Assembly (NCBI RefSeq): GCF_003334355.1
Contig: NZ_QOWP01000020.1
Strand: one strand, 5' to 3'
Length of the DNA: 64,000 nt
Source of the DNA: Escherichia coli
GTDB lineage: Bacteria; Pseudomonadota; Gammaproteobacteria; Enterobacterales; Enterobacteriaceae
Of this stretch, positions 1-64,000 are shown piece after piece (positions within the stretch are counted from its first letter, which is position 1; every line of letters begins with the position of its first letter). The notes beneath the pieces were generated by a model. The model was given only the letters and a program-made list of their open reading frames with translations. It ran no database searches and had not been told where the DNA came from. Made by a program: the position numbers and the translations under genes.

Positions 1-1
1 G

Positions 2-619
2 GAAAAACGAGTATTTTTAGTCATCCTGTTTACCTCTTTCTCAGGGAGTTTAGTCTCCAGGATTTCCGGGGCGGTTCAGAAGGAGGGGTATCGCCTACGC
101 TTTCATACCGGCAATAAGCAACGTATTTATTCCCTTTTGCATGACGGGAGCGCCGATCTCGCTGTTACCGCATCTATGCCTGATGACCGTCTGTACGGCT
201 ATGCACATCTACTGACTGAACGCATGCTCCTTGTTCATGCTCCCGCCATGTCAGAGATCATCGGATCAGAACCTGGTGCTGAAACGCTTGCCTCATTACC
301 GCTGATTGCTTATGACGAAGAGTTGCCACTGATTAGAGCGCTCTGGGCCTCCATGTTTCAGAGAGCCCCTGAGATGCAGGCTACATTCACCATTCCGGAT
401 TTACGTATTATCCGCGACTTGGTCTGTGACGGCCACGGGTGGACAGTGCTGCCGGATTATCACTGTGACAATGACCTGAAAAGTGGTCGCCTGATTTCAG
501 TGACACCTGCAGACCTCGCTCCGACTAATCATCTTTATCTGGTCTGGAACAAAAGGACGGCTAATAACAGCCGAACCGCCTATGTTCGGGATTACATTCT
601 TAAAACGTTTCCGCGTTGA
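2..619 (+). CDS. LysR-family transcriptional regulator, C-terminal effector-binding part only (5' end is off-window)
   Basis: The frame of track ORF 137..619 stays open back to nt 2 (EKRVFLVILFTSFSGSLVSRISGAVQKEGYRLRFHTGNKQRIYSLLHDGSADLAVTAS...). The sequence looks like a LysR substrate-binding domain. No HTH is visible because the N-terminus lies upstream of the window. Confidence 0.65.
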   Translation, partial: EKRVFLVILFTSFSGSLVSRISGAVQKEGYRLRFHTGNKQRIYSLLHDGSADLAVTASMPDDRLYGYAHLLTERMLLVHAPAMSEIIGSEPGAETLASLPLIAYDEELPLIRALWASMFQRAPEMQATFTIPDLRIIRDLVCDGHGWTVLPDYHCDNDLKSGRLISVTPADLAPTNHLYLVWNKRTANNSRTAYVRDYILKTFPR

Positions 620-655
620 TGTTTGAAACGGATGATTGGCGATGCGTATCATAAG

Positions 656-694
656 TTACGTATGTCCGCTTCTGGCACAAAGCAGACGCCCACT
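656..694. repeat. Hairpin repeat copy A (core 664-687: gtccgctt-ctggcaca-aagcagac), preceded by TTAC
   Basis: Read directly from the sequence. 8-nt inverted arms with one mismatch flank an 8-nt spacer. 28/38 nt are identical to copy B at 4329-4367, in direct orientation. Confidence 0.8.
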
Positions 695-749
695 CTCACG
701 CGAATGCTTTGCCCTTGACTTGCCAACAACCGTATCGCTTGCTCCGCAA

Positions 750-2042
750 CTATGGTTTTTTATTAGAATCTTCGCCACTAAATAAATTATAATAAATTGA
801 TTTTATTAGATATCTGTCAGAATCTATATGGTCAGCACGAGTAGCATGCTCTAATGTTTCAAATGCTAGGGTTTGTGCGGCTTCAGCAAAAATTCCAGGC
901 CAACCCTTACTCAGCATCGACAGTCCTTTAAGTACCCTTATCTGAATTTCCCTCATACTGGCACCATCGCGCGCAACAGGTGAGAAAAAGTCTTCAAGTA
1001 GATCGTTATTCTGAAGTGGTGCAACATGTACAGAAGGATATTTCACTTCTATTTCATCAGATTTATTCTGCGCGTAAGCGGAAAGTATACGTACACCTCT
1101 GCCAATGACATCAATGGCGGTTCCAGGATCGTTCACTGCGGGGGAAAGGGCTCGGCAGGCTATTTCGGCCATGACGCTAAGACAAAATCGGGGGTCCTGA
1201 GCAAATGAACGTACATCCGAGACAATAATCGTCTCAAGTAAATCGGTGCTGATTGATGACTCCTGGCCCTGACTCAGGTACAAAACTGGCGTGGACGGAT
1301 GTATGAAACTGCCCGGCTGCGCCACGAGGTATACATGACGGGGATCATTGGTCAGCAGCTTGCTGAGTTTCACCATATCAACATATTCAACATAGCCAAT
1401 CTTTTTCGGATAAACTGCAACCGTTCCTTTCGGCTGTTCATTGTTCTCAAGCCATGGATATCCGCCGAGACAGGGATTTCTTGCTCTCGCAATAAATGTT
1501 TCGATGGCCGCCTGTTCTACTTTTGCCGTTGTCTCACCAACCCTCCCCAGAGAGGTCAAATGCTGTATCCAGCGAAGCAATGTGATGAGGATTAAGGCAA
1601 TGACAACCAGTGTTACAATGAATAAAATGACTCTCCCCCTTTCTCCATAAGCTCCCATATTGAGGGCAATAATCCCTACCAGACTGAAGAGAAAAGAACC
1701 GATGAAGGTGGCCAGTACATTTTGTGTGGTGACGTCTTCAACAACTAAACGAGTAGCTCTGGGAGTCACATTAGTAGTGGCTGAACCGTAGGCTGTGACC
1801 ATGATGCTCAGCGAAAATGTGGTCACTGCCAGCATACTCGATGCCAGTATGTTCAGAATGTTATCGACTGCTTCCGCACCAACCTTCACGGAAACCGACT
1901 CAGGTATCATTGATTTAAAAAGAATTGATAAAAGGGCCGTTATTATTGCGACAATTGCGAATAACGTTGCCCTGAACCATAGTTTTTTAAATGTCTGCTT
2001 CAGCATCCATTTCCAGCGTGAAATCATTCTGCATTCCCTCAT
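750..2042 (-). CDS. Integral membrane protein, DUF2254-like (4 N-terminal TM helices plus a soluble C-terminal domain)
   Basis: 430-aa ORF. Four hydrophobic helices lie in residues ~20-165, including a motif resembling DUF2254 (ATRLVVEDVTTQNVLATFIGSFLFSLVGIIAL). The coding sequence is AT-rich. An alternative start is Met6 (nt 2027). The family assignment is from memory. Confidence 0.55.
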   Translation of the reverse strand: MRECRMISRWKWMLKQTFKKLWFRATLFAIVAIITALLSILFKSMIPESVSVKVGAEAVDNILNILASSMLAVTTFSLSIMVTAYGSATTNVTPRATRLVVEDVTTQNVLATFIGSFLFSLVGIIALNMGAYGERGRVILFIVTLVVIALILITLLRWIQHLTSLGRVGETTAKVEQAAIETFIARARNPCLGGYPWLENNEQPKGTVAVYPKKIGYVEYVDMVKLSKLLTNDPRHVYLVAQPGSFIHPSTPVLYLSQGQESSISTDLLETIIVSDVRSFAQDPRFCLSVMAEIACRALSPAVNDPGTAIDVIGRGVRILSAYAQNKSDEIEVKYPSVHVAPLQNNDLLEDFFSPVARDGASMREIQIRVLKGLSMLSKGWPGIFAEAAQTLAFETLEHATRADHIDSDRYLIKSIYYNLFSGEDSNKKP

Positions 2043-2062
2043 ATTGCAGCCGGGATAAATAA

Positions 2063-2083
2063 ATGCCGCCTCTGTGGCGGCAT
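2063..2083 (-). terminator. Rho-independent terminator downstream of the BCCT transporter gene
   Basis: Stem atgccgcc/ggcggcat with a 5-nt loop. On the minus strand it is followed by tttattta. It lies in the 48-nt gap between the two minus-strand genes. Confidence 0.6.
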
Positions 2084-2090
2084 GTTGCTG

Positions 2091-4094
2091 TTAACGAACC
2101 AGATGCAGGAAGTGCAGGTGTTTTTCGTACTGGTCCAGTATGTCATTAATCAGCTGTTCCTGATTCCAGCCCATTACATCATAATTTTGGCCGCCCTCTT
2201 TGAGATAGACTTCAGCGCGATAATATCGATGTTGTTCACTCTGCTGCTCATCATTATCCAGCGCAGCGAGCGCGAAGGTCGGTGAGTTATACCCGCGAAG
2301 CCTCACTTCATATATATAATTCAGCTCGTTGCCCAAATCGACTTCAAGGCGAATACGATCCTCGGCGGCGTCACTGATGTGGCTTATCGTTCCCTGCTTG
2401 TTAAGTTCCTCCTGAACCAGCGTCATGGCGGGTTGGATAATGTCGTCCATAAAACGTTTCACAAGAGAGCGCTTCGGCAAATACGCGATATTGCGTAACC
2501 TTCTCTGCCAGGGAATTGGGTTACGTGCAGCCGTAGGAGCAATAGTCGCCATGCTAAGGCTTTCACGCTTGGTCAAATCCCGACGCAGGGCTTTTAACAG
2601 TCCGTATATGGATATTAATAAGATAACTGAGAAGGGCAATGCACTCGCTATCGTTACGGTTTGCAACGCACTCAGCCCCCCTGCGATCAGCAGGGCAATA
2701 GCAACAACGCCCATGAGCGATGCCCAGAAAATTCGCTGCCAGACGGGCGTGTTTGCCACCCCACCTGATGCCAGAGTATCCACAACCATTGCCCCCGAAT
2801 CAGCAGACGTTACAAAGAAGACGATGACCATCGCCATTGCAATGAATGACAGCACGGAAGAGAACGGGAAATGCTCCAGGAAATTAAACAGGGCAAGCGC
2901 AACATCCTGCTGAACGGTATTGGCGAGGTCAGTGGCGCCCTGGTTCATGATGAGATAGATGGCGCTGTTTCCAAACACCGTCATCCACATGAGCGTAAAG
3001 CCGGCGGGAACAAACAACACGCCAGTCACGAACTCACGAATTGTCCTGCCGCGGGAAACGCGTGCAATGAACATACCTACAAACGGCGACCATGAAAGCC
3101 ACCATCCCCAGTATAATAATGTCCAGCCCCCCAGCCAGTTGCTCGACTTGGGTTCATACGCGTAAAGGTTGAACGTTTTACTCACCAGTTCCGACAGATA
3201 ACCACCCGTATTTTCCACAAATGACTTCAGCAGAAGCACAGTGGGACCCAGGCACAAGACCAGCGCCAGGAGCAACACCGCCAGGCCCAGATTAAGCTCA
3301 GACAGGATGCGTATTCCCTTGTCCAGGCCGGACACCACCGAAATCGTCGCTAACCCCGTGATGACCACGATCAAAATGACCTGTACCGTTTCATTGATGG
3401 GCACGCCGAAAAGATGGTTCAAACCGGCATTCACCTGCAATACACCGTAACCCAGCGATGTTGCAACGCCAAAGACAGTGCCTATCACGGCGAAGATATC
3501 AACCGCGTGGCCTATAGGCCCGTAAATGCGATCGCCGATAATGGGATAGAGCGCAGAACGCAGCGTTAAAGGCAGACCGTGACGGTAACTGAAAAAGGCC
3601 AGAATCAGCGCCACGATGGCATAAATTGCCCATGCGTGCAGACCCCAGTGGAAGAACGTCAGGCGCATGGCTTCCTTCGCTGCCGCAACGGTCTCTGGAG
3701 TGCCGACAGGTGGCGAAAGATAATGCATCACAGGTTCGGCAACGCCAAAGAACATCAGGCCGATCCCCATCCCTGCCGAAAAAAGCATCGCGAACCAGGA
3801 GTGGTAGCTGAAATCAGGCTGCGCATGGTCTGGGCCCAGCTTTATATCACCGTAACGTGAGAGTCCAAGGAACGTGACGCTCAGTAAAATCAGGGCCACA
3901 GCAAGTATGTAGAACCAGCTGGCATTCGTGAAGATTTGTTGCTGAAGTAGTTTAAAATTTTTGTCGGCGACATCCGGGAATACGGCGGCAAAGGCGACAA
4001 GAAGGAAAATTAGCAAAGCAGATGTAAAGAATACCGCTTTGTTAATCTGGCTTGTAGACTTCTTTGGGGTTGTATCATTTTCACTCATAATCAT
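2091..4094 (-). CDS. BCCT-family transporter, BetT-like (choline/betaine-type osmolyte symporter) with a long cytoplasmic C-terminal domain
   Basis: The 667-aa ORF aligns by eye along its whole length with E. coli BetT (e.g. WFAMLFSAGMGIGLMFFGVAEP, RSALYPIIGDRIYGPIGHAVDIFAVIGTVFGVATSLG, GWTLLYWGWWLSWSPFVGMFIARVSRGRTIREF, C-terminal ILDQYEKHLHFLHL). It is a paralogue, not betT itself. Confidence 0.85.
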   Translation of the reverse strand: MIMSENDTTPKKSTSQINKAVFFTSALLIFLLVAFAAVFPDVADKNFKLLQQQIFTNASWFYILAVALILLSVTFLGLSRYGDIKLGPDHAQPDFSYHSWFAMLFSAGMGIGLMFFGVAEPVMHYLSPPVGTPETVAAAKEAMRLTFFHWGLHAWAIYAIVALILAFFSYRHGLPLTLRSALYPIIGDRIYGPIGHAVDIFAVIGTVFGVATSLGYGVLQVNAGLNHLFGVPINETVQVILIVVITGLATISVVSGLDKGIRILSELNLGLAVLLLALVLCLGPTVLLLKSFVENTGGYLSELVSKTFNLYAYEPKSSNWLGGWTLLYWGWWLSWSPFVGMFIARVSRGRTIREFVTGVLFVPAGFTLMWMTVFGNSAIYLIMNQGATDLANTVQQDVALALFNFLEHFPFSSVLSFIAMAMVIVFFVTSADSGAMVVDTLASGGVANTPVWQRIFWASLMGVVAIALLIAGGLSALQTVTIASALPFSVILLISIYGLLKALRRDLTKRESLSMATIAPTAARNPIPWQRRLRNIAYLPKRSLVKRFMDDIIQPAMTLVQEELNKQGTISHISDAAEDRIRLEVDLGNELNYIYEVRLRGYNSPTFALAALDNDEQQSEQHRYYRAEVYLKEGGQNYDVMGWNQEQLINDILDQYEKHLHFLHLVR

Positions 4095-4328
4095 TTATTC
4101 CATTAATTAAATCCGCACTGGATAGAAGGTACTACCTCTCACAGAGTAGCAAAGTTCAACTGGCTATGCGGGGTTAATCGGAATGCATGGTGGAATGAGT
4201 GCCGATACAAATCATCCTATATTCTAAGGAGTTTTAAGTTACTCAGCCTGCCAATTACTGGGGCATTTAATTTGTATGATCTGTATCAAAGCTGGGATAT
4301 AAGTTAAGTGAAGTATATTAGGCACGAA

Positions 4329-4367
4329 TTACCAGCGTCTGCTCTTGGCACAAAGCGGACAACCACG
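4329..4367. repeat. Hairpin repeat copy B (core 4337-4360: gtctgctc-ttggcaca-aagcggac), preceded by TTAC
   Basis: Read directly from the sequence. It has the same 8-8-8 geometry as copy A. Its left arm matches the complement of A's right arm, and the reverse also holds. Confidence 0.8.
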
Positions 4368-4428
4368 CTAGCTCTACCCTGTGCCACAAAATGTCAATTT
4401 GCATCTGAACTAATGCACTTTAATCTCG

Positions 4429-4851
4429 TCACTTCAATAAATACCGAACATCCCCCTGATAAAACGACAATATGCGCTGCATAACTTCGCTCTTCCGGCA
4501 CTCGCGACAGATTATGTTTAGGCGACTGTCGTAGCGACGTATTTCTCCGTCAGGTAATGACCAGATAAGGTCCGGATCAACCACAACCGGTTTCTTCAGC
4601 TTTGCCCTCGATAATTTTTTGCGGGCATTTTGCCAGTCTTTACGAGCCTGTTCAGACGGGAATAACCCGTAGCCAGAATTGTATACATCGCCACTGGCAA
4701 CCAGCTCTCTGGCCAGAACGCTCATCAGATATCTTGTTGCCCCAGTTTTAGCTTCCAGTTGTCGTAACGTCTCGCGCCCACTCTGGCGTACGAGTTCAAG
4801 AACCTGCCCTTTAATTTTTTCCCGCTCTTCTTGTGTAAAAACTTTTGCCAC
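4429..4851 (-). CDS. Hypothetical prophage protein (140 aa), last phage-like ORF before the cargo
   Basis: The ORF is co-directional with, and 40 nt downstream of, the replication gene. The N-terminal part looks winged-helix-like (GRETLRQLEAKTGATRYLMSVLARELV), followed by a basic central stretch. I do not recognise the family. Confidence 0.45.
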   Translation of the reverse strand: MAKVFTQEEREKIKGQVLELVRQSGRETLRQLEAKTGATRYLMSVLARELVASGDVYNSGYGLFPSEQARKDWQNARKKLSRAKLKKPVVVDPDLIWSLPDGEIRRYDSRLNIICRECRKSEVMQRILSFYQGDVRYLLK

Positions 4852-4891
4852 AAGCCCTCCTGAAAATTACCTCATGACCAGAAATTAACAC

Positions 4892-5968
4892 TTACCCCCT
4901 GAAGCCCGGCGGAATTTCGTTATCCGGTTCAGAAATATGATTCACACAACGCTGGTTGTTCGTGCCGCTTACCGGGAGCAACCAGGGGTTCTCAAAATTC
5001 CGGTCCGGTCCAAAAAACGTCGTCGCTCGCTGAACAAATTCCGTTCCCGTTTTCCCGGTAGCCGCCAAGTATCTTGCGTAACGCCTCACGCCATCCAGCA
5101 TGGCCTCTGGTGGCACCCCCTCGCGTAATCTGGCCTTCCAGGCACTGAAAGCGGATTTCTTCGGGTTTGCCCCAGCACGCAACGGGTACTCCCGCCAGAC
5201 CTGTTCGAACACATCCGGATAATCCACTCGTCCCACAGACTGCCCGGTGTTTTCCGGGACTACCCGATCGGCTTCCCGCTGAATGGCGGAATCGGCTTCA
5301 GGCTGCTGCAGTTGGTGTGATTGCTCCGCCCTTGCGGTCATCACCTGCTGCACAGCGCCCGAATCGGCTTTCAGCGCATACGCTGAATCGGCTTCCGGTG
5401 TCGTGCCTGCTGGCTGACCAAGATTGACGGTCTGAACATCCCCTGCCTGGTTCGTGGCGTTTTTTACGCCATGGACCATAGTGTTTTGATCTTCTTGATC
5501 TGTATCTTTATCTGTATCTTTATCTGTCGTGACTCGTCGTGACATGTGCGTGACATTTCGTGACGCGCCGTGACAATCGCCATTTTGTTCCCGCTTTCTT
5601 TCCCTCTCTCGCTGCGCCCTCTTGCGCTCTGCAGGAGATTTTGCGGTTTGCGAAATATTGCCGTTGTCCTCTTTAAGCACCTGGCGTTTTTCCCATCCAG
5701 TGATTAAATCACCATCAAGTACCCGCCCCTGCATCGTCTGCAAAATTGAATCAATTACCTCTTCTGTCACGTCGAGCGCACTTGCCAAATCTTCTGTCGT
5801 GACATCAATGTGACCTCGCGTGACATTTCGTGACGCGCTCACCAGGAGGTGGATATACACTGCCATCACTGTTGCAATTGGCTGTCCTGACACCCTGGCA
5901 ATTGTTCGCCACTTAGGGTCATTTGGCATGTCATGCCATAATCTGAGCCAGGCGTTAGCCATACTCAC
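4892..5968 (-). CDS. Prophage replication protein, YdaU-like (DUF1376-type, lambda O analogue)
   Basis: 358-aa ORF. Its position after the cro/cII-like genes matches the lambdoid replication module. It starts MSMANAWLRLWHDMPNDPKWR. The C-terminal segment YPDVFEQVWREYPLRAGANPKKSAFSAWKARL is typical of prophage replication proteins. The gene contains phased iterons. The family name is from memory. Confidence 0.6.
   Translation of the reverse strand: MSMANAWLRLWHDMPNDPKWRTIARVSGQPIATVMAVYIHLLVSASRNVTRGHIDVTTEDLASALDVTEEVIDSILQTMQGRVLDGDLITGWEKRQVLKEDNGNISQTAKSPAERKRAQRERERKREQNGDCHGASRNVTHMSRRVTTDKDTDKDTDQEDQNTMVHGVKNATNQAGDVQTVNLGQPAGTTPEADSAYALKADSGAVQQVMTARAEQSHQLQQPEADSAIQREADRVVPENTGQSVGRVDYPDVFEQVWREYPLRAGANPKKSAFSAWKARLREGVPPEAMLDGVRRYARYLAATGKTGTEFVQRATTFFGPDRNFENPWLLPVSGTNNQRCVNHISEPDNEIPPGFRG
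5499..5574. repeat. Putative prophage origin, part 1: AT-rich 12-bp tandem (tctgtatcttta x2.4, 5499-5527) abutting five phased CGTGAC iterons
   Basis: CGTGAC occurs at 5528, 5538, 5549, 5559 and 5569, giving spacings of 10/11/10/10 bp. All copies are in the same orientation and lie inside the replication gene. Confidence 0.6.
5793..5838. repeat. Putative prophage origin, part 2: second cluster of four phased (C)GTGAC iterons
   Basis: Copies at 5798, 5809 (tgtgac), 5819 and 5829. The 46-nt block 5793-5838 is a diverged copy of 5523-5568, exactly 270 bp away. It includes a perfect 21-nt repeat gcgtgacatttcgtgacgcgc (5548-5568 and 5818-5838). Confidence 0.6.
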
Positions 5969-6033
5969 CTCTTTTGATACCGAATCTTTTTACTCACAAA
6001 TTGCCGGAAGTGATCCGGTATGAATATTGCGCG

Positions 6034-6459
6034 TCAATGCACAGCCACAATATTTCCTGCAGGGCCACCACGATTCATCTGGTTGAAACCAGCGATCGCC
6101 ACTGCGACAAAATCATCAGCGTCTCTCACCAGTCGTTCCCGCGTCTCCACTAGTTCCCGAAAATAGGCTGAGCTATGGCTGCGCATTCGGGCCACCAGCA
6201 GAGGTGGCATTGCTTTTTCGATAGCTGGTAACAACGCCTGAATTTTTTCAACTGCATCAGGGGTGTCTTTCTCTACCCAGCGGAAAATTTTCTGGGTATT
6301 GCGAGCCAGGGCTTCCGGATGGCTGTCGTCATACAGTTCTGGGAACGTCATACCCAGTTCAAAATAAGCCCTGGTTATTTCAGCTGCCGGAACTTTTTCA
6401 CCGTCCGGATGCGCCCAGGCATTCATCGCCATGCGGATGTGTTCATGCTTGATTTTCAT
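6034..6459 (-). CDS. YdaT-family protein (CII-like regulator of Rac-type prophages)
   Basis: The 141-aa ORF shares its start (MKIKHEHI) and end (..VAVH) with K-12 YdaT as I remember it, but the interior diverges. It sits directly after the cro-like gene. Confidence 0.6.
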   Translation of the reverse strand: MKIKHEHIRMAMNAWAHPDGEKVPAAEITRAYFELGMTFPELYDDSHPEALARNTQKIFRWVEKDTPDAVEKIQALLPAIEKAMPPLLVARMRSHSSAYFRELVETRERLVRDADDFVAVAIAGFNQMNRGGPAGNIVAVH

Positions 6460-6724
6460 GAATCAAGCTCCTAGAAAGTGGTTGTGTTAACATTTTGGTA
6501 TCTTCCAGCTCGGGCCAAATATTCATCCAATCAAAAGGCCTTAGTTGCTGACGTGTAACTTCACCATTACTGGCTCGCTCAATAAGGACACATAACGATG
6601 CCCCTAACACTTGACCTTTACTCAATGCCTTTCTTAGATAACCGATGCTGGTACCACACTCGCATGCAAACATACGCTGTTCATCTGACGAAAGAGAATT
6701 GAGAAATATTCTTAATTCTTCCAT
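6443..6724 (-). CDS. Cro/YdaS-like HTH protein
   Basis: 93-aa ORF transcribed divergently from the repressor gene across the operator region. It has an HTH-like segment (ECGTSIGYLRKALSKGQ) and overlaps the ydaT-like gene by 17 nt. It differs from K-12 YdaS (from memory). Confidence 0.55.
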   Translation of the reverse strand: MEELRIFLNSLSSDEQRMFACECGTSIGYLRKALSKGQVLGASLCVLIERASNGEVTRQQLRPFDWMNIWPELEDTKMLTQPLSRSLIHENQA

Positions 6725-6752
6725 AGCTACTCCTTAGTAAACACAGCAAAGA

Positions 6753-6830
6753 ATACCCATAGGTAAACAAAAGTCAATACCCACAGGTTGTTTACCTTGC
6801 AGTAATCGCATCTATTATTTACCTATGGAC
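6753..6830. promoter_or_regulatory. Operator cluster between the cro-like and repressor genes (OR-like)
   Basis: There are three copies of a 13-14-bp palindromic motif ATACCyAyrGGTAt: atacccataggta (6753-6765), atacccacaggtt (6777-6789) and a weaker tttacctatggac (6818-6830). The weaker copy overlaps the repressor ATG at 6825. Confidence 0.6.
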
Positions 6831-7244
6831 AAATATGAATTTAGACGACAGCAACTCATCAAAATTCGTGATGAGAAATGCGATGGTAAAGCGGTTAACG
6901 TGGCCAGAAAGATCGGGCGCGAGCCTTCTTATGTATCAAGAATGTTGTACCCAGAGGGGAAAAAGGGAAAAAAACGGATCGCTGATGATATGGTGGAGAT
7001 TATCGAAGAGTCCTTTGGGTTACCCCGGGGATGGATGGATGGTATCGTTTCATCATCAACGAACACAGCCTCCAGTTATGAAACAAGGGTTCTAACGCCA
7101 CGACAACGTATTTTTTTAGATCTCTTAGACGAACTGCCAGAAAGTGAAGCGGATAACTTATTAAAAACTCTTGAAGAGAAAAAACAGTATTACAATATGA
7201 TCTACGAAGAAATCCGTAAAAAGAAAGCACAAAACGCATCATAG
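6825..7244 (+). CDS. Prophage repressor (RacR/CI-like HTH protein)
   Basis: 139-aa ORF divergent from the cro-like gene. It has an HTH (GKAVNVARKIGREPSYVSRML) and is flanked on both sides by the same operator motif. There is no Shine-Dalgarno sequence before the ATG. Confidence 0.6.
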   Translation: MDKYEFRRQQLIKIRDEKCDGKAVNVARKIGREPSYVSRMLYPEGKKGKKRIADDMVEIIEESFGLPRGWMDGIVSSSTNTASSYETRVLTPRQRIFLDLLDELPESEADNLLKTLEEKKQYYNMIYEEIRKKKAQNAS

Positions 7245-7286
7245 CTCACCAAACAACTAGTCACCAGTTAAGACACCGTAAAAAGT

Positions 7287-7324
7287 TACCCATGGGTATT
7301 TACTTTTTAAATACCTATGGGTAT
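7287..7324. promoter_or_regulatory. Second operator pair downstream of the repressor gene (OL-like)
   Basis: tacccatgggta (7287-7298, with a perfect palindrome acccatgggt) and atacctatgggtat (7311-7324). This is the same motif as at 6753-6830. Confidence 0.6.
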
Positions 7325-7498
7325 CCTTCTTTTCATACCAACCCACCCCGCCCCACAGAATGCAGGGCAATACTTCGAGTTACCAGGCAGTGGTCAGGGG
7401 TTAAGTAGCCAGCCCGAGGCGTAAGAACATGACGGCGGGATTCAAATTTTGCAGTGCAGCAGTTAGTTCCGCCACCCGGCGTTAAGGGGAGAGATAAG

Positions 7499-7633
7499 AT
7501 GGTGCATTACGAAGTAGTTCAGTATTTGATGGATTGTTGCGGTATCACTTACAACCAGGCTGTGCAGGCTTTACGCAGCAACGACTGGGATCTCTGGCAG
7601 GCAGAAGTCGCTATACGTAGCAACAAGATGTGA
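7499..7633 (+). CDS. ydaG: Rac prophage small protein YdaG (44 aa)
   Basis: Below the ORF-track cutoff. My translation is MVHYEVVQYLMDCCGITYNQAVQALRSNDWDLWQAEVAIRSNKM, which I recognise as K-12 YdaG. Confidence 0.8.
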   Translation: MVHYEVVQYLMDCCGITYNQAVQALRSNDWDLWQAEVAIRSNKM

Positions 7634-7643
7634 GATTCGCAAA

Positions 7644-7799
7644 ATGCAAAAAATCGACCTCGGCAACAACGAATCCCTGGTGTGCGGCGTGTTCCCCAAC
7701 CAGGATGGAACGTTCACTGCCATGACGTATACCAAAAGCAAAACATTTAAAACCGAAACTGGTGCGCGCCGATGGTTGGAGAAGCACACAGTAAGCTAA
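7644..7799 (+). CDS. ydaF: Rac prophage small protein YdaF (51 aa)
   Basis: Below the ORF-track cutoff. My translation is MQKIDLGNNESLVCGVFPNQDGTFTAMTYTKSKTFKTETGARRWLEKHTVS. Confidence 0.8.
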   Translation: MQKIDLGNNESLVCGVFPNQDGTFTAMTYTKSKTFKTETGARRWLEKHTVS

Positions 7800-8284
7800 C
7801 GATTAAAACGTCTACTCCTGCTGTTCCAGAATAACTTCATAAAATGGGAGTATTTTTCGGTGACGAGATAATAAGAACAGTTTGCGCTATCACTCTGATG
7901 TTGAATGATGCCCTTCCGTTCTAATTTTTTCATAACCGGGTTACGGCAAGGAGAAGTGATAATAAGATTTCCTGTTTTAAGGAAATCTTTAAATACAGCG
8001 ATTTCTTTCTCAGATAAACGAAGCAATACTCGTTGCTCTGGTAGTAATGAATAATGCTTTTGAATATGTGCTCGCAATCTTGAGAAGGAAATGGCGACCA
8101 CGAAAGAAAAGGCAAAAACGATAATCTGAAAGAGCCAAGGTATTTCAGTATAAGCATTGAATGCGACAGTAAACTCTTTCGGTATCAGCCAGAGAGTGAG
8201 ACCAAAAATGATAATCGTATACATAAGTCTTTCGAGTGGCTCGTTAGCAAAAAGTTTCAACAATGGAGTAAATACATCCAACAT
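7796..8284 (-). CDS. sieB: Superinfection exclusion protein SieB
   Basis: Track ORF 7796..8407 contains the K-12 SieB sequence from Met42 (MLDVFTPLLKLFANEPLERLMY...). This gives the known 162-aa product. Confidence 0.9.
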   Translation of the reverse strand: MLDVFTPLLKLFANEPLERLMYTIIIFGLTLWLIPKEFTVAFNAYTEIPWLFQIIVFAFSFVVAISFSRLRAHIQKHYSLLPEQRVLLRLSEKEIAVFKDFLKTGNLIITSPCRNPVMKKLERKGIIQHQSDSANCSYYLVTEKYSHFMKLFWNSRSRRFNR

Positions 8285-8725
8285 ATCAATAACTCTCAAC
8301 TGTAAGGGTATTGAAATGTTAACACAAGCTCTCGCTGTAGGGGTATAGCCGAGACCACCGAAGCCCGGAGGTGGTGAAATAAAACCGGGCACAACACGAA
8401 GGCGCATTTCCGATATCCATAAAGAGTCGGTCTTGTCTGTTAAATTTAAATGGTGGGAGTGCGCCTCCGGTTGTAAATAACGACATTGCTGTGTGTAGTC
8501 CTGGCGGCATCAGTTTTTTTCTTGAAGTTCGGCTGATGTCCGCCCTTTTTAAAGTGAATTTTGTGATGCGGTGAATGCGGCTAAGCGCACGTGGCACAGT
8601 TAAAAGTCATGTTAGTCCTTATTGGTTTGGGTGGGAAAGCCGACTGTAATTGTTAACTGGTTGCAGTCACCTGGAGGCACCAGACACCGCATCAACAAAG
8701 TTCATTTGTAAAAATGGAGATAATT

Positions 8726-8947
8726 ATGATTGCACATCACTTCGGAACTGATGAAATACCACGTCAGTGTGTGACTCCTGGCGATTATGTTCTTCATGAA
8801 GGCCGGACATATATTGCCTCGGCAAACAATATTAAAAAGCGAAAACTATATATTCGTAACCTGACCACAAAAACATTCATTACTGACCGCATGATTAAAG
8901 TCTTCCTCGGTCGTGATGGTTTACCTGTAAAGGCGGAGTCATGGTGA
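8726..8947 (+). CDS. kilR: Rac prophage FtsZ inhibitor KilR
   Basis: 73-aa product [38 protein letters not shown]... within track ORF 8714..8947. Confidence 0.9.
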
Positions 8948-9117
8948 TGACTAAGAAAATAAAATGTGCTTACCACCTTTGCAAAAAAGACGTTGAAGAA
9001 AGCAAAGCTATTGAAAGAATGCTTCACTTCATGCACGGGATTTTATCAAAAGACGAACCGAGAAAATATTGCAGTGAAGCTTGTGCCGAAAAAGACCAGA
9101 TGGCACATGAACTTTAA
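8947..9117 (+). CDS. ydaE: Rac prophage Cys4 small protein YdaE (56 aa)
   Basis: Below the ORF-track cutoff. The product is [56 protein letters not shown]. Its ATG overlaps the kilR stop (gTGATGa). Confidence 0.85.
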   Translation: MTKKIKCAYHLCKKDVEESKAIERMLHFMHGILSKDEPRKYCSEACAEKDQMAHEL

Positions 9118-9191
9118 TTAATTGACTATTCGAAACTGAATTTATGCCAGAAATGGCAGGTATTCGCTCAACCTTAATTAAGGAGAAAAAC

Positions 9192-9467
9192 ATGATTACC
9201 AATTATGAAGCCACTGTTGTAACTACCGATGACATTGTTCACGAGGTGAATCTGGAAGGAAAGCGCATTGGCTACGTAATTAAAACAGAAAATAAAGAAA
9301 CCCCATTCACTGTGGTTGATATCGATGGTCCATCAGGCAACGTAAAAACACTTGATGAAGGTGTCAAAAAAATGTGCCTGGTGCATATCGGAAAGAATCT
9401 GCCCGCAGAAAAAAAAGCCGAATTTCTGGCAACTCTAATTGCAATGAAATTAAAAGGTGAAATCTGA
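9192..9467 (+). CDS. racC: Rac prophage protein RacC
   Basis: 91-aa product MITNYEATVVTTDDIVHEVNLEGKRIGYV... A strong SD (aaggagaaaaacATG) precedes the start. It lies inside track ORF 9144..9467. Confidence 0.9.
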   Translation: MITNYEATVVTTDDIVHEVNLEGKRIGYVIKTENKETPFTVVDIDGPSGNVKTLDEGVKKMCLVHIGKNLPAEKKAEFLATLIAMKLKGEI

Positions 9468-9472
9468 AAGAA

Positions 9473-9497
9473 ATAGCCTGCGTATGGCGCAGGCTAT
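9473..9497 (+). terminator. Hairpin between racC and recE (possible attenuator or terminator; no T-run)
   Basis: 10-bp perfect stem atagcctgcg/cgcaggctat with a 5-nt loop. Confidence 0.35.
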
Positions 9498-9568
9498 GAA
9501 CAGTGTGTATCCGGCAAGATCATTCACTGAACAAAACGAATTTTAATCTGAGTTGAGGTTAAAAAACA

Positions 9569-12169
9569 ATGAGCACAAAACCACTCTTCCTGTTACGGAA
9601 AGCGAAAAAATCATCCGGTGAACCTGACGTCGTCCTGTGGGCAAGCAACGATTTTGAATCGACCTGTGCCACTCTGGACTACCTGATCGTTAAGTCAGGT
9701 AAAAAACTGAGCAGCTATTTTAAAGCTGTTGCCACGAATTTTCCTGTCGTTAATGACCTGCCCGCTGAAGGTGAGATCGATTTTACCTGGAGTGAACGCT
9801 ATCAACTCAGCAAAGACTCCATGACATGGGAACTAAAACCGGGAGCAGCACCAGACAACGCTCACTATCAAGGCAATACCAACGTCAACGGCGAAGACAT
9901 GACTGAGATTGAGGAGAATATGCTACTCCCAATTTCTGGCCAGGAACTGCCCATTCGTTGGCTTGCTCAACACGGCAGCGAAAAACCGGTAACGCACGTT
10001 TCACGCGACGGACTCCAGGCATTACACATTGCTCTGGCTGAAGAACTACCGGCTGTTACTGCCCTGGCTGTTTCCCACAAAACCAGCCTGCTCGACCCGC
10101 TGGAAATTCGCGAACTCCACAAACTGGTTCGTGACACTGACAAAGTTTTCCCTAATCCTGGTAATTCAAACCTGGGACTGATAACTGCTTTTTTCGAAGC
10201 ATACCTGAACGCTGACTACACCGATCGAGGACTGCTGACAAAAGAGTGGATGAAGGGTAATCGTGTTTCACACATCACTCGCACGGCTTCCGGTGCTAAT
10301 GCTGGCGGCGGAAACCTCACCGATCGCGGCGAAGGTTTCGTACACGATCTGACGTCACTGGCGCGCGACGTAGCCACTGGCGTACTGGCCCGTTCAATGG
10401 ATCTGGACATCTATAACCTTCATCCGGCACACGCTAAACGCATTGAGGAAATTATCGCTGAAAATAAACCGCCCTTTTCTGTTTTCCGCGACAAATTCAT
10501 CACCATGCCTGGCGGGCTGGATTATTCCCGCGCCATCGTGGTTGCGTCCGTAAAAGAAGCACCAATTGGGATCGAGGTCATCCCCGCGCACGTCACTGAA
10601 TATCTGAACAAAGTACTGACTGAAACCGATCATGCCAACCCTGATCCGGAAATCGTGGATATTGCCTGCGGTCGCTCCTCTGCCCCGATGCCGCAGCGAG
10701 TAACAGAAGAAGGAAAACAGGATGATGAAGAAAAACCGCAACCATCTGGAACAACGGCAGTTGAACAGGGAGAGGCTGAAACAATGGAACCGGACGCAAC
10801 TGAACATCATCAGGACACGCAGCCGCTGGATGCTCAGTCACAGGTAAATTCTGTTGATGCGAAATATCAGGAACTGCGGGCAGAACTCCATGAAGCCCGG
10901 AAAAACATTCCATCAAAAAATCCTGTCGATGACGATAAATTGCTTGCTGCATCACGTGGTGAATTTGTTGACGGAATTAGCGACCCGAACGATCCGAAAT
11001 GGGTAAAGGGGATCCAGACTCGCGATTGTGTGTACCAGAACCAGCCAGAAACGGAAAAAACCAGCCCAGATATGAATCAACCTGAGCCAGTAGTGCAACA
11101 GGAACCGGAAATAGCCTGCAATGCCTGCGGCCAGACTGGCGGGGATAACTGCCCTGACTGTGGTGCGGTGATGGGCGACGCAACATACCAGGAAACATTC
11201 GATGAAGAGAGTCAGGTTGAAGCTAAGGAAAATGATCCGGAGGAAATGGAAGGCGCTGAACATCCGCACAATGAGAATGCTGGCAGCGATCCGCATCGCG
11301 ATTGCAGTGATGAAACTGGCGAAGTCGCAGATCCCGTAATCGTAGAAGACATAGAGCCAGGTATTTATTACGGAATTTCGAATGAGAATTACCACGCGGG
11401 TCCCGGTATCAGTAAGTCTCAGCTCGATGACATTGCTGATACTCCGGCACTATATTTGTGGCGTAAAAATGCCCCCGTGGACACCACAAAGACAAAAACG
11501 CTCGATTTAGGAACTGCTTTCCACTGCCGGGTACTTGAACCGGAAGAATTCAGTAACCGCTTTATCGTAGCACCTGAATTTAACCGCCGTACAAACGCCG
11601 GAAAAGAAGAAGAGAAAGCGTTTCTGATGGAATGCGCAAGCACAGGAAAAACGGTTATCACTGCGGAAGAAGGCCGGGAAATTGAACTCATGTATCAAAG
11701 CGTTATGGCTTTGCCGCTGGGGCAATGGCTTGTTGAAAGCGCCGGACACGCTGAATCATCAATTTACTGGGAAGATCCTGAAACAGGAATTTTGTGTCGG
11801 TGCCGTCCGGACAAAATTATCCCTGAATTTCACTGGATCATGGACGTGAAAACTACGGCGGATATTCAACGATTCAAAACCGCTTATTACGACTACCGCT
11901 ATCACGTTCAGGATGCATTCTACAGTGACGGTTATGAAGCACAGTTTGGAGTGCAGCCAACTTTCGTTTTTCTGGTTGCCAGCACAACTATTGAATGCGG
12001 ACGTTATCCGGTTGAAATTTTCATGATGGGCGAAGAAGCAAAACTGGCAGGTCAACAGGAATATCACCGCAATCTGCGAACCCTGTCTGACTGCCTGAAT
12101 ACCGATGAATGGCCAGCTATTAAGACATTATCACTGCCCCGCTGGGCTAAGGAATATGCAAATGACTAA
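9569..12169 (+). CDS. recE: Exodeoxyribonuclease VIII RecE
   Basis: 866-aa ORF, the same length as K-12 RecE. It has an acidic central region and a C-terminal nuclease domain, and is followed by the overlapping recT. Confidence 0.95.
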
Positions 12170-12971
12170 GCAACCACCAATCGCAAAAGCCGATCTGCAA
12201 AAAACTCAGGGAAACCGTGCACCAGCAGCAGTTAAAAATAGCGACGTGATTAGTTTTATTAACCAGCCATCAATGAAAGAGCAACTGGCAGCAGCTCTTC
12301 CACGCCATATGACGGCTGAACGTATGATCCGTATCGCCACCACAGAAATTCGTAAAGTTCCGGCGTTAGGAAACTGTGACACTATGAGTTTTGTCAGTGC
12401 GATCGTACAGTGTTCACAGCTCGGACTTGAGCCAGGTAGCGCCCTCGGTCATGCATATTTACTGCCTTTTGGTAATAAAAACGAAAAGAGCGGTAAAAAG
12501 AACGTTCAGCTAATCATTGGCTATCGCGGCATGATTGATCTGGCTCGCCGTTCTGGTCAAATCGCCAGCCTGTCAGCCCGTGTTGTCCGTGAAGGTGACG
12601 AGTTTAGCTTCGAATTTGGCCTTGATGAAAAGTTAATACACCGCCCGGGAGAAAACGAAGATGCCCCGGTTACCCACGTCTATGCTGTCGCAAGACTGAA
12701 AGACGGAGGTACTCAGTTTGAAGTTATGACGCGCAAACAGATTGAGCTGGTGCGCAGCCTGAGTAAAGCTGGTAATAACGGGCCGTGGGTAACTCACTGG
12801 GAAGAAATGGCAAAGAAAACGGCTATTCGTCGCCTGTTCAAATATCTGCCCGTATCAATTGAGATCCAGCGTGCAGTATCAATGGATGAAAAGGAACCAC
12901 TGACAATCGATCCTGCAGATTCCTCTGTATTAACCGGGGAATACAGTGTAATCGATAATTCAGAGGAATAA
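12162..12971 (+). CDS. recT: Single-strand annealing recombinase RecT
   Basis: 269-aa product from [24 protein letters not shown]... The ATG overlaps the recE stop. It lies inside track ORF 12105..12971. Confidence 0.95.
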
Positions 12972-12979
12972 TTCAGCCT

Positions 12980-12998
12980 GGCGGTGTAATGCACCGCC
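12980..12998 (+). terminator. Hairpin after recT
   Basis: Stem ggcggtg/caccgcc with a 5-nt loop. A T-run (atatttttt) begins about 11 nt downstream. Confidence 0.35.
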
Positions 12999-13027
12999 AA
13001 CTTGAAATATTTTTTATGAGAAAAATT

Positions 13028-13222
13028 ATGAGATATGACAATGTTAAACCATGTCCATTTTGTGGTTGTCCATCAGTAACGGTGAAAGCCATTTCAGGAT
13101 ATTACCGAGCGAAGTGTAACGGATGCGAATCCCGAACCGGTTATGGTGGAAGTGAAAAAGAAGCACTCGAAAGATGGAATAAACGAACCACTGGAAATAA
13201 TAATGGAGGTGTTCATGTATAA
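13028..13222 (+). CDS. ralR: Restriction alleviation protein / type I toxin RalR (Lar)
   Basis: 64-aa zinc-ribbon product MRYDNVKPCPFCGCPSVTVKAISGYYRAKCNGCESRTGYGGSEKEALERWNKRTTGNNNGGVHV. Confidence 0.9.
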   Translation: MRYDNVKPCPFCGCPSVTVKAISGYYRAKCNGCESRTGYGGSEKEALERWNKRTTGNNNGGVHV

Positions 13223-13424
13223 AATTACCGCCACTATTGAAAAGGAAGGTGGCACTCCTACTAACTGGACAAGATATTCAAAATCTAAACTAACGAAATC
13301 AGAATGCGAAAAAATGCTCTCAGGTAAAAAAGAAGCAGGCGTTTCCAGAGAGCAGAAAGTAAAACTGATAAATTTTAATTGCGAGAAACTTCAGTCCTCG
13401 AGAATTGCATTGTATTCAAATTAA
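13215..13424 (+). CDS. ydaC: Rac prophage protein YdaC
   Basis: 69-aa product MYKITATIEKEGGTPTNWTRYSKSKL... It overlaps the ralR stop by 8 nt. Confidence 0.85.
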   Translation: MYKITATIEKEGGTPTNWTRYSKSKLTKSECEKMLSGKKEAGVSREQKVKLINFNCEKLQSSRIALYSN

Positions 13425-13502
13425 AACTTCATAGCTGATTATTAATAATCAACATCGGGCGTCAATTTCAGTCTAACATTGGCGCCTGCCAGAGGTGATG
13501 CG

Positions 13503-13718
13503 ATGGCACAAGTAATCTTTAATGAAGAGTGGATGGTTGAATACGGCCTGATGCTTCGCACTGGTCTGGGGGCCAGACAAATTGAAGCATACCGCCAGAA
13601 CTGTTGGGTGGAGGGCTTCCACTTCAAACGAGTATCTCCTTTAGGTAAGCCAGACAGCAAACGAGGGATTATCTGGTACAACTATCCAAAGATAAATCAG
13701 TTTATCAAAGACTCATGA
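13503..13718 (+). CDS. xisR: Rac prophage excisionase XisR (YdaQ)
   Basis: 71-aa product [35 protein letters not shown]..., immediately upstream of intR. Confidence 0.85.
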
Positions 13719-13719
13719 T

Positions 13720-14955
13720 ATGTCTAAATTACCAACAGGTGTCGAGATTAGAGGTAGATACATTCGCATCTGGTTCATGTTTCGAGGAAAACGATGTCGG
13801 GAAACATTAAAAGGCTGGGAGATTACAAACAGTAATATTAAAAAGGCCGGAAATTTAAGAGCGCTGATAGTTCATGAAATAAACTCCGGTGAATTTGAGT
13901 ATTTAAGACGTTTTCCCCAGTCCAGCACTGGGGCAAAAATGGTGACAACGAGAGTCATAAAAACGTTCGGAGAGCTTTGTGATATCTGGACAAAAATTAA
14001 AGAGACAGAGTTAACAACAAACACAATGAAGAAAACGAAATCACAATTAAAAACACTCAGAATAATAATTTGTGAAAGTACCCCGATATCACATATTCGT
14101 TATAGCGATATCTTAAACTACCGGAATGAACTGCTGCATGGAGAAACGCTTTACCTGGATAATCCAAGATCCAACAAAAAAGGAAGAACCGTGCGCACAG
14201 TTGATAACTATATCGCCCTGCTCTGTTCGCTGTTGCGTTTTGCGTATCAGTCGGGATTTATATCAACCAAACCATTTGAAGGAGTAAAAAAATTACAGCG
14301 AAACAGAATAAAGCCTGATCCGTTATCTAAAACAGAATTCAATGCATTAATGGAAAGTGAAAAAGGACAGAGCCAGAACTTGTGGAAATTTGCCGTTTAC
14401 TCAGGACTTCGTCACGGGGAACTGGCAGCTCTGGCGTGGGAGGATGTGGATCTCGAAAAGGGAATAGTGAATGTCAGAAGAAACCTGACGATACTTGATA
14501 TGTTCGGTCCCCCAAAAACAAATGCCGGGATCCGAACAGTAACACTACTGCAGCCTGCTCTTGAAGCACTGAAGGAGCAATACAAACTGACCGGGCATCA
14601 TCGCAAAAGCGAAATCACCTTTTATCATCGGGAGTACGGCAGAACCGAAAAGCAAAAACTGCATTTTGTTTTCATGCCCAGGGTGTGTAACGGAAAACAA
14701 AAACCTTATTACTCGGTAAGCAGTTTGGGGGCAAGGTGGAATGCAGCAGTAAAACGTGCTGGTATTCGCCGCCGTAATCCGTACCATACGCGGCATACTT
14801 TTGCCTGCTGGCTGTTGACGGCAGGAGCGAACCCGGCATTTATAGCCAGCCAAATGGGGCATGAAACTGCGCAGATGGTGTATGAAATTTACGGTATGTG
14901 GATTGATGACATGAACGACGAACAGATAGCCATGTTGAATGCGCGGTTATCGTAG
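13720..14955 (+). CDS. intR: Rac prophage tyrosine integrase IntR
   Basis: 411-aa ORF with the C-terminal catalytic region (..NPYHTRHTFACWLLTAGANPAFIASQMGHETAQMVYEIY). It lies next to the ttcA junction. Confidence 0.95.
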   Translation: MSKLPTGVEIRGRYIRIWFMFRGKRCRETLKGWEITNSNIKKAGNLRALIVHEINSGEFEYLRRFPQSSTGAKMVTTRVIKTFGELCDIWTKIKETELTTNTMKKTKSQLKTLRIIICESTPISHIRYSDILNYRNELLHGETLYLDNPRSNKKGRTVRTVDNYIALLCSLLRFAYQSGFISTKPFEGVKKLQRNRIKPDPLSKTEFNALMESEKGQSQNLWKFAVYSGLRHGELAALAWEDVDLEKGIVNVRRNLTILDMFGPPKTNAGIRTVTLLQPALEALKEQYKLTGHHRKSEITFYHREYGRTEKQKLHFVFMPRVCNGKQKPYYSVSSLGARWNAAVKRAGIRRRNPYHTRHTFACWLLTAGANPAFIASQMGHETAQMVYEIYGMWIDDMNDEQIAMLNARLS

Positions 14956-15006
14956 TTGCAAAGTTTGCCCCCAATTTGCCCCATTTAGTACCAGAGAACT
15001 GAAATA

Positions 15007-15942
15007 ATGCAAGAAAATCAACAAATTACAAAGAAAGAACAATACAACCTGAACAAATTACAAAAACGTCTGCGTCGTAACGTGGGCGAAGCCATTGCTG
15101 ACTTCAATATGATTGAAGAAGGCGATCGCATCATGGTTTGCCTCTCCGGGGGTAAAGACAGCTATACCATGCTGGAGATTCTGCGCAATTTGCAGCAAAG
15201 CGCGCCAATCAATTTTTCGCTGGTGGCTGTTAACCTCGATCAAAAGCAACCGGGCTTCCCGGAACACGTTCTGCCCGAGTATCTTGAAAAGCTGGGCGTT
15301 GAGTACAAGATTGTTGAAGAGAATACTTACGGTATCGTGAAAGAGAAGATTCCAGAGGGCAAAACCACTTGCTCACTGTGTTCTCGCCTTCGTCGCGGTA
15401 TCCTTTATCGTACCGCAACGGAACTGGGGGCGACGAAGATCGCGTTGGGTCACCATCGTGACGATATCCTGCAAACGTTGTTCTTAAATATGTTCTACGG
15501 CGGTAAGATGAAAGGTATGCCTCCGAAACTGATGAGCGATGATGGCAAACATATCGTTATTCGTCCGCTGGCCTACTGCCGCGAGAAAGATATTCAGCGA
15601 TTTGCCGATGCAAAAGCGTTCCCGATTATTCCGTGCAACCTGTGCGGTTCACAGCCTAACCTGCAACGTCAGGTGATTGCTGACATGTTGCGTGACTGGG
15701 ATAAACGTTATCCAGGGCGTATCGAGACGATGTTCAGCGCGATGCAGAATGTGGTGCCGTCGCATCTGTGCGATACCAACCTGTTCGATTTCAAAGGCAT
15801 CACCCACGGTTCTGAAGTGGTTAACGGGGGTGATCTGGCGTTTGATCGCGAAGAGATCCCACTACAACCGGCGGGCTGGCAGCCAGAAGAAGATGAAAAT
15901 CAGTTGGATGAGTTACGGCTGAATGTGGTTGAAGTGAAATAA
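15007..15942 (+). CDS. ttcA: tRNA 2-thiocytidine(32) synthetase TtcA
   Basis: 311-aa ORF with the PP-loop SGGKDS and Cys motifs. It matches K-12 TtcA. In Rac lysogens the 5' end is supplied by the prophage. Confidence 0.95.
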
Positions 15943-15952
15943 CCAGGATAGC

Positions 15953-15976
15953 GCCCGATGCGCAAGCGTATCGGGC
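15953..15976 (+). terminator. Hairpin after ttcA
   Basis: Stem gcccgat/atcgggc with a 10-nt loop, 11 nt after the stop codon. Confidence 0.4.
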
Positions 15977-15989
15977 TACTCTTATGGAG

Positions 15990-16022
15990 GCCGGATAAGA
16001 CGCGGCCAGCGTCGCATCCGGC
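15990..16022. repeat. REP (palindromic unit) element
   Basis: gccggataagacgcggccagcgtcgcatccggc matches the E. coli REP consensus. It lies between convergent ttcA and dbpA. Confidence 0.8.
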
Positions 16023-16070
16023 AATCCCGAATAAGATGTTTACTCTTGCACCCGGCAATTCAACATTTCA

Positions 16071-17444
16071 TTATTTTAATAACCGCACCCGGCACGTTTT
16101 TCCTTTAATCTTCCCGCCCTGTAACTGTTTCCATGCTTTATGAGCAACAGCCTGACGGACCGCGACATAGACATGCGCCGGATGCACGGCGATTTTGCCA
16201 ATATCTGCGCCATCAAGCCCGATATCTCCTGTCAGTGCACCTAATACATCACCCGGGCGCATTTTGGCTTTTTTCCCGCCATCGATACACAACGTTGCCA
16301 TTTCTGCTTCCAGCGTCGCAATGGAACTATTAGCTGGCGGCGTTTGCCAGTTAAGTTTTATCTGCAACATGTCAGAAATGATATTGGCCCGCTGTGCTTC
16401 TTCCGGAGCACAGAAACTGATCGCCAGACCGCTATTTCCTGCACGAGCTGTACGACCGATGCGATGTACATGAACTTCAGGGTCCCACGCCAGCTCAAAG
16501 TTCACCACCAGCTCAAGCGATTTAATATCCAGACCACGCGCAGCAACATCAGTCGCGACCAGTACACGGGCGCTACCGTTAGCAAAACGTACCAGGGTCT
16601 GATCGCGATCGCGTTGCTCCAAATCGCCGTGTAATGACAATGCACTTTGCCCTACTTCATTCAGCGCGTCGCAGACAGCCTGGCAATCTTTTTTGGTATT
16701 GCAAAACACCACGCAAGAGGATGGCTGATGCAAGCTTAATAACCGTTGCAACAGAGGAATTTTGCCTTTGCTGGATGTCTCATAAAATTGTTGTTCAATG
16801 GGTGGCAAAGCATCTGTTGAGTCAATTTCAATCGCCAAAGGATCGCGTTGCACTCGTCCGCTGATTGCAGCGATGGCTTCCGGCCAGGTTGCCGAAAACA
16901 GAAGCGTCTGTCGAGATGCAGGCGCAAAACGGATGACATCATCAATGGCATCGCTAAATCCCATATCCAGCATGCGGTCGGCCTCATCCATCACCAGCGT
17001 ATTCAACGCATCCAGTGATACCGTGCCTTTTTGCAGGTGATCCAGCAAACGCCCCGGCGTTGCCACGATAATATGCGGCGCATGTTGCAACGAATCACGC
17101 TGCATACCGAACGGTTGACCACCGCACAACGTCAAAATTTTGGTATTTGGCAGAAAACGCGCCAGCCGACGCAATTCACCTGCCACCTGATCCGCCAGTT
17201 CACGCGTAGGACACAGCACTAAAGCCTGGGTTTGAAATAGCGACGCATCAATTTGCTGTAACAAGCCGAGGCCAAAAGCCGCCGTTTTGCCGCTGCCGGT
17301 TTTCGCCTGCACGCGAACATCTTTTCCGGCAAGGATCGCCGGAAGCGCGGCGGCCTGCACCGGCGTCATGGTTAAATAACCCAACTCATTAAGGTTCGTG
17401 AGTTGGGCGGGAGGCAAAACATTCAGGGTAGAAAAAGCGGTCAC
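16071..17444 (-). CDS. dbpA: ATP-dependent RNA helicase DbpA (DEAD-box)
   Basis: 457-aa ORF with the motifs AKTGSGKT, DEAD, SAT and HRIGRTAR. Confidence 0.95.
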   Translation of the reverse strand: MTAFSTLNVLPPAQLTNLNELGYLTMTPVQAAALPAILAGKDVRVQAKTGSGKTAAFGLGLLQQIDASLFQTQALVLCPTRELADQVAGELRRLARFLPNTKILTLCGGQPFGMQRDSLQHAPHIIVATPGRLLDHLQKGTVSLDALNTLVMDEADRMLDMGFSDAIDDVIRFAPASRQTLLFSATWPEAIAAISGRVQRDPLAIEIDSTDALPPIEQQFYETSSKGKIPLLQRLLSLHQPSSCVVFCNTKKDCQAVCDALNEVGQSALSLHGDLEQRDRDQTLVRFANGSARVLVATDVAARGLDIKSLELVVNFELAWDPEVHVHRIGRTARAGNSGLAISFCAPEEAQRANIISDMLQIKLNWQTPPANSSIATLEAEMATLCIDGGKKAKMRPGDVLGALTGDIGLDGADIGKIAVHPAHVYVAVRQAVAHKAWKQLQGGKIKGKTCRVRLLK

Positions 17445-17473
17445 AATCTATTCTCGTGGTCATCGACGCAAAG

Positions 17474-17647
17474 TTAGCAGGCGCGTATCCTCGCAGATCT
17501 ACGCTCACGATGCGACAATTTAATCGGTTCTTCATCGGGTGGTGGGTCAGGCATGGGTTGCGGGCGAGGGATCGGATCGGGCACTGGAACAGGATCGCCA
17601 GGAATCGGTTCAGGGACAGGAATTTGCAAATAAATAAGTGTCGTCAT
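17474..17647 (-). CDS. Small proline-rich protein (57 aa), immediately upstream of dbpA
   Basis: Below the ORF-track cutoff. A good SD precedes the start (gagggaaatATG). The product is MTTLIYLQIPVPEPIPGDPVPVPDPIPRPQPMPDPPPDEEPIKLSHRERRSARIRAC. The stop is 29 nt before the dbpA ATG. This may correspond to a K-12 small-protein annotation, but I am not sure which one. Confidence 0.5.
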   Translation of the reverse strand: MTTLIYLQIPVPEPIPGDPVPVPDPIPRPQPMPDPPPDEEPIKLSHRERRSARIRAC

Positions 17648-17704
17648 ATTTCCCTCTGGTCATTGGGTGGACTCTTAAAGGGTAGACGCTGATAAATAAC
17701 AGGC

Positions 17705-17826
17705 AAAAAAAAGCCGACTCATCAAAGTCGGCGTCGTACGAATCAATTGTGCTATGCAGTAATTCAAAAAAGGAAGTAAGACAATATGGAGCGCAACGCC
17801 CATCGCTTGACGTTGCATTCACCTGC
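17705..17826 (-). ncRNA. fnrS: FNR-activated small RNA FnrS
   Basis: The reverse complement reads GCAGGTGAATGCAACGTCAAGCGATGGGCGTTGCGCTCCATATTGTCTTACTTCC...GCCGACTTTGATGAGTCGGCTTTTTTTT. I recognise this as the 122-nt FnrS including its terminator. Confidence 0.9.
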
Positions 17827-17861
17827 AAGAGAGATATTGCCCTGAATGGGTAGAGAGTTTA

Positions 17862-17875
17862 TTGACTTCGCTCAA
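17862..17875. promoter_or_regulatory. FNR box of the fnrS promoter
   Basis: ttgacttcgctcaa fits TTGAT-N4-ATCAA. It is centred about 42 bp upstream of the FnrS 5' end, which is class II spacing. Confidence 0.75.
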
Positions 17876-17921
17876 ACTTTGCGGCGTTTTTGTATACAGA
17901 CAGCCGGAAAAATTGCTTTTG

Positions 17922-18926
<1,005 letters not shown>

Positions 18927-19159
18927 TTATTTTGTAGTCTAGCCTTCTGGCCCTGTTACGCAACATCTCATCACCCCATTACCCTGAAATGATTAATAAA
19001 ATTCTGTCTAAATTGAATACAAAAAGCAAAATGCTTTTCCGTATACAAACCGTGTGAAGTGTTAAATAGCGTCTATCATTATCAGAATTATCTGATCATA
19101 TGACGTGGCTTTTTTGCGATCGGATAGCAACAAAAATTGATAAAAATAACGGGATCTCA

Positions 19160-20392
19160 ATGATTACGCACAACTTCAATACCCTGGACTTACTCACCAG
19201 TCCTGTCTGGATCGTTTCGCCCTTTGAGGAACAGTTAATTTATGCCAATAGCGCGGCGAAACTGTTGATGCAAGACCTCACGTTTAGTCAGCTACGAACC
19301 GGACCCTATTCCGTCTCCTCACAAAAAGAACTGCCGAAATACCTCTCCGATCTGCAAAACCAACACGATATTATCGAAATCCTCACTGTTCAGCGTAAAG
19401 AAGAGGAAACAGCATTGAGCTGTCGGCTTGTTTTGCGAAAGCTGACAGAAACAGAACCGGTGATTATTTTCGAAGGTATCGAAGCGCCGGCAACGCTGGG
19501 TTTAAAAGCCAGTCGCTCGGCAAATTATCAGCGCAAAAAACAAGGTTTTTATGCGCGCTTTTTTCTGACTAACTCTGCACCAATGTTGTTGATTGACCCG
19601 TCACGAGATGGACAAATCGTCGATGCTAACCTCGCCGCGCTCAATTTCTATGGTTATAACCATGAAACGATGTGCCAGAAACATACCTGGGAAATAAATA
19701 TGCTCGGGCGTCGCGTCATGCCTATCATGCATGAAATCTCGCATTTACCCGGTGGTCATAAACCTTTGAATTTTGTTCATAAACTGGCGGATGGTTCGAC
19801 TGGTCATGTGCAGACCTATGCCGGACCGATTGAAATTTATGGCGACAAGCTCATGTTATGTATTGTGCATGATATTACTGAGCAAAAACGGCTGGAGGAG
19901 CAGCTGGAACATGCTGCTCACCATGACGCGATGACCGGATTACTGAATCGGCGACAGTTTTATCACATTACGGAACCAGGCCAAATGCAGCATCTCGCCA
20001 TCGCTCAGGATTACAGCTTGTTGCTCATCGACACCGATCGTTTTAAACACATTAACGATCTCTATGGGCATTCTAAAGGTGATGAGGTGTTATGCGCCCT
20101 CGCCCGCACCCTCGAAAGTTGCGCTCGCAAAGGCGATTTGGTGTTTCGTTGGGGAGGCGAAGAGTTTGTCTTATTGCTACCAAGAACCCCACTGGATACC
20201 GCGCTTTCGCTGGCTGAAACTATCCGCGTAAGCGTGGCAAAAGTGAGTATTTCGGGCTTACCACGCTTTACCGTCAGCATTGGTGTGGCGCATCACGAAG
20301 GAAATGAAAGCATCGATGAACTGTTTAAACGCGTTGATGATGCTTTGTATCGGGCGAAAAATGATGGACGCAACCGCGTGCTGGCGGCATAA
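19160..20392 (+). CDS. dgcM: Diguanylate cyclase DgcM (YdaM), PAS-PAS-GGDEF
   Basis: 410-aa product from MITHNFNTLDLLTSPVWIVSPF... with the GGEEF active site. It lies inside track ORF 19100..20392. Confidence 0.9.
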   Translation: MITHNFNTLDLLTSPVWIVSPFEEQLIYANSAAKLLMQDLTFSQLRTGPYSVSSQKELPKYLSDLQNQHDIIEILTVQRKEEETALSCRLVLRKLTETEPVIIFEGIEAPATLGLKASRSANYQRKKQGFYARFFLTNSAPMLLIDPSRDGQIVDANLAALNFYGYNHETMCQKHTWEINMLGRRVMPIMHEISHLPGGHKPLNFVHKLADGSTGHVQTYAGPIEIYGDKLMLCIVHDITEQKRLEEQLEHAAHHDAMTGLLNRRQFYHITEPGQMQHLAIAQDYSLLLIDTDRFKHINDLYGHSKGDEVLCALARTLESCARKGDLVFRWGGEEFVLLLPRTPLDTALSLAETIRVSVAKVSISGLPRFTVSIGVAHHEGNESIDELFKRVDDALYRAKNDGRNRVLAA

Positions 20393-20412
20393 GCCGCGGA
20401 TGCGTCTCGAGA

Positions 20413-20976
20413 TCAACGACTGCGCTTAGCGTGGCGCTCCCAGTTTTCTTGCTTCGCCTGCGCCGTTTTACGTAGTGCGACGTAACACGCCCCGCTGCCG
20501 CCATGATGCGGTAGCGCGGTGCAATATGCCTGAACATCATCAAATTCGGTCAGCCAGCGCGCCACATAGCTGCGGACAATATTGGCATGCGATTTATCAT
20601 CCCGCCCTTTACCATGAATAATCAGCACGTTACGCAAACCATCCGCCAGGGCTTGTTGAATAAAACTGAACACCATTTTGCGGCACTCTTCCACCGGCTG
20701 GCGCAAAAGATTCAGGCTCGCCTGTTGCGGATATTTACCACTGCGCAGCTTATCCAGCACCCCATGTTGCAACCCTTCCCGCCGAAACTCCAGCGGCTGA
20801 CTTAGTGGGATGATGTCGAGAAATCCGGTGGTGAGGAAATTATCAAGCTGCAGCGTGTCGATACGCTGCGGCGCACGTTGGTTACGCGTTGGATGCCAGT
20901 GGACATCGGTAGCACGTTTCAGCGGCTGGACATCTTCCATGGCGTCAAGAAACAGCGATTTGTCGTCAAGGTTCAT
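20413..20976 (-). CDS. smrA: Smr-domain DNA endonuclease SmrA (YdaL)
   Basis: 187-aa ORF with a C-terminal Smr domain (LIIHGKGRD...). Confidence 0.9.
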   Translation of the reverse strand: MNLDDKSLFLDAMEDVQPLKRATDVHWHPTRNQRAPQRIDTLQLDNFLTTGFLDIIPLSQPLEFRREGLQHGVLDKLRSGKYPQQASLNLLRQPVEECRKMVFSFIQQALADGLRNVLIIHGKGRDDKSHANIVRSYVARWLTEFDDVQAYCTALPHHGGSGACYVALRKTAQAKQENWERHAKRSR

Positions 20977-21203
20977 GTTACATCCTCCCGCAATTAAGAG
21001 CGCGATATGATAACCAGACCGGGTCGGTCCAACAACGTATTACCCAAATTTCCAGTAATAAGTTCCAAATATTGCCGATATTTTAAGCAAAATACTTATG
21101 CATGATTATTCATTCACGATATTAATAATGTAACTTATATTTTCGTGAAATCTGTCACTGAAGAAAATTGGCAACTAAAGGTTAAAACCGTTATAACACA
21201 GTC

Positions 21204-21297
21204 ACCGGCGCAGAGGAGACAATGCCGGATTTAAGACGCGGATGCACTGCTGTGTGTACTGTAGAGTCTGGCGGATGTCGACAGACTCTATTTTTTT
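21204..21297 (+). ncRNA. mcaS: Small RNA McaS (IsrA)
   Basis: ACCGGCGCAGAGGAGACAATGCCGGATTTAAGACGCGGATGCACTGCTGTGTGTACTGTAGAGTCTGGCGGATGTCGACAGACTCTATTTTTTT is recognised as McaS. The terminator hairpin and T-run are present. It lies in the smrA-abgR gap. Confidence 0.9.
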
Positions 21298-21305
21298 ATG
21301 CAGTT

Positions 21306-22214
21306 TTAACTTTGCAGATAGCCGCATTCTCGCCGGAATTGCGTGATTAATGACGCGGTCAGTGGTGTCTGGCGACTATCACGCCGCTGAATCAAATAAT
21401 AGGCCGCTTTCGGTAAAATTTCGCTAACCGGCAACATCACCAGCCCCTGTCCGTGCAAGGGATCGCAGCCCATTTCTTCAGGCAGTATGCTGAGAAAATC
21501 GCTTTTTGCCACCAGACTGATACAGGCTGAGAACGTCTCGCAGACTACACCGACCTGTGGCGTTTGCGCCTGATCGTCAAGCAATTCACTCAACTGTTTG
21601 TAGTAACTGCCGTGTGGCGTCGGCATTGTCCAGCTGTAATCCAGTAACTGTTTGATCGAACGGGCACCAATGGCGGGGTGTCCCGGGCGGCAAAAGATCG
21701 CGAATTGCTTTTCCAGTAATTTCTCAAAAGTAAATTCGTGGTCGTACGGTCCCTGATAATAGGTATTGATGGTGAAATCCAATTCTCCCTGACGCAATTC
21801 ATTAATCATCGACACCAGTTGCCCTTCCATAATGCGTACTTTTACCTGCGGATGCTGCTGATGAAAACGAGATATGACAGCTGGCATCAGACTGCGGGAA
21901 ATACTGGCCCCCATGCCGATATTAATCTGCCCTGCCAGTTGCCCTTGTCGTTGGCGAATATCCTCTTGGGCTGCGCGCAGCTCTTCAAGAATAAGACTGG
22001 CGTGCTGATAAAAACTTTCACCGGCATCAGTTAACGTCACGCCTTTACTACGGCGAAAAAAGAGTTGCGCCGCTAACCCTTCTTCCAGCTCCTGAATAGA
22101 TTTACTCAGTGCCGGTTGCGACATATTCAACATTCGGCTCGCTCCGCGAATGCTGCCCTGACGAGCCACTTCAACAAAAGCCCGAATTTGATGAATTTTT
22201 ACCTGAAAAGCCAT
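21306..22214 (-). CDS. abgR: LysR-family regulator AbgR
   Basis: 302-aa ORF with an N-terminal LysR HTH, divergent from abgA. Confidence 0.9.
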   Translation of the reverse strand: MAFQVKIHQIRAFVEVARQGSIRGASRMLNMSQPALSKSIQELEEGLAAQLFFRRSKGVTLTDAGESFYQHASLILEELRAAQEDIRQRQGQLAGQINIGMGASISRSLMPAVISRFHQQHPQVKVRIMEGQLVSMINELRQGELDFTINTYYQGPYDHEFTFEKLLEKQFAIFCRPGHPAIGARSIKQLLDYSWTMPTPHGSYYKQLSELLDDQAQTPQVGVVCETFSACISLVAKSDFLSILPEEMGCDPLHGQGLVMLPVSEILPKAAYYLIQRRDSRQTPLTASLITQFRRECGYLQS

Positions 22215-22389
22215 GACGCCACCGATAACCGTTATTTATCAGACCAAAGAAACTGGCATCTACTTTAATGCAGATGATTGTGTCAGGGTAATTTATGAAC
22301 GGTTAAAACTGTGAAAAATCAGTTAGTGATAAGTAAAAACTATCGCTACGTGAACCGGGTCACACTTTTTACTGATGACGGGAAAGGTT

Positions 22390-23700
22390 ATGGAGTCTTT
22401 GAATCAATTTGTTAATTCGCTTGCCCCAAAATTATCGCACTGGCGACGTGATTTTCATCACTATGCAGAGTCTGGCTGGGTGGAATTCCGCACTGCCACC
22501 CTTGTTGCGGAAGAATTGCAGCAGCTCGGCTATTCACTGGCGCTGGGCCGCGAAGTAGTTAATGAAAGTAGCCGGATGGGACTACCTGATGAACTCACTC
22601 TACAACGCGAATTCGAGCGCGCTCGTCAACAGGGTGCGCTAGCACAATGGATTGCGGTTTTTGAAGGTGGTTTCACGGGTATCGTCGCCACCCTGGATAC
22701 CGGTCGCCCCGGTCCGGTGATGGCTTTCCGTGTCGATATGGACGCGCTGGATCTCAGTGAAGAGCAGGATGTCAGCCATCGCCCCTACCGCGACGGTTTT
22801 GCGTCATGTAACGCCGGAATGATGCATGCCTGTGGTCATGATGGACATACCGCCATTGGGCTTGGGCTGGCGCATACCCTTAAACAATTCGAGTCCGGAC
22901 TACATGGCGTCATCAAACTGATTTTTCAGCCTGCAGAGGAAGGTACGCGTGGCGCGCGGGCGATGGTCGATGCAGGTGTCGTAGATGATGTTGATTATTT
23001 TACTGCCGTGCACATTGGCACTGGCGTACCTGCGGGCACCGTGGTGTGCGGCAGTGATAATTTTATGGCAACCACCAAATTTGACGCGCACTTCACCGGT
23101 ACCGCCGCTCACGCAGGCGCAAAACCAGAAGACGGTCACAATGCCTTGTTGGCGGCAGCACAAGCCACTCTTGCACTGCATGCAATCGCCCCGCACAGCG
23201 AAGGAGCTTCCAGAGTAAACGTGGGCGTTATGCAGGCAGGAAGCGGTCGTAACGTTGTTCCTGCCTCGGCGTTGCTGAAAGTGGAAACACGCGGGGCCAG
23301 CGACGTCATTAATCAATATGTTTTTGACCGTGCACAACAAGCGATTCAGGGCGCAGCAACCATGTATGGTGTCGGCGTTGAAACTCGTCTGATGGGTGCA
23401 GCTACCGCCAGTTCTCCTTCGCCGCAATGGGTCGCATGGTTGCAAAGTCAGGCGGCTCAGGTCGCGGGGGTCAATCAGGCCATTGAACGTGTTGAAGCGC
23501 CTGCGGGTTCCGAAGATGCCACATTAATGATGGCCCGCGTGCAGCAACATCAAGGGCAAGCCTCCTACGTGGTGTTTGGCACACAGCTGGCGGCAGGTCA
23601 TCACAACGAAAAATTCGATTTTGACGAGCAGGTTCTCGCTATTGCCGTCGAAACGCTGGCGCGCACCGCGCTCAATTTTCCCTGGACGCGAGGTATCTGA
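22390..23700 (+). CDS. abgA: p-Aminobenzoyl-glutamate hydrolase subunit A (M20 peptidase)
   Basis: 436-aa product from MESLNQFVNSLAPKLSHWRRDFHHYAESGW..., inside track ORF 22375..23700. Confidence 0.9.
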   Translation: MESLNQFVNSLAPKLSHWRRDFHHYAESGWVEFRTATLVAEELQQLGYSLALGREVVNESSRMGLPDELTLQREFERARQQGALAQWIAVFEGGFTGIVATLDTGRPGPVMAFRVDMDALDLSEEQDVSHRPYRDGFASCNAGMMHACGHDGHTAIGLGLAHTLKQFESGLHGVIKLIFQPAEEGTRGARAMVDAGVVDDVDYFTAVHIGTGVPAGTVVCGSDNFMATTKFDAHFTGTAAHAGAKPEDGHNALLAAAQATLALHAIAPHSEGASRVNVGVMQAGSGRNVVPASALLKVETRGASDVINQYVFDRAQQAIQGAATMYGVGVETRLMGAATASSPSPQWVAWLQSQAAQVAGVNQAIERVEAPAGSEDATLMMARVQQHQGQASYVVFGTQLAAGHHNEKFDFDEQVLAIAVETLARTALNFPWTRGI

Positions 23701-25145
23701 TGCAGGAAATCTATCGTTTTATCGACGATGCGATTGAAGCCGATCGCCAACGTTATACCGATATTGCCGATCAAATCTGGGATCATCCAGAAACACGTTT
23801 TGAAGAGTTCTGGTCAGCGGAGCATCTGGCTTCGGCGCTGGAATCTGCAGGCTTCACCGTTACCCGCAACGTAGGCAATATCCCAAATGCCTTTATTGCT
23901 TCGTTTGGTCAAGGCAAACCGGTTATCGCCCTGCTGGGAGAATATGACGCCCTGGCAGGTTTAAGTCAGCAAGCTGGTTGCGCGCAACCTATATCCGCGA
24001 CGCCCGGTGAAAATGGTCACGGTTGCGGACACAATTTGCTGGGAACCGCCGCCTTTGCCGCTGCAATAGCCGTCAAGAAATGGCTGGAACAATATGGGCA
24101 AGGCGGCACAGTGCGCTTTTATGGTTGTCCTGGCGAAGAAGGCGGCTCGGGTAAAACGTTCATGGTCCGCGAGGGGGTATTTGATGATGTGGATGCGGCA
24201 CTCACCTGGCACCCGGAAGCCTTTGCCGGCATGTTCAATACCCGCACGCTGGCAAACATTCAGGCATCATGGCGCTTTAAAGGGATCGCAGCACATGCCG
24301 CGAATTCCCCTCATTTGGGACGCAGCGCCCTTGATGCCGTAACGTTGATGACCACTGGCACCAACTTCCTCAACGAACATATTATTGAAAAAGCGCGCGT
24401 ACACTATGCCATCACAAATAGCGGCGGGATCTCACCCAACGTGGTCCAGGCGCAGGCAGAAGTGCTTTATCTTATCCGCGCCCCCGAAATGACCGACGTG
24501 CAGCATATTTATGATCGGGTCGCCAAAATCGCCGAAGGTGCGGCATTGATGACCGAAACCACGGTTGAATGCCGCTTCGACAAAGCCTGTTCCAGTTATC
24601 TCCCGAATCGCACCTTAGAAAATGCCATGTACCGAGCCCTATCCCATTTTGGTACCCCGGAATGGAACTCCGAAGAACTGGCTTTTGCGAAACAAATTCA
24701 GGCTACGCTCACCTCCAACGATCGGCAAAACAGTCTGAATAATATCGCCGCAACCGGTGGCGAAAACGGCAAGGTTTTTGCACTACGTCATCGTGAAACG
24801 GTACTGGCGAATGAAGTCGCTCCATATGCCGCCACCGATAACGTGCTTGCAGCATCGACAGATGTCGGCGACGTCAGTTGGAAACTGCCTGTTGCCCAGT
24901 GTTTCAGCCCCTGTTTTGCCGTCGGTACACCGCTACATACGTGGCAACTGGTTAGCCAGGGGCGAACATCTATTGCTCATAAAGGAATGCTGCTCGCGGC
25001 GAAAACTATGGCTGCAACCACAGTCAATCTCTTCATTGATTCAGGGCTATTGCAAGAATGCCAACAAGAGCATCAGCAAGTTACGGACACGCAACCGTAT
25101 CACTGCCCTATCCCGAAAAACGTGACACCGTCACCTTTAAAATAA
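23700..25145 (+). CDS. abgB: p-Aminobenzoyl-glutamate hydrolase subunit B
   Basis: 481-aa ORF. Its ATG overlaps the abgA stop. Confidence 0.9.
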   Translation: MQEIYRFIDDAIEADRQRYTDIADQIWDHPETRFEEFWSAEHLASALESAGFTVTRNVGNIPNAFIASFGQGKPVIALLGEYDALAGLSQQAGCAQPISATPGENGHGCGHNLLGTAAFAAAIAVKKWLEQYGQGGTVRFYGCPGEEGGSGKTFMVREGVFDDVDAALTWHPEAFAGMFNTRTLANIQASWRFKGIAAHAANSPHLGRSALDAVTLMTTGTNFLNEHIIEKARVHYAITNSGGISPNVVQAQAEVLYLIRAPEMTDVQHIYDRVAKIAEGAALMTETTVECRFDKACSSYLPNRTLENAMYRALSHFGTPEWNSEELAFAKQIQATLTSNDRQNSLNNIAATGGENGKVFALRHRETVLANEVAPYAATDNVLAASTDVGDVSWKLPVAQCFSPCFAVGTPLHTWQLVSQGRTSIAHKGMLLAAKTMAATTVNLFIDSGLLQECQQEHQQVTDTQPYHCPIPKNVTPSPLK

Positions 25146-25178
25146 CAACAACGCAAACACAACAACCGAGGAATGTCC

Positions 25179-26705
25179 ATGAGTATGTCATCCATACCGT
25201 CATCCTCCCAATCCGGGAAGCTCTATGGCTGGGTCGAAAGAATTGGTAACAAGGTTCCCCATCCTTTTTTGCTCTTTATCTATTTGATTATCGTACTCAT
25301 GGTGACGACGGCAATTTTGTCGGCCTTTGGCGTCAGTGCGAAAAACCCGACCGATGGTACGCCGGTCGTGGTGAAAAACCTGCTCAGTGTGGAAGGATTA
25401 CACTGGTTTTTACCCAATGTTATTAAAAACTTTAGCGGTTTTGCCCCACTTGGCGCGATCCTGGCGCTGGTTTTAGGTGCCGGTCTGGCGGAGCGCGTCG
25501 GCTTACTGCCAGCGCTAATGGTTAAAATGGCATCGCATGTTAATGCCCGCTACGCCAGTTATATGGTGCTGTTTATTGCTTTTTTCAGCCACATTTCTTC
25601 CGATGCGGCGTTAGTGATCATGCCACCGATGGGTGCGCTGATTTTTCTGGCGGTGGGCAGACATCCAGTTGCAGGTTTACTGGCCGCCATTGCAGGCGTA
25701 GGTTGCGGCTTTACGGCTAATTTACTGATTGTCACAACCGACGTGTTGCTGTCGGGGATCAGCACGGAAGCGGCGGCTGCGTTCAATCCGCAAATGCACG
25801 TCAGTGTAATTGATAACTGGTATTTTATGGCCAGCTCCGTAGTCGTACTGACGATTGTTGGCGGCCTGATAACCGACAAAATCATCGAACCACGGTTAGG
25901 TCAATGGCAGGGAAACAGCGATGAGAAACTGCAGACATTGACCGAAAGTCAGCGTTTTGGTTTACGCATAGCAGGTGTCGTATCGCTACTTTTTATTGCT
26001 GCGATTGCGCTGATGGTGATCCCGGAAAACGGGATATTGCGCGATCCGATTAATCACACCGTGATGCCATCACCCTTTATTAAAGGTATCGTGCCACTGA
26101 TCATTCTTTTTTTCTTTGTGGTCTCGCTGGCTTATGGCATCGCTACTCGCACAATTCGACGTCAGGCGGATTTACCGCATTTAATGATTGAACCGATGAA
26201 AGAGATGGCGGGATTTATCGTGATGGTTTTTCCCCTCGCCCAGTTTGTCGCCATGTTTAACTGGAGCAACATGGGGAAATTCATCGCCGTGGGGCTGACC
26301 GATATACTGGAAAGTTCAGGGCTTAGCGGCATCCCGGCGTTTGTCGGTCTGGCGTTGCTTTCCTCTTTCTTATGCATGTTTATCGCCAGCGGTTCCGCAA
26401 TCTGGTCGATTCTGGCCCCCATTTTCGTACCAATGTTTATGCTACTTGGCTTTCACCCGGCATTTGCGCAAATCCTCTTTCGTATTGCCGACTCATCCGT
26501 ATTGCCTTTAGCGCCAGTATCTCCTTTTGTTCCACTGTTTCTTGGATTCCTGCAACGCTACAAACCAGACGCGAAACTGGGTACTTACTATTCGTTAGTC
26601 TTGCCCTATCCACTTATCTTTTTGGTGGTATGGCTGCTGATGTTGCTGGCGTGGTATCTTGTCGGTCTGCCGATAGGTCCGGGTATTTACCCACGTTTGT
26701 CTTAA
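25179..26705 (+). CDS. abgT: p-Aminobenzoyl-glutamate transporter AbgT
   Basis: A polytopic membrane ORF of 510 aa in the track. The K-12 product is 508 aa, so I place the start at the third Met. Confidence 0.9.
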
Positions 26706-26715
26706 GAGAGAACGG

Positions 26716-27231
26716 ATGCTGAGATTACTTGAAGAAAAAATTGCCACGCCACTGGGTCCACTGTGGGTGATTTGCGATGAGCAATTTCGCCTGCGGGCGG
26801 TTGAATGGGAAGAGTACAGCGAACGCATGGTGCAGCTGCTGGACATCCATTATCGCAAAGAAGGCTATGAGCGCATTTCTGCCACCAATCCAGGCGGTTT
26901 AAGCGACAAGCTTCGTGAATATTTTGCCGGTAATCTTAGCATTATTGATACGCTTCCCACTGCTACGGGGGGGACGCCATTTCAGCGCGAAGTCTGGAAA
27001 ACACTACGCACTATCCCCTGCGGGCAGGTAATGCATTACGGCCAACTGGCTGAGCAATTGGGCCGTCCTGGCGCGGCGCGTGCCGTTGGTGCGGCAAACG
27101 GATCGAATCCCATCAGCATCGTCGTACCTTGCCATCGGGTTATTGGCCGAAACGGCACCATGACCGGATATGCAGGCGGAGTTCAGCGAAAAGAGTGGTT
27201 ATTGCGCCATGAAGGTTATCTTTTGCTGTAA
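26716..27231 (+). CDS. ogt: O6-alkylguanine-DNA methyltransferase Ogt
   Basis: 171-aa ORF with the active site PCHRV. Confidence 0.95.
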
Positions 27232-27392
27232 ACATTAAACAATTTGTGCCAGCTTGTTCACACTTTTATGTAAAGTTACCCTTAGCAACTTAAGGGTTTT
27301 CAAATAGATAGACATATATTTACATCTAATATCGGAATTCTCTGCTGTTAAGGTTTGCTTAGGCTTACTTGCTCCCTAAAAAGATGTTAAAA

Positions 27393-27406
27393 TTGACAAA
27401 TATCAA
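27393..27406. promoter_or_regulatory. FNR box in the fnr promoter (autoregulation)
   Basis: ttgacaaatatcaa fits TTGAT-N4-ATCAA. It lies 20 bp upstream of the fnr ATG. Confidence 0.7.
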
Positions 27407-27425
27407 TTACGGCTTGAGCAGACCT

Positions 27426-28178
27426 ATGATCCCGGAAAAGCGAATTATACGGCGCATTCAGTCTGGCGGTTGTGCTATCCATTGCCAGGATTGCAGCATC
27501 AGCCAGCTTTGCATCCCGTTCACACTCAACGAACATGAGCTTGATCAGCTTGATAATATCATTGAGCGGAAGAAGCCTATTCAGAAAGGCCAGACGCTGT
27601 TTAAGGCTGGTGATGAACTTAAATCGCTTTATGCCATCCGCTCCGGTACGATTAAAAGTTATACCATCACTGAGCAAGGCGACGAGCAAATCACTGGTTT
27701 CCATTTAGCAGGCGACCTGGTGGGATTTGACGCCATCGGCAGCGGCCATCACCCGAGCTTCGCGCAGGCGCTGGAAACCTCGATGGTATGTGAAATCCCG
27801 TTCGAAACGCTGGACGATTTGTCCGGTAAAATGCCGAATCTGCGTCAGCAGATGATGCGTCTGATGAGCGGTGAAATCAAAGGCGATCAGGACATGATCC
27901 TGCTGTTGTCGAAGAAAAATGCCGAGGAACGTCTGGCTGCATTCATCTACAACCTGTCCCGTCGTTTTGCCCAACGCGGCTTCTCCCCTCGTGAATTCCG
28001 CCTGACGATGACTCGTGGCGATATCGGTAACTATCTGGGCCTGACGGTAGAAACCATCAGCCGTCTGCTGGGTCGCTTCCAGAAAAGCGGCATGCTGGCA
28101 GTCAAAGGTAAATACATCACCATCGAAAATAACGATGCGCTGGCCCAGCTTGCTGGTCATACGCGTAACGTTGCCTGA
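27426..28178 (+). CDS. fnr: Anaerobic global regulator FNR
   Basis: 250-aa product [32 protein letters not shown]... with the N-terminal Cys cluster. Confidence 0.97.
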
Positions 28179-28329
28179 TTTTTCCGCATAACTCACTATC
28201 CTTCTGTCATATCATTAAATTTTTCTGATTTATTGATCTGGCAGAAGGTTCATCACTGTTTCATTCACCAGATATGGGTTAATCTTTTAATTACAAACTG
28301 CGTTGACAGTTGTTGTAAGGAGACCCTGT

Positions 28330-29280
28330 ATGGCTATGTATCAGAACATGCTCGTTGTTATCGATCCTAACCAGGACGACCAACCAGCATTGCGGCGAGC
28401 TGTTTATTTACATCAACGGATTGGTGGCAAAATTAAAGCCTTTTTGCCGATCTATGACTTCTCATACGAAATGACCACCCTGCTCTCCCCGGACGAACGT
28501 ACCGCTATGCGTCAGGGCGTCATCAGCCAGCGTACAGCCTGGATCCACGAGCAGGCAAAATATTATCTCAATGCTGGCGTTCCCATTGAAATTAAAGTGG
28601 TCTGGCATAACCGTCCTTTCGAAGCCATCATTCAGGAAGTGATCAGCGGCGGGCACGATTTGGTGCTAAAAATGGCGCACCAACATGACCGTCTGGAAGC
28701 GGTGATTTTTACGCCAACGGACTGGCATCTGTTACGCAAATGCCCAAGCCCGGTGTGGATGGTGAAAGACCAGCCGTGGCCGGAAGGAGGTAAGGCGCTG
28801 GTGGCGGTGAATCTCGCCAGTGAAGAGCCGTATCATAATGCGCTCAATGAAAAACTGGTCAAAGAGACGATCGAACTGGCAGAACAAGTCAACCATACCG
28901 AAGTTCATCTGGTTGGCGCTTACCCAGTAACGCCAATTAATATCGCGATTGAACTGCCGGAATTTGATCCGAGCGTTTATAACGATGCCATTCGTGGGCA
29001 ACATTTGCTGGCAATGAAAGCCCTGCGGCAGAAATTCGGCATTAATGAAAACATGACGCACGTAGAAAAAGGTCTGCCAGAAGAGGTGATTCCTGATTTG
29101 GCGGAGCACTTACAGGCGGGGATTGTGGTTCTGGGCACGGTAGGACGCACCGGTATTTCAGCAGCATTCCTCGGCAACACGGCGGAACAGGTGATTGATC
29201 ATCTTCGCTGCGACCTGCTGGTCATTAAACCTGACCAGTATCAGACACCCGTTGAACTGGATGACGAAGAAGACGATTAA
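28330..29280 (+). CDS. uspE: Universal stress protein E (tandem Usp domains)
   Basis: 316-aa product from [25 protein letters not shown]... Confidence 0.95.
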
Positions 29281-29300
29281 CGACTCTTCAATAACTGACA

Positions 29301-29327
29301 AGGCCCGAGTTATCGGGCCTATTTTTT
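29301..29327 (+). terminator. uspE rho-independent terminator
   Basis: Stem aggcccga/tcgggcct with loop gtta, followed by attttttt. Confidence 0.8.
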
Positions 29328-29329
29328 AC

Positions 29330-29587
29330 TTACTGCTCTTCGCCGCCAAGGAAATAAATTCCCAACGGGATTGCCAGCAACACAGTAAAGACCAGGCTAT
29401 AAACAAAAATCATCGATGACTGAATCACATACATTGATGTCGTCCACTCAGACAGCGGAATATTGTACTGTTCTATAACGCCGCCGATGGTCGCGCGAGT
29501 CACAACCGACGCCGCAATAATGAAAACCGCCAACAAACCAAAGAGAAATTTCTTCCCTTTCGCTGACTTCAGTTTCGCCATAATCAT
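29330..29587 (-). CDS. ynaJ: Small inner-membrane protein YnaJ
   Basis: 85-aa ORF with two predicted TM helices. Confidence 0.85.
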   Translation of the reverse strand: MIMAKLKSAKGKKFLFGLLAVFIIAASVVTRATIGGVIEQYNIPLSEWTTSMYVIQSSMIFVYSLVFTVLLAIPLGIYFLGGEEQ

Positions 29588-29830
29588 GATGTAATCCTTG
29601 TGCAGACAAATTTCTTGTTACCTAAACGTAACAATACCATGACATTTCACCGTTGTCTGCTCTGAAAACCTCACCTCTTAGCTGGATTTACAATCAACGC
29701 ATTGATTAGTTAGCTAATGTTGCTACTTCCTTCCCTGACTATTGATGATCTGAATGAATTGTCGCGGTAAAATAGCCCCGCCAGGGGTTTCCGGCATGAC
29801 GACAATTATCTGGAGGAGCCTGATAAAACA

Positions 29831-30862
29831 ATGATCGCTGAACTGTTTACAAATAATGCGCTTAATCTGGTCATTATTTTCGGTAGCTGCGCAGCATTGA
29901 TTCTGATGAGCTTTTGGTTTCGCCGTGGAAATCGTAAAAGAAAAGGATTTTTATTCCATGCGGTGCAATTTTTAATCTACACCATAATTATCAGTGCTGT
30001 TGGTAGCATTATTAATTATGTTATAGAAAACTATAAACTCAAATTTATCACTCCAGGCGTTATCGATTTTATCTGTACGTCCCTGATTGCGGTTATTCTG
30101 ACGATTAAGCTATTTCTGCTGATTAATCAGTTTGAAAAACAGCAGATTAAAAAAGGTCGCGATATCACCAGTGCGCGGATTATGTCGCGTATCATCAAAA
30201 TCACCATTATTGTGGTGCTTGTTCTGCTTTATGGCGAACATTTCGGCATGAGCCTTTCTGGCTTGCTGACCTTTGGTGGTATTGGTGGTCTGGCTGTCGG
30301 TATGGCCGGTAAAGATATTCTGAGTAACTTCTTTTCCGGGATTATGCTCTATTTCGACCGTCCTTTCAGTATTGGCGACTGGATCCGTTCACCGGACAGA
30401 AATATCGAAGGTACAGTAGCGGAAATTGGCTGGCGAATTACCAAAATTACGACCTTTGATAATCGTCCATTGTACGTACCGAACTCGCTGTTTTCGTCGA
30501 TCAGCGTAGAAAACCCAGGACGAATGACCAACCGCCGCATTACCACGACCATTGGTTTACGTTATGAGGATGCGGCAAAAGTGGGCGTTATTGTCGAAGC
30601 TGTACGTGAGATGCTGAAAAATCACCCGGCCATCGACCAGCGACAAACCTTACTGGTTTATTTCAACCAGTTTGCTGACTCTTCATTGAATATTATGGTT
30701 TATTGCTTTACCAAAACCACGGTATGGGCTGAATGGCTTGCTGCACAGCAAGACGTTTATTTGAAGATTATCGATATTGTACAGTCACACGGCGCGGACT
30801 TTGCCTTCCCCAGCCAGACGCTGTATATGGATAACATTACACCGCCGGAACAGGGTCGCTAA
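29831..30862 (+). CDS. ynaI: MscS-family mechanosensitive channel YnaI
   Basis: 343-aa ORF with N-terminal TM helices and an MscS core ([38 protein letters not shown]). Confidence 0.95.
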
Positions 30863-30872
30863 ATCAGACATC

Positions 30873-30902
30873 ACTGGCGTTATGCACAAGGGTAACGCCA
30901 GT
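30873..30902. terminator. Hairpin between convergent ynaI and mppA
   Basis: 10-bp perfect stem actggcgtta/taacgccagt with a 10-nt loop. Confidence 0.5.
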
Positions 30903-30912
30903 TCCCATCACA

Positions 30913-32526
30913 TCAATGCTTCACAATATACATAGTCCGACTGTACGCCACATCTTCAGGATTATTAATGGGATAACCTTTCAGCCACGGCTTGATTAAT
31001 CGTCCATTGGTATATTGATAAATTGGTGCAATCGGTGCTTGCTCCATGAGGATTTTTTCTGCCGCGTTGTAATCGGCATTACGCGCTTTAACGGTATTTT
31101 CCGTCGATGCCTGGGCCAGAACTTTGTCATATGCCGGATTGTTAAAGCGTGAAATATTTCCTGAATGCGTTGACGTTAATAATGTCAGGAAAGTGGAGGG
31201 TTCATTATAATCCCCCACCCACGAGGCGCGGATAACATCAAAATTGCCGGTGTTACGGCTATCGATATAGGTTTTCCATTCCTGATTTTGCAATTTAACA
31301 TCTACGCCAAGGTTCTTTTTCCACATCGATGCTACAGCAATCGCAATTTTTTGATGGTTTTCTGAAGTGTTATACAAAAGCGTCAGCTTCAGCGGTTTTT
31401 GCGGACCATAACCAGCTGCGCTCAACAAAGTTTTTGCCTGCGCATTCAGTTCTTCCTGACTCATTTGTTCAAACGGCGAAGGTTCCGGCGTAAATCCCGC
31501 GGTAACATCTGGTGTAAAATGCCACGCTGGCTTTTCGCCCGTCCCTAATACTTTTTCGGTCATCAGGCGGCGATCTATCGTCATACTTAATGCCAGACGA
31601 ACGCGCTGATCTGCCGTCGGCCCTTTTTGCGTGTTAAACGCATAATAATAGGTCCCGAGCTGCGGCGGCGTATAAACCTGCCCCGGAATATCCTTCAACA
31701 GCTTCTGATACATATTTTTCGGGAAGGATTCGGTGATATCAATATCCCCCGCGAGGTAACGCTTAGTGGCTGCGGATTCCTGATTAATTGGCAGGAAGGT
31801 CACTTTTTGCAGTACCGTTTTGGCGTTATCCCAATAATGGGTATTCGGTACCACGACCAGTTTTTCATTGACTACGCGCTCTTTAAGAACATAAGCGCCA
31901 TTGCCGATCAGATTTCCGGGTTTCGTCCACTCTTTACCGCTTTCTACGTTGGCTTTTTGCACCGGGAAGAAGGCAAAGTTAGCGGTTAAATTCACAAACC
32001 ACGGCAACGGTTTATCAAGCTGAATTTTCAAAGTATGGGCATCAACTGCGGTGACGCCAAGCTGGTCAGGCGTAGCTTTACCATCAATAATCGCCTGTGC
32101 GTTGTTGATTCCCGCCAGCGCGGCAAACCATGCAAATGGCGACAATGTTTTTGGGTCCACCAGACGTTGCCAGCTGTAGACAAAATCTTGCGCCGTTACC
32201 GGTGTGCCATCCGCCCATTTTGCGTTATCGCGCAGGGTAAAAGTCCAGATACGGTTGTCATTACTTTTCCACTGAGTCGCAACGCCGGGGACAATCTCCC
32301 CTTTTTCGTTCTGATTCACCAGACCTTCAAACAGATCGCGAATGACCTGAATCTCTGGCAGGCCCACGGCTTTAGCGGGATCCAGCGACGCAGGCTCATC
32401 TTTAATGTGGCGCACCAGCTCCTGCTTCTCTGCCAGTACTGTGCCGCTCGGAACTTCTGCAGCATACGAAAGAGAAATGCTGCTGACCAACAGCGCACAA
32501 CACGTGACTGAAACAGAGTGCTTCAT
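30913..32526 (-). CDS. mppA: Periplasmic murein tripeptide-binding protein MppA
   Basis: 537-aa product from MKHSVSVTCCALLVSSISLSYAAEVPSG... It is an OppA paralogue. Confidence 0.95.
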   Translation of the reverse strand: MKHSVSVTCCALLVSSISLSYAAEVPSGTVLAEKQELVRHIKDEPASLDPAKAVGLPEIQVIRDLFEGLVNQNEKGEIVPGVATQWKSNDNRIWTFTLRDNAKWADGTPVTAQDFVYSWQRLVDPKTLSPFAWFAALAGINNAQAIIDGKATPDQLGVTAVDAHTLKIQLDKPLPWFVNLTANFAFFPVQKANVESGKEWTKPGNLIGNGAYVLKERVVNEKLVVVPNTHYWDNAKTVLQKVTFLPINQESAATKRYLAGDIDITESFPKNMYQKLLKDIPGQVYTPPQLGTYYYAFNTQKGPTADQRVRLALSMTIDRRLMTEKVLGTGEKPAWHFTPDVTAGFTPEPSPFEQMSQEELNAQAKTLLSAAGYGPQKPLKLTLLYNTSENHQKIAIAVASMWKKNLGVDVKLQNQEWKTYIDSRNTGNFDVIRASWVGDYNEPSTFLTLLTSTHSGNISRFNNPAYDKVLAQASTENTVKARNADYNAAEKILMEQAPIAPIYQYTNGRLIKPWLKGYPINNPEDVAYSRTMYIVKH

Positions 32527-32583
32527 AAGTTTCCCTCTAACCGACATTAAAATTGATGCGTAATTATTTGTTTCGCCTTAAAG

Positions 32584-32620
32584 AAATGCAAACAACTTCC
32601 ATCAAAAAAGTGACAAAGGA
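32584..32620. repeat. 37-bp direct repeat, copy 1 (upstream of mppA)
   Basis: aaatgcaaacaacttccatcaaaaaagtgacaaagga. 32/37 nt are identical to 35030-35066. Confidence 0.8.
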
Positions 32621-32862
32621 AGCATCAAATGTTTTAAGTATCAATATATCAAATCAGATTTAGTGTAAATAATAGTCTCCAAAATGCGGTAAAGCACATA
32701 GAACTCCGAACACTACGTTCGGGCTTCGCACGTTCAAACCCGTTTTCGGTATCATAATCAGCATCTGTCGCCATTGTACGAAGAATAAAAAATGACCAAA
32801 ACGTTGAAAGGAACTGAGAATACGTTAAGAGAAGAATTAAATTAATGTATCAGCAAGTAGTG

Positions 32863-33762
32863 CTAAACAGCACCTTTATACTTCAGCCTATCTATAAATA
32901 ATGAGAATGCCGAGCCAGCATGTCGACGGTGTGGATAGTACAGGTGATAACCGGGTAAATCTGGTGTGAATTTATCCAAAACACGTATCAGTTTTTTTTC
33001 TTTAATAGCCCGCTCAACCTGATCATAAGGTAGATACGCCAATCCATGCCCATCAATTGCAGCATCAATGATCAGGTCTATCGTATTCAGTAAAAGCTGA
33101 CCTTCCATGCGAACACGAACTTCACGTCCACCGCGTATTAATCTCCAGCGATTTGCTGTACCCGATGTGGGAAGATACAAATTAATTGCCTGATGATCTA
33201 TTAATTGTGACACTGACGTTGGAACACTTCGGCGAGAAAAATAATCCGGTGAGCCAACAATAGCCATTGGTATATCTGGCCCGATTCGAATGGCGATCAT
33301 ATCTTTATCCATCTCCCCACCCAGACGGACGCCTGCATCAAAACGTTCAGAAACGACATCGGTCAAACCATAATCAATGGTGAGCTGAATATCAATTTCA
33401 GGATGCGATTTCAGGAATGTGCGCATTGCTGGTAACAATATCGTTTTTGCTGCATGTTCTACAGTAGTAATACGTATTGTCCCGGATGGGCGGTTCTGCA
33501 GATCGCTCAGGGATGCCATGGCTGAATCTATGTCATGCAACATAGGGCCAAGAACAGACAAAAGATGCTCGCCCGCTTCAGTTGGAACAACGCTGCGCGT
33601 GGTTCGCGTCAGAAGCCGCAATCCCAATCGTTCTTCTATACGACGCACTATCTGGCTTAAAGCTGACTGCGCCATGCTCAGGCGGGCTGCTGCACGAGTG
33701 AAGCTACGCTCCTCTGCAACGACGACAAACGCCATCAGATCAGCGATTTCTTCACGCTTCAT
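32863..33762 (-). CDS. pgrR: LysR-family regulator PgrR (YcjZ)
   Basis: 299-aa ORF with a LysR HTH, divergent from ycjY. Confidence 0.9.
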   Translation of the reverse strand: MKREEIADLMAFVVVAEERSFTRAAARLSMAQSALSQIVRRIEERLGLRLLTRTTRSVVPTEAGEHLLSVLGPMLHDIDSAMASLSDLQNRPSGTIRITTVEHAAKTILLPAMRTFLKSHPEIDIQLTIDYGLTDVVSERFDAGVRLGGEMDKDMIAIRIGPDIPMAIVGSPDYFSRRSVPTSVSQLIDHQAINLYLPTSGTANRWRLIRGGREVRVRMEGQLLLNTIDLIIDAAIDGHGLAYLPYDQVERAIKEKKLIRVLDKFTPDLPGYHLYYPHRRHAGSAFSLFIDRLKYKGAV

Positions 33763-33899
33763 TCAGTATCTCCATGCAATCTATTAATCATTTAAATGAT
33801 AGGTCTAATCATGATTTTGGGTCTAATCAACTTAATGATCAATATCTATAGTGATATCACCAACCGTTAAAACGAACCGACAACTCCATGAGGAACGGA

Positions 33900-34820
33900 A
33901 TGATGAATAATAAAGTCAGCTTCACTAACAGCAATAATCCAACCATCTCTTTGTCTGCAGTGATCTATTTCCCTCCAAAATTTGATGAAACCCGTCAGTA
34001 TCAGGCAATTGTGTTATCTCACCCAGGTGGGGGCGTTAAAGAACAAACGGCCGGAACCTATGCCAAAAAACTGGCGGAAAAGGGATTTGTCACTATTGCT
34101 TATGACGCATCTTATCAAGGTGAAAGTGGCGGCGAGCCGCGTCAGTTAGAAAACCCATACATTCGTACTGAAGACATCAGTGCCGTGATTGATTACCTGA
34201 CAACGCTTTCTTATGTCGACAATACCCGAATTGGTGCGATGGGAATTTGTGCCGGTGCAGGATATACAGCCAATGCTGCAATTCAGGATCGCCGCATCAA
34301 GGCCATCGGTACCGTTAGTGCGGTCAATATTGGTTCGATATTCCGTAATGGTTGGGAAAACAATGTGAAATCTATTGATGCCCTGCCATACGTTGAAGCG
34401 GGTTCAAACGCCAGAACCAGCGATATTAGCAGCGGAGAATACGCCATTATGCCACTGGCACCAATGAAGGAGTCCGATGCGCCGAACGAAGAACTGCGTC
34501 AGGCCTGGGAGTATTACCACACCCCTCGCGCGCAGTATCCAACAGCACCGGGTTACGCTACTTTGCGCAGCCTTAACCAGATTATTACCTATGATGCTTA
34601 CCATATGGCGGAAGTGTACCTGACTCAGCCGACGCAGATTGTGGCGGGCAGCCAGGCAGGGAGCAAATGGATGAGTGACGACCTGTACGATCGAGCATCA
34701 AGCCAGGATAAACGCTATCACATTGTTGAAGGCGCAAACCATATGGATCTTTATGACGGCAAAGCCTATGTGGCTGAAGCAATTTCAGTATTAGCTCCGT
34801 TCTTTGAGGAAACTCTGTAA
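33900..34820 (+). CDS. ycjY: Predicted alpha/beta hydrolase YcjY
   Basis: The track ORF is 310 aa. The K-12 product is 306 aa (start MMNNKVSF...). Confidence 0.85.
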   Translation: MMNNKVSFTNSNNPTISLSAVIYFPPKFDETRQYQAIVLSHPGGGVKEQTAGTYAKKLAEKGFVTIAYDASYQGESGGEPRQLENPYIRTEDISAVIDYLTTLSYVDNTRIGAMGICAGAGYTANAAIQDRRIKAIGTVSAVNIGSIFRNGWENNVKSIDALPYVEAGSNARTSDISSGEYAIMPLAPMKESDAPNEELRQAWEYYHTPRAQYPTAPGYATLRSLNQIITYDAYHMAEVYLTQPTQIVAGSQAGSKWMSDDLYDRASSQDKRYHIVEGANHMDLYDGKAYVAEAISVLAPFFEETL

Positions 34821-34890
34821 TGAAACATATTCAAATCCGCAATAGTGATATGGCCTGGCATATTGCTGCCAATAATCTGGGATAATTTTC

Positions 34891-35073
34891 ATGAAAAATG
34901 TACTGATTCTTGGTGCTGGCGGTCAGATAGCCCGCCATGTGATTAATCAACTGGCAGATAAGCAAACCATTAAACAAACTTTATTTGCCCGTCAGCCAGC
35001 AAAAATCCACAAACCCTATCCAACTAATAAAATGCAAACAACTTCCGGCAAAAAAGTGATACAAGATCGATGA
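34891..35073 (+). pseudogene. ymjC: Truncated NAD(P)-binding (Rossmann) gene remnant, ymjC-like
   Basis: The 60-aa ORF starts with a classical dinucleotide-binding motif (MKNVLILGAGGQIARHV) but ends after 60 codons. The divergence point coincides with the 37-bp repeat. Confidence 0.6.
35030..35066. repeat. 37-bp direct repeat, copy 2 (upstream of mpaA, inside the ymjC remnant)
   Basis: aaatgcaaacaacttccggcaaaaaagtgatacaaga. See copy 1. Confidence 0.8.
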
Positions 35074-35154
35074 CATAGCGTTGAAGAAAAGGATTTGATA
35101 ATCCGCAAAATTTGCACAACACTGCCTGTAATACTTCCTGAACCAGAGACGATC

Positions 35155-35857
35155 ATGACCGTAACCCGCCCACGCGCCGAACGCGGCGCATTTCCGCCCG
35201 GAACAGAACATTACGGACGTTCATTATTGGGCGCGCCGTTAATCTGGTTTCCTGCCCCTGCAGCCAGCCGCGAAAGTGGTTTGATTCTGGCTGGCACTCA
35301 CGGTGATGAAAACTCTTCGGTCGTCACGCTCTCCTGTGCTCTGCGGACGTTGACACCTTCTTTGCGCCGTCATCATGTGGTGCTGTGTGTGAATCCTGAC
35401 GGCTGCCAGTTGGGGTTACGGGCCAATGCTAATGGTGTGGATTTAAACAGAAACTTTCCGGCGGCGAACTGGAAGGAAGGTGAAACCGTTTATCGCTGGA
35501 ACAGCGCCGCTGAAGAACGCGATGTCGTATTACTGACAGGTGACAAACCTGGCTCCGAACCTGAAACCCAGGCGCTGTGCCAGCTTATACACCGCATTCA
35601 ACCTGCCTGGGTGGTCTCATTCCACGATCCACTGGCCTGTATTGAAGATCCCAGACACAGCGAATTAGGCGAATGGCTGGCTCAGGCGTTTGAATTGCCT
35701 CTGGTAACCAGCGTCGGTTATGAAACGCCTGGCTCTTTCGGCAGTTGGTGTGCAGATCTGAACTTGCATTGCATCACCGCAGAGTTTCCGCCCATCTCCT
35801 CCGACGAAGCCAGCGAAAAATATCTCTTTGCGATGGCAAACTTGCTGCGCTGGCATC

Positions 35858-35883
<26 letters not shown>
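35155..35883 (+). CDS. mpaA: Murein tripeptide amidase MpaA
   Basis: 242-aa product from MTVTRPRAERGAFPPGTEHYGRSLLGAPLIWFPAP... Confidence 0.9.
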
Positions 35884-36833
<950 letters not shown>

Positions 36834-36941
36834 TGTTGTCGCGGTGGTCTGCGGATTAAGCGCAAATAGCGTTTGCTGTGTTATTGACAGTTAGCATAAA
36901 CTAGGTGTGACGTTAACTATATGTAAACAGGAAAGATAATC

Positions 36942-37448
36942 ATGTCACAAACCGTTCATTTCCAGGGCAACCCGGTTACAGTCGCCAATTCCATCCCGCA
37001 GGCGGGTAGCAAAGCGCAGACTTTTACTCTCGTGGCAAAAGATCTGTCTGACGTCACCCTCGGTCAGTTTGCGGGTAAACGCAAAGTGCTGAACATTTTC
37101 CCGAGTATTGATACCGGTGTTTGCGCCGCATCAGTACGTAAGTTTAACCAACTGGCAACCGAGATCGACAACACCGTTGTGCTGTGTATCTCTGCCGATC
37201 TGCCGTTCGCCCAGTCTCGTTTCTGCGGCGCAGAAGGTCTGAACAACGTTATCACCCTCTCCACTTTCCGTAACGCTGAATTTCTGCAAGCCTACGGTGT
37301 GGCAATTGCTGATGGCCCACTGAAAGGTCTGGCAGCGCGTGCCGTTGTGGTTATTGACGAAAATGACAATGTGATTTTCAGCCAGCTGGTGGATGAAATC
37401 ACCACCGAGCCGGATTACGAAGCAGCTCTGGCTGTACTGAAAGCATAA
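36942..37448 (+). CDS. tpx: Thiol peroxidase Tpx
   Basis: 168-aa ORF matching E. coli Tpx ([36 protein letters not shown]...). Confidence 0.97.
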
Positions 37449-37451
37449 TTT

Positions 37452-37486
37452 AATATGCCTGATGGTGTTGCACCATCAGGCATATT
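37452..37486. terminator. Bidirectional terminator between tpx and tyrR
   Basis: 16-bp perfect stem aatatgcctgatggtg/caccatcaggcatatt with a 3-nt loop. Confidence 0.8.
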
Positions 37487-37491
37487 CGCGC

Positions 37492-39033
37492 TTACTCTTC
37501 GTTCTTCTTCTGACTCAGACCATATTCCCGCAACTTATTGGCAATCGCGGTATGTGAAACGCCGAGACGTTTTGCCAGTTTGCGCGTGCTGGGATAATTG
37601 CGATAAAGCTGGGTTAATACCGAGCGTTCAAAACGGCTGGTGATTTCGTCCAGCGAACCTTCCATCGCATCTTCGCCCACGGCTACCGTTGCGGCGTCAT
37701 AATCCGGCAACAAAATATCCTGTGGACGCAGCTCATAACCGTCCAGTTGTGTCAGTGCGCGATAGATAGCGTTCTTTAACTGCCGCACATTTCCCGGCCA
37801 CGCATAACGCGTAAGTACAGTATTCAGGTCAGCGGCCAGTTTCGGACGCGGCACGCCCTGCTCGTCGGCAAAGCGGGCGACGAACAGCTCAGTTAACGGC
37901 ATGATGTCCTGCGGACAGTCACGTAGCGGTGGCAGATTGAGCGTCAACACGTTCAGACGATAATAGAGATCTTCACGGAACATGCCTTTTTGCACCAGTT
38001 CGACCAGATTCTTCTGCGTAGCGCAAATCACCCGCACATCGACATGCACCTCATGGTCTTCGCCAACCCGACGGAAAGTGCCATCATTAAGGAAACGCAG
38101 TAATTTCGCCTGCATCCGTGGTGACATTTCCCCTATTTCATCCAACAGCACCGAACCACCGTTCGCCTGCTCAAAGAATCCTTTCTTCCCTTCCGGAGCA
38201 TGACCAAACAGTTCACTCTCGACCGCATCTTCCGGTATAGACGCACAGTTCAGCGCCAGGTAAGGTTTGCCCGCTCTGGGGCTTGCCTGATGGCAGGCGT
38301 AGGCAAAGAGATCTTTACCTGTACCTGTGTCACCCGTAATCAGCAGCGGCGCGCTTAGCATCGCCAGTTTCTGCGCCTGTTCGACAACATGCTTCATTTT
38401 CGGGCTGACGGCGACAATTTGACTGAAGGCGCTGACGTCCTGGGCGGCGACATTTTGCAACTGGCGGCCCATACGAATCGTTGATCGCAACATCACCACC
38501 GCACCGGTCAGGACGTGTTGATCATTTTCATCCTGAAGATAAACAGGCGTAATCTCCATCAGGAAATTCTGCCCATTAATAACGACATGCTCGTTATGCG
38601 AATCTTGCGGTTCGCTTTCCAGCCAACGTAAAAAATTAAAGCCGTTAATCAATTGTGCGGCGGTATGGTTGCGCAGGCGATCCAATTTTTGCCCAAAAAG
38701 CTGACAGCTCGCCGGGTTCGCCATATCCACTTTGCTTTTCATATCGACAGAGAGCACAGGTTCAGGCAACGCCTCCAGTAACGCGCTCAACGCCAGATGC
38801 TCACGTTCGGAAGGCATCCACGGGACAGTACGCACATCGGTAACACCCGCAATACGGCGTATTTCGGCCATCAGACTGCTGAAACTCTCAAACTCCAGTT
38901 CAGCAAAATTGAGGTAGATTCGCCCAATGGGATCAATCTCAATACCGCGTAAATCAATGCCTCTTAGCACGAGTAGATCGAGTAATTCGCGGGTCAGACC
39001 GAGTCGGTCTTCACAAAAGACTTCCAGACGCAT
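37492..39033 (-). CDS. tyrR: Aromatic amino acid regulator TyrR
   Basis: 513-aa product from MRLEVFCEDRLGLTRELLDLLVLRGIDLRG... It has a sigma54-interaction-type AAA+ domain and a C-terminal HTH. Confidence 0.97.
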   Translation of the reverse strand: MRLEVFCEDRLGLTRELLDLLVLRGIDLRGIEIDPIGRIYLNFAELEFESFSSLMAEIRRIAGVTDVRTVPWMPSEREHLALSALLEALPEPVLSVDMKSKVDMANPASCQLFGQKLDRLRNHTAAQLINGFNFLRWLESEPQDSHNEHVVINGQNFLMEITPVYLQDENDQHVLTGAVVMLRSTIRMGRQLQNVAAQDVSAFSQIVAVSPKMKHVVEQAQKLAMLSAPLLITGDTGTGKDLFAYACHQASPRAGKPYLALNCASIPEDAVESELFGHAPEGKKGFFEQANGGSVLLDEIGEMSPRMQAKLLRFLNDGTFRRVGEDHEVHVDVRVICATQKNLVELVQKGMFREDLYYRLNVLTLNLPPLRDCPQDIMPLTELFVARFADEQGVPRPKLAADLNTVLTRYAWPGNVRQLKNAIYRALTQLDGYELRPQDILLPDYDAATVAVGEDAMEGSLDEITSRFERSVLTQLYRNYPSTRKLAKRLGVSHTAIANKLREYGLSQKKNEE

Positions 39034-39103
39034 GGGAACCTTCACCTGAAAAAAGAACAATTAATATGATGATATGACACTATTTGGATAGCAGGAAGGT
39101 TTC

Positions 39104-39121
39104 TGTCAACAATCATTGACA
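39104..39121. promoter_or_regulatory. TyrR box upstream of tyrR
   Basis: tgtcaacaatcattgaca fits TGTAAA-N6-TTTACA symmetry. Confidence 0.7.
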
Positions 39122-39180
39122 CAAAGACGGAAAAACGGGCACTTCGGCGTAAAGATATCCGGTCAGCACCCGATATTGCA

Positions 39181-40242
39181 TTATTTTTCGCTGGGCGTTT
39201 TGCCTTTTTGCAGCGTTTCTTTCACCTGACCGATAAGCTGACGACGGAAATCCCCGAGGCGAGGTTTGTCATCGTCAATCCACGGCAGCGGGCGGCAAAG
39301 CTCCATAGCTTTAATCCCGAGTCGTGCCGTCAGAAGTCCTGCACCAATCCCCTGAGCTGCGCGGGTAGACAAACGAGCAGCGAGATCTTGCGACATCCAG
39401 TCCATCCCCACTTCGCGCACCAGTTCGCTGGCTCCGGCAAAAGCGATATTCAGCAATACCAGCTTAAACAGACGCAAACGGCTGTAATACCCCAGTTCAA
39501 TGCCATACAGCGTGGCGATGCGATTAATTAAACGCAGATTGCGCCAGGCGATAAACGCCATATCGACCAACGCCAGCGGGCTGACCGCAATCATCAACGT
39601 TGATTCCGCCGCCGAACGGCTGATTTCGCGCCGCGCCTGGGCATCTAAAACTGGCTGGACCAAATGCGCATACAGGCTGACCACTTCACGGTCGTTTTGC
39701 GTTTCATGGATTGAGGCATACCAGCGTTGCAGCGCCGGATGCGACTGATCAATACCCGCCTGCTGCGCCAGTTTTTCGCAAAATGCGCGGCCTTTGCCCG
39801 TGCCGTGGCTATGCAATAAATCACGCGCTTCGTCGCGTTCATGGGCGCGCTGTCGCAAGCGCCATAAGCGCCGCCACTCTGTTACCACAGAACCTACGCC
39901 AGCGCCGATAATCAATGCCCCAGCGGCACATCCACCCAGCGCCACCCAGTCCTGGGTTTGCCAGGCATTCATTGTCCACTGTACACCCTGCCCGACAACG
40001 CTTGCGCCAAACAGAGCCAGCCCGCCCATCACCATTTTGCGCCACAGGCTGCGTTTCGGACGTAACGCTGCGTCCATTACCGCTTCGACTTGCCCCTCTT
40101 CTTCCTGCGCTTCGTCGAGCGTGGCCGGGGCAAAATTTTGCGCCTGATTTTCGTCAAAGGTCTGCTGCGCCCTGAATTTAGGATTCTGATCGACCTCCAG
40201 AGGACCGTCGAAATCAATACGTGGTTTTAACGGTTCGGTCAT
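39181..40242 (-). CDS. ycjF: Inner-membrane protein YcjF (UPF0283)
   Basis: 353-aa ORF overlapping the ycjX stop. Confidence 0.9.
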
Positions 40243-41636
40243 CGCAATTTATCTCCTATTAAAAATTCCAGCGCAGCATCAAGACGAATATGCGGTAGTG
40301 GTTTGTCGACATCCATCACCTGCGGACGAAATGCCTCAAACTGGAAGCCTTGCTTATCCCAGAACGCCTGACCAGGCAAACGTGCGGGAACTTCGCCAGG
40401 ATAAACAGTGAGCGGTGCGCCATCGCTAAGTCGATTACCACGCAGCGCCGGGATTTTCTCACCGTTAACATCAATAATGCCGCTGGTGGTCGCCTGAACT
40501 GACGCCAGCCCCAGGCAGTCCATGCTGATCCCTTCGAACGCCGCATTTTGCCAGGCATCCTGAATCAGTTGTTGCAGTAATGAAACCATATTAGCGTGCT
40601 GATCGATGGTCACATGGTCCGCTTTAGTGGCAGCAAACAATAGCTTATCGATAACCGGCGAAAACAAACGCCGGAACAGGGTACGCTGCCCGTAGTGAAA
40701 ACTTTGCATCAGCTGCGTCAGTGCCAGACGCATATCATTAAATGCCTGTGGCCCACTGTTGAGAGGTTGCAGGCAATCCACCAGCACAATCTGGCGGTCA
40801 AAGCGCAGAAAATGATTCTTATAGAACCCCTTCACCACCTTCTCGCAGTAATAATTAAAGCGCTCGCGCAGCATTCCGGCATTGGTATGCTTATCGGCCT
40901 GCGCCAGTTTGGACTCGCCCCAGGTATCGACATCCGGCCACGGGAAGAATTGCAGCGCGGGCGCACCTGCCATATCTCCCGGCAAGACAAAGCGCCCAGG
41001 CTGAATAAAGTGCAGCCCCTGCTGTTTACAGTGGTGGAGATAATCGGTCCACGCGGCGGCAATGTCCGCCAGCCGGTTTTCGTCGGCAGGCGCTAGCGGG
41101 TCCAGCCCTTCGCTCATCATTCGCCATTTCGCCGACCATTCTCCGCGCTGACCATTGAGTAAGCCCGTCATCTGGCGCGACCAGCTTAAATAGTCCTGCG
41201 CCAGCATCGGCAGGTCGAGCAACCATTCGCCGGGATAATCCACAATTTCCAGATACAGCGTGGAGGTATCCTTAAAGTGGCGTAGCAGCGAATCATTCGA
41301 TTTAAAACGTAGCGCCAGGCGGATTTCACTGACGCCGCGCGTTGGCGTTGGCCAGGCGGGTGGATCGCCATATAACTGCGCCAGCCCTTCGTCATAGGTG
41401 AAGCGCGGAATGCCAAAGTCACGCTGGGGAATGCGTTTCACGCCCAGCAGGCGCTCTTCACGCACCGCACTTAACAGCGGCAAACGTGCTCCGGCGTGAA
41501 TATTAAGCAATTGATTAACCATCGCGGTGATAAACGCTGTTTTGCCGCTGCGGCTAAGTCCGGTTACAGCGAGGCGCAGATGTCTGTCGACACCCCGATT
41601 CACCAGCGCATTGAGTTCATTTTTAAGTCGCTTCAT
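40239..41636 (-). CDS. ycjX: P-loop NTPase YcjX
   Basis: 465-aa ORF with Walker A GLSRSGKT. Confidence 0.9.
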
Positions 41637-41791
41637 TGCTGTCCTGTGCTGCTCTGAAGACCAGAAAAAAAATCATTCGTAAGGATATGAATGTGGGGGC
41701 CAGGCCATTGATTATCAACTGCCCGTGTTGTCATCGACCGGCGAACTCCATAAGATGTGCAGCATTCACGTTCGGACGGAGTTCCTGACCT

Positions 41792-42790
41792 ATGTCCCCT
41801 ACTATTTATGATATTGCCAGGGTTGCAGGCGTATCAAAATCCACCGTATCACGCGTGCTGAATAAGCAAACTAATATCTCCCCGGAAGCGCGCGAAAAAG
41901 TGTTACGGGCCATTGAAGAATTACAGTATCAGCCAAACAAGCTGGCCCGCGCACTGACCTCTTCGGGTTTTGATGCCATTATGGTGATTTCTACCCGTTC
42001 GACCAAAACTACGGCGGGTAATCCGTTTTTCTCTGAAGTTTTGCATGCCATCACCGCCAAAGCTGAAGAAGAAGGTTTCGACGTGATATTACAAACGTCG
42101 CACAATCCGGCAGAAGATCTGCAAAAATGCGAAAGCAAAATTAAGCAGAAAATGATTAAAGGCATTATTATGCTCAGTTCGCCAGCGGATGAGTCATTTT
42201 TTGCCCAACTCGATAAATATGATATTCCGGTGGTGGTGATTGGCAAAGTTGAAGGTCAATATGCCCATGTTTATTCTGTCGATACCGATAATTTTGGCGA
42301 CAGCATTGCGTTGACCGATGCATTAATTGAAAGTGGGCATCAAAATATTGCCTGCCTGCATGCTCCGCTTGATGTCCATGTTTCGGTTGATCGCGTTAAT
42401 GGTTATAAGCAGAGCCTGGCTGCGCATAATATTGCAGTGCGTGATGAATGGATTGTTGATGGCGGTTATACCCATGAAATTGCATTAAAAGCAGCACGGC
42501 AATTATTAAGCCAGTCACCGTTGCCTGAGGCGGTGTTTGCCACTGACAGCCTGAAATTAATGAGCATTTATCGTGCGGCAGCAGAGAAAAATATTGCTAT
42601 TCCGCAGCAGTTAGCGGTGGTGGGTTATAGCAATGAAACGCTGTCATTTATTTTAACGCCTGCACCGGGCGGCATCGATGTTCCGACGCAGGAGTTAGGT
42701 CAACAAAGCTGCGAGTTATTATTCAGCTTAATTTCTGGAAAACCGTCACCACAGAATATTACCGTTGCCACGCATATGACGCTGAAATAA
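41792..42790 (+). CDS. ycjW: LacI-family regulator YcjW
   Basis: 332-aa ORF with the N-terminal [24 protein letters not shown]. Confidence 0.9.
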
Positions 42791-42804
42791 ATACCAGCTA
42801 CCTT

Positions 42805-42887
42805 GCCTGAATGCCAGATGCGATGCTAGCGCATCTTATCCGGCCTACATTTATAGATCGGATAAAGTACTCGCGCCGCATCCGGCA
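42805..42887. repeat. Two REP units (BIME-like) between ycjW and ompG
   Basis: The units are gcctgaatgccagatgcgatgctagcgcatcttatccggcctac and cggataaagtactcgcgccgcatccggca. Confidence 0.75.
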
Positions 42888-42900
42888 ATTTAGCCCATTA

Positions 42901-43806
42901 TCAGAACGAGTAATTTACGCCGACACCTGCATAATGGAATTTATCACTGTCGCCTTCGTCGTGATCCTGCCACTCAAACGCGTATTCCAGCGAAACGGAA
43001 AGTCCGTTCTGGAAATCATAACCGTAAAATAAACCTACACGGTTAAAATCATGGCCTTCACGTTCAATATCATCCTGCCAGTCCCAGTTACTCCAGCGAT
43101 CCAGCCCAATGCGCGTATACGGCGTCACCGAGTGGTTGCCGAGCGTCAGCGGCAAATAGGCGCGAATTTCTTGCGTGGAAAACTCACCGTTATTGCGGCT
43201 GTCGTCCATATTGAAGCCGCGCTCGAGATAATAGTTCACTCGCAAGGCAACCGTTTCGTTGAAGGTATATTGCAGACCTGTTTCCGTTTCGACACGGGTA
43301 TCAGCGTAACCGGTAGTGTTCAGATCGTTGGCAAATTTATACATCGACAACCAACCGTTGAAACGTAAATCGTCAGTCAGTTTCACATCCCAGTCTGGCG
43401 CGATTTTCCAGCGCTGCATATTCGCCGTGTCTTTACCCGGTTCATCAACGTAGTGATAACCATAATTACGGAAACCGCCGGTCAGGCCGAAACTGAAATC
43501 ATCGTTTTCGAGGAACTGATAATGCACCTCCAGCTCCGGGCGATCAAACCACGTTCCACGTTTACCCGCGCTATAATCTACCGGCCCTTCCTGATAATAG
43601 GCCAGAGCAATTCTCCACGGCCCGTTGGCGGCATTAAAATAGACTGAAGGCTCCGCCAGCCCATCCATATCTTCGCCATAACCCTCGACGTTTTCTATTT
43701 CGTACATCGCGCCGATATTAAAGTGCCAGTCGTTCCTTTCCTCGGCCTGTGCGCAGGCCATTCCCGCACACATCACCAGTGCGGTACAGGGTAATAACTT
43801 TTTCAT
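42901..43806 (-). CDS. ompG: Outer-membrane porin OmpG
   Basis: 301-aa ORF with a signal peptide and a C-terminal ..GVGVNYSF beta-barrel signature. Confidence 0.95.
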   Translation of the reverse strand: MKKLLPCTALVMCAGMACAQAEERNDWHFNIGAMYEIENVEGYGEDMDGLAEPSVYFNAANGPWRIALAYYQEGPVDYSAGKRGTWFDRPELEVHYQFLENDDFSFGLTGGFRNYGYHYVDEPGKDTANMQRWKIAPDWDVKLTDDLRFNGWLSMYKFANDLNTTGYADTRVETETGLQYTFNETVALRVNYYLERGFNMDDSRNNGEFSTQEIRAYLPLTLGNHSVTPYTRIGLDRWSNWDWQDDIEREGHDFNRVGLFYGYDFQNGLSVSLEYAFEWQDHDEGDSDKFHYAGVGVNYSF

Positions 43807-43850
43807 TATTGTTCCTTGTATTATCCTGGGGGAATGTCTTCCCCCTGTAT

Positions 43851-44933
43851 TTAGCGAATTGCTATTTCCGTTTCTGCATCAAAGAAATGACATTTCGTCA
43901 TATCAAAATGAATAGTGATATTTTCTCCTGCATGATAATCATTTAACGCACCAGCACGGACCACTAACTCGTGCCCCCCAACCGTGGTGTAGAGCATAAA
44001 TTCCGCACCGGTTAATTCTGCCACGCTAATTTTGGCGGAAATGTTATTTTCCTCTTGCGCGTCCGGATGAATATCTTCCGGTCGTATTCCCATCACGATG
44101 GGCTTATGCAAACTTTCCTGTGTTTTCAGAACCGCTAATTTCTCTTCGGGAATGGTTAATTTAAGCGTTTCCGTAACGAATTTATCGCCATCGATCGTGC
44201 CGCGAATAAAATTCATCGCTGGTGATCCAATAAATCCGGAAACAAACATATTCGCGGGTTGGTTATAAACGGTTTTCGGCGCACCTACTTGCTGAACAAT
44301 CCCGTCTTTCATAATCACAATCCGCGTCGCCATGGTCATCGCTTCGGTCTGATCGTGGGTCACGTAGATCATGGTGGTGTTCAGTTTCTGATGCAGCTTG
44401 CTGATCTCTGCGCGCATTTGCACGCGCAGCTTGGCATCAAGGTTAGAGAGCGGTTCATCCATTAAAAACACGCCCGCTTCGCGTACAATCGCCCGCCCAA
44501 GCGCCACTCGCTGACGTTGCCCGCCGGAAAGCGCCCCCGGCTTACGTTTCAGGTACTCACGCAGGCCGAGAATTTGCGCCGCCCAGTTCACCCGCTCATC
44601 AATCACCTCTTTGGCGATTTTTTGCATCTTCAGACCAAACGCCATGTTGTCGTAAACCGTCATATGCGGATACAACGCGTAGTTCTGGAACACCATCGCT
44701 ATATTGCGTGCTTTGGCTGGAACGTCATTCATTCGTTTGCCGTCGATCAACAGATCGCCGCCGCTGATCTCCTCAAGCCCGGCAATCATGCGCAGGGTGG
44801 TCGACTTACCGCAGCCCGACGGGCCGACAAACACGATGAACTCTTTATCGGCAATTTCCAGGTTGAAGTCCTTCACCACATGCACCTGGTTATCGTAGAT
44901 TTTTTGAATATGTTGTAACGAAAGCTGAGCCAT
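43851..44933 (-). CDS. ycjV: ABC transporter ATP-binding protein YcjV (MalK-like), intact
   Basis: 360-aa uninterrupted ORF with Walker A GPSGCGKST, the LSGGQ signature and Walker B. Confidence 0.9.
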   Translation of the reverse strand: MAQLSLQHIQKIYDNQVHVVKDFNLEIADKEFIVFVGPSGCGKSTTLRMIAGLEEISGGDLLIDGKRMNDVPAKARNIAMVFQNYALYPHMTVYDNMAFGLKMQKIAKEVIDERVNWAAQILGLREYLKRKPGALSGGQRQRVALGRAIVREAGVFLMDEPLSNLDAKLRVQMRAEISKLHQKLNTTMIYVTHDQTEAMTMATRIVIMKDGIVQQVGAPKTVYNQPANMFVSGFIGSPAMNFIRGTIDGDKFVTETLKLTIPEEKLAVLKTQESLHKPIVMGIRPEDIHPDAQEENNISAKISVAELTGAEFMLYTTVGGHELVVRAGALNDYHAGENITIHFDMTKCHFFDAETEIAIR

Positions 44934-44946
44934 GTTGATTCCTTTG

Positions 44947-45606
44947 CTATACGTTTTGCCAGAAGGCCGATAACCGCGGCCAGGTGAGTGATTCCGTTGA
45001 AGGCAACAGTAATTGCGCCCCGGTTAAGCCCGCGCCGATCCCCACCGAGCGCATACCGCTGGCGTTAATGGCGTCAATGCCCGCCTGCGCATCTTCAATG
45101 CCGATACATGCCTGCGGCGGCACGCCCAGCCCTGCACAGGCGGCGAGAAAGATTTCCGGGTCCGGTTTCGAGTTTTTAAGTTGGGAAGCATCCGCGCAGA
45201 AGGTGAAAAACTCGCGCAGCTCCAGCGCCGCTAAAATCGTCGGCGCATTCAGGGAGACAGAAGCCAGCCCAACCGAGATCTGCTGTGCACGGAGATCTGC
45301 CAGCAAAGAGCGAATGCCGGGTAGAACAGCGTTGACCGTCAACTCGCGTAGTGAGTGGACATAGAGCAGATTTTTGCGATACGCCAGTTGCGCCCTCTCC
45401 TGCGAGTTAAAGTCGCCCTCTTTGCCCCCGTGTTGCAGAATGCGCCGCAGAGACTCATCGCGGCTGATCCCTTTTAGGGATTCGTTAAACTGCGCATCAA
45501 TGCTGATGCCAATTTCAGCGGCAATCTGCTGCCACGCCTGGAAATGCAGATGCGCGGTATCGGTGATTACACCATCCAGATCGAAAATTACCCCTTGCAG
45601 TTTCAT
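44947..45606 (-). CDS. ycjU: Beta-phosphoglucomutase YcjU
   Basis: 219-aa HAD-family ORF (DLDGVITDT). Confidence 0.9.
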
Positions 45607-47870
45607 TCATCCTCCTGATGTTTGGTAGCGGTCCCATTGAAGGGCAAAATAAAATCACCCAAACAGAAAACAGATTCTTCAGCCACGGTTATAAGCTGAC
45701 CGTTCAAACGCAGTGAAACGGGCGCAGAAGTTCGAATCGCAATACGCTGCGCGTCAAGAGTGACCTGTAATTCGCAGCCCTGCCAGAACAGAGGGAAAGA
45801 CAACTGTTGCCACTGCTCAGGTAACGCCGGATTGAGATGCAATTCACCGTCACGCACGCTCACCCCGGCAAAACCCTGAATCGCCCCCAGCCAGATAGCG
45901 CCAGTTGCGGCAGCATGGATACCATCATCACAACTATGCGGATCAGCACCAAGATCGATTTCAGTCCCCTCGCGCCAGAACTGATAACTTTGGGTCAGCA
46001 GGCCACAGCGTGCGGCAACAATGCCGTGGATTGCTTTACTTAATGACGAGTCGTGAATAGTGCGCGGTTCATAAAATTGCAGATTGGCAAGACACGATGC
46101 CGCTGAGAACTGCTCCGGCAGCATGTAATTGAGCATCACCACATCAGCTTGTTTGAGGATCTGCATCTCGTTCACTTCTGCGCGTGAATAATCCAGCAGT
46201 ATGGTTTGCTTCCCCGCCGCCGCTTTGTATTTCGCCAGATTAATCGCCGGCTTAGCCATAAACGAATCATCCTGCGGCAAAACGCCGTCGGGCTGAATTT
46301 CTGGCATCCATAGCTCTTTGAGGAACATTTCGGCGCGATGGATAAACGCATCGTCGCTACAGCCGAACTGGCGGGCAATATTCAGCGCCTGTTGAACGTT
46401 GTAGCGGGCCATATAGCTGGTGTATGCATTATTATTGACATGTTCGGTATATTCGTCTGGCCCAATAACATCATGAATTTCCAGACGATCGTTAACTCTT
46501 ACCGCGCGGCTAATCCAGAACTTTGCCGTCTCCAGAAGTAGCGCCATGCCTTCATGCGCAATGAAACTTTCATCCCCCGTGGTCTGCCAGTATTGAATAA
46601 CCGCCCAGGCGATATCGGCCACCAGATGATGTTCCGCCTGCGCCGAGGCCACTTTTTGCCGCAGCCCGGTGCGAATGTTAATGGCGGCAAATTCCGGCGT
46701 CTCTTCTTCGCCGCTGCGCGCGCTTTCCCACGGAAATAGCGCGCCCTGCCAGCCGTTGCGTCGCGCTTTCTCCTGCGCGCCTGGCAAGTTGTGCCAGCGA
46801 TAACGCAGTAAACTTCGGGCAACCGTCGGATCGCTAAACAGATGAAACGGTAACAAAAATACTTCTGTATCCCAGAAAACGTGGCCTTTGTAGCCTTCGC
46901 CGGTTAAGCCTTTTGCCGCAATGCTGCTGCGCTCGTCGTGGGCAGGCGTCATGATGCGCAGATGATAAAGCGCATAATCTAACGCTTGCTGATCGTGCGC
47001 TTCGCCGCCATTTACCGTGATACGACGTTTCTGCCACCATTGACGCCAGTTTTCTGTTGATGCTGCAAGAAGTTGGTCGTAACTCTGCTGCGCGCACATT
47101 TCAAGCTGGCGAAGCGACGCGCTGCCCCACTCGTCTAAAGCAGCTTGCCTGTCATCCCGCCAGTCGATCCACACCAGTTTTTGCAACGTCATTGTCTCGC
47201 CTGCATGAAGCTGCGCACTGGTATGTTGCAGTAAACGGCGCTCTTTGGCGGTATAGCATTGCTGCACATCACCGCTCACCTTACAGCAACAGCTGATGGC
47301 CACATCACTGCGTCCATCCTGGGTGGTGTAGCTCCCCTGCATCAGATGCTGACCAAACACCCGCACCTGGGTTTCGTCGAGATGTTGGCGACCGTGATTG
47401 GTTTGCGTGGCGTCAATGCCTGTTGAAATCAGCACTGACGCGTCGGCGTCCAGTGGCGTAATAGTGATTTCCAGCGCAATGAGCGGCAGTTGGTCTGCCG
47501 AAACAAAGCGACGGCTGGCGATGGTGTAACCTGAGCCGTTGCTGGTACGCCAGACAACATTGCGGCGTAATTCGCCACTGGCAAAGTCAAGCTCACGCTG
47601 CCAGGCTTCGTGGGATAACGAGAAAACCTCACCATTTATGGCAATCTCCATCCCCACGACATCAGGCAGGTTCACCAGTTCGTTGATTTCACCTTTTCCC
47701 GCCCGATGATACAGCCCCGCCAGATACATCCCTCGCGTCTGGCGCGTGTAATCTTCTTCATGGCTGGCGCGAAGCCCAAGATAGCCGTTCCCCTGCGCCA
47801 TCAGCGATGCATACTTGTTCAGGGTATGCTGGCTGAAATGGGGTTCTGATAACGTTACTGGCCTGGTCAT
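45603..47870 (-). CDS. ycjT: GH65 kojibiose phosphorylase YcjT
   Basis: 755-aa ORF. Confidence 0.9.
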
Positions 47871-48922
47871 AATTCCACACGCGTCCCTGTTTCTGCGGAT
47901 TGATACAACGCCGCCACCAGTTGCTGGATGATGTACCCCTGCTCGGCGTCGGCTATCATCACGGGCTTGCCCTGTACGTGATTGATAAAGGCTTCCATGC
48001 TGCGCAAATGGCGGTTGTCGTCTGCCATTTCCCGTTGCATCAGCGTCATTAATTCACCGTTGTTATCGGTGTAGATATGTGCTGGAAACAGCGTCGCACC
48101 AGCTTTATCACCACAAAAGCTGACGTTCATAATCGACTGTTCGCGGATGTTGAGTGCAAATGACGTTTCCAGCCACAGAATGCCGCCGTTATGAAATTCA
48201 ATGGTGCCAAACAGCGAATCTTCGACGCTGTAAGTTGCCGGATCCCACTCACCAAATTGACCACAGCTCTTTTGCGTGCCGATCTTTTGAAAGCTATGCG
48301 CATTCACGCTTTTCACCGCCGGAAAGCCCAGCACATACATCGCAGCATCCAGCATATGAATGCCGATGTCGATCAGCGGGCCACCACCCTGCAGTTCTTT
48401 ATTGGTAAAGACACCCCAGCCGGGAACGCCGCAGCGACGCAGGGCGCGGGCGGTGGTAACGTAAATCTCTCCCAAAACGCCGTTGGTCACCTGTTCACGC
48501 AGCTGTTGCGTATCGAGCGCAAAACGATGGTGAAAGTCGTAGGCCAGCACCTTGCCCAGTTTGCGCGCGGTATCGCACATTTCCCGCGCCTGTTCTGGCG
48601 TCATGGCGGGCGGTTTTTCGCACATCACATGGCAGCCCGCTTCCAGTGCCATCAGGGTATGTTCGTAATGAAAACGGTTAGGTGAGCAGACGCTAACCAC
48701 ATCAGGTTTCACCGCCAGCAGCATGGCCTGCGGATCGTCCCACACGGATGCATTCCCGTATTTTTCTGCCAGCGCCTGCGCCTGGGAAAGGCGGCTGTCA
48801 CAGACAGCCACCAGTTCCAGATCGTTGCGGGTGCAGTAGTACGAAGCATGAACCTTATCCGCCACCTGGCCTGCGCCTATTATCGCGACCCGCAGCGGAG
48901 AGCTTGTCATTGCACTTTTCAC
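47867..48922 (-). CDS. ycjS: Gfo/Idh/MocA-type oxidoreductase YcjS
   Basis: 351-aa ORF with the Rossmann N-terminus VAIIGAGQVA. Confidence 0.9.
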   Translation of the reverse strand: MKSAMTSSPLRVAIIGAGQVADKVHASYYCTRNDLELVAVCDSRLSQAQALAEKYGNASVWDDPQAMLLAVKPDVVSVCSPNRFHYEHTLMALEAGCHVMCEKPPAMTPEQAREMCDTARKLGKVLAYDFHHRFALDTQQLREQVTNGVLGEIYVTTARALRRCGVPGWGVFTNKELQGGGPLIDIGIHMLDAAMYVLGFPAVKSVNAHSFQKIGTQKSCGQFGEWDPATYSVEDSLFGTIEFHNGGILWLETSFALNIREQSIMNVSFCGDKAGATLFPAHIYTDNNGELMTLMQREMADDNRHLRSMEAFINHVQGKPVMIADAEQGYIIQQLVAALYQSAETGTRVEL

Positions 48923-48931
48923 AAAGACCTC

Positions 48932-49720
48932 TTAGCAGGTACGCAACCAGGCCAACGAATCACGGTACGCCTGGGCAGGATCTTCCGCCCGGATACGCCC
49001 TTCGTACACTACATAGCCCTGATAGTTATCCGCGCGCAGCTGTTCAAACAGCGCGTGGAAATCCAGGGTGCCGCTGCCCGGCTGGTAGCGATGGTTATCC
49101 GCAATATGCACATGACCGAGCAGGTCGCGGTTGTCATGCAGCGCCTGCGCCAGGTTATCTTCTTCGATATTCATGTGATAGAAATCGCCGATAATCTGTA
49201 CATGTTTAAGATCGTTTTCGACGATGTAACGGCGGGCATCGGCGAGGGTGTTGATCATATGATCCTGATAGCGGTTTAACGGTTCGAGATACACCACGGT
49301 TCCGGTACGCGCGGCGACCTGTTCCAGTACGCGCAGGGAATCACTCACCATTTTGCGGTCGCCGTCCAGGCTACGCGGCGAGGTCATCGGCGGTAAGCGG
49401 AAGGTAAACATGCCCCACGCAGCCGGAACGACGATGCCTTTACCGCCCACTTCTGCCAGCGCTTCGAGAATGCGCTCGATCTGCTTTAAGCCATTAAGAC
49501 GACGCTCTTCGATAAAGTCGCCAATCCATCCGTCATAGCCACCGCAGGCGGTGGTCACCGGTAAACCGGTTTCTTTGATCGCCGCTTTGACTTCTTCGAT
49601 GTTGTTAACCAGCAGTTTGCCGTCAATCTCAAAACCATCGAAGTCCATCTCTTTGATATAACGAAATTTCTCCAGAATGTTTTCCGGAAAGAACGCCTGA
49701 TTCTGTGTGCCGATTTTCAT
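48932..49720 (-). CDS. ycjR: Sugar epimerase/isomerase (TIM-barrel) YcjR
   Basis: 262-aa product from MKIGTQNQAFFPENILEKF... The track ORF has 3 extra N-terminal codons. Confidence 0.88.
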   Translation of the reverse strand: MKIGTQNQAFFPENILEKFRYIKEMDFDGFEIDGKLLVNNIEEVKAAIKETGLPVTTACGGYDGWIGDFIEERRLNGLKQIERILEALAEVGGKGIVVPAAWGMFTFRLPPMTSPRSLDGDRKMVSDSLRVLEQVAARTGTVVYLEPLNRYQDHMINTLADARRYIVENDLKHVQIIGDFYHMNIEEDNLAQALHDNRDLLGHVHIADNHRYQPGSGTLDFHALFEQLRADNYQGYVVYEGRIRAEDPAQAYRDSLAWLRTC

Positions 49721-49738
49721 TTTTTTCATTCCTTTGAA

Positions 49739-50791
49739 TTAAAACGTAACGCCCATTTTGATGCTCTGTTCCGGATGCTGGTCGACATACTGCATATAGC
49801 TTTCCGGGCTATTGGCAAAGGTCACCACCGGGTCGATTAAATCTTCGCAATTGAGATAACCGTTCATCAGCAGTTCCCAACAGGTTTCTTCAATACGCTT
49901 GCGGCTCCAGCGCGGATAATCCGGGTTCGGTTCGCTGCACGCGCGAGAGAAGACAATTTTGGCGTTATTGAAATGCGCTTCGCGTCCGAGGTTAAAACCT
50001 TCGGCAAACGGCTTGGCAAACGCGACATAGGAGATGGTGCCGCCATAAGCCAGACCGCGGAGCGCCGATTGCAGCGCGTCGGCGTAGCCGCTGGTTTCGA
50101 TAATCACATCGGCACCCTGCTTGCCGGTCAGCGTTTTGATCTCTTTACCTACATCAGTGCCGATGGGGTTAAGGCAGAAATCCGCGCCGTGGCGACGGGC
50201 AATATCACAGCGATGGGCGATAGGATCGACGCCAATCACCACAGAAGCGCCAGCGCGTTTAGCCAGTTGGATGGCAATTTGACCGATTGCGCCAAGCCCT
50301 ACCACCACCACAAAATCCCCTACGCGCACGTTGGCATCGCGCACGCCGCTCATGGCAAACTGCGCCGGGTCGTAGCAGACGGCGTTTTTCCAGGAGCTGC
50401 CTTGCGGCATTTTGCGCAGCTTGTAGTTATTCACTGCGTTAATGATGACCGTCTCGGAGAGCGGGCCGTAGCCGCATACGCTGTCGCCCACCGCGTAGTC
50501 GGTAACGTCGCTGCCGCACTCGATAATGTCGCCAACCACCATGTTGCCAAGCTGGAATTTGCCAAACTCAATGCCGCGCGGCGCATCTGCCGGACGCGGA
50601 GTGAACATCTGCCATTCGCCGTTAAAGTCTTCATCAATAAACGGGCTGGCGGCGCGGAAGTCGACCACTTCCGTTCCGTGTTTCGGTGCGCCGAAACGCA
50701 CGCGGATCTTCACTTCATTAGCTAAAATCGCCCGATCTTCATACTCAACCAGCGCAGCAACACGCGGTGCTGTGGCTACTAACTTTTTCAT
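49739..50791 (-). CDS. ycjQ: Zn-dependent dehydrogenase YcjQ
   Basis: 350-aa MDR-family ORF. Confidence 0.9.
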   Translation of the reverse strand: MKKLVATAPRVAALVEYEDRAILANEVKIRVRFGAPKHGTEVVDFRAASPFIDEDFNGEWQMFTPRPADAPRGIEFGKFQLGNMVVGDIIECGSDVTDYAVGDSVCGYGPLSETVIINAVNNYKLRKMPQGSSWKNAVCYDPAQFAMSGVRDANVRVGDFVVVVGLGAIGQIAIQLAKRAGASVVIGVDPIAHRCDIARRHGADFCLNPIGTDVGKEIKTLTGKQGADVIIETSGYADALQSALRGLAYGGTISYVAFAKPFAEGFNLGREAHFNNAKIVFSRACSEPNPDYPRWSRKRIEETCWELLMNGYLNCEDLIDPVVTFANSPESYMQYVDQHPEQSIKMGVTF

Positions 50792-50821
50792 TTAAAACTC
50801 CTTGTAAAGAAACTGGCCGCT

Positions 50822-51664
50822 TTAGCCCTTCACGCCACCGGCGGTCAAACCACTCTTAATAAAACGTTCCGAAAGCGCATACATAATCACCACCGGCAAT
50901 GCGGTCACCAGTGAGGCCGCCATCATCCGTCCCCAGATGTAATCTGGCGTACTGAACAGCGCGTTCAGGCCCACCGGTAAGGTGAAATTGCTGGCGCTGG
51001 AGAGGAAAATCGACGCAAACAGATAGTCGTTCCACGCCACCATAAAGCAGTAGACGAACACGGATATCAGCCCGGACATCGCCAACGGCACGGTGATGCG
51101 GAAGATAATTTGCAGACGGTTGAGGCCATCCATCATCGCCGCTTCTTCGATCTCATCGGGGATGGTGTCGAAGTAGCTTTTCAGCATAAACACGGCGGTG
51201 GGCAGAGTTTGCGTCACCATGGTGATGATCAGCGCCATCTCAGTGTCGTAAATGCCAAGCGCGGTGATGATTTTGAAAAGCGGCACCACCAGCAAAATGC
51301 CAGAGAACATATACACCGTGTAAAAGCTGGCGTTGATGGTCATCCGACCTTTAAAGCGCAGGCGGGAAAGCGCGTAAGCCCCAAGAATGCCGAGGAATAC
51401 CGCCACCACGGATGAAACCACAGACACCACCAGACTGTTACGGAAGTAGTCGACAAACGGGAAAATCATCGGGTTAAAAATGTCGACGTAATGCTCCAGC
51501 GTCCACTGCTGCGGCAGCAGCGTAGGATGCAGTGAGATCGCCTCTTTCGCGCCCTTGAACGAGGTCATCAGCATCACAAAAAATGGAAACAGCGTGATGA
51601 TGAGAAACAGCGCCAGCCCGCAGTAAAAACCGATGCGACTGAGTGTGCGTTTATTTGTTGCCAT
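50822..51664 (-). CDS. ycjP: ABC sugar transporter permease YcjP
   Basis: 280-aa polytopic ORF (MalG-like). Confidence 0.9.
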   Translation of the reverse strand: MATNKRTLSRIGFYCGLALFLIITLFPFFVMLMTSFKGAKEAISLHPTLLPQQWTLEHYVDIFNPMIFPFVDYFRNSLVVSVVSSVVAVFLGILGAYALSRLRFKGRMTINASFYTVYMFSGILLVVPLFKIITALGIYDTEMALIITMVTQTLPTAVFMLKSYFDTIPDEIEEAAMMDGLNRLQIIFRITVPLAMSGLISVFVYCFMVAWNDYLFASIFLSSASNFTLPVGLNALFSTPDYIWGRMMAASLVTALPVVIMYALSERFIKSGLTAGGVKG

Positions 51665-52532
51665 TGAGGTTCACCCGTTTCCTGGTCAGCAGAATGACAG
51701 CGAAAATAATGATGAAGAGCACCACCGAGATCGCCGCCGCTTTTCCTAAATCATTAAAGGCAAAGGCGGTTTTGTAGAGATATACACCGAGAATATCGAC
51801 CTTGGTCGTCAGCAAATAAACATCCGCGAACATGTAGAACATCCAGATGGTGCGCAGTGTCACCACCGTCGCCAGGACCGGCATAATTGCGGGCAGCGTG
51901 ACGATACGAAACCGTTGCCAGGCATTAGCGCCATCCATCTCTGCCGCTTCGTACAGCGATTTGTCGATGGTCTGCAAAATCGCCAGAAACGAGATAAAGG
52001 CATACGGGAAGTAGCGCCAGATGGCGAACAGCACCACCAGCACAAAGCTACTGCCCGGATTATCGAACCACAGCGGTGCCTGCTCATAGAGATGCAGAAG
52101 ATCGACGCCGAGGTAGTTAACAATGCCGTAGCCGTTGTTGAACATGTATTTCCAGGCGAACACCAGCGAAATGGACGGCGTTACGTAGGAGAGGATCACC
52201 AGCGAACGCGCGGTTTTGCGCAGGCGGAACTCGCGGTTGAAAAACATCGCCACCGCCAGCCCGAGCACGGTGCTGCCCGCCACCACCAGCGCGGTATACC
52301 AGACCGTCATCCACAGCGAATGCCAGAAGCCGGGATCGGAGAGGATACGCACATAGTTGCTCACCCCAACAAACGTTGACTCGATGTTGGGATTGAGCGG
52401 CAGACGTAAAAAACTGATTTCGATATTCGACACCATCGGCCACGCCACCAGACCGCCCAGCAGTAATAAGCTGGGCGCGAGAAGCAGCAGCGCAAAGGGC
52501 ATATCGGAACGACCTGAAAAAAGTCTGTTCAT
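51651..52532 (-). CDS. ycjO: ABC sugar transporter permease YcjO
   Basis: 293-aa polytopic ORF (MalF-like). Confidence 0.9.
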   Translation of the reverse strand: MNRLFSGRSDMPFALLLLAPSLLLLGGLVAWPMVSNIEISFLRLPLNPNIESTFVGVSNYVRILSDPGFWHSLWMTVWYTALVVAGSTVLGLAVAMFFNREFRLRKTARSLVILSYVTPSISLVFAWKYMFNNGYGIVNYLGVDLLHLYEQAPLWFDNPGSSFVLVVLFAIWRYFPYAFISFLAILQTIDKSLYEAAEMDGANAWQRFRIVTLPAIMPVLATVVTLRTIWMFYMFADVYLLTTKVDILGVYLYKTAFAFNDLGKAAAISVVLFIIIFAVILLTRKRVNLNGNK

Positions 52533-52552
52533 TGCGGATTCCTGTCCTGGGT

Positions 52553-53845
52553 TTAGTGCTGTTCGATCAGTTCATCCAGTTTTTTCTGGCTCGCTTGCAG
52601 CGTAGTAGAGAGATCGGCTTTACCCACGGTGACGTTATGCACCATTGAACTCACCACGCCAGAACCCGTCACATCACCCATGCGGGTAAAGTTTTTATCC
52701 CCTACTGCGCCAAAAACCTGAATATTTGGCAGTTCACCGATTAGCTGATTCGGTAGTTCACCCAGCGCCTTAATAACGTCGTTGTCTTTCCAGGTGGCGG
52801 TAGTCACCACCGCTTTATTCACCGGCAGCGCAGCACCTGGCGACATCATCACCCAGTCGGCAATGTTGTCTGCCTGCTCCATAAAGGTGACAAATTTTTC
52901 TGCTGCTTCCGTCTCTTCGGTCTTTTGCCCGGCGGTAATGGTCAGCGAGGTCAACATGCCGTAGACCGCAGAGTTTTTCTCGGTTGGCACCACGAAACCG
53001 ACGTTTTTCGGGTCGCCTTCTTTAATCACAGCCGGAAGGATATAGGTGGAGTAAATCGCCATCGGCGCGGTGCCGTTCATAAAGGCGTCTTTCACTTCCA
53101 TGATGTCGTTAGAACCCGGCATAGTGTTGGCAGCAAGGTCGCGGTAATAGGTCAGTGCCTGCATCATCTCTGGTGTATCAAGGGTGATTTTGCCTTCGGC
53201 GTTAAAGACGTTAGCCTGGTTGGATAACGCAAACTGGGAGAAGGATTGTTCCGTCAACACGCTTTCTGCTGTAGGCAGCGCAATGCCGTATTTTTTATTC
53301 GCCGGGTCATTCAGTTTCTGTGCAACGTCCAGCAGCTGTTGCCAGTTTTTCGGCTCCTCAAGCCCCGCTTTTGCCAGCACATCTTTGCGATACCAGATAC
53401 CGCCAATCCAGGCGCTGACAGGAACACCGGTCCATGCGCTACCATCTTCGGTACGCACAATACGCAGTACGCCATCGTAAAACGCGCCTTCACCAACGTT
53501 GCTGATGACTGTGGCAACCGCTTTGCGATCGATAAGCTGCTCTTTGTCCATCACTTTGGCGTAGTCATGGCTGGTTTCGATCACTTCCGGCAGCGAACCG
53601 CTACGTGAAAGAGTAATGACTTTAGTGTTATAGGCATCTTCTTCCACGGGCACTTGCTTAACGGTGATGCCAGGGTTTTCTTTTTCAAAACGGGCAATCA
53701 ATTTACTGATAACGGCCTGGCGCTCCTGCTCCACCGAAGAATGCATAAATTCGATGGATACATTCGTTTTATTTTCTTCTTTACAGCCTGAAATCAGGGC
53801 GCATGAAACCAGTGCTGATAACAGCACGATTTTTGATTTAATCAT
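52553..53845 (-). CDS. ycjN: Periplasmic sugar-binding lipoprotein YcjN
   Basis: 430-aa ORF with the lipobox LISGC. Confidence 0.9.
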   Translation of the reverse strand: MIKSKIVLLSALVSCALISGCKEENKTNVSIEFMHSSVEQERQAVISKLIARFEKENPGITVKQVPVEEDAYNTKVITLSRSGSLPEVIETSHDYAKVMDKEQLIDRKAVATVISNVGEGAFYDGVLRIVRTEDGSAWTGVPVSAWIGGIWYRKDVLAKAGLEEPKNWQQLLDVAQKLNDPANKKYGIALPTAESVLTEQSFSQFALSNQANVFNAEGKITLDTPEMMQALTYYRDLAANTMPGSNDIMEVKDAFMNGTAPMAIYSTYILPAVIKEGDPKNVGFVVPTEKNSAVYGMLTSLTITAGQKTEETEAAEKFVTFMEQADNIADWVMMSPGAALPVNKAVVTTATWKDNDVIKALGELPNQLIGELPNIQVFGAVGDKNFTRMGDVTGSGVVSSMVHNVTVGKADLSTTLQASQKKLDELIEQH

Positions 53846-53858
53846 GAGATGTTCCTTT

Positions 53859-55538
53859 TTATTTAATCCACATAACCTGCCAGGGGCGCAGCGTTATTTC
53901 ATTACCCAATATATCAACTTCACTAATCAGATCCCGACCATGCAGATTAGTAATATTTACATGCTGAATATTTTTACTGACATTAAACAATCCAGTCAGA
54001 CAATTACCATCAGCGTTACTTCTTTGAATACGCATTACGGATGAATTAATCGTATCAATGGTAAAATTATTATCCGGATGAAACTCGTTATGGCTGCGAC
54101 GAAGTGTAATTAAACGCGACAACTCATGATATACCGCATGCCTTAATGTAGCTTCATCGTTCAGTTCTCGGGTTATCTCTTTACTGTGATATTTTTTACG
54201 GTTAATCGCACGGTTATATCCGAGTTTTTCGACACCTGCGTAATCATTACGCGAGCCAAGAATACTTTGAATATATATCGCTGGCACACCGGGGAAACTT
54301 AACAAAATCGCATGGGCAAGGATAAACCTGGCGCAACGTTCTTCATCGCTACTCTCACGGCGGCTTAACGCATCCATATAGGTCACATTTATTTCATACG
54401 GACTGCGTGTACCGTCGGGATTATTTTTCCAGTTTACTAATGCACCTTCCTGCTGTAACGCCTCGACCAGCTCTAATATTTCGCTTTCAGGCAACAAGCC
54501 CCGTAGCGGGTTTAGCCCGATGCCATCGTGAGAGGCGAGGAAGTTAAACCAGGTGGTGTTGCTGGAAGGTAGTGTCAGGTTTTGCGCCCACGCACAAAGC
54601 GCCTCAACGTTCTGTTTTTGCACCGCATGCAGCACCAGTGGCGGCAGCGAGAACTGGTACACCATATGTGCTTCGTCATCGCCTGCGCCAAAGTAAGCAA
54701 TGTTGTCTTTATGCGGAACATTGGTCTCGGTAATGATCACTGTACCTGGCGCAACGTTATCAATAATCGACCGTAACAGTTTGATAATCAGATGTGTTTT
54801 TTCCAGATGGATGCAGCTTGTTCCCGGCTCTTTCCACATAAAGCCAACGGCATCCAGGCGGACATACTCAGCACCTTTCGCAAAGTAACAGAGTAAAACA
54901 TCCACCATCGCCAGCAACACTTCAGGGCTACGGTAATTCAGGTCAATTTGATCGTCACTAAAGGTGGTCCATAAATGGCGCGTTGAATGATCGCGCATCT
55001 GGAATGGCGTTAATAACGGTAACGCACGCGGGCGAGTGACGGCGCTGAGATCGGTTTGCGGGTCAACGGCAATAAAAAAATCTTCAAAACCTGGATGCTG
55101 TTGTAAATAGTTTTTAAACCATTCACTTTTTGCCGACATATGGTTGCAGACAAAATCAAACATTAAATGACTGCATTCACCGAGTTGCTGAATATCCTGC
55201 CACTCCCCCGCTTCACTGGCGACCTGATGATAATCAATTACCGAAAAGCCATCATCAGATGACCATGGATAAAACGGCAACAAATGAACATGTGAAAAAA
55301 TGCTTTGCAGCCATTGATGGTAAAACTGATTAAATGTGGGTAATGGTTTTAAATCATTGCTGTGAAATTGATCGGCATAGGTAATTAACACGACATCACT
55401 TTCATCCCAGTGTTTTTTACGTCGCTGTGTAATTAATCGTTTCGCACTCTCAAGACGCGTTACAAGTTTCTGTAAATGAGTTGCGGTAAATGTTCCACCG
55501 TAGATTTCGTCCAGGTAATCCGTAATTTTCTGTTTCAT
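53859..55538 (-). CDS. ycjM: GH13 glucosylglycerate/sucrose-type phosphorylase YcjM
   Basis: 559-aa product from MKQKITDYLDEIYGGTFTATHLQKL... Confidence 0.9.
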   Translation of the reverse strand: MKQKITDYLDEIYGGTFTATHLQKLVTRLESAKRLITQRRKKHWDESDVVLITYADQFHSNDLKPLPTFNQFYHQWLQSIFSHVHLLPFYPWSSDDGFSVIDYHQVASEAGEWQDIQQLGECSHLMFDFVCNHMSAKSEWFKNYLQQHPGFEDFFIAVDPQTDLSAVTRPRALPLLTPFQMRDHSTRHLWTTFSDDQIDLNYRSPEVLLAMVDVLLCYFAKGAEYVRLDAVGFMWKEPGTSCIHLEKTHLIIKLLRSIIDNVAPGTVIITETNVPHKDNIAYFGAGDDEAHMVYQFSLPPLVLHAVQKQNVEALCAWAQNLTLPSSNTTWFNFLASHDGIGLNPLRGLLPESEILELVEALQQEGALVNWKNNPDGTRSPYEINVTYMDALSRRESSDEERCARFILAHAILLSFPGVPAIYIQSILGSRNDYAGVEKLGYNRAINRKKYHSKEITRELNDEATLRHAVYHELSRLITLRRSHNEFHPDNNFTIDTINSSVMRIQRSNADGNCLTGLFNVSKNIQHVNITNLHGRDLISEVDILGNEITLRPWQVMWIK

Positions 55539-55709
55539 GTTGCCTTTCCGTGGTAGCGGTCCCATGAAACGAGAGACTACTCCGCAGAAAATAAACTGTC
55601 AATTGAGCACAAGGGTTTTAGTCACGCAGGAAATCATTTTTTACCAGGGAAAAAGCGTATTTGTGAGCTGACGCAAATAATCTATGGGGATGTAAATAAG
55701 GTGTGACAG

Positions 55710-55734
55710 AAAAAAAAACGGCGCATAAGCGCCG
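55710..55734 (-). terminator. psp operon terminator
   Basis: Stem cggcgc/gcgccg with loop ataa. A run of nine T follows on the minus strand. It lies 17 nt after the pspE stop. Confidence 0.8.
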
Positions 55735-55750
55735 CTCATGGTGAATTCTT

Positions 55751-56065
55751 TTAACCTTTGACCTTCGGCATTGCGATGTCTTTCAGGCCACCGGCGTTCT
55801 CAACGTGGGTATATCCCATCTCGCTAAGGATCTCTTTTGCTTGCCCTGACTGGCGTCCGGCATTGCAATACACTTTCACGGTGTCGTTTTTATCCGGAAC
55901 GGCGGTGGCAATGCGCTCTTTCACTTCCTTCAGGGGAATATTGATGGCCCCCTGAACGTGCTCTTGCTGATACTGCTCTGGAACACGAACATCGATCCAG
56001 TGTTCAGCGGCGAAAACGGGCAGTGAAAACACCAGTGCCAGAGCAAGTAAGCCTTTTTTAAACAT
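55751..56065 (-). CDS. pspE: Periplasmic rhodanese PspE
   Basis: 104-aa ORF with a signal peptide and the active-site motif CNAGRQS. Confidence 0.95.
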   Translation of the reverse strand: MFKKGLLALALVFSLPVFAAEHWIDVRVPEQYQQEHVQGAINIPLKEVKERIATAVPDKNDTVKVYCNAGRQSGQAKEILSEMGYTHVENAGGLKDIAMPKVKG

Positions 56066-56139
56066 GTAAGCGTCCTTCTATGGATGAAAATTGCCATCCA
56101 TTATACGCCTGAGATTTAACAATTTTTGCGAAACTCCCC

Positions 56140-56361
56140 TCACCTTTTATAACGCTGTGCCAGTTTATTAGTAGCCCGACTTAACAGCGGTTCCAGCGCC
56201 ACAGCCAGCAACATTTTCAGCGGTCGGCGAGCAACTGATTTTATCGCCCAGCCCGCCACACCCGCCGGGCCATAGCGCAGTGCGGTAAGAAGTACCAGCT
56301 TGCCTGCTAATTTGAAACCAGGCTTTACCTTTTGCCCGGCCTGTTGCCAGCGAGTATTCAT
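56140..56361 (-). CDS. pspD: Phage shock protein D
   Basis: 73-aa product [25 protein letters not shown]... Confidence 0.9.
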
Positions 56362-56369
56362 AACTTTCC

Positions 56370-56729
56370 TCACAGTTGACGGAAACGGCTACGTAACGTG
56401 AAAGTATCGGAAGTGACATAACGTTCCATCTCGCGTAAACGCGTTTCACTTGCCGCCAGTTCACGGTCGACTTCATCCAGCAATTCGCTGCTGGAAGGTA
56501 GCTGCTCACCAAAGGCCATGTTGTCCGGCATTGGATCAAGCGCAAATGACAAAATGATGTAAGCAACCAGGGTAAACAGCGCCAGACCGAAGAAAATCGA
56601 CAGCACCACCAGGATACGCACCAGTTTTACCGGTACATCAAAATAGTTGGCAATCCCGGCGCAGACGCCGCGGACCATGCCCTGCTGTGGAATACGCCAT
56701 AATTTTTTATTGAGATTAATGCCCGCCAT
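56370..56729 (-). CDS. pspC: Phage shock protein C
   Basis: 119-aa ORF. Confidence 0.95.
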
Positions 56730-56953
56730 TAGCGATCCCTCCAGTTCGGATGTTCTGCATCAAGAATAGATTCCAGCGCCTGAATACGTTCGCGCATCCG
56801 TTTTGCTTCATCAGCCAGTTGCGCTAATCGCTGCTGCTCACTTTGCGACAATTCACTGCGACCAGAACGATTGCTGTAATGCAGCCATAACCAGATCGGT
56901 AAAACAAACAGCACAAAAATGGTTAACGGAATAGCCAGAAATAACGCGCTCAT
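56729..56953 (-). CDS. pspB: Phage shock protein B
   Basis: 74-aa ORF. Its stop overlaps the pspC start. Confidence 0.95.
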   Translation of the reverse strand: MSALFLAIPLTIFVLFVLPIWLWLHYSNRSGRSELSQSEQQRLAQLADEAKRMRERIQALESILDAEHPNWRDR

Positions 56954-57006
56954 AAGTACTCCTTAGACGATGAGCGGCGGCGCGTTCGGACGCCGCCTGG
57001 ATGTTA

Positions 57007-57747
<741 letters not shown>

Positions 57748-57841
57748 TTATCTTTTTGATTTATAAAGATCTGATTGAAGAATCAACAGCAACATGCCAG
57801 GATGAGTTAGCGAATTACACTAACAAGTGGCGAATTTCATC

Positions 57842-58819
57842 ATGGCAGAATACAAAGATAATTTACTTGGTGAGGCGAACAGCTTTCTCGAAGTGCTGGA
57901 ACAGGTTTCGCATCTCGCACCGCTGGACAAACCGGTGCTCATCATCGGCGAACGCGGCACCGGTAAAGAGCTGATTGCCAGCCGCCTGCATTATCTCTCC
58001 TCCCGTTGGCAAGGGCCGTTTATTTCCCTTAACTGCGCGGCGTTAAATGAAAATCTGCTGGATTCCGAACTGTTTGGTCACGAAGCGGGGGCGTTTACCG
58101 GTGCGCAAAAACGTCATCCAGGGAGATTTGAACGTGCCGACGGCGGTACGCTATTTCTTGATGAACTCGCTACGGCACCGATGATGGTGCAGGAGAAATT
58201 ATTGCGCGTGATTGAGTACGGTGAACTGGAGCGCGTTGGCGGCAGCCAGCCATTGCAGGTGAATGTGCGGTTGGTATGCGCGACGAATGCCGATCTCCCG
58301 GCGATGGTCAATGAAGGCACTTTTCGCGCTGACCTGCTCGACCGACTGGCTTTTGATGTTGTACAACTGCCACCACTGCGCGAGCGCGAAAGCGACATAA
58401 TGTTGATGGCAGAACACTTTGCCATCCAGATGTGTCGGGAAATCAAGCTGCCTCTGTTCCCGGGGTTTACGGAGCGCGCCAGAGAAACATTGCTGAATTA
58501 TCGTTGGCCGGGAAATATTCGTGAATTGAAAAACGTGGTGGAACGTTCAGTGTATCGCCACGGCACCAGCGATTATCCGCTTGATGACATCATTATTGAT
58601 CCCTTTAAACGGCGTCCGCCTGAAGACGCTATCGCCGTTTCAGAAACCACCTCGCTTCCAACACTGCCGCTGGATTTACGTGAGTTTCAGATGCAGCAGG
58701 AAAAAGAGTTGCTGCAACTCAGTTTGCAACAAGGGAAATATAACCAGAAGCGCGCGGCTGAATTACTGGGGTTAACTTATCATCAGTTCCGCGCGTTGTT
58801 GAAAAAGCACCAGATTTAG
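57842..58819 (+). CDS. pspF: sigma54 enhancer-binding activator PspF
   Basis: 325-aa product from MAEYKDNLLGEANSFLEVLEQVSHLAPLDKPVLIIGERGTGKE..., including GAFTGA. Confidence 0.95.
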   Translation: MAEYKDNLLGEANSFLEVLEQVSHLAPLDKPVLIIGERGTGKELIASRLHYLSSRWQGPFISLNCAALNENLLDSELFGHEAGAFTGAQKRHPGRFERADGGTLFLDELATAPMMVQEKLLRVIEYGELERVGGSQPLQVNVRLVCATNADLPAMVNEGTFRADLLDRLAFDVVQLPPLRERESDIMLMAEHFAIQMCREIKLPLFPGFTERARETLLNYRWPGNIRELKNVVERSVYRHGTSDYPLDDIIIDPFKRRPPEDAIAVSETTSLPTLPLDLREFQMQQEKELLQLSLQQGKYNQKRAAELLGLTYHQFRALLKKHQI

Positions 58820-58840
58820 CGAAGTTGAGCAATACAACTT

Positions 58841-58917
58841 GCCGGATGCGGCGTGAATGCTTTATTCGGCATACATAATCAATACGTCGTTTGCAGGCCT
58901 GATAAGCGCAGCGCATC
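58841..58917. repeat. Two REP units between pspF and puuE
   Basis: The units are gccggatgcggcgtgaatgctttattcggcatac and tgcaggcctgataagcgcagcgcatca. Confidence 0.75.
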
Positions 58918-58938
58918 ATACATTATTGCGTTGGGCTA

Positions 58939-60204
58939 TTAATCGCTCAGCGCATCCTGCAAAATTTTCATTGCCGCATCGAATTGCGCATCCGGGATGG
59001 TCAGCGGATACAGGAAGCGAATCACGTTGCCGTATGCGCCACAGGTCAGCAGGAGCAGCCCCTGCGCCAGCGCGCGTTGCTGGATTTTCTGTGCAATCGC
59101 CGCTGACGGCTCGCCCGTTTGCGGATCGTTAAACTCTACCGCAATCATCGACCCCAGGCCGCGTACCGCAGCAATGGCCGGAACGCTTTCTTTGGCATCA
59201 ATCAACGTGTTTTTGAGACGCTGGCCCAGTTGATTCGCGCGTTCGCAGAGTGATTCTTTGTCGATAATATTGAGCACCGCGTGCGCGGCAGCCACCGCCA
59301 GCGGGTTACCGGCGTAGGTGCCGCCAAGCCCGCCCGGCGCGGGTGCGTCCATAATATTCGCGTTACCGACCACGCCCGAAAGCGGCATCCCGCCCGCGAG
59401 GCTTTTCGCCATCGTCATTAAATCCGGCTTATCGGCGTAATGATCCATGGCAAACAGCTTACCGGTACGCGCAAAGCCGCTTTGCACTTCATCAGCAATC
59501 ATCACAATACCGTGCTCGTCGCACAGGCGGCGAATAGCGGCAACCAGCTCTTTTGGCGCAACGTTGAAACCGCCCTCGCCCTGCACCGGTTCGAAAATAA
59601 TCGCCGCCACCTGCTTCGCTTCGATGTCTGATTTAAACAAGCGTTCGATGGCGTCGAGGGAGTCCTGTGTTGAAATGCCGTGTAAATCTGACGGATAAGG
59701 TACGTGATACACCGAACCAGGGAACGGGCCGAAGCCGATTTTGTACGGCGCAACTTTTCCGGTCAGCGCCATGGTCATATACGTACGACCGTGAAAGCCG
59801 CCGCTAAACGCAATCACGCCAGGGCGTCCGGTATGGGCGCGAGCAATTTTCACCGCGTTTTCCACCGCTTCCGCACCGGTGGTGAAGAACGCGGTTTTGG
59901 CCTGCCCGCTCACCGGGGCAAGGGCGTTGATTTTCTCCGCCAGGGTGACGTAGCTTTCATACGGCACAATCTGATACGCGGTGTGGGTAAACTGTTGCAG
60001 TTGCTGCTCCACCGCCGCGACCAGATCAGGGTGGCGATGTCCGGTATTCAGCACCGCAATGCCTGCGGCGAAATCGATGTACTCGTTGCCCTCAACATCC
60101 TTCAGCGTGGCGTTTTCAGCCGACTGGGCGAAGAAGTTACACATCACGCCAACCCCGCGCGGAGTGGCAGAAAGACGACGCTGATGGAATTCATTGTTGC
60201 TCAT
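58939..60204 (-). CDS. puuE: 4-Aminobutyrate aminotransferase PuuE
   Basis: 421-aa class-III aminotransferase ORF. Confidence 0.95.
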   Translation of the reverse strand: MSNNEFHQRRLSATPRGVGVMCNFFAQSAENATLKDVEGNEYIDFAAGIAVLNTGHRHPDLVAAVEQQLQQFTHTAYQIVPYESYVTLAEKINALAPVSGQAKTAFFTTGAEAVENAVKIARAHTGRPGVIAFSGGFHGRTYMTMALTGKVAPYKIGFGPFPGSVYHVPYPSDLHGISTQDSLDAIERLFKSDIEAKQVAAIIFEPVQGEGGFNVAPKELVAAIRRLCDEHGIVMIADEVQSGFARTGKLFAMDHYADKPDLMTMAKSLAGGMPLSGVVGNANIMDAPAPGGLGGTYAGNPLAVAAAHAVLNIIDKESLCERANQLGQRLKNTLIDAKESVPAIAAVRGLGSMIAVEFNDPQTGEPSAAIAQKIQQRALAQGLLLLTCGAYGNVIRFLYPLTIPDAQFDAAMKILQDALSD

Positions 60205-60241
60205 GTTTCACACCTTTTGACTCTTCACGGTTAATCGGAAA

Positions 60242-61522
60242 TTAAACGCCCAGACGATCGCGCAGGCTGTAATACGCCGCGCCCATCGCGGTAAACGGCA
60301 CACGCAGCGTGCGCCCGCCGGGGAACGGGTAATGCGGCAGATTGGCGAAGGCATCGAAACGTTCGGCGTCGCCGCGCAGCAGTTCGGCAATCAAACGTCC
60401 GGCTAGATGAGTACAGGTCACGCCGTGGCCGCTGTAGCCCTGCATGTAATAGATGTTGGTATCGAGGCGACCAAACTGCGGCATACGCGACAGGGTCAGC
60501 AGGAAGTTGCCCGTCCAGCGGTAATCAATTTTCACGCCCTTCAGCTGCGGGAAGGTTTTCAGCAGTTTCGGCACCACAAGGCGCTCAACGTCATCCGGGT
60601 CGCGCGCGCCGTAGACCACGCCGCCGCCGTACAGCAGGCGGTTGTCGGCGGTAAGACGGTAGTAATCAAGCAGATAGTTACAGTCTTCCACACAGTAGTT
60701 TTTCGGGATCAGCGAACGGGCTAAATCTTCCGACAGCCGTTCGGTGGTGATCACCTGCGTGCCGCACGGCATGCTGCGTTTCGCCAGTTCCGGCTCTACT
60801 TTATCGCCCAGATACGCATTCCCGGCGACAATCACATACTTCGCCGTCACCTGACCTTTGGCAGTTCGCACAACGGCTGGCGTGGTGTGCTGGATCTGCG
60901 TCACGGCAGAAAGTTCATACACGCGCCCGCCGTTGAGGCGGATGGCGTCCGCTTCGCCAATGGCGAGGTTTAGCGGATGAATATGCCCACCGCTGTGATC
61001 CAGCAGCGCACCAGTGTAGCGATCGCTGGCGACCTCGCGGCGAATAGCGTTGGCGTCCAGCAGCTCCAGCTGATTATTGCCGTAGCGTTCCCAGTTCTCT
61101 TTCTGCTCTTCGAGTGTGGCGAGTTGTTTATCATTCATCGCCACAAACAGACCGCCGGGACGATAGTCGCAGTCAATCTGATAACGTTTGATACGTTCGC
61201 GGATGATCTCGCCACCCTCGAACATCATGCTGCCGAGCATACGGGCGGTGTCCATGCCGTAGTTTTTTTCGATCACGTCGATGTCGCGGCTGTAGGAGTT
61301 CACAAGCTGCCCGCCATTGCGTCCGCTTGCGCCGAAGCCGATGCGTGAGGCTTCAAGAACCACCACGTCAAAGCCCGCTTCCGCCAGATGCAGCGCGGAA
61401 GAGAGCCCGGTATAGCCGCCGCCGACCACGCAAACGTCGCAGGAAATCGACTCATTCAGCGTGTCGAATGGCGCGTATTTATTCGCACTGGCGGCGTAGT
61501 AACTGCTGGTATGTTCGGTCAT
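60242..61522 (-). CDS. puuB: Gamma-glutamylputrescine oxidase PuuB
   Basis: 426-aa FAD oxidoreductase ORF (VVGGGYTG). Confidence 0.95.
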   Translation of the reverse strand: MTEHTSSYYAASANKYAPFDTLNESISCDVCVVGGGYTGLSSALHLAEAGFDVVVLEASRIGFGASGRNGGQLVNSYSRDIDVIEKNYGMDTARMLGSMMFEGGEIIRERIKRYQIDCDYRPGGLFVAMNDKQLATLEEQKENWERYGNNQLELLDANAIRREVASDRYTGALLDHSGGHIHPLNLAIGEADAIRLNGGRVYELSAVTQIQHTTPAVVRTAKGQVTAKYVIVAGNAYLGDKVEPELAKRSMPCGTQVITTERLSEDLARSLIPKNYCVEDCNYLLDYYRLTADNRLLYGGGVVYGARDPDDVERLVVPKLLKTFPQLKGVKIDYRWTGNFLLTLSRMPQFGRLDTNIYYMQGYSGHGVTCTHLAGRLIAELLRGDAERFDAFANLPHYPFPGGRTLRVPFTAMGAAYYSLRDRLGV

Positions 61523-61523
61523 T

Positions 61524-63011
61524 TCAGGCCTCCAGGCTTATCCAGATGGTTTTCAGTTCGGTGAATTTTTCAAGGGCATGCAGGGATTTGTCGCGACCGT
61601 TGCCGCTCTGCTTATAGCCGCCAAACGGCACGGTCATATCGCCGTCGTTGTAGTTATTGACGAAGACGGAACCAGCCTTCAGGCGGCGGCTCATGCGGTG
61701 CGCGCGGGAGAGGTCGCGCGTCCATACCGCCGCGCCAAGGCCGTACTGGCTGTCGTTGGCAAGCTGTAGCGCCTGTTCTTCTGATGTGAAACGCGTGACC
61801 ACCAGCACCGGACCGAAAATCTCTTCGCGGCTTAAGGACGCATTCGGGTCTACATCCACAAAGATGGTCGGGCCGATGGCGGCAGCCAGCTCAGCGTTAC
61901 GACCATCCAGCAGCAGTTGCCCTTTGCTTTCGCCTTCCCGAATAAAGCTATGGACCGAGTCGGCGTGGGCGCAGTCGATTAAGGTGCCCATGGTGGTTGC
62001 GGGATCAAGTGGATGGCCCGGCTGCCAGTTTTGCGCCTACTGTTTTAACAGGGCTAAGAATTCATCGGCGATGCTCTCTTCCAGCAACAAACGCGTTCCG
62101 GCGATGCACACCTGGCCCTGGTTGTAGAAGATGCCTGCGGCGGTGGCGCTTGCCGCTTTTTACAGATCCGGACAATCGGCGAAAACGAGGTTGGCGCTTT
62201 TGCCGCCCGCTTCCAGCCAGACGCGTTTCATGTTGCTGTCGCCCGCATCTTTCAGCAGCTGTTTCCCGGTACGGGTTGAACCGGTAAAGGCAATGGCGTC
62301 GATATCGTTATGACGCGACAGCGCCTGCCCCGCTTCATGACCAAAACCCGTCACCACGTTCAACACACCATCCGGCAAGCCTGCTTCTTTCGCCAGCCCC
62401 GCGAGACGAATCGCACTGAGCGGTGATTTTTCAGACGGTTTTAGAATCACGCTGTTTCCCGCCGCCAGCGCCGGGCCGAGTTTCCAGCAAGTCAGCAACA
62501 GCGGGAAGTTCCACGGCACGATGGCGGCAATCACGCCGACCGGTTCACGCACGATCATCGCCAGCTCATGGCTACTGGTGGTCGCCACTTCGCCATACAC
62601 TTTGTCGATCGCTTCGGCGTACCAGCGAATGGCGCGCGCCGCGCCGGGAATATCATCACGCAGACTGTGACGAATCGGTTTGCCGGTGTCGAGAGTTTCC
62701 AGCAGTGCCAGCTCTTCGGCGTGGGCTTCCATTAAATCGGCGAGTTTATTCAGTACCGCTTTACGTTTAGCCGGAGAAGAGAGTGACCAGTCGCCGCGTT
62801 CAAATACGCCGCGTGCTGCGCTCACCGCACGGTCGATATCGACGCTCTTGCCGCGGGCAATTTTCGCCAGCGGTGCCTGGGTGACCGGATCAACGGTTTC
62901 AAAGGTTTCATTTTCCGCCGCAGCAGTATATTCACCGTTAATAAATAAGCGGTTTTCAATGGCGAGACTTAACGCTTTATCCTGCCAGTAAGCCAGATGA
63001 TGAAAATTCAT
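61524..63011 (-). pseudogene. puuC: Gamma-glutamyl-gamma-aminobutyraldehyde dehydrogenase gene puuC with two in-frame stops (TAA codon 284, TAG codon 325)
   Basis: Track ORFs 62160..63107 and 61524..61991 lie in one frame of a 496-codon gene that starts at MNFHHLAYWQDKAL (63011). The minus strand reads ..ADCPDL-TAA-KAASATAAGIFYNQGQVCIAGTRLLLEESIADEFLALLKQ-TAG-AQNWQPGHPLDPATTMGTLID.. The stops are at 62160-62162 and 62037-62039, and there is no frameshift. Confidence 0.85.
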
Positions 63012-63111
63012 TATGACTCCTGTTTCACGTCTATCAGATATATGCAGTTTGTGAACGTCAGGGCGCAGAGATCCCCGGGCCGTATGCCCGTTTATTTCTG
63101 GCGACATTCTT

Positions 63112-63240
63112 TATATACACTTCATCCTTCAAGCCGCCTCTGCCTTGGCTGCGTTCGCTCCCCCGAATCACTTACCTGAGTAAGCTCATCGGGATTCGCT
63201 CACTTGCCGCCTTGATGCAACTTGAATGATTTTGTGTATA
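63112..63240. repeat. ERIC (IRU) element between puuC and puuR
   Basis: An imperfect ~127-bp palindrome. It contains cttcatccttcaagccgcctctgccttggctgcgttcgctcccccgaatcacttacctgagtaagctcatcgggattcgctcac, which matches the ERIC consensus on the complementary strand. Confidence 0.75.
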
Positions 63241-63285
63241 GATTGCCGGGCGCATTGCGCTTACCCGGCTTACAGAACAAAAAGA

Positions 63286-63843
63286 TTAAAACGTGGTGGG
63301 CGTATGGGCGCTGATAATTCGGCAAATACCTGCCGACGTATTACTGAAACTGTGCGGGATGCCGGTATTAATGGCATAACTTTGCCCCGCGACGAGGTGG
63401 TAATCCTGACCATTAATCGTCAGAACAATTTCACCTTCCAGTACTGTGCCTATTTCCTCACCCTGATGCTTAATTCTTTCCCCAGTGGTTGTGCCCGGCT
63501 GGTACGTTTCAAAGATCATCGCCAGCGTGCGATTCGGGTTACCGTTATGAACCAGCTTCATTGACACACCCTGACTGCCCATCTCAATTAAGTCGTCCTG
63601 ATTAATGACGACCTGCGGCTCATCAGGTTTTTCCGGCTCGGAAAAGAATTCCGAGAGTGACAGACCATACACCTTCAGCAGCTTTTGCAGCGTACTGATG
63701 GCAGGGCTGACTTTATCTTGTTCTATCGTACTGATAGCACTGTGAGTCAGCCCGGAGAGTTCGGCGGCACGACGTTGTGAAAGCCCCTGCTGCTGGCGGA
63801 TTTCCGACAAGCGTTTTCCTGGCGCCAGTCCCTCATCACTCAT
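63286..63843 (-). CDS. puuR: Putrescine-utilisation repressor PuuR (HTH + cupin)
   Basis: 185-aa ORF. Confidence 0.95.
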   Translation of the reverse strand: MSDEGLAPGKRLSEIRQQQGLSQRRAAELSGLTHSAISTIEQDKVSPAISTLQKLLKVYGLSLSEFFSEPEKPDEPQVVINQDDLIEMGSQGVSMKLVHNGNPNRTLAMIFETYQPGTTTGERIKHQGEEIGTVLEGEIVLTINGQDYHLVAGQSYAINTGIPHSFSNTSAGICRIISAHTPTTF

Positions 63844-63869
63844 ATTTGCATTTCCTTAAACTGTAGTGG

Positions 63870-64000
63870 TCAGAGTCGCTGTTTTTCAGCGATATGGTGC
63901 TGACAAGCGGTGATAAAGCCCTCGAACAATATACGCGAAAGCGCGTACTCGCTACTGTTCCATTCCGGGTGCCACTGTACGCCCAGCGCAAAAGGATGAT
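63870..64000 (-). CDS. puuD: Gamma-glutamyl-GABA hydrolase PuuD, 3' end only (continues beyond the window)
   Basis: The minus strand ends ..FITACQHHIAEKQRL-TGA with the stop at 63870-63872. It is absent from the ORF track because the window truncates it. Confidence 0.8.
   Translation of the reverse strand, partial: HPFALGVQWHPEWNSSEYALSRILFEGFITACQHHIAEKQRL

Follow-up and report, generated by a model that had tools for sequence, protein, structure and literature searches.

The stretch of DNA analysed here (the window) comprises 64,000 nucleotides of Escherichia coli contig NZ_QOWP01000020.1. It begins within a block of cargo genes, which is followed by phage replication and immunity genes, the left arm of a Rac prophage and the chromosomal gene at the attachment site. 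The following features were identified, with gene coordinates in the Rac left arm carried over from the related locus L015.

1–79: terminal ~79 bp of an IS3-family element (IS1203/IS629-like), matching IS3-family transposase elements in thousands of records
80–619, plus strand: 3' part (codons ~115–293) of a LysR-family regulator gene, the last gene of an MFS-ChaC-LysR cassette; Pfam LysR_substrate only
664–687: inner cassette-boundary motif GTCCGCT-TCTGGCACAA-AGCAGAC (repeat D1/I1), between the LysR cassette and the DUF2254-betU cassette
750–2027, minus strand: DUF2254 membrane protein gene, 425 aa, conserved partner of betU (Pfam PF10011, 1.6e-92)
2063–2083, minus strand: terminator- or attenuator-like hairpin separating betU from the DUF2254 gene, rich in G+C and with a weak T tract
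2091–4088, minus strand: betU, BCCT-family glycine betaine/proline betaine transporter, 665 aa (Pfam BCCT, 7e-199), with a BetT-like C-terminal cytoplasmic tail
4089–4336, minus strand: betU upstream region, part of the mobile cassette and invariant across the four slot contexts
4337–4360: right slot-boundary motif GTCTGCT-CTTGGCACAA-AGCGGAC, placed by motif comparison, after which the phage backbone resumes
4429–4851, minus strand: DUF977 phage gene (Pfam), 140 aa, the last backbone gene before the slot, kept beside it in phages Tritos and Evi and in many prophages
4892–5968, minus strand: replisome organiser, in the replication/immunity module (4892–7244)
6034–6459, minus strand: YdaT-like gene, same module
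6443–6724, minus strand: YdaS/Cro-like gene, same module
6825–7244, plus strand: CI-like gene, same module
7334–14955: Rac left arm (ydaG, ydaF, sieB, kilR, racC, recE at 9569–12169, recT, ralR, rcbA, xisR, intR at ~13720–14955), 99.9% identical to K-12
15007–15942, plus strand: ttcA, chromosomal gene at the Rac attachment site and left prophage end (match to K-12)

The transporter gene starts at 4088; the listing of open reading frames stretches its frame to 4094. Residues 21–506 of the protein cover the Pfam BCCT model in full (PF02028, positions 1–485 of 485, 661.7 bits), and the cut-offs of the NCBIfam models TIGR00842 and NF007399 are passed, with 752 bits for the BetT subfamily model. 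The long C-terminal tail noticed in an earlier note on this DNA is present, with about 160 aa after the BCCT domain. Like the K-12 choline:H+ symporter BetT, the protein has a BCCT fold with a long C-terminal cytoplasmic extension, and the two can be aligned end to end. However, it shares only 42% amino acid identity with BetT and is encoded outside any bet operon, and the substrates reported for BetU are betaines, not choline. The database name "choline transporter BetT" is probably over-specific.

The transporter itself is not a novelty; it is BetU, known since 2004 and present on Tn6062. Reportedly, BetU was described in E. coli HU734 by Ly et al. in 2004 (J Bacteriol 186:296), and BetU and TrkG are said to have been singled out some twenty years ago as the two accessory transporters for osmoregulation in E. 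coli, at a time when BetU was believed to be IS-borne. Glycine betaine and proline betaine are the reported substrates of BetU of HU734 and of Tn6062 on IncHI1 plasmids, and the two CDSs of Tn6062 confer growth in 0.8 M NaCl (Holt et al. 2011, PMC3139670). For comparison, Tn6062 was represented by a DUF2254-BCCT pair flanked by IS1 on an IncHI1 plasmid of S. Typhi, recognised from its structure and from a match to a published cloning primer. The gene-specific 3' 20 nt of this primer match window positions 760–779 exactly. The second primer has no match in the window within 3 mismatches, and the locus there is diverged but alignable by eye.

BetU shares 98% amino acid identity with that in Tn6062 (651 of 665 residues), and the DUF2254 protein shares 98% with the second CDS of Tn6062 (418 of 425). 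The two genes are a known mobile salt-tolerance pair and are not new in themselves. As a BCCT secondary transporter, BetU would take up glycine betaine and proline betaine and so support growth of the lysogen at high osmolality, a function expected because it is near-identical to a characterised protein. Since the same two genes alone give salt tolerance from Tn6062, betU should require neither the adjacent LysR nor phage induction. A promoter scan of the 4089–4336 region found no sigma-70-like promoter upstream of betU on the minus strand.

The DUF2254 gene is more AT-rich than its surroundings, as had been remarked (G+C content 44.7%, GC3 41.8%, compared with 51.2% and 59.0% for betU and a G+C content of 49.8% for the whole window). 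The protein has no sequence relative in the PDB and no informative structural match, and homologues at ≤63% identity do not adjoin a BCCT gene. The terminator hairpin reported between the two genes is also present and terminator-like; on the gene strand it reads ATGCCGCC-ACAGA-GGCGGCAT, followed by TTATTTAT.

The gene positions given in the earlier note stand, except that the gene listed there as a LysR regulator is a 3' fragment. The IS3-family end (97.5% identical to the ends of three IS3 copies in strain SLK172) splits a 293-codon gene at about codon 115, leaving the substrate-binding domain, with the HTH domain absent from the window. Intact 293-aa versions are found in loci L007, L015 and L001, and window position 79 aligns to position 22964 of L007. 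In this strain, the LysR-bearing cassette is disrupted by this IS3-family insertion.

The full block contains five genes, not three: MFS, ChaC-like gamma-glutamylcyclotransferase, LysR, DUF2254 and BCCT. The unity of the block, implied in the earlier note, does not hold, since it consists of two cassettes of different origins, with LysR a part of the MFS/ChaC cassette. An Enterobacter chromosome has the MFS-ChaC-LysR trio but no BetU, and in a Klebsiella chromosome MFS and LysR are present while the ChaC-like gene is lacking. Conversely, BetU-DUF2254 occurs without this LysR in Tn6062, a KpLE2-like island, Klebsiella plasmids, Enterobacter and Serratia elements, and three other slot arrays. 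A LysR-regulated transporter operon was considered and rejected, because the regulator is not kept beside BetU across contexts and also occurs without it. The cassette next to DUF977 (window 664–4336) is the mobile betU-DUF2254 pair, and the distal cassette, encoding an MFS exporter-like protein, the ChaC-like enzyme and LysR, has a separate, Enterobacter/Klebsiella-like chromosomal origin.

The replication gene and the 140-aa ORF beyond the block had rightly been taken for phage genes. No blastn match of ≥150 bp to K-12 Rac was found for window 4429–7334, and racR, ydaS, ydaT, ydaU, ydaV and ydaW of K-12 type are not there. The replication/immunity proteins are instead those of a prophage at the Qin site in isolate NRZ103545. 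From 7334 to 18955, the window is 99.9% identical to K-12 Rac together with ttcA, dbpA and zntB. Its position beside ttcA and its intR-xisR-recET-kilR-sieB left arm place the element with Rac; judged by these alignments, it is a mosaic of a Rac left arm and a replication/immunity module that is not the K-12 Rac allele.

Near-identical relatives show the whole arrangement. Strain M10 carries a ~55 kb Rac prophage at ttcA in which the five-gene block lies between hokD and the DUF977 gene, with trkG also aboard, in the order ttcA-int...recET...cI-cro-ydaT-RepO-DUF977-[BetU-DUF2254-LysR-ChaC-MFS]-hokD-...-lysis-trkG-ParB-terminase-...-tail-pinR-uspF. In NRZ103545, a lambdoid prophage that appears to be complete holds the same block at the Qin site (rspB/ynfA). 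The block is prophage cargo and not flank, with genes of one prophage on both sides of it in M10 and NRZ103545, deep in full-length prophages at two attachment sites; the cargo reading offered in the earlier note was correct in this respect. Its statements that phage-like genes stop at the block and that the block stands instead of late genes were not. The apparent stop is the edge of the window, which starts within the block, and in near-identical relatives hokD and nin-like, Q, lysis and structural genes come after the block, which occupies an early-region slot. SLK172 and M10, which are 99.4–99.9% identical to the window, suggest that trkG and the late genes are also present in this strain. 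In fuller relatives, trkG occupies a second cargo slot, after the lysis genes, giving the lineage two solute-uptake genes.

The junctions were counted in 5,426 complete genomes. The BetU-DUF977 junction is present in 313, the LysR-DUF2254 junction in 298 and the hokD-side phage junction of the block in 285; virtually all LysR-DUF2254 junctions thus have a phage junction as their counterpart. The BetU-DUF977 junction is linked to the Rac left arm in 272 genomes, and the BetU block to trkG within 15 kb in 218, so that trkG accompanies the block in most cases. The block was also found in IMG/VR viral contigs (mostly prophage predictions), and none of the deposited genomes in the phage collection contains it.

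The slot lies between the DUF977 gene, which follows the replication genes, and the hokD/nin region. Across 85 loci, 30 cargo types were distinguished in it, including AbiH, GmrSD-like, RelA/SpoT-like, reverse transcriptase and Mrr-like genes; many of the other cargo types are anti-phage genes. The isolated phages Tritos and Evi share both slot flanks and carry different cargo. The cassette boundaries coincide with a 24-nt palindromic motif with 7-bp arms, GTCCGCT/AGCGGAC, and a loop containing TGGCACA. Homology to the island, plasmid and Enterobacter copies starts at the motif at 664–687, and other Rac and lambdoid prophages match the window only from 4337 on. Over the 30 cargo types, conservation stays at ~90–100% as far as the end of the motif and drops to ~30–50% directly past it. 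For example, loci L005 and L064 agree base for base through TTCCGCTTATGGCACA and differ from the very next position. The junction at the inner motif recurs with four different left partners, among which the BetU cassette is 99.9–100% identical.

These observations suggest that the slot gains and loses cassettes through recombination at the motif that brackets every cassette. Window 80–4336 is very probably the surviving part of a two-cassette cargo array in the early-region accessory slot of a Rac-type lambdoid prophage at ttcA.

Several other roles for the motif were considered. When three motifs were folded on both strands, the hairpins were not thermodynamically unusual (z = -0.03 to -1.5), which lends no support to a role as stable structures. 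Intrinsic terminators were rejected as there are no consistent T tracts, and an Rfam scan of the slot found only sok, beside hokD, with the motifs in no family. The complement of the motif contains GTGCCAA, which is also the 7-bp core of the sfx site in the R64 shufflon. The arm beside it appears to differ from that of sfx, and the resemblance was treated as coincidence. The literature search found no discussion of the motif string in a phage context and no description of this slot.

The strongest alternative is that exchange occurs by general homologous recombination (RecA, or phage RecET/Red) between the backbone flanks of co-resident lambdoid prophages. The motifs would then not be recombination sites but would be kept for another reason, e.g. 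transcriptional insulation or RNA processing. The flanks are >90% identical over hundreds of bases, ample for exchange of the whole slot, the prophages encode RecET or a related exonuclease, and no dedicated recombinase is consistently present at the slot in 125 loci. However, where two unrelated cassettes meet inside an array, the junction coincides exactly with a motif copy, for which backbone homology offers no explanation. The motif also ends the betU cassette outside the slot, in the KpLE2-like island and at the tail end of an Enterobacter prophage, the plasmid junction was formed with a third motif copy in ydfV, and the cargo-proximal motif arms stay conserved beside unrelated cargo. We regard homologous exchange as a substantial possibility that falls somewhat short of an even chance.

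Recombination at the motif might instead be carried out by a dedicated system, the slot being an integron-like exchange site of Enterobacteriaceae lambdoid prophages, from the replication module to hokD/nin, whose 24-nt site is used by a site-specific recombinase acting in trans. This proposal is tentative and on balance unlikely. One candidate enzyme would be a short tyrosine recombinase carried as a cassette in some slots. The slot of this prophage contains no integrase, and a 202-aa gene of the Phage_integrase family, considered as the slot recombinase, is present in only 8 of 125 loci and absent from K-12 Qin. As with integron cassettes and their attC sites, promoter-independent cassettes are stacked at one site, each with an imperfect palindrome and with crossover inside it. 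In contrast to integrons, the motif is much shorter (24 nt) and has no IntI-type integrase beside it; the two systems resemble each other only in layout, and the motif is presumably unrelated in sequence to attC. If the proposal is true, defence genes and cassettes of the betU-DUF2254 type are shuffled as discrete units between phages, plasmids and islands.

Whatever drives the exchange, the slot can be compared with known phage accessory loci. Lambda carries the morons bor, lom and rexAB. Accessory and defence hotspots have also been described in temperate phages such as P2 and P4 (PMC9122126). The slot shares with these a fixed backbone position and many alternative, mostly anti-phage cargo genes, but it also holds metabolic and transport cassettes, which can be stacked and have the 24-nt palindrome at each junction. 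A stacked, motif-bounded phage cargo slot was not found described in the literature search. With at least 30 cargo types, many defence-related, the slot is a compact hotspot, and its sharp boundaries make it simple to mine for prophage cargo. Should these boundaries turn out to be recombination sites, they would also show a way in which lambdoid phages pick up morons.

The prophage pair and Tn6062 agree in gene order and spacing as well as in protein sequence, both BetU proteins have 665 aa, and the same function is expected of both. They are carried differently, however, the prophage pair forming a cassette bounded by motifs in a lambdoid slot and not an IS1 composite transposon or IS-flanked island. 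The element is not Tn6062 itself: both ends are free of IS1 in the window, M10 and NRZ103545, and the only IS in the window is the IS3-family end in LysR. The plasmid copies from E. coli and Shigella that are 99.9% identical to the prophage copy keep ~25 bp of phage backbone (to window 4361). These residual phage bases indicate that the plasmid copies came from the prophage, transfer thus having run from phage to plasmid. The finding is relevant to how the Tn6062-type salt-tolerance module has spread on resistance plasmids of typhoid and Klebsiella strains. No paper tying betU to Rac or any prophage was found in the literature search.

The same copies weigh against arrival of the pair in the prophage as a Tn6062-like composite transposon or by other IS-mediated transposition, with the motif incidental. 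The pair is indeed IS1-flanked in Tn6062 and IS-flanked in the KpLE2-like island, and copies of IS3, IS1 and ISNCY are scattered over the locus in SLK172, CAVP776 and this window. The uninterrupted versions (M10, NRZ103545 and IMG/VR loci) nevertheless have no IS at either cassette end, the prophage allele differs from the IS-flanked alleles by ~5.5% at the DNA level, and its junctions lie at the very motif that also borders 30 unrelated cargo types. Such an origin is very improbable.

Least credible of all, contradicted by the comparisons and practically negligible, is the flank alternative of the earlier note, taken here as ordinary chromosomal flank by uspF that was brought to the replication genes by deletion of the Rac late region: strain CAVP776, with the block directly between uspF and the Rac replication genes, looks flank-like if taken alone, but its layout is derived because IS1 copies mark both deletion ends (one precisely at the junction with uspF), phage genes spanning ~40 kb separate block and uspF in M10, the block recurs at a different attachment site in NRZ103545, the MFS-ChaC genes occur in E. 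coli only beside hokD-side phage sequence, and in the Rac-less E. coli 042 (one empty site in one strain) uspF directly adjoins ttcA and the block is absent.

The notion of two uptake cargos in one prophage lineage is literally true, with trkG and the BetU block ≤15 kb apart in the 218 genomes counted above. Both are host-physiology cargo for solute uptake. They differ in that trkG occupies another slot, after the lysis genes and before ParB and terminase, with no boundary motif nearby. Its description as K-12 Rac cargo downstream of the replication region was right as to cargo, whereas the position next to the replication region in K-12 is due only to deletion. Of the complete E. coli genomes, some 6% harbour betU in a prophage that is Rac-type or a related lambdoid, and in some 4% trkG shares that prophage. 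Both osmoadaptation genes can therefore be transferred by a single temperate-phage lineage, or be lost together in one deletion.

The window opens within the block, a five-gene array of MFS, ChaC-like, LysR, DUF2254 and BetU genes, and the following features were identified in it:

1-79, end of an IS3-family element, interrupting the LysR gene
137-619, + strand, LysR-type ORF fragment (open frame from position 80)
750-2027, - strand, DUF2254 gene, 425 aa
2063-2083, G+C-rich hairpin
2091-4088, - strand, BCCT transporter gene, 665 aa
4429-7244, DUF977, replisome organiser, YdaT-like, YdaS/Cro-like and CI-like genes

The observation made earlier from the sequence is real, with corrections. The DUF2254 gene, the hairpin and the BCCT gene all lie where they had been placed, and the DUF2254 gene (GC 44.7%, GC3 41.8%) is richer in AT than its neighbours, with 51.2% GC and 59.0% GC3 in the transporter gene. 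A LysR-type ORF is also present, but not as a whole gene: its 293 codons are cut near codon 115 by the IS3-family element end. The phage genes do not stop here; their apparent end is an effect of the window edge.

The earlier note left open whether the block is prophage cargo or chromosomal flank exposed by a deletion. Strain M10, which shares 99.4% identity with the window across 34 kb, carries a prophage of ~55 kb with the gene order ttcA, intR, xisR, recT/recE, kilR, sieB, cI, cro, ydaT, RepO, DUF977, then BetU, DUF2254, LysR, ChaC-like and MFS, then hokD, DUF1367, DUF1364, DUF1133, lysis genes, trkG, ParB, terminase, head/tail genes, lom, stf, tfa and pinR, with uspF last. Late genes thus come after the block and are not replaced by it. 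An apparently complete lambdoid prophage at rspB/ynfA in isolate NRZ103545 holds the identical five-gene block, again flanked by hokD and DUF977. E. coli 042, which lacks Rac, has uspF directly adjoining ttcA and does not carry the block. Among 5,426 complete genomes, the BetU-DUF977 junction was found in 313, the LysR-DUF2254 junction in 298 and the hokD-side/MFS junction in 285; in 272, BetU is linked with ttcA and the entire Rac left arm. The block was thus not seen at the same chromosomal position in the absence of a Rac-type prophage, 042 being the Rac-less strain compared, and the flank reading fails on the closest complete genomes. Strain CAVP776 looks flank-like, with the order uspF, IS1, MFS, ..., BetU, DUF977, and this arrangement is derived, from two IS1-bounded deletions. 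The IS1 copies lie at 16882-17579 and 30724-31421 of the retrieved locus; one deletion took out all that lay between MFS and attR/ttcC, the other recET through abgB, and a 13-kb Rac remnant including the five-gene block is kept. The block is prophage cargo.

From position 7334 onward, the Rac left arm, ttcA, dbpA and zntB are 99.9% identical to K-12. The immunity and replication module differs from the K-12 Rac allele, and its proteins, like the cargo, are those of the NRZ103545 lambdoid prophage at the Qin attachment site, with the switch to the K-12 Rac arm at about 7250-7334. With this K-12-type left arm joined to a module of another kind, the element is a mosaic prophage at the Rac site.

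The supposed parallel with trkG, two solute-uptake genes in one prophage lineage, holds: trkG and the block are linked within one 15-kb stretch in 218 genomes. In K-12, trkG seems to follow directly on the replication genes only because of a deletion that joins ydaW (the 5' part of a DUF1627 gene) to rzpR (an Rz remnant). The scar lies inside ydaW/rzpR at 15201/15202 of the K-12 Rac locus; on its left the sequence aligns to a DUF1627 gene in CAVP776, and on its right to the region of the Rz lysis gene that precedes trkG in M10 and SLK172. Through this deletion K-12 Rac has lost the S-R genes and the nin/Q region as well as DUF977 and the cargo slot.

The block consists of two cassettes. One is made up of MFS, the ChaC-like gene and LysR, which overlap and run in the same direction. 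An Enterobacter chromosome has this unit at 87% DNA identity with neither BetU nor DUF2254; a Klebsiella chromosome has MFS and LysR at ~83% and lacks the ChaC-like gene. The betU cassette (3,649 bp, 99.9-100% identity) recurs in the same slot with four left partners, namely the MFS-ChaC-LysR unit, an Mrr-like pair, a 447-aa ORF and a 326-aa ORF. Since each cassette thus occurs without the other, LysR has no conserved place as the regulator of the transporter module. Qin prophages are briefly noted to contain "ChaC" and a LysR gene in a paper on "grounded" prophages, which does not mention betU (PMC6379469).

The BCCT protein matches at 98% identity (651/665) its counterpart in a DUF2254-BCCT pair that is flanked by IS1 on a S. 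Typhi IncHI1 plasmid and by its structure corresponds to Tn6062; identity between the DUF2254 proteins is likewise 98%. Holt et al. cloned the two Tn6062 CDSs with a primer whose gene-specific 3' part (20 nt) matches the window exactly at 760-779. These two genes alone enable S. Typhi growth in 0.8 M NaCl, and the authors identify the transporter as BetU, which takes up glycine betaine and proline betaine and was originally discovered in E. coli from pyelonephritis (Holt et al., PMC3139670). The database name "choline transporter BetT" arises because the protein passes the NCBIfam BetT-subfamily model; it shares only 42% identity with K-12 BetT, and the long C-terminal tail is common to both. 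The transporter is thus BetU, a protein characterised before, and the DUF2254 protein is its customary partner. By homology, the window's allele would take up betaine, and the betU block is presumably expressed in the lysogen. DUF2254 homologues at ≤63% identity have no adjoining BCCT gene. The AlphaFold model of DUF2254 has a helical membrane region at the N terminus and a confidently predicted alpha/beta domain at the C terminus; fold comparison gave uninformative matches, and no relative was found in the PDB.

The slot, between the hokD and DUF977 genes, has flanks common to phages and prophages with wholly different cargo: an FRG-domain gene in phage Tritos, an acetyltransferase and a regulator in phage Evi, and four ORFs in strain EC6030. 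Slot homology stops at two 24-nt imperfect palindromes with identical 7-bp arms (GTCCGCT/AGCGGAC), and a third copy lies between the two cassettes:

hokD side, GTCCGCT-TTGAGCGAGG-AGCGGAC
DUF977 side, window 4337-4360, GTCYGCT-YYTGGCACAA-AGCGGAC
between cassettes, window 664-687, GTCCGCT-TCTGGCACAA-AGCAGAC
copies in other loci, NRZ103545 20483-20506; L008 6481 and 8282; L009 6481 and 7899; L005 10785 and 12001

An IMG/VR scan with the right-hand motif retrieved 120 loci, to which five fetched earlier were added. Both anchors are present in 85 of these 125, with 30 cargo types, including AbiH, GmrSD-like, RelA/SpoT-like, reverse-transcriptase, AAA_13, and HAD and NUDIX genes. The slot is an accessory and defence hotspot. 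Motif copies, with loops TTGAGCGAGG or YYTGGCACAA, occur at every slot boundary and at stacked-cassette junctions. Across the 30 cargo types, per-position conservation is ~90-100% up to and through the motif and ~30-50% from the next base, and the cargo-proximal motif half co-varies with the cargo. In slot loci L005 and L064 the sequence is the same up to the end of ...TTCCGCTTATGGCACA and diverges directly after it, into an integrase-family cassette in one and the betU cassette in the other, which locates the crossover precisely. The motif also heads the betU cassette in an island copy and in an Enterobacter prophage; it was not found near trkG. Cassettes would be gained, lost and stacked by recombination centred on the motif, either by a site-specific enzyme or by short homology. 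A 202-aa tyrosine-recombinase (Phage_integrase)-family gene forms its own cassette in 8/125 loci (L005 8202-8804, slot coordinates 1589-2197; also L066 and L057), with a TGGCACA motif copy ~37 bp beyond its 3' end; K-12 Qin lacks this gene. Folding showed the motif hairpins not to be unusually stable, no Rfam family matched them, and a literature search found no discussion of the motif. K-12 Qin carries one copy (GTCCGCTTTGTGCCAGGAGCAGCC) at 4970-5010 of its locus, inside ydfV and adjoining relB, which suggests that the motif delimits relBE too. A loose regular-expression match at window 40617-40638 (GTCCGCTTTAGTGGCAGCAAAC), chromosomal and far from the prophage, has another loop and arm and probably arose by chance.

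The betU gene is already known; Ly et al. (2004) reportedly grouped it with trkG as the accessory osmoregulatory genes of E. coli and described it with insertion sequences on its flanks. New relative to the findable literature are the residence of the pair in Rac-type prophages (~6% of complete E. coli genomes), its frequent co-carriage with trkG (~4%), the two-cassette structure of the block and the sharply bounded, motif-marked slot that holds it.

A 94% DNA allele of the pair lies in an IS-rich island adjoining acuR and the fec operon, and accounts for the majority of the ~1,374 genomes with some DUF2254 gene copy. The pair was found on 1,462 plasmids, mostly from Klebsiella (~93% identity); Salmonella IncHI1 plasmids carry it at 94.5%. 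E. coli/Shigella plasmids hold a 99.9% copy that keeps ~25 bp of phage backbone, to window position 4361, and this retained stretch points to a prophage-to-plasmid transfer. At the junction in these plasmids, the motif has recombined with another copy of it that lies in ydfV. The IncF multiresistance plasmid pYJ4-a (CTX-M-15, QnrS1) carries the prophage-allele DUF2254-betU at 8663-12470 (99.8%), with ~25 bp of phage backbone included, and a motif copy then joins it to ydfV'-relB-relE'; a resistance plasmid has here taken up a piece of prophage. The pair also occurs at the tail-fibre/invertase end of an Enterobacter asburiae prophage near icd (L144 4938-8366) and in an integrase-bearing, P4-like island of Serratia marcescens (L146 4943-8263), where two Usp genes and a YmgB-like gene accompany it.

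Follow-up and report, generated by a model that had tools for sequence, protein, structure and literature searches.

The two 24-nt sites A and B, which lie in direct orientation 3673 bp apart in a 64,000-nt stretch of Escherichia coli DNA (the window), are probably the junctions of a 3.6-kb transporter-gene cassette seated in a docking site of a Rac-like prophage. Comparison of sequences suggests that the cassette is part of a cassette-swapping system that is widespread and probably operated by a small tyrosine recombinase.

Anatomy of the sites and the cassette

The window is E. coli Rac-type prophage DNA, and its relevant features are collected in Table 1. The interval between A and B encloses exactly two minus-strand ORFs, the DUF2254 and BCCT/BetT-like genes, the latter scoring 752 bits against the NCBIfam BetT subfamily (cutoff 695). 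This content, the sequences and coordinates of both sites and their extended similarity (28/38 identical, 656–693 against 4329–4366) agree with the first-pass annotation, as do the reciprocal arm mismatches, by which the left arm of A pairs with the right arm of B and the left arm of B with the right arm of A. The 8-8-8 geometry given there has to be replaced by 9-6-9 with the centre TGGCAC, which fits best. A ccac motif does follow both sites, but it starts 3 nt after them (690 and 4363), leaving a gap of 2 nt and not 5.

Table 1. Coordinates of the sites, genes and flanks in the window.
Feature	Position	Strand	Sequence	Remarks
Neighbouring cargo block, right end	1–663	+		whole block: MFS, gamma-glutamylcyclotransferase and LysR genes; this end holds the LysR 3' part, stop at 619
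Site A	664–687	+	GTCCGCTTCTGGCACAAAGCAGAC	putative hybrid R-type junction, attL-like
Site A, left half	664–672		GTCCGCTTC	source: previous occupant or target
Site A, centre	673–678		TGGCAC	
Site A, right half	679–687		AAAGCAGAC	part of cassette
Cassette body, putatively mobile	688–4336	−		3,649 bp; includes its own 242-nt upstream region (4095–4336)
DUF2254 membrane-protein gene	750–2042	−		430 aa; Pfam PF10011, E 1.6e-92
BCCT-family transporter gene, BetT-like (choline/betaine)	2091–4094	−		667 aa; Pfam PF02028, E 7e-199
Site B	4337–4360	+	GTCTGCTCTTGGCACAAAGCGGAC	putative hybrid R-type junction, attR-like
Site B, left half	4337–4345		GTCTGCTCT	part of cassette
Site B, centre	4346–4351		TGGCAC	
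Site B, right half	4352–4360		AAAGCGGAC	part of phage backbone docking site
Phage backbone right of hotspot	4361–4851	−		homology to thousands of prophages begins at 4337
DUF977/Ren-like (LygF) gene	4429–4851	−		PHROG 142, Ren-like exclusion protein, E 4.7e-45
Phage replisome-organizer gene	4892–5968	−		backbone landmark, from annotations

The palindrome family to which both copies belong has the form GTCCGCTTT / TGGCAC / AAAGCGGAC, in a consensus built from 49 distinct enterobacterial and 186 alpha- and betaproteobacterial sites. Judged by their sequence, A and B are double-stranded core-type sites with 9-nt inverted arms and the 6-bp asymmetric centre TGGCAC, the arrangement of lox-, FRT- and dif-like sites, in which inverted arms surround an asymmetric spacer of 6–8 bp. 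In 64 kb the motif GTCYGCTYYTGGCACAAAGCRGAC matched only A and B, even at three mismatches, and 100 dinucleotide-preserving shuffles gave 0 matches.

The position of the two sites just downstream of minus-strand stop codons (62 nt from DUF2254 to A, 68 nt from DUF977 to B) would also suit terminators or regulatory stem-loops at moron boundaries, whose location at cassette ends would then reflect the way in which lambdoid phages are mosaic at gene boundaries. A moron classically brings a promoter and a terminator of its own. Neither site was called in a terminator scan of 400–4900, however, neither is followed by a T-run on either strand or combines a G+C-rich stem with a T/U tract, and no Rfam family matched. 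A and B also fold no better than shuffled sequence (z 0.18 and −1.17), whereas the perfect palindromes at empty positions fold far better (z −4.0); hybrid sites being poor hairpins, structure is not what is maintained. As the cassette occurs with identical ends on a plasmid and on non-phage islands too, and half-sites segregate with their flanks, this explanation is very improbable.

Recurrence of the cassette

The cassette occurs elsewhere as well. It is 99.86–100% identical over its full length (1–3649) at loci L001, L008, L010, L012, L003 and L004, and at least six contexts were recorded, comprising four phage neighbourhoods, a plasmid (L003) and another chromosomal island (L004). The cassette ends on identical bases in every context, its inner half-sites being constant and the outer half-sites varying with the context. 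With junction B as query, the phage side matched from position 188 and the cassette side up to position 211/212. In thousands of E. coli prophages, homology to the DUF977 side sets in at the first base of site B and continues rightwards, and in other replicons homology to the cassette side stops at the last base of that site; the homology breakpoints fall exactly on the 24 nt. Such sequence comparisons suggest that the cassette is mobile.

A variable prophage hotspot bounded by two site classes

Lambdoid (pro)phages have a variable hotspot between hokD and the ren-like DUF977 gene, and every cargo block in it is bounded by sites of this family. The annotated order in NZ_CP019259 is hokD, MFS, GGCT, LysR, DUF2254, BCCT, DUF977. 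Window positions 79–6000 correspond to 15001–20922 of locus L001; the rest of the LysR cargo block and the left docking site of the hotspot lie upstream of the window start, and the left site was located at L001 12520–12543. Phages Tritos, Evi and mEp460_ev081 have the hotspot too, as do dozens of IMG/VR prophage contigs. Its cargo is diverse: the R sites have 23 different flanks on their left and the L sites 19 on their right, and other cargo blocks likewise terminate exactly at the site end; PD-T7-1 is cargo in mEp460_ev081 and in L304. Identification of A and B as attL and attR of the phage's own integrase was rejected, as the sites are internal and are shared by phages with different integrases; intR/xisR and the ttcA junction of the window prophage lie about 9–10 kb rightwards, near 13.7–15.0 kb.

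Two classes of site are distinguished by their centre, R-type with TGGCAC and L-type with GAGCGA. All 98 sites (57 R and 41 L) have one orientation with 0 inverted, and none of them has an L/R hybrid centre. Comparison of 57 loci revealed that the 9-nt half-sites are inherited with the adjacent flank around an invariant 6-bp centre, and positions 9 and 16 of the site segregate with the flank as well. Of 43 sites with the backbone flank aaccacgctagc, 41 have AAAGCGGAC as their right half, and 10 different left halves occur opposite it. At the left end of the cassette, the right half AAAGCAGAC accompanies the flank gcccactctcac in 12/12 sites, facing six different left halves and flanks; at its right end, GTCTGCTCT accompanies the flank cgaattaccagc in 14/14 sites, and the linkage is 10/10 for the flank of the hyp269 cargo. 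Confinement of exchange to the spacer, each arm staying by its flank, is the behaviour of lox-, FRT- and dif-like sites, here seen comparatively.

Cassette-free positions agree with the earlier reading of A and B as hybrid junctions of an inserted, non-autonomous cassette. A perfect palindrome had been predicted where the cassette is absent, and it is present at the equivalent phage position: phage Evi, which has no cassette, carries GTCCGCTT TTGGCACA AAGCGGAC. The exact 24-mer predicted as parental target was found at the cassette-free positions of loci L031, L063 and L086. One before/after pair was obtained, in which 'accatctataat GTCCGCTG TTGGCACA AAGCGGAC' is cassette-free in nine loci and cassette-bearing in plasmid L003. 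The exact empty site of the window's own combination, the LysR gene abutting the 140-aa ORF, was absent from 5,426 E. coli genomes, and the exact empty sites of two other combinations were looked for and not found.

A candidate recombinase

No recombinase gene lies between the copies, as had been noted, nor anywhere in the 64-kb window, and 0 of the first 80 hotspot loci contained one. The best candidate for the enzyme would be a 200-aa tyrosine recombinase consisting of the catalytic domain only, whose gene is itself a site-bounded 0.7-kb cassette. It matches Pfam PF00589 (E 1.1e-17), and R51, K79, H148, R151, H174 and Y183 are conserved without exception in sets of 12 and 18 sequences of the family, which gives it the R-K-H-R-H/W-Y residues of the tyrosine recombinase superfamily; its fold is not confirmed by the AlphaFold model, given a mean pLDDT of 42.

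The relation between this gene and the sites is an association, observed in flanking sites, a shared hotspot and a downstream site or half-site across the family. In 983 of the 5,426 E. coli genomes, homology to the recombinase cassette stops at the flanking L-type and R-type sites or a few bases from them, and the gene is found inside the same hokD–DUF977 hotspot in L301, L304–L307, L314 and L328. Its stop codon is followed by TGTGCCAR-RAGCGGAC in each enterobacterial context read, and homologues on viral contigs (about 63–64% identity) have a site-like palindrome with the centre TGACCC about 25 nt after the stop. In a diverse set of homologues, a half-site was present within 90 nt in 16/79, compared with 14/1,479 random windows. 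Any cassette-borne gene would adjoin such sites, so this link counts as only partly independent evidence.

The same palindrome outside the Enterobacteriaceae

The identical palindrome is a high-copy, intergenic, REP-like repeat in loci of alpha- and betaproteobacterial metagenome-assembled genomes, with a density of 0.45 per kb in the fetched loci. Locus L118 has 15 copies in 8 kb beside ordinary housekeeping genes, the palindromes often form doublets about 46 bp apart, and no cassette behaviour was seen in these loci. A high-copy dispersed repeat with arbitrary arm variants had been named beforehand as an outcome that would speak against hybrid junctions; the high copy number exists in these two classes only, whereas in E. 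coli the two copies in 64 kb are both cassette ends, the other sites are on mobile elements, and the arm variants are linked to their flanks and not arbitrary.

The palindromes could serve primarily for something else, such as protein binding or the structure of RNA 3' ends, with cargo shuffled over short homologies by RecET/Red, RecA or template switching and no dedicated recombinase involved. Besides the dispersed repeats, this is favoured by the RecE/RecT encoded by these prophages, by site positions 44–68 nt past stop codons and by the lack of any circle or tandem junction in IMG/VR or the 5,426 E. coli genomes. Crossovers driven by homology but limited to the identical centre would likewise yield flank-linked half-sites. 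The uninterrupted identity available for homologous exchange is only about 12–16 bp, however, and entry of an R–R unit into a single site requires a circular intermediate. Nor does it account for 98/98 co-oriented sites whose L and R centres never mix, for the poor folding of hybrid sites, or for the conserved gene of a tyrosine recombinase that accompanies the sites throughout a diverse family and is found in the same hotspot. We regard this explanation as unlikely, though it deserves more weight than any other alternative.

The first-pass annotation had also offered a single-strand element of the IS200/IS605 or REP/RAYT type, in which an HUH (Y1) transposase reads subterminal hairpins and TTAC is the target or cleavage motif. 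Direct hairpins do lie near both ends, TTAC stands 4 nt upstream of each (656–659 and 4329–4332), and the palindrome family is REP-like elsewhere. Hairpins of HUH elements, however, stay intact within the element, while here they are split, half going with the cassette and half with the context. In the other fully read contexts the left junction lacks TTAC, which is therefore incidental; no HUH gene occurs in any locus examined, and the site-associated gene encodes a tyrosine recombinase (PF00589) instead of a Y1 transposase. The E. coli element also differs from REPs and REPINs by its low copy number and its restriction to cassette boundaries on mobile elements. Membership in these families is contradicted by the split half-sites, and the proposal has next to no probability left.

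Relation to known recombination systems

No description of this putative cassette-swapping system was found in the paper library searched. It resembles integron cassettes (IntI/attC/attI) in that promiscuous, mostly recombinase-less units bounded by imperfect palindromes enter at a resident site and line up in arrays, that boundary sites are hybrids of neighbouring cassettes, that the recombinase gene is adjoined by its own atypical site, and that anti-phage genes are among the cargo. Assignment to integrons was nevertheless rejected: the sites measure 24–34 bp instead of 57–141 bp, have no GTTRRRY/RYYYAAC core and appear to cross over at the centre of the palindrome and not at its edge, and the candidate scored 53.6 bits against the XerA/integron-integrase model (cutoff 220), being a 200-aa catalytic domain unlike IntI. 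The cassettes here have their own upstream regions, occur in either orientation and sit in phage hotspots, islands and plasmids.

Counted with its flanking AY/RT bases, the site is a short 11-6-11-like palindrome around a 6-bp centre, as in Xer/dif and the Acinetobacter pdif modules; pdif modules are likewise recombinase-less and bracketed by such sites in many contexts, and among solved structures the XerD catalytic domain is nearest to the candidate (E 3e-5). The sequence is unrelated to E. coli dif (8/28 identities in one orientation, 7/28 in the other), and with symmetric arms in place of distinct XerC and XerD arms the sites were not assigned to Xer/dif, IMEX or pdif. A separate, dedicated small recombinase is associated with them, and the bracketing sites in the phage hotspot are direct, unlike the inverted sites of pdif modules. 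FimB and FimE are also about 200 aa with only the catalytic domain, and the candidate gave a weak match to the NCBIfam model for tyrosine-type DNA invertases, its 25.5 bits falling well short of the cutoff of 222; their target sites differ, and the outcome here would be cassette insertion and excision instead of promoter inversion.

Symmetric arms with an asymmetric spacer that sets orientation are shared with Cre/lox and FLP/FRT, and two spacer classes that never form hybrids are what incompatible spacers would give in recombinase-mediated cassette exchange. That exchange is an engineered concept, whereas the present system would be natural, with shorter arms, an enzyme without the N-terminal core-binding domain, and a heterospecificity suggested by sequence.

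Defence hotspots of P2 and P4 prophages and satellites, reportedly described by Rousset and colleagues in 2022, similarly combine a fixed position in a temperate-phage backbone with highly variable cargo that includes validated defence genes. The present hotspot belongs to the Rac/Qin-like lambdoid group, is located between hokD and the ren-like gene, and has its cargo delimited by specific recombination-type sites. P2/P4 prophage defence hotspots are treated by Vassallo et al. 2022 (PMC9519451), and term searches of that paper and of a 2026 paper on P2/P4 hotspots turned up no comparable sites.

A model for cassette exchange

The Rac-like prophage has two resident docking sites, one at each side of the hotspot: towards hokD an L-type site (GAGCGA), and 68 nt past the DUF977 gene an R-type site (TGGCAC). 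In the proposed mechanism, the DUF2254 and BCCT genes form an R–R cassette, the circle of which would bear one perfect site, GTCTGCTCT-TGGCAC-AAAGCAGAC. Recombination between this circle and the resident R-type site within the 6-bp centre would insert the cassette and leave two hybrid sites, which would be why the arms look swapped, and recombination of A with B would excise it again, the enzyme being supplied in trans. The anatomy, the linkage of half-sites to flanks, the cassette's identity across contexts, the common orientation and the association of the recombinase gene with the sites are direct observations; we infer that a circle forms, where cleavage falls, that the two centres are heterospecific and which enzyme acts. 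Having different centres, L and R sites should be unable to recombine with one another, which would keep the order of the hotspot while allowing whole blocks to be exchanged.

Prophage setting and anatomy of the sites

The DNA of the window is E. coli chromosome within a Rac-type lambdoid prophage, and the gene order from left to right in window orientation is hokD, the MFS, gamma-glutamylcyclotransferase and LysR genes, site A, the DUF2254 and BCCT genes and site B, followed by DUF977 (Ren-like/LygF), a replisome organizer, ydaT, ydaS and racR, and farther right by recE, recT, xisR, intR and ttcA. Sites A and B are therefore internal to the prophage, with the replication module on one side and the hokD/nin-like region on the other, and away from the prophage ends. 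Neither a tRNA gene nor a third site copy that might be a prophage att partner was found in the window, and the phage's own integrase was rejected as the source of the sites, as these are internal to the prophage and common to phages with different integrases.

Both 24-mers lie where the first-pass annotation had placed them, as direct repeats 3673 bp apart, and the reciprocal arm mismatch, the extended identity of 28/38 and the enclosure of only two minus-strand ORFs that it described were all recovered. The ccac motif starts 3 nt past each site rather than 5, and the TTAC motif, which had been proposed as an element signal, is incidental. A degenerate pattern covering A and B gave only 2 matches in the 64-kb window with up to 3 mismatches allowed and 0 matches in shuffled sequence. 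Other features of the window are listed in the table, among which the repeats of the replisome-organizer gene look like the origin iterons of a lambdoid replication module.

Positions of sites, cassette genes and other features in the window and in the comparison loci
Feature	Stretch	Position	Strand	Remarks
Site A	window	664-687		GTCCGCTT CTGGCACA AAGCAGAC
Site B	window	4337-4360		GTCTGCTC TTGGCACA AAGCGGAC
DUF2254 membrane protein	window	750-2042	minus	
BetT-like BCCT transporter	window	2091-4094	minus	
Bidirectional terminator-like hairpin	window	2063-2083		ATGCCGCC-loop-GGCGGCAT; intergenic BCCT/DUF2254, inside cassette
Direct repeats, replisome-organizer gene	window	5267-5398, 5536-5834		ATCGGCTTC units and GTGAC-rich 39-nt units 260 nt apart
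DicF-like antisense sRNA match	window	8490-8545	plus	39.1 bits, below the gathering score of 48; E 7.6e-6; immunity/kil region
Weak STnc100 match	window	8547-8733	plus	after the DicF-like match; immunity/kil region
42-nt direct repeat	window	32579-32620, 35025-35066		83% identical, 2446 bp apart, outside prophage
Cassette in Rac hotspot	window/L001, L008, L010, L012			four different left neighbours
Cassette on plasmid pC21A02010	L003			
Cassette in other chromosomal locus	L004			beside P4-type integrase and Drt3a
Decayed left site of diverged copy	L298; L299	8983-9020; 6001-6038		compared with window 4323-4360
R-type site, Qin prophage	L297	5982-6005		K-12 MG1655, NC_000913.3 ~1645981-1646004
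Degenerate site beyond flxA	L297	6973-6996		
R/L doublets	L132	81-146, 1016-1081		
R/L doublets	L296; L149; L304	11917-11982; 6620-6683; 5955-6020		
Sites near P4-type integrase genes	L004; L208; L101	817-2476; 2793-4123; 5047-6572		
Alpha/beta repeat loci, species-representative genomes	L088-L207	e.g. L118 1-8000, L089 5935-6892		
Recombinase in ICE-like element	L212-L215	9869-10700		Cycloclasticus type

Homology breakpoints and cassette contexts

A query of 411 nt across site B was compared with 5,426 complete E. coli genomes, and 3,587 of them matched, which puts matches to the docking site's phage-side flank in about two-thirds of these genomes. In very many prophages the match begins at query position 187-197, at the first base of B, and covers only what lies to the right of it, into the DUF977 gene. 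Plasmid L003 and the chromosomal locus L004 match only up to 211/212, the last base of B, the 24 nt of the site being the overlap between two unrelated homology classes. The 3,649-bp interval between the sites is 99.86-100% identical in six contexts, and the matches always begin at the base that follows A and end at the base that precedes B. The inner half-sites are constant in all six (...AAAGCAGAC gcccactc... at the left end and ...accagc GTCTGCTCT... at the right end), and the outer half-sites vary with the context.

A chromosomal copy, ~93-94% diverged and arranged acuR, DUF2254, BCCT, IS3, lpxM, is present in about 1,000 further E. coli genomes; its left site has decayed. The 14 nt to the left of this decayed site, gcagaattagcaac, resemble the cassette's own right end, gcacgaattaccagc, a likeness for which chance, an extended arm (many sites show GCAAY-site-RTTGC) and the remnant of a circle or tandem junction are possible explanations.

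The exact empty site for the window's combination, in which the LysR block abuts DUF977 as the first-pass annotation had anticipated for relatives, was present in 0 of the 5,426 genomes, and no full-length empty site was found for two other cargo combinations, although searches with these two showed that the adjoining cargo blocks are present at many other locations, their homology running out at the final base of the 24-mer. Neither IMG/VR nor the complete genomes yielded a circle or tandem junction.

Half-site linkage in the cargo hotspot

The hotspot was sampled in the phages Tritos, Evi and mEp460_ev081, the APEC O1 prophage and 80 IMG/VR prophage contigs retrieved via the DUF977 protein. 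Its conserved boundary on the hokD side is an L-type site, with centre GAGCGA ('gctaaccttcta GTCCGCTTT GAGCGA ...'), and that on the DUF977 side an R-type site, with centre TGGCAC ('... TGGCAC AAAGCGGAC aaccacgctagc'); all between these boundaries is variable, and among 117 sites in 57 loci the R sites have 23 different left flanks and the L sites 19 different right ones. Cargo blocks are sometimes stacked with extra L or R sites between them (loci L008, L010 and L304), and the cargo includes known or candidate anti-phage genes, PD-T7-1 in mEp460_ev081 and L304 and PDC-S15 in Tritos.

Half-sites are linked to the flanks that they adjoin. The backbone right flank carries AAAGCGGAC in 41/43 sites facing 10 different left halves, the cassette flank gcccactctcac carries AAAGCAGAC in 12/12 facing 6 different left halves, and the cassette flank cgaattaccagc carries GTCTGCTCT in 14/14. 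The flank accatctataat of the hyp269 cargo carries GTCCGCTGT in 10/10, with a right half of backbone type in 9 loci and of cassette type in plasmid L003; to judge from these sequences, the 9 loci and the plasmid represent the states before and after the DUF2254+BCCT unit was inserted. HUH elements (IS200/IS605, RAYT) were rejected, being contradicted by half-sites that are split between cassette and context. Site positions 9 and 16 segregate with the flanks and positions 10-15 are invariant within a type; the exchange would therefore fall within the 6-bp centre of a 9-6-9 site.

The 57 R and 41 L sites of these loci share one orientation without exception, the two centres differ at five of six positions, and no L/R hybrid centre was found among them. 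Short-homology recombination between REP-like elements, instead of a site-specific enzyme, is the serious rival explanation, to which the RecET genes of these phages lend weight, but it has to contend with the uniform orientation of the sites, the separateness of the two centres and the circular intermediate that is needed. A and B are, in our judgement, probably junctions at which a site-specific enzyme has recombined a mobile cassette with its surroundings.

Hotspot positions without cargo carry perfect palindromes, and the parental-target 24-mer that the first-pass annotation predicted occurs exactly in three comparison loci (L031, L063 and L086). Perfect sites fold far better than shuffles (z -4.0), whereas the hybrids A and B do not (z 0.18 and -1.17), and this contrast fits junction products of a double-stranded site, not selected hairpins. 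With these z values for A and B, a terminator or regulatory hairpin was rejected, since no T-tract follows the sites, a terminator scan calls neither and neither matches a known (Rfam) RNA family.

In the Qin prophage, an R-type site lies directly upstream of relB inside the annotated ORF ydfV, which may be a spurious ORF over the site, and the blocks of relBE and flxA resemble cassettes belonging to this hotspot. R-type plus L-type doublets, 40-42 nt apart at a single cassette boundary, occur in Phytobacter, CFT073, Pantoea brenneri and some prophages.

A candidate recombinase

A 200-aa tyrosine recombinase (PF00589) consisting of the catalytic domain only is encoded beside the cassette on plasmid L003. 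The best 120 of more than 8,000 matches are 76-100% identical and derive from Enterobacterales, Proteus/Providencia, Idiomarina, Cycloclasticus and Pseudoalteromonas, and the catalytic R-K-H-R-H-Y residues are invariant in the family. Among proteins of solved structure, the XerD catalytic domain is the closest in sequence (E ~3e-5), the predicted structure has a mean pLDDT of 42, none of the curated NCBIfam cutoffs is reached, and no close homologue was found in the cultured-phage database. For the sites, an XerCD/dif identity was rejected on sequence, 8/28 positions being identical to dif.

In every enterobacterial context read, a hairpin lies no more than ~10 nt past the recombinase stop, running into '...CAGCCC TGTGCCAR RAGCGGAC', in which the R-type centre stands between a canonical arm and, towards the gene, an atypical one. 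In plasmid L003 and loci L132, L301, L304 and L314 there is also an L-type site, ~40 nt upstream of the start, whose inner arm is atypical; the Providencia and Cycloclasticus contexts lack this site. The gene region matches in 983 of the 5,426 E. coli genomes (~18%), mostly, in the rows sampled, as a ~0.7-kb recombinase unit whose homology ends at or near its two flanking sites, and the modules neighbouring the gene in the CFT073 island, where the recombinase is WP_001305361.1, are likewise site-delimited. In seven IMG/VR prophage contigs (L301, L304-L307, L314 and L328) the gene lies inside the same hotspot between the backbone R and L sites, adjoining PD-T7-1 in L304.

The half-site CCANNAGCRGAC, with at most 1 mismatch, occurs within 90 nt past the stop in 16/79 metagenomic homologues (60-94% identity) versus 14/1,479 random windows, and viral-contig homologues (~63-64% identity) carry a site-like palindrome with a TGACCC centre ~25 nt past the stop. 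The association of recombinase and sites is a further point against short-homology recombination. On the strength of these sequence associations, we give about an even chance that the 200-aa recombinase is the enzyme acting on the sites; no copy of its gene is present in the window, and it would therefore act in trans. In a Cycloclasticus-type ICE-like element, the recombinase gene and a downstream half-site lie between arsenic-resistance and copper/cus blocks, and the cassette system may also organise metal-resistance cargo.

Wider distribution of the palindrome

The exact R-type pattern, with 21 specified positions and an estimated chance expectation of ~1 match in 596 Gb, matched more than 120 stretches in species-representative genomes. 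It brackets accessory blocks in other Enterobacterales, including SIR2 + ApeA-HEPN beside a P4-type integrase fragment in Pantoea, DUF1989 + LysE in Leclercia and RcnB in Pantoea brenneri, and the site-bearing loci of these other species contained none of DUF977, hokD, BCCT and DUF2254. Genomic islands have a site no more than a few hundred bases from a P4-type (Arm-DNA-bind_3) integrase gene, which in L004 is adjacent to Drt3a, and this suggests that islands and satellites possess integrase-proximal docking sites.

The same palindrome, ATGTCCGCT-N10-AGCGGACAT, recurs between ordinary genes as a high-copy intergenic repeat in MAGs of Alpha- and Betaproteobacteria, among them Pseudolabrys, Xanthobacteraceae, Hyphomicrobiales and Nitrosomonadaceae, with main centres TGGCAC and TGACCC and often as doublets ~46 bp apart. 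Spurious ORFs that start with MSAIGTKRT or MSALPPKADI arise from it. The high-copy dispersed repeat that the first-pass annotation had named as counting against its reading thus exists outside E. coli, in these MAGs, and not within E. coli; the alphaproteobacterial repeat speaks for short-homology recombination.

Proposed mechanism and significance

Under site-specific recombination, the DUF2254+BCCT unit would be an R-R cassette, and recombination of A with B within TGGCAC would produce a circle with the perfect site GTCTGCTCT-TGGCAC-AAAGCAGAC and leave GTCCGCTTC-TGGCAC-AAAGCGGAC behind. Run in reverse at any R-type site, the reaction would insert the cassette and give rise to the swapped arms. 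The differing, never-hybridising L and R centres would prevent deletion of the whole hotspot and permit block exchange. The comparisons show the anatomy, the half-site linkage, the orientation, the identity across contexts and the association of recombinase gene and sites; the circle, the cleavage positions, the incompatibility of the two centres and the enzyme are inferred from them.

The site mechanism is like that of simple tyrosine-recombinase sites of the lox/dif type and the cassette usage like that of integrons and pdif modules, but the defining features of integrons, Xer/dif and HUH elements are each lacking, and we rate the system as belonging with site-specific gene-cassette systems. 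Literature searches by sequence and by concept found no description of it, with incomplete coverage, so that earlier work may exist; nor did term searches within two papers on hotspots and defence systems. The full proposal, which we regard as evenly poised between right and wrong, is an undescribed cassette system, integron-like and mechanistically lox/dif-like, in which the conserved catalytic-domain-only recombinase would move recombinase-less cassettes between short palindromic docking sites in lambdoid-phage hotspots, integrase-proximal island positions and plasmids. The cargo would comprise transporters, toxin-antitoxin and anti-phage genes (for example PD-T7-1), two incompatible spacer classes would order the arrays, and the same enzyme-site pair would underlie the alpha/beta REP-like repeat.

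If true, the abundant REP-like repeat in soil Alphaproteobacteria would have a possible explanation, and a testable enzyme-site pair, made up of a very small recombinase and a 24-34 bp site with two natural spacer classes, could serve as a recombination tool. The sites would also be a simple sequence signature by which cargo could be delimited and new defence genes discovered. For temperate phages, the system would provide a concrete molecular mechanism for the swapping of accessory and anti-phage genes in their hotspots, and would explain how phages, genomic islands and plasmids come to carry the same small gene blocks.

Follow-up and report, generated by a model that had tools for sequence, protein, structure and literature searches.

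A probable replication origin within an initiator gene: a Rac-like lambdoid prophage of Escherichia coli

Within the 64-kb stretch of DNA analysed here (hereafter the window), which is a Rac-like prophage of E. coli, the gene of a replication initiator contains what is very probably the replication origin of this lambdoid element, made up of iterons and an unwinding element. An array of at least three same-orientation short repeats is present in the initiator ORF (four plus five hexamers), conservation of these repeats at the DNA level goes past what coding needs, and an adjacent AT-rich segment is of low helical stability. An origin-like organisation inside the initiator gene had been suggested by a first-pass annotation of the sequence, and is supported by the freezing of codons, the persistence of the motif and the conserved adjacency of AT-rich DNA reported below. 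The location of an origin in the gene of its initiator is a known arrangement, and we found no published account of it for the present family. Likewise, no description of the hexamer array was found in the phage-replication literature, although an earlier account is possible.

Results

Phased hexamers in the initiator gene

The pentamer GTGAC occurs on the + strand of the window at positions 5529, 5539, 5550, 5560 and 5570, and again at 5799, 5810, 5820 and 5830; eight of the nine copies read CGTGAC, the one at 5809 being TGTGAC. The spacings are 10, 11, 10 and 10 nt in the cluster starting at 5528, and 11, 10 and 10 nt in the cluster starting at 5798. The initiator gene lies on the opposite strand, and the clusters are designated A and B in the direction of the gene, in whose sense the hexamer is GTCACG (Table 1). 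Cluster A spans codons 45-57 (ASRNVTRGHIDVTT) and cluster B codons 132-147. A perfect 21-mer, GCGTGACATTTCGTGACGCGC, is found at 5548 and at 5818, 270 bp apart; owing to the periodicity of the units, a 260-bp register aligns the clusters too. The first-pass annotation was accurate in these respects: the coordinates of the nine (C)GTGAC copies, their spacing of 10-11 nt, the inverted copy at 5766-5771, the perfect 21-nt repeat and the 270-bp offset between the clusters are all correct, and the peptide repeat ASRNVT..VTT that it pointed out is present twice in the protein.

The window as a whole shows no enrichment of GTGAC, with 105 occurrences observed and 97.7 expected. Within 307 bp of the initiator gene, however, nine same-strand copies are seen where about 0.25 would be expected, an excess of about 35-fold with a Poisson probability of about 1e-11. 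Pairs of hexamers separated by 10-11 nt number five here and at most one elsewhere (1,266 tiles of 700 nt, both strands), and no second phased hexamer array exists elsewhere in the 64 kb. A chance origin of the array is thus excluded. DnaA boxes (TTWTNCACA) are absent in and near the gene, and their count over the whole window is at chance level.

Table 1. Coordinates of the putative origin, the initiator gene and associated features in the window
Feature	Coordinates	Strand	Remarks
Replication initiator gene	4892..5968	-	ORF, 358 aa from GTG
C-terminal tail (aa 335-358, ...VNHISEPDNEIPPGFRG)	4895..4966	-	Matches extreme C-terminus of E. coli DnaT
Putative DNA-unwinding element	5480..5527	-	Tandem ACAGATAAAGAT x2.5, then CAAGAAGATCAAAAC
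Iteron cluster B	5528..5574	-	Five GTCACG, spaced 10, 10, 11, 10 nt
Coding sequence of basic helix (aa 112-129, AERKRAQRERERKREQ)	5582..5635	-	Just upstream of cluster B; AlphaFold2
Coding sequence of predicted folded winged-helix N-domain (aa 4-95)	5684..5959	-	
Single inverted iteron	5766..5771	+	Codons D66-V67-T68
Iteron cluster A	5798..5834	-	Gene sense GTCACG x3 and GTCACA x1, spaced 10, 10, 11 nt
Promoter-like site upstream of cro-like gene	6750..6777	-	TTGACT-16-TATTCT, 9/12, consensus match only

Conservation of the hexamer at the codon level

Codon usage was compared among 22 homologues of the GTCACG hexamer class, from Pseudomonas, Bordetella, Serratia, Acidovorax, Chromobacterium and others, with amino-acid identities of 58-73%. 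Among conserved codons, entropy was 0.13 bits for those whose third base falls in a hexamer (n = 8) versus 1.44 bits elsewhere (n = 41), a difference with a Mann-Whitney p of 1.3e-5 over the 22 homologues in statistics that ignore kinship. The cluster A codons are nearly invariant: V49 is GTC, T50 is ACG, G52 is GGT and V56 is GTC in all 22, and H53 is CAC in 21/21. The spacer codon R51, in contrast, is represented by four codons in free use, and other valines by all four of theirs. Codon V67, which falls in the inverted copy, reads GTG in 19/19 homologues, and a CGTGAC sequence is found 32 nt past cluster A in 12 of the 22.

These patterns bear on the reading that the DNA repeat is a by-product of selection for the peptide repeat ASRNVT..VTT, which we regard as barely credible. 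ASRNVT does occur twice, and an 'SRxVT' motif recurs in cluster B of many homologues, as such a reading would have it. But the hexamers occupy all three reading frames (in the sense of the gene, frames 2, 0, 1 and 0 in cluster A and 1, 2, 0, 2 and 0 in cluster B), and the recurrence of the dipeptides VT, CH and SR follows from one GTCACG hexamer being read in three frames. Moreover, synonymous positions are frozen inside the hexamers whereas the same amino acids vary in codon elsewhere, and across the homologues the peptides encoded by cluster B (VTQCHAESRNVT, SRDVTATSRDVT, GHDESRKVT and others) and their frames change while the hexamer and its 10-11-nt phasing stay. To judge from codon usage, the hexamer repeat is selected as DNA and not as peptide. 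The first-pass annotation had proposed looking for scrambled codons in homologous genes; these genes keep the hexamer codons, an outcome that favours a function at the DNA level.

Layout across the family

Relatives were collected by a scan with an alignment of the N-domain, taking one genome per species; the 80 loci so obtained belong to Gamma-, Beta- and Alphaproteobacteria, with a few from other lineages. In about 70 of the 80 loci the best phased hexamer occurs in two clusters, at about nt 117-166 and 350-425 of the gene. The first 700 nt of the gene contain on average 3.2 phased pairs, compared with 0.14 in the flanks and 0.07 in codon-shuffled sequences (76 relatives, kinship ignored). 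In the common layout, cluster A sits where the DNA-binding domain is encoded, cluster B follows about 230 nt downstream in a disordered linker, and a purine-rich, AT-rich tandem comes next. Cluster B is found in essentially all relatives, including about ten that lack cluster A. A fixed helical phase between the two clusters was considered and rejected: the distance between A and B, although mostly 227-229 nt, ranges from 211 to 319 nt and is determined by the protein.

The hexamer itself differs by subfamily (GTCACG, GTAACG, CGAACG, GCAACG, GTGACG or ACTACG, all ending in ACG), and its class co-varies with the subfamily of the N-domain, as would be expected of the cognate site of that domain. 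No hexamer array is present in initiators that have only the C-terminal half in common with the window protein (e.g. that of Stx phage 75/02). Since the hexamer changes with N-domain subfamily and initiators sharing only the C-terminal half are without an array, the array goes with the N-terminal domain. Among phages, the protein of Pseudomonas phage phi1 is 69.5% identical over the N-terminal 140 residues, and its gene contains four GTCAC at 10, 10 and 11 nt, four more about 260 nt further on, and then TGTATAAAGATACAGAAGAAGAG; Ralstonia phage Firinga and a spring-water phage have the same layout as the window. A scan of viral contigs with the N-domain gave only 99%-identical E. coli copies, which for that reason are of no use for tests of divergence.

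The family-wide layout also speaks to whether the hexamers might bind another protein, as a partition centromere, a packaging site or an array for a host factor. Two clusters of 10-12-bp direct repeats are typical of some plasmid centromeres. Such a role is nevertheless highly improbable, because the array always lies within the initiator gene and varies according to N-domain subfamily, a prophage that is integrated has no need of a centromere, and the array has no counterpart elsewhere in the window.

The AT-rich element

The stretch next to cluster B is AT-rich, purine-rich on the coding strand, and includes two GATC sites (5488-5491 and 5497-5500). The least stable 41-nt duplex of the gene falls here (5484-5524), with a dG of -44.7 kcal/mol; this is 3.7 sd away from the gene mean of -58.7 (sd 3.8) and within the lowest 0.4% of the window. 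An AT-rich 12-mer tandem beside cluster B, noted in the first-pass annotation, is real, the 12-nt tandem running from 5493 to 5528 and encoding DKDTDKDTD. The adjacency of iterons and AT-rich DNA that it had proposed proved to be conserved: an AT-rich stretch of 25-45 nt directly follows cluster B in 63 of 66 relatives, with 64% AT versus 44% for the gene. In the relatives purines make up 72% of the coding strand of the stretch, which is composed of AGATAA, AGATAC or AGAGAA tandems and is kept in high-G+C hosts and in subfamilies with other iterons. At 12 of 62 loci the tandem is in another frame and encodes peptides of the REEKSRE or RLDKRRV type and not DKDKDK.

Another interpretation of the AGATAA tandem and its surroundings is that they serve as a recombination 'linker' for the shuffling of N- and C-domains and not for unwinding. 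The element sits exactly at the junction where one N-domain is joined to different C-domains, and is common to the unrelated DUF1376 initiator YdaU of K-12 Rac, both of which would suit a linker. We consider it very unlikely as an exclusive role, because the element is kept beside cluster B across Alpha-, Beta- and Gammaproteobacteria, high-G+C hosts included, a host range far exceeding the reach of exchange driven by sequence homology. It is also always AT-rich and strand-asymmetric like known unwinding elements, and both roles can coexist.

Just past the AT-rich element, at 5448-5478, is an imperfect palindrome with a 13-bp stem. In ori-lambda, a palindrome is likewise said to adjoin the AT-rich part. 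The palindrome was tried as a part of the origin and rejected: hairpins in the relatives have 6.9 matched pairs versus 6.1 in the control, and as they barely exceed the control we have left the palindrome out.

The initiator protein and its map onto the DNA

The gene as delimited in Table 1 begins at a GTG, whereas the RefSeq start is the ATG at 5962, two codons later, which gives a protein of 356 aa (WP_001262352.1). The product matches phrog_3729, 'replication initiation protein', with E = 2e-257, and more weakly a PHROG annotated 'replisome organizer' (E = 5.7e-6), and its relatives are named 'phage replisome organizer' at NCBI. No Pfam family is assigned to it at the default threshold; PF09681, the phage replisome organizer N-terminal domain (SPP1 gp38-like), aligns full-length with a score below threshold.

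An AlphaFold2 model built from 45 sequences has a confident N-domain (aa 4-95) with helices at 4-13, 18-27, 31-47, 58-65 and 69-79 followed by a beta wing, and the domain is a predicted DnaD-NTD-like winged helix. Residues R115, R120 and R122 of the basic helix that follows are invariant. Residues 131-165 are disordered in the model, with a pLDDT below 50 in the stretch encoded by cluster B. Mapped onto the protein, cluster A corresponds to the end of helix 3 and the loop or strand preceding the helix-turn-helix, the inverted copy to the turn and to where the recognition helix begins, and cluster B together with the AT-rich tandem to the disordered linker. This linker is the junction at which one N-domain is joined to alternative C-domains, such as the DnaT DNA-binding domain (PF17948) in the relatives P0079, P0063 and P0020; the type present in the window is common to Stx phages. 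PF17948 has no match in the window protein, whose resemblance to DnaT is confined to its last 22-24 residues (matches to PDB 6aep, 2ru8 (primosomal protein 1) and 9zbt (DnaT), and to NCBIfam DnaT).

The residues that best separate the GTCACG class from the CGAACG class are 47-58, for which cluster A codes, and 67-69, for which the inverted copy codes and which open the recognition helix, the sole other position among the top dozen being residue 33; neither the remainder of that helix nor the wing tells these two classes apart. One may speculate from this that the origin and the specificity determinant of its initiator occupy the same nucleotides, which we find doubtful. If the residues encoded by the iterons do contact DNA, a change in an iteron would alter the binding site and its reader together. 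Origin specificity could then be switched in step by a route inherent in the arrangement, which would also explain the fixed place of cluster A within the part of the gene that encodes the DNA-binding domain.

The gene and the prophage around it

The initiator gene comes after cro-like and cII-like genes, in the order RacR-like repressor, YdaS/Cro-like, YdaT/CII-like, initiator and DUF977/Ren-like, with recET, xis and int further on. No helicase-loader gene (P- or DnaC-like) follows the initiator here or in phage vB_EcoS-689R5. Transcripts from the putative promoter upstream of the cro-like gene would run through both the initiator gene and the origin. An Rfam scan of positions 4000-8000 gave nothing credible.

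Many complete genomes contain the DNA of the initiator gene with 100% identity; of 5,426 complete E. coli genomes, 2,699 give a match. Deposited phage genomes carry the same initiator, 98-99% identical and annotated. In the present copy the initiator ORF and all motifs are intact. The identical gene of strain CP53 belongs to a prophage that contains IS insertions and cargo genes, stops after the head genes and has no tail genes. Given the IS insertions and missing tail genes in CP53, the origin may be silent in vivo. The copy in the window, in an apparently defective prophage, may fire, be silenced by RacR-type repression, or merely titrate initiator.

Discussion

Our preferred reading is that cluster B and the AT-rich element, perhaps together with cluster A, form an origin of replication that works as follows. 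Transcription from an early rightward-type promoter would lead to synthesis of the initiator, whose winged-helix domains would bind the GTCACG hexamers, a binding suggested indirectly by the co-variation of hexamer class and N-domain subfamily. As the hexamers lie one helical turn apart, four to five protomers at cluster B would be ranged along a single face of the DNA, and the same binding would take place at cluster A, about 230 bp upstream, and at the one inverted site. Oligomerisation would then bend or strain the DNA and presumably melt the purine-asymmetric AGATAA-type tandem (5480-5527). Finally, the C-terminal domain with its DnaT-like tail would recruit the host DnaB-DnaC or primosome machinery, a mode of helicase recruitment that we infer. 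The place of cluster A in this scheme is less clear, and the lack of an adjoining AT-rich element, like its absence from about ten relatives, counts against a clear initiation role for it; it may serve as an auxiliary loading platform, as a partner in looping or as a control site.

The latter possibility can be extended to both arrays, which would then be initiator-binding sites mainly for control and not for firing. The control roles proposed are autoregulation of the operon by roadblock, control of copy number by pairing of A and B, and titration of the initiator of superinfecting phages with the same specificity. Cluster A, 230 bp from the AT-rich element and within a coding region, has nothing adjacent to melt; plasmid-borne ori-lambda iterons plus oop silence rep-lambda phages (PMC3349717); and about 1,650 E. 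coli genomes keep the module intact, even though the CP53 prophage has a defective look. All this would be consistent with control. However, cluster B always adjoins a low-stability AT-rich element, which control sites do not need, and control can go together with origin function, to which it usually comes second. We therefore regard control as the main role of the arrays as unlikely, and retain an origin as the preferred interpretation.

Several known systems invite comparison. In ori-lambda, within gene O, four 18-bp iterons are joined to 38 bp of AT-rich DNA (PMC3349717). As in lambda, the putative origin of the window lies inside the initiator gene, between the parts for a DNA-binding N-domain and a helicase-recruiting C-domain, its same-orientation iterons are joined directly to an AT-rich stretch, and it would be transcribed from an early promoter, downstream of cro- and cII-type genes. 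The analogy with ori-lambda drawn in the first-pass annotation thus holds for iterons beside AT-rich DNA in an initiator gene, but does not extend to the iterons themselves: lambda has four of 18 bp in one cluster, while in the window 6-bp cores recur every 10-11 nt in two clusters, there is an inverted copy besides, and one of the clusters falls in the coding sequence of the DNA-binding domain. Dyad-containing iterons of 18-19 bp of the ori-lambda type are not what is found, the core in the window being 6 bp and directly repeated. The window also differs from lambda in having no P- or DnaC-like loader gene after the initiator, and the initiator was rejected as a homologue of lambda O, as it has no match to Pfam Phage_rep_O even at E <= 10.

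A second parallel is oriL of phage SPP1, located in gene 38, in which direct repeats together with an AT-rich unwinding element are bound by gp38 (PMC6316719). Here the likeness is one of general make-up, with repeats and an AT-rich unwinding element in the organizer's own gene, and the window protein appears to be a distant relative of this replisome organizer class with a predicted DnaD-NTD-like fold. SPP1, however, possesses loader and helicase genes of its own and, at another site, a second origin, oriR, whereas the window has a proteobacterial host, no loader gene, a DnaT-like tail on the initiator and no second array.

A third comparison is with the Rac prophage of K-12, for which an active origin, oriJ, has been reported (PMC3945230). 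The initiator gene is in the same position (racR, ydaS, ydaT, initiator, DUF977 gene), K-12 ydaU contains internal repeats of its own followed by nearly the same AT-rich element (AATAAAGATACAGATAAAGATC-type), and both proteins end in ...PPGFRG. On the other hand, the N-domain of YdaU is DUF1376 and not the winged-helix family of the window, the ydaU repeats are of the GATGTTCAA type at a spacing of about 33 nt, and K-12 has a DnaC-like ydaV, which the window has not. Homology to the DNA-binding part of YdaU was rejected, since BLASTP similarity extends over no more than the final 19 residues and the low-complexity linker. The designation of the gene as a ydaU homologue in the first-pass annotation is therefore true for position only, because YdaU has a different N-domain and different repeats.

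What sets the present arrangement apart are the 6-bp cores at helical-turn spacing, the cluster within the coding sequence of the DNA-binding domain, and the widespread AGATAA-type tandem. From these a sequence rule for such origins can be put forward, namely two clusters of NNNACG hexamers spaced by one helical turn, followed by an AGATAA-type tandem. The array is in addition a clear natural case of overlapping codes for a protein and for a DNA site, and the hexamer classes offer ready-made candidates for orthogonal pairs of origin and initiator. For E. coli and its phages, the analysis places a likely origin at base-pair resolution for a module present in about half of the complete E. coli genomes and in many other Proteobacteria. 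Since defective prophages whose initiator and origin are intact can replicate to excess locally or interfere with related phages, the element matters for interactions between prophage and host as well as between phages.

Coding constraints on the iterons and the repeats beyond them

When homologues with GTCACG hexamers were compared with those of the CGAACG class, a comparison confounded by phylogeny, the best discriminators were nearly all N-domain residues 47-58 and 67-69, the sole exception among the top dozen being residue 33, and the remaining recognition helix and the wing did not discriminate between the two classes. These discriminating stretches are encoded by cluster A and the inverted copy (window 5795-5830 and 5762-5770). 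Additional cluster A iterons occur through in-frame insertions in some homologues (L007 of E. albertii, L026, L028, L030, L031 and L047). In L007 the insertion TCHGVSL amounts to seven codons, that is 21 nt or two units of 10 + 11 nt, and iteron pairs can therefore be added with the reading frame kept.

Two GATC (Dam) sites lie within the AT-rich element (5488-5491 and 5497-5500), and GATC is also found at the corresponding place in K-12 ydaU and in several enterobacterial homologues; these sites may be connected with methylation or with control by SeqA. Directly past the element is an imperfect palindrome that the initiator family as a whole does not conserve. K-12 ydaU carries five to six internal repeats of the GATGTTCAA type, several of them spaced 33 nt, followed by AATAAAGATACAGATAAAGATCTAAAAACAGATC, which is near-identical to the AT-rich element of the window. 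The K-12 repeats together with this element likely mark the position of oriJ.

Closer to the C-domain, copies of ATCGGCTT in the window are spaced 23, 73 and 24 nt; the gene-sense form, (G)AAGCCGAT, codes for the EAD of PEADSA repeats. The gene of Stx phage 75/02 (L005 2600-2713) has three copies at similar spacings of 75 and 23 nt.

Coordinates of features in the window and in K-12 MG1655 (locus L166)
Feature	Position	Strand	Remarks
DUF2254 membrane protein (cargo gene)	750-2042	-	
BCCT-family transporter (cargo gene)	2091-4094	-	
Initiator C-terminal tail, ...VNHISEPDNEIPPGFRG	4895-4966	-	last 22-24 residues; match to DnaT
ATCGGCTT, four copies	5267, 5290, 5363, 5387 (span 5267-5398)	gene on -	linker preceding C-domain
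Imperfect palindrome TGGTTCGTGGCGTTTTTTACGCCATGGACCA	5448-5478		13-nt arms, 11/13 complementary, 5-nt loop
K-12 ydaU internal repeats and AT-rich element	L166 3261-3633		

Prophage context and the C-terminal tail

The cargo genes (750-4094, minus strand) directly follow the DUF977 gene, whereas K-12 Rac has rzpR and trkG at the position of these genes. In CP53, a strain with an identical initiator gene, they are followed by genes for an MFS transporter, a gamma-glutamylcyclotransferase and a LysR regulator, and the prophage contains IS3 and IS5 elements and is without tail genes. A helicase-loader gene after the initiator is present neither in the window nor in phage vB_EcoS-689R5. The initiator's C-terminal tail matches the very end of DnaT, a replication-restart protein of the host, at its C-terminus, and the same tail ends the unrelated K-12 Rac initiator YdaU (L166 3921-3977, the 3′ end of ydaU). 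The tail may represent DnaT mimicry, by which the initiator would reach the host primosome or DnaB-DnaC.

Follow-up and report, generated by a model that had tools for sequence, protein, structure and literature searches.

A candidate lambdoid immunity cassette with WTACC-N4-GGTAW operators in an Escherichia coli Rac prophage

Described relatives of the switch

The immunity region of phage lambda carries the genes cI, cro and cII together with the operators OR1-3 and OL, each 17 bp long, the promoters PR, PRM, PL and PRE, and the terminator t_imm. The region described here resembles it in several respects. A repressor gene and a cro-like gene diverge from a predicted tripartite operator in which OR1 and OR2 are 24 bp apart, an operator adjoins the PRM −35 element at about −42, and a leaderless repressor transcript is predicted. 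Also, a second operator set lies on a putative PL past the repressor gene, a probable terminator is located between the repressor gene and PL, and a CII-type activator has its candidate site at the cro/cII junction. However, the two regions share no sequence similarity, and the present operators are only 14 bp long. In addition, OR3 is located on the PRM −35 element rather than on the −10 element and start, OR2 and OR3 are only 15 bp apart from centre to centre compared to 23 bp in lambda, there are two OL sites only, and the predicted terminator is built from the OL operators themselves. The module also lacks an S24 self-cleavage domain, rexAB and N.

Two sister systems have been studied experimentally. 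The CP-933P prophage of E. coli O157:H7 (PaaR2-YdaS-YdaT; PMC8630535, PMC9986795) shares its gene order, its logic, a nearly identical YdaT and the consensus of the YdaT box with the present module, and a leaderless PRM, PR, PL with OL, and a YdaT-activated PRE have all been demonstrated there (PMC8630535). It differs in its operators, which are GTTTAGTAA-type 18-bp repeats, in its repressor, which begins with MQKKE rather than MDKYE (only the N-termini were compared), and in a paaA2-parE2 toxin-antitoxin pair behind the repressor gene that has no counterpart here. The Rac prophage of K-12 (RacR-YdaS-YdaT; PMC5700373, PMC9638921, PMC11879457) occupies the same chromosomal site and has the same early-left arm. 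Its OR/OL layout also agrees, with two operators surrounding PL right at the homology boundary, and the spacer of its YdaT box likewise contains the ydaT ATG. However, RacR has no sequence relationship to the present repressor, racR is preceded by a Shine-Dalgarno sequence besides having a leaderless promoter, and the K-12 operators conform to WTAGGC-N3-GCCTAW, which is not found in the present window (the whole 64-kb stretch of DNA analysed). In other words, what has been exchanged relative to K-12 Rac is the specificity and not the design. Because these sister systems provide experimental precedent for each element, they support the interpretation of the present region as a switch.

Phage mEp043 has the same operator half-sites at the same distances, as well as a −10 element six nucleotides before the repressor ATG. 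Its cI protein is larger (228 aa), has homologues that carry Peptidase_S24, and is presumably SOS-cleavable. The phage also differs in having a lambda-type cII and N, and its OL is located 408 bp beyond cI, after another gene. No published analysis of mEp043 immunity or operators was found in the literature searched. Another point of reference is provided by DicA of the Qin prophage and other short, non-cleavable repressors such as SPC32H Rep (PDB 5D50), which have about 135-140 aa with a helix-turn-helix (HTH) domain and a helical C-terminus, as is also predicted for the present repressor, although its DNA-binding domain is not DicA-like. No antirepressor was identified here.

Against this background, the region is very probably a complete lambdoid immunity region in an uncharacterised form. 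It is an ordinary, well-preserved lambda-style switch that has been swapped as a cassette into Rac. The current picture of lambdoid switches is unaltered by it. The design is known, and only the repressor and operator are apparently undescribed.

Operators and promoters

A sequence-only reading of this DNA had proposed five copies of the palindrome ATACCYAYRGGTAT, with coordinates that proved to be off by 1-2 bases. Four of the copies are genuine, and the fifth, which overlaps the repressor ATG, is an unconserved half-site. The refined consensus is the 14-bp palindrome WTACC-N4-GGTAW. OR1 (6753-6766, ATACCCATAGGTAA) and OL2 (7286-7299, TTACCCATGGGTAT) each have one mismatch to ATACCYAYRGGTAT and match the refined consensus exactly, OL1 (7311-7324, ATACCTATGGGTAT) has no mismatch to ATACCYAYRGGTAT, and OR2 (6777-6790, ATACCCACAGGTTG) has two mismatches and a weak right half. 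With up to three mismatches allowed, ATACCYAYRGGTAT is not rare in the window (28 matches compared to 14.6 expected), and therefore only sites with at most two mismatches and the refined consensus count as evidence. At most two mismatches, the sole match elsewhere is at 33260. Exact matches to WTACC-N4-GGTAW number three in 64 kb, all within 572 bp, compared to 0.25 expected, and the window-corrected probability of such a cluster is about 4e-7. A chance origin of the cluster was rejected on these two measures.

The 100-bp intergenic region between the repressor and cro-like genes contains three sites of the WTACC-N4-GGTAW type. The third is not the copy over the ATG that had been put forward as the third right-side operator. 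Rather, the conserved candidate is a site that the earlier reading did not list, OR3 (6792-6805, TTACCTTGCAGTAA), which has one mismatch to WTACC-N4-GGTAW, overlaps the PRM −35 element as the predicted site of autorepression, and has perfect half-sites in the O157 variant. On the minus strand, the PR-like promoter (6750-6777) consists of TTGACT (6777-6772), a 16-nucleotide spacer, and TATTCT (6755-6750), and scores 9/12 in the promoter scan. Its −10 element is weak, and its −35 element is weaker in the O157 variant (TTGGCT). OR1 overlaps the PR −10 element, with its centre at about −16.5 from the predicted start. The PRM-like promoter, also called by the scan, lies on the plus strand (6791-6818, TTTACC-N16-TATTAT), and OR2 is centred at −41.5 from its predicted start. 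The distance of 15 bp between OR2 and OR3 means that simultaneous occupancy of the two sites and a lambda-style filling order are not assured.

The PRM −10 element ends 6 nt before the repressor ATG, such that the A of the ATG (6825) is the seventh base after it, which predicts a repressor mRNA without a leader. Inspection of the upstream sequence revealed no Shine-Dalgarno sequence, as the sequence-only reading had correctly stated, and its suggestion of a leaderless transcript holds as a prediction. Indeed, seven of the eight relatives combine a −10-like hexamer 6 nt upstream of the ATG with the absence of a Shine-Dalgarno sequence, the exception being Pantoea, where the called start is displaced. 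Leaderless repressor mRNA has been demonstrated experimentally for the analogous PaaR2 (PMC8630535), and the strongest promoter of RacR is likewise leaderless (PMC9638921).

Comparative analysis covered nine loci, namely the present one and eight relatives from E. coli, phage mEp043, Salmonella, Serratia, Yersinia, Pantoea and a metagenome, whose repressor DNA-binding domains are approximately 50-99% identical. Relative to the repressor ATG, the OR1-equivalent site lies at −72 to −74 and the OR3-equivalent site at −33/−34, each in eight of the nine loci; the corresponding Pantoea positions are −62 and −22, its operators being shifted by about 11 bp. The left half of the OR2 equivalent, CAATACC, is visible at about −48 in all nine intergenic regions, but the complete site scores within one mismatch in only two of them. 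A downstream operator pair with a spacing of 25-26 bp is present in eight of the nine loci (seven of the eight relatives). Its position relative to the repressor stop codon ranges from +42 to +1448, and the Yersinia stretch examined contained no such pair. Across loci, variation falls in the central 4 bp of the operators, and the half-sites, which are fused with promoter hexamers, are kept: in all eight aligned loci the −35 and −10 elements of PR and PL coincide with operator ends, and the PR hexamers hold the same position relative to the operators in 8/8 loci compared.

To the left, the last T of OL2 is the first base of the −35 element of a PL-like promoter on the plus strand (7299-7327, TTTACT-N17-TATCCT). 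This promoter matches 8 of 12 consensus positions, which is under the scan threshold, and was read by hand. OL1 overlaps its −10 element and is centred at about −16.5 from the predicted start at 7334, and the hexamers are fused to the operators in the positions seen at PR and at PL of seven other loci. At the equivalent place, K-12 has TTGACA-N17-TATAGT. PL reads into ydaG, ydaF, kilR, recET and beyond. The OR/OL-like lambdoid arrangement suggested earlier is thereby borne out, in the form of conserved predicted operators on PR/PRM and on PL. The OL palindromes also form a hairpin on the plus strand (7287-7333), which the terminator scan reports with 16 pairs and the U-rich tail TCCTTCTTTT, and whose RNA fold has an energy of −24.1 kcal/mol (z −4.3). 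This hairpin is probably the intrinsic terminator of the repressor transcript and an analogue of lambda t_imm. If true, the OL operators double as terminator of a leaderless transcript, which makes for an unusually compact switch of 870 bp.

Downstream of the hairpin lies a conserved PL leader on the plus strand (7334-7498), which forms the right-hand linker of the cassette and starts at the first base of K-12 identity (blastn). The same flank is found 3ˊ of PL in K-12, in the O157 prophage and in phage Tritos. We considered this leader as a structured, put-like antiterminator RNA and dropped the idea, as its fold is no better than those of shuffled sequences (z −0.26). It has no match in Rfam.

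From the observed sequence, conservation, promoter geometry, homology and breakpoints we infer a mechanism that would involve binding, activation, a leaderless start, termination and looping. The repressor, composed of an mEp043 cI-type HTH domain, a flexible linker and a non-cleavable DicA-like C-terminus, would bind WTACC-N4-GGTAW. Occupied OR1 and OR2 would cover the PR −10 element and flank its −35 element to turn off cro, ydaT and replication, and OR2, by analogy with lambda, is placed to stimulate PRM. OR3 on the PRM −35 element might then provide negative autoregulation, and transcription from PRM would start at or beside the A of the ATG to yield a leaderless mRNA. OL2 and OL1 repeat the OR1/OR2 geometry on PL and presumably keep ydaG, ydaF, kilR, recET and xis/int silent, and pairing of the OL palindromes in the repressor transcript would create the terminator hairpin. 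The Cro-like protein is expected to act at the same operators. Finally, YdaT, as the CII analogue, would bind its box at 6449-6466 and thereby promote reverse transcription towards the repressor gene.

Repressor, Cro-like protein and YdaT

All three ORFs named in the sequence-only reading (139, 93 and 141 aa) are present. Its view that their products are not those of K-12 also agrees with our comparisons, in which the repressor has no BLASTP match to RacR and the other two proteins, although members of the same families, are only 28% (YdaS) and 33% (YdaT) identical to their K-12 counterparts. The repressor gene (6825-7244, plus strand) encodes a protein whose N-terminal HTH domain is joined by a disordered linker to a C-terminal helical hairpin; the conserved N-terminus MDKYE fixes the start codon. 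There is no Pfam match, and thus neither a Pfam HTH nor a Peptidase_S24 domain, and a sequence search of the PDB returned chance-level matches only. The protein does match phrog_5736 over its full length (E 4e-70). Residues 1-86 are 65% identical to mEp043 cI, and residues 34-40 (SYVSRML, helix 3 in the model) are identical in that protein, as is the putative recognition helix. The AF2 model (pLDDT 83) includes the C-terminal helical hairpin, and Foldseek returns weak XRE-type and phage-repressor matches, the best of which is SPC32H Rep (PDB 5D50; E 1e-3, TM 0.46). The assignment of the HTH domain is based on homologous proteins annotated as cI, on the AF2 model and on these weak Foldseek matches. 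With the C-terminus of DicA, residues 89-134 (46 aa) share 33% identity (BLASTP 1e-7), and the NCBIfam match of the C-terminus to DicA (E 3e-5) is far below the cutoff.

Relatives that share the DNA-binding domain of the repressor carry PF00717 (Peptidase_S24). The present repressor lacks this LexA-type self-cleavage domain and hence is predicted to be non-cleavable. In its repressor DNA-binding domain, its Cro, and its operator half-sites and their positions, the module can be assigned to the mEp043 type. It is conceivable, and we suggest it tentatively, that one and the same pairing of DNA-binding domain and Cro occurs with interchangeable C-termini, S24-cleavable in mEp043-type phages and DicA-like here, and recognises an undescribed specificity, WTACC-N4-GGTAW. 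If true, a defective prophage would serve as an SOS-proof immunity element, shielding approximately 15% of E. coli from mEp043-type superinfection.

The cro-like gene (6443-6724, minus strand) is the first gene of the PR operon and has the Shine-Dalgarno sequence AAGGAG. Its 93-aa product is a YdaS-related HTH protein that matches phrog_35 (E 1e-22) and scores 25.8 bits with Pfam YdaS_toxin, under the 30-bit cutoff; its BLASTP match to K-12 YdaS is 54% over 28 aa only. Its identity to Cro from the other seven aligned loci with these operators ranges from 52 to 73% and is 70% for mEp043. The repressor DNA-binding domain, Cro and operators are co-inherited, and both proteins co-vary with the operators, so the comparison cannot assign a protein to a site. 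The ydaT-type gene (6034-6459, minus strand) encodes a functional analogue of lambda CII, as its match to phrog_163 'CII-like transcriptional activator' (E 9e-46) suggests. The protein also matches Pfam YdaT_toxin (E 7e-10), is near-identical to PDB 3C4R (E 4e-92), and matches 8BT1, the YdaT of CP-933P, with E 5e-80.

Overlooked in the sequence-only reading was the YdaT box, OM, at 6449-6466 (TTGATTTTCATGAATCAA on the plus strand, TTGATT-CATGAA-AATCAA on the gene strand), which is the only perfect TTGATT-N6-AATCAA in the 64 kb. The ydaT ATG sits in its spacer. Left of 7334, a single 30-bp block (6436-6465) is common to K-12, and this block is where the box is located. Footprinted YdaT boxes in CP-933P (PMC9986795) and in K-12 Rac (PMC11879457) have the same sequence and position. 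The box is predicted to be the site of YdaT-activated, PRE-like reverse transcription towards the repressor gene.

Toxicity from the PR side is unsupported in the present module, because CP-933P YdaT, which is nearly the same protein, was not toxic upon expression (PMC8630535) and the toxic K-12 YdaT is only 33% identical. It is still plausible that derepression would be lethal through PL and kilR. The module would be predicted to confer SOS-insensitive immunity against mEp043-like phages, and loss of the repressor to be lethal via PL/kilR rather than YdaT.

Cassette boundaries, distribution and competing interpretations

The earlier impression that everything from ydaG to intR is K-12-like is confirmed by blastn, in which 7334-18955 is 99.905% identical to MG1655. 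The alignment places the breakpoint, which had been estimated near 7250-7500, at 7333/7334, and K-12 identity thus begins at the predicted PL start. Mosaic exchange had been proposed as well. The immunity and replication modules do differ from K-12, but a second boundary near 6466 had been missed. Matches to ydaT alone end at 6464-6471. On the other side, genomes with other immunity types match the leader only, from 7334-7346 onwards. The segment from about 6466 to 7333 (~870 bp) therefore appears to be an exchangeable cassette between two conserved linkers that replaces the RacR/YdaS unit of K-12 Rac. It provides an example of modular phage evolution, with an exchange unit bounded by the PL transcription start and the YdaT box.

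Of 5426 complete genomes, 813-822 (~15%), including O157:H7 and O111/O103 strains, contain the cassette with 94-100% conservation at a coverage of at least 80%. It is found in two prophage contexts; in O157, the same cassette resides in a dicB-type prophage. Among 40 evenly spaced rows, the full Rac junction was present in two and another context, a Qin-like arm, in seven. Substitutions between cassette variants spare or improve the half-sites, as with OR3 in O157. As regards its host element, the present prophage is cryptic and truncated, with cargo genes and IS1 interrupting it to the left, and its switch could be decaying.

Four competing interpretations were weighed. The operator role of the copy over the ATG (6819-6832, TTACCTATGGACAA) is doubtful, and we consider it unlikely that this is the functional third operator for PRM autorepression and that 6792-6805 is no site. 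K-12 RacR O3 does overlap the racR ATG (PMC9638921), and the O157 variant retains the half-site TTACCT, as does Salmonella in part. However, only the left half fits, the copy has four mismatches by our own count and is not among the matches with up to three, and its resemblance is partly forced by the conserved codons ATG-GAC-AAA, in which ATGGAC is constrained by Met-Asp. Outside the E. coli and Salmonella lineage it is not conserved, and nothing similar is found in six of the eight relatives (mEp043, Serratia, Yersinia, the metagenome, Pantoea and the LexA-type Salmonella locus), whereas the site at −33 recurs as described above. We regard it as very unlikely that the switch is a decaying relic whose features persist without regulating, even though Rac-like elements are defective, this one is truncated, and some repressor entries in the databases contain a frameshift or have been miscalled. 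In the present copy, none of the three ORFs is interrupted, and neither the conservation of the cassette in hundreds of genomes and two contexts nor the sparing of half-sites fits such decay. Moreover, the location of kilR downstream of PL may make repression selectable.

The idea that the downstream palindromes merely form a rho-independent terminator of the repressor gene, with no PL or OL, is slightly less probable again. It would account for the 16-bp hairpin followed by its U-rich tail and for a PL that the promoter scan did not call. Yet the arms are the OR1 14-mer, are spaced by the same 24-25 bp, and stand to the −35 and −10 elements as the operators do at PR. In relatives, other genes separate the pair from the repressor gene by 0.4-1.4 kb, and promoter hexamers are still present in it. 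K-12 Rac likewise has an operator pair round a near-consensus promoter at the same place, and depletion of RacR raises ydaF, ydaG, kilR, ydaE and racC downstream of it 40- to 70-fold (PMC11014345). We give the least credence to the notion that the Cro-like protein is the principal binder of the palindromes and that the 139-aa protein reads other repeats, such as the symmetric GTTTAC/GTAAAC words of the OR region (6738, 6763, 6790 and 6817). Co-variation with the operators is as tight for Cro as for the repressor DNA-binding domain, and CP-933P has two overlapping repeat classes (PMC8630535). However, most of the GTTTAC words belong either to the outer flanks of these operators or to the PRM −35 element, the two proteins protect overlapping sites in lambda as well as in CP-933P, and the putative recognition helix of the repressor is invariant wherever the TACC half-site is kept.

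Among 50,697 phage records, a DNA search found matches to the ydaT third of the region and to no other part, and this combination of cro and repressor was absent at a DNA identity of at least 85%. The operator WTACC-N4-GGTAW was not described in the literature searched. There is an annotation gap in about 15% of complete E. coli genomes, where the repressor is a 'hypothetical protein', as in RefSeq, and the ydaT-type gene is currently annotated as encoding a 'toxin'.

The immunity switch and its repressor

The window derives from an E. coli chromosome with a Rac-type prophage at ttcA (from 15007), which includes intR (13720-14955). It carries a genuine, well-conserved lambdoid immunity switch that represents a new specificity in a class of system known in detail from lambda, CP-933P, and K-12 Rac. 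A sequence-only reading had this outline correct and requires three corrections, which concern the third OR site, a second mosaic boundary, and the strength of its toxicity claim. The three ORFs it described are present: a YdaT-like gene of 141 aa (6034-6459, minus strand), a cro-like gene of 93 aa (6443-6724, minus strand), and a divergent repressor gene of 139 aa (6825-7244, plus strand). Strain Combat11I9 is 100% identical over 1297 bp of the switch region, and there the products are labelled in RefSeq as 'toxin YdaT family protein', 'transcriptional regulator', and 'hypothetical protein', respectively.

The repressor yields no match in a Pfam search and matches phrog_5736 over its full length. 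Residues 1-86 share 65% identity with cI of the plaque-forming lambdoid phage mEp043. Database homologues form two groups. Members of the first (135-140 aa; found in E. coli, Salmonella, Serratia, and Yersinia) share the repressor's architecture, and those of the second (220-240 aa) carry its N-terminal domain fused to Peptidase_S24. Because the window's protein lacks the S24 domain, RecA-stimulated self-cleavage is not expected. An AF2 model (pLDDT 83) places helices at residues 3-18, 23-30, 34-40, and 54-63, followed by a disordered linker (76-87) and a helical hairpin (92-138). The SYVSRML stretch at residues 34-40 is shared without change by mEp043 cI. The tail shares 33% identity over 46 aa with the C-terminus of DicA, for which the NCBIfam match is far under cutoff, and the best Foldseek match, to the non-cleavable Rep of Salmonella phage SPC32H, is weak. 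Some database entries (P0012, P0015, and P0018), which are either frameshifted variants or gene-calling errors of the unannotated repressor, begin in an overlapping frame (MNLDD...) and then continue into the true C-terminus; the overlapping ORF in the +1 frame occupies 6835-7095.

Operators, promoters, and the OL hairpin

Four of the five operator copies originally proposed are good matches to ATACCYAYRGGTAT, with one mismatch at 6753-66 (OR1), two at 6777-90 (OR2), one at 7286-99 (OL2), and none at 7311-24 (OL1). At three mismatches this motif is found 28 times in the 64-kb window versus 14.6 expected, and therefore loose matches carry no meaning. By comparing relatives, we derived the refined consensus WTACC-N4-GGTAW, whose three exact occurrences all lie inside 572 bp versus ~0.25 expected in 64 kb (window-corrected probability of the clustering ~4e-7). 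The fifth copy, which was taken as the third OR site over the repressor ATG (6819-32, TTACCTATGGACAA), is a half-site only with four mismatches counted by hand. Its ATGGAC portion is fixed by conserved Met-Asp codons, and in the nine-locus comparison it is without counterpart beyond the E. coli and Salmonella lineage. The overlooked sequence at 6792-6805 (TTACCTTGCAGTAA; OR3), which has one mismatch to the refined consensus, is instead the third OR site.

For this comparison the window was joined by eight fetched loci from an O157:H7 variant, mEp043, Serratia, Yersinia, two Salmonella, Pantoea, and one metagenome. Relative to the repressor ATG, sites are located at -72 to -74 and -33/-34 in eight of the nine loci, including the window, and the -33 site of the O157 variant is perfect (TTACCTTGCGGTAA). 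The Pantoea sites lie at -62 and -22 from a called start that is displaced. The ~-48 site retains its left half only (CAATACC), and just two loci are within one mismatch there. An OL-type pair spaced by 25-26 bp is found 3' of the repressor gene in 8/9 loci, from +42 to +1448 relative to the stop codon, with none seen in the Yersinia stretch compared. Across loci the half-sites are conserved and the central four bases vary. Cro proteins of seven compared loci share 52-73% identity with that of the window at loci with these sites, and therefore the repressor DNA-binding domain, Cro, and the operators form one co-travelling specificity unit.

A promoter scan predicts PRM (TTTACC-N16-TATTAT, 6791-6818, plus strand) and PR (TTGACT-N16-TATTCT, 6777-6750, minus strand). 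The putative PL (TTTACT-N17-TATCCT, 7299-7327, plus strand) scores 8/12 and is absent from the scan list. Relative to the predicted starts, operator centres lie at -16.5 (OR1) and -40.5 (OR2) for PR, at -41.5 (OR2) and -26.5 (OR3) for PRM, and at -16.5 (OL1) and -41.5 (OL2) for the start near 7334. For both PR and PL, the final T of the distal operator doubles as the first base of the -35 element (GGTAT|TGACA-like) and the -10 element begins within the proximal operator (GGTA|WNNT). It is mainly because this fusion of hexamers and operators is conserved in 8/8 aligned loci that we accept PL despite its score.

The repressor ATG begins at 6825, seven bases past the end of the PRM -10 element, no Shine-Dalgarno sequence was found before it, and a -10-like hexamer lies 6 nt 5' of the ATG in 7/8 relatives. 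These features support the earlier suggestion that the repressor mRNA is probably leaderless. This prediction matches experimental results for PaaR2 of CP-933P, which is leaderless by 5' RACE and N-terminal sequencing (PMC8630535), and for racR, whose strongest promoter gives a leaderless transcript (PMC9638921).

The OL palindromes pair to form a 16-bp hairpin followed by UCCUUCUUUU, with a predicted fold of -24.1 kcal/mol (z -4.3). Since the repressor gene and PL are co-directional, a terminator here would keep PRM transcripts out of the kilR operon. These features would also suit a terminator that carries no operators. However, the same 14-mers also occur at OR, and relatives can have the pair as far as 1.4 kb past the repressor gene, which disfavours a terminator alone. 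We read the OL element as having a dual role as operators and terminator.

Cassette boundaries and comparison with K-12 Rac

A blastn alignment with MG1655 gives 99.905% identity over 7334-18955, so homology starts within the 7250-7500 interval forecast for a breakpoint, and the right boundary thus coincides with the predicted +1 of PL. Left of 7334 there is no match except 30 bp at 6436-6465. This island is the YdaT box, which marks the second boundary missed by the sequence-only reading. Of 5426 complete genomes, 813-822 contain the cassette (coverage >=80%) and 3791 match some portion of the leader-containing query. Matches to ydaT only, beside other cro types, stop at 6464-6471, and matches to the PL leader only, beside other immunity types, start at 7334-7346. 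The exchange unit is therefore ~6466-7333 and contains cro, OR, the repressor gene, and OL. The same cassette is found at 94.6% identity in an O157:H7 dicB-type prophage.

K-12 Rac has the same switch design but different operator words (WTAGGC-N3-GCCTAW), none of which are found in the 64-kb window. In K-12 Rac these occur only as two pairs, the first within the racR-ydaS spacer and the second just past racR. The latter flanks TTGACA-N17-TATAGT with a spacing of 25 bp and abuts the homology boundary. It is located at 11630-11669 of the fetched MG1655 Rac region (NC_000913.3 1419629-1419668), and its near-consensus promoter faces ydaG-ydaF-kilR. The literature examined on RacR operators (PMC9638921, PMC11014345) describes only the racR-ydaS spacer sites.

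The 165-nt PL leader (7334-7498) is conserved beside at least four immunity types (K-12 Rac, the window's, the O157 dicB-type prophage, and phage Tritos) and is widely matched among the 3791 genomes. It has no Rfam match and its fold is not better than shuffles; it may serve as a recombination linker or as a regulatory or antitermination element. Farther along, 5' of kilR where the K-12 annotation has the sRNA KilS, are matches to a DicF-like RNA (8490-8545; 39 bits, under the gathering score of 48) and an STnc100-like RNA (8547-8733; 28 bits).

Left of ydaT, the replication module (4429-5968; 59-2089 of fetched locus L004) encodes a 358-aa replisome organiser (phrog_3729) and a DUF977 protein, an arrangement that follows phage Tritos in gene order and size, not K-12 ydaUVW. 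Therefore, the whole right arm, beyond the immunity cassette alone, differs from K-12. A non-phage cargo block (137-4094, plus 1-6600 of fetched locus L002) adjoins the replication genes on the left and includes genes for a LysR regulator, DUF2254, and a BCCT transporter and, farther left, an MFS transporter and gamma-glutamylcyclotransferase. Beyond this block in the matching genome are IS1, hokD, and lambdoid nin-region genes.

YdaT, its predicted binding box, and toxicity

The window's YdaT, a CII analogue, differs very little from PDB 3C4R and closely matches 8BT1, the structure of CP-933P YdaT (E 5e-80). CP-933P YdaT has a footprint of TTGATT-N6-AATCAA at the ydaS/ydaT junction (PMC9986795) and activates a PRE-like promoter (PMC8630535). 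K-12 YdaT binds ATGATTCATGAAAATCAA, with the ydaT ATG inside the spacer, and raises the racR reverse promoter 29-fold (PMC11879457). The window has a single perfect YdaT box in 64 kb, at 6449-6466, which also holds the ydaT ATG in its spacer and had escaped notice.

The proposed analogy to the essentiality of racR transfers here in part only, and the toxicity claim needs weakening. CP-933P YdaT, which is nearly the window's protein, is non-toxic (PMC8630535), and the toxic K-12 YdaT shares 33% identity with that of the window. PL is predicted to read into an unchanged kilR, and so loss of the repressor may still harm the cell.

The sole other YdaT box candidate within one mismatch in 64 kb, versus ~0.14 expected by our own arithmetic, is located at 13435-13452 (CTGATTATTAATAATCAA, one mismatch), ~50 bp 5' of xisR/intR. 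It could be an analogue of the CII-activated PI promoter of lambda. K-12 has the same sequence at this position because the arm is 99.9% identical.
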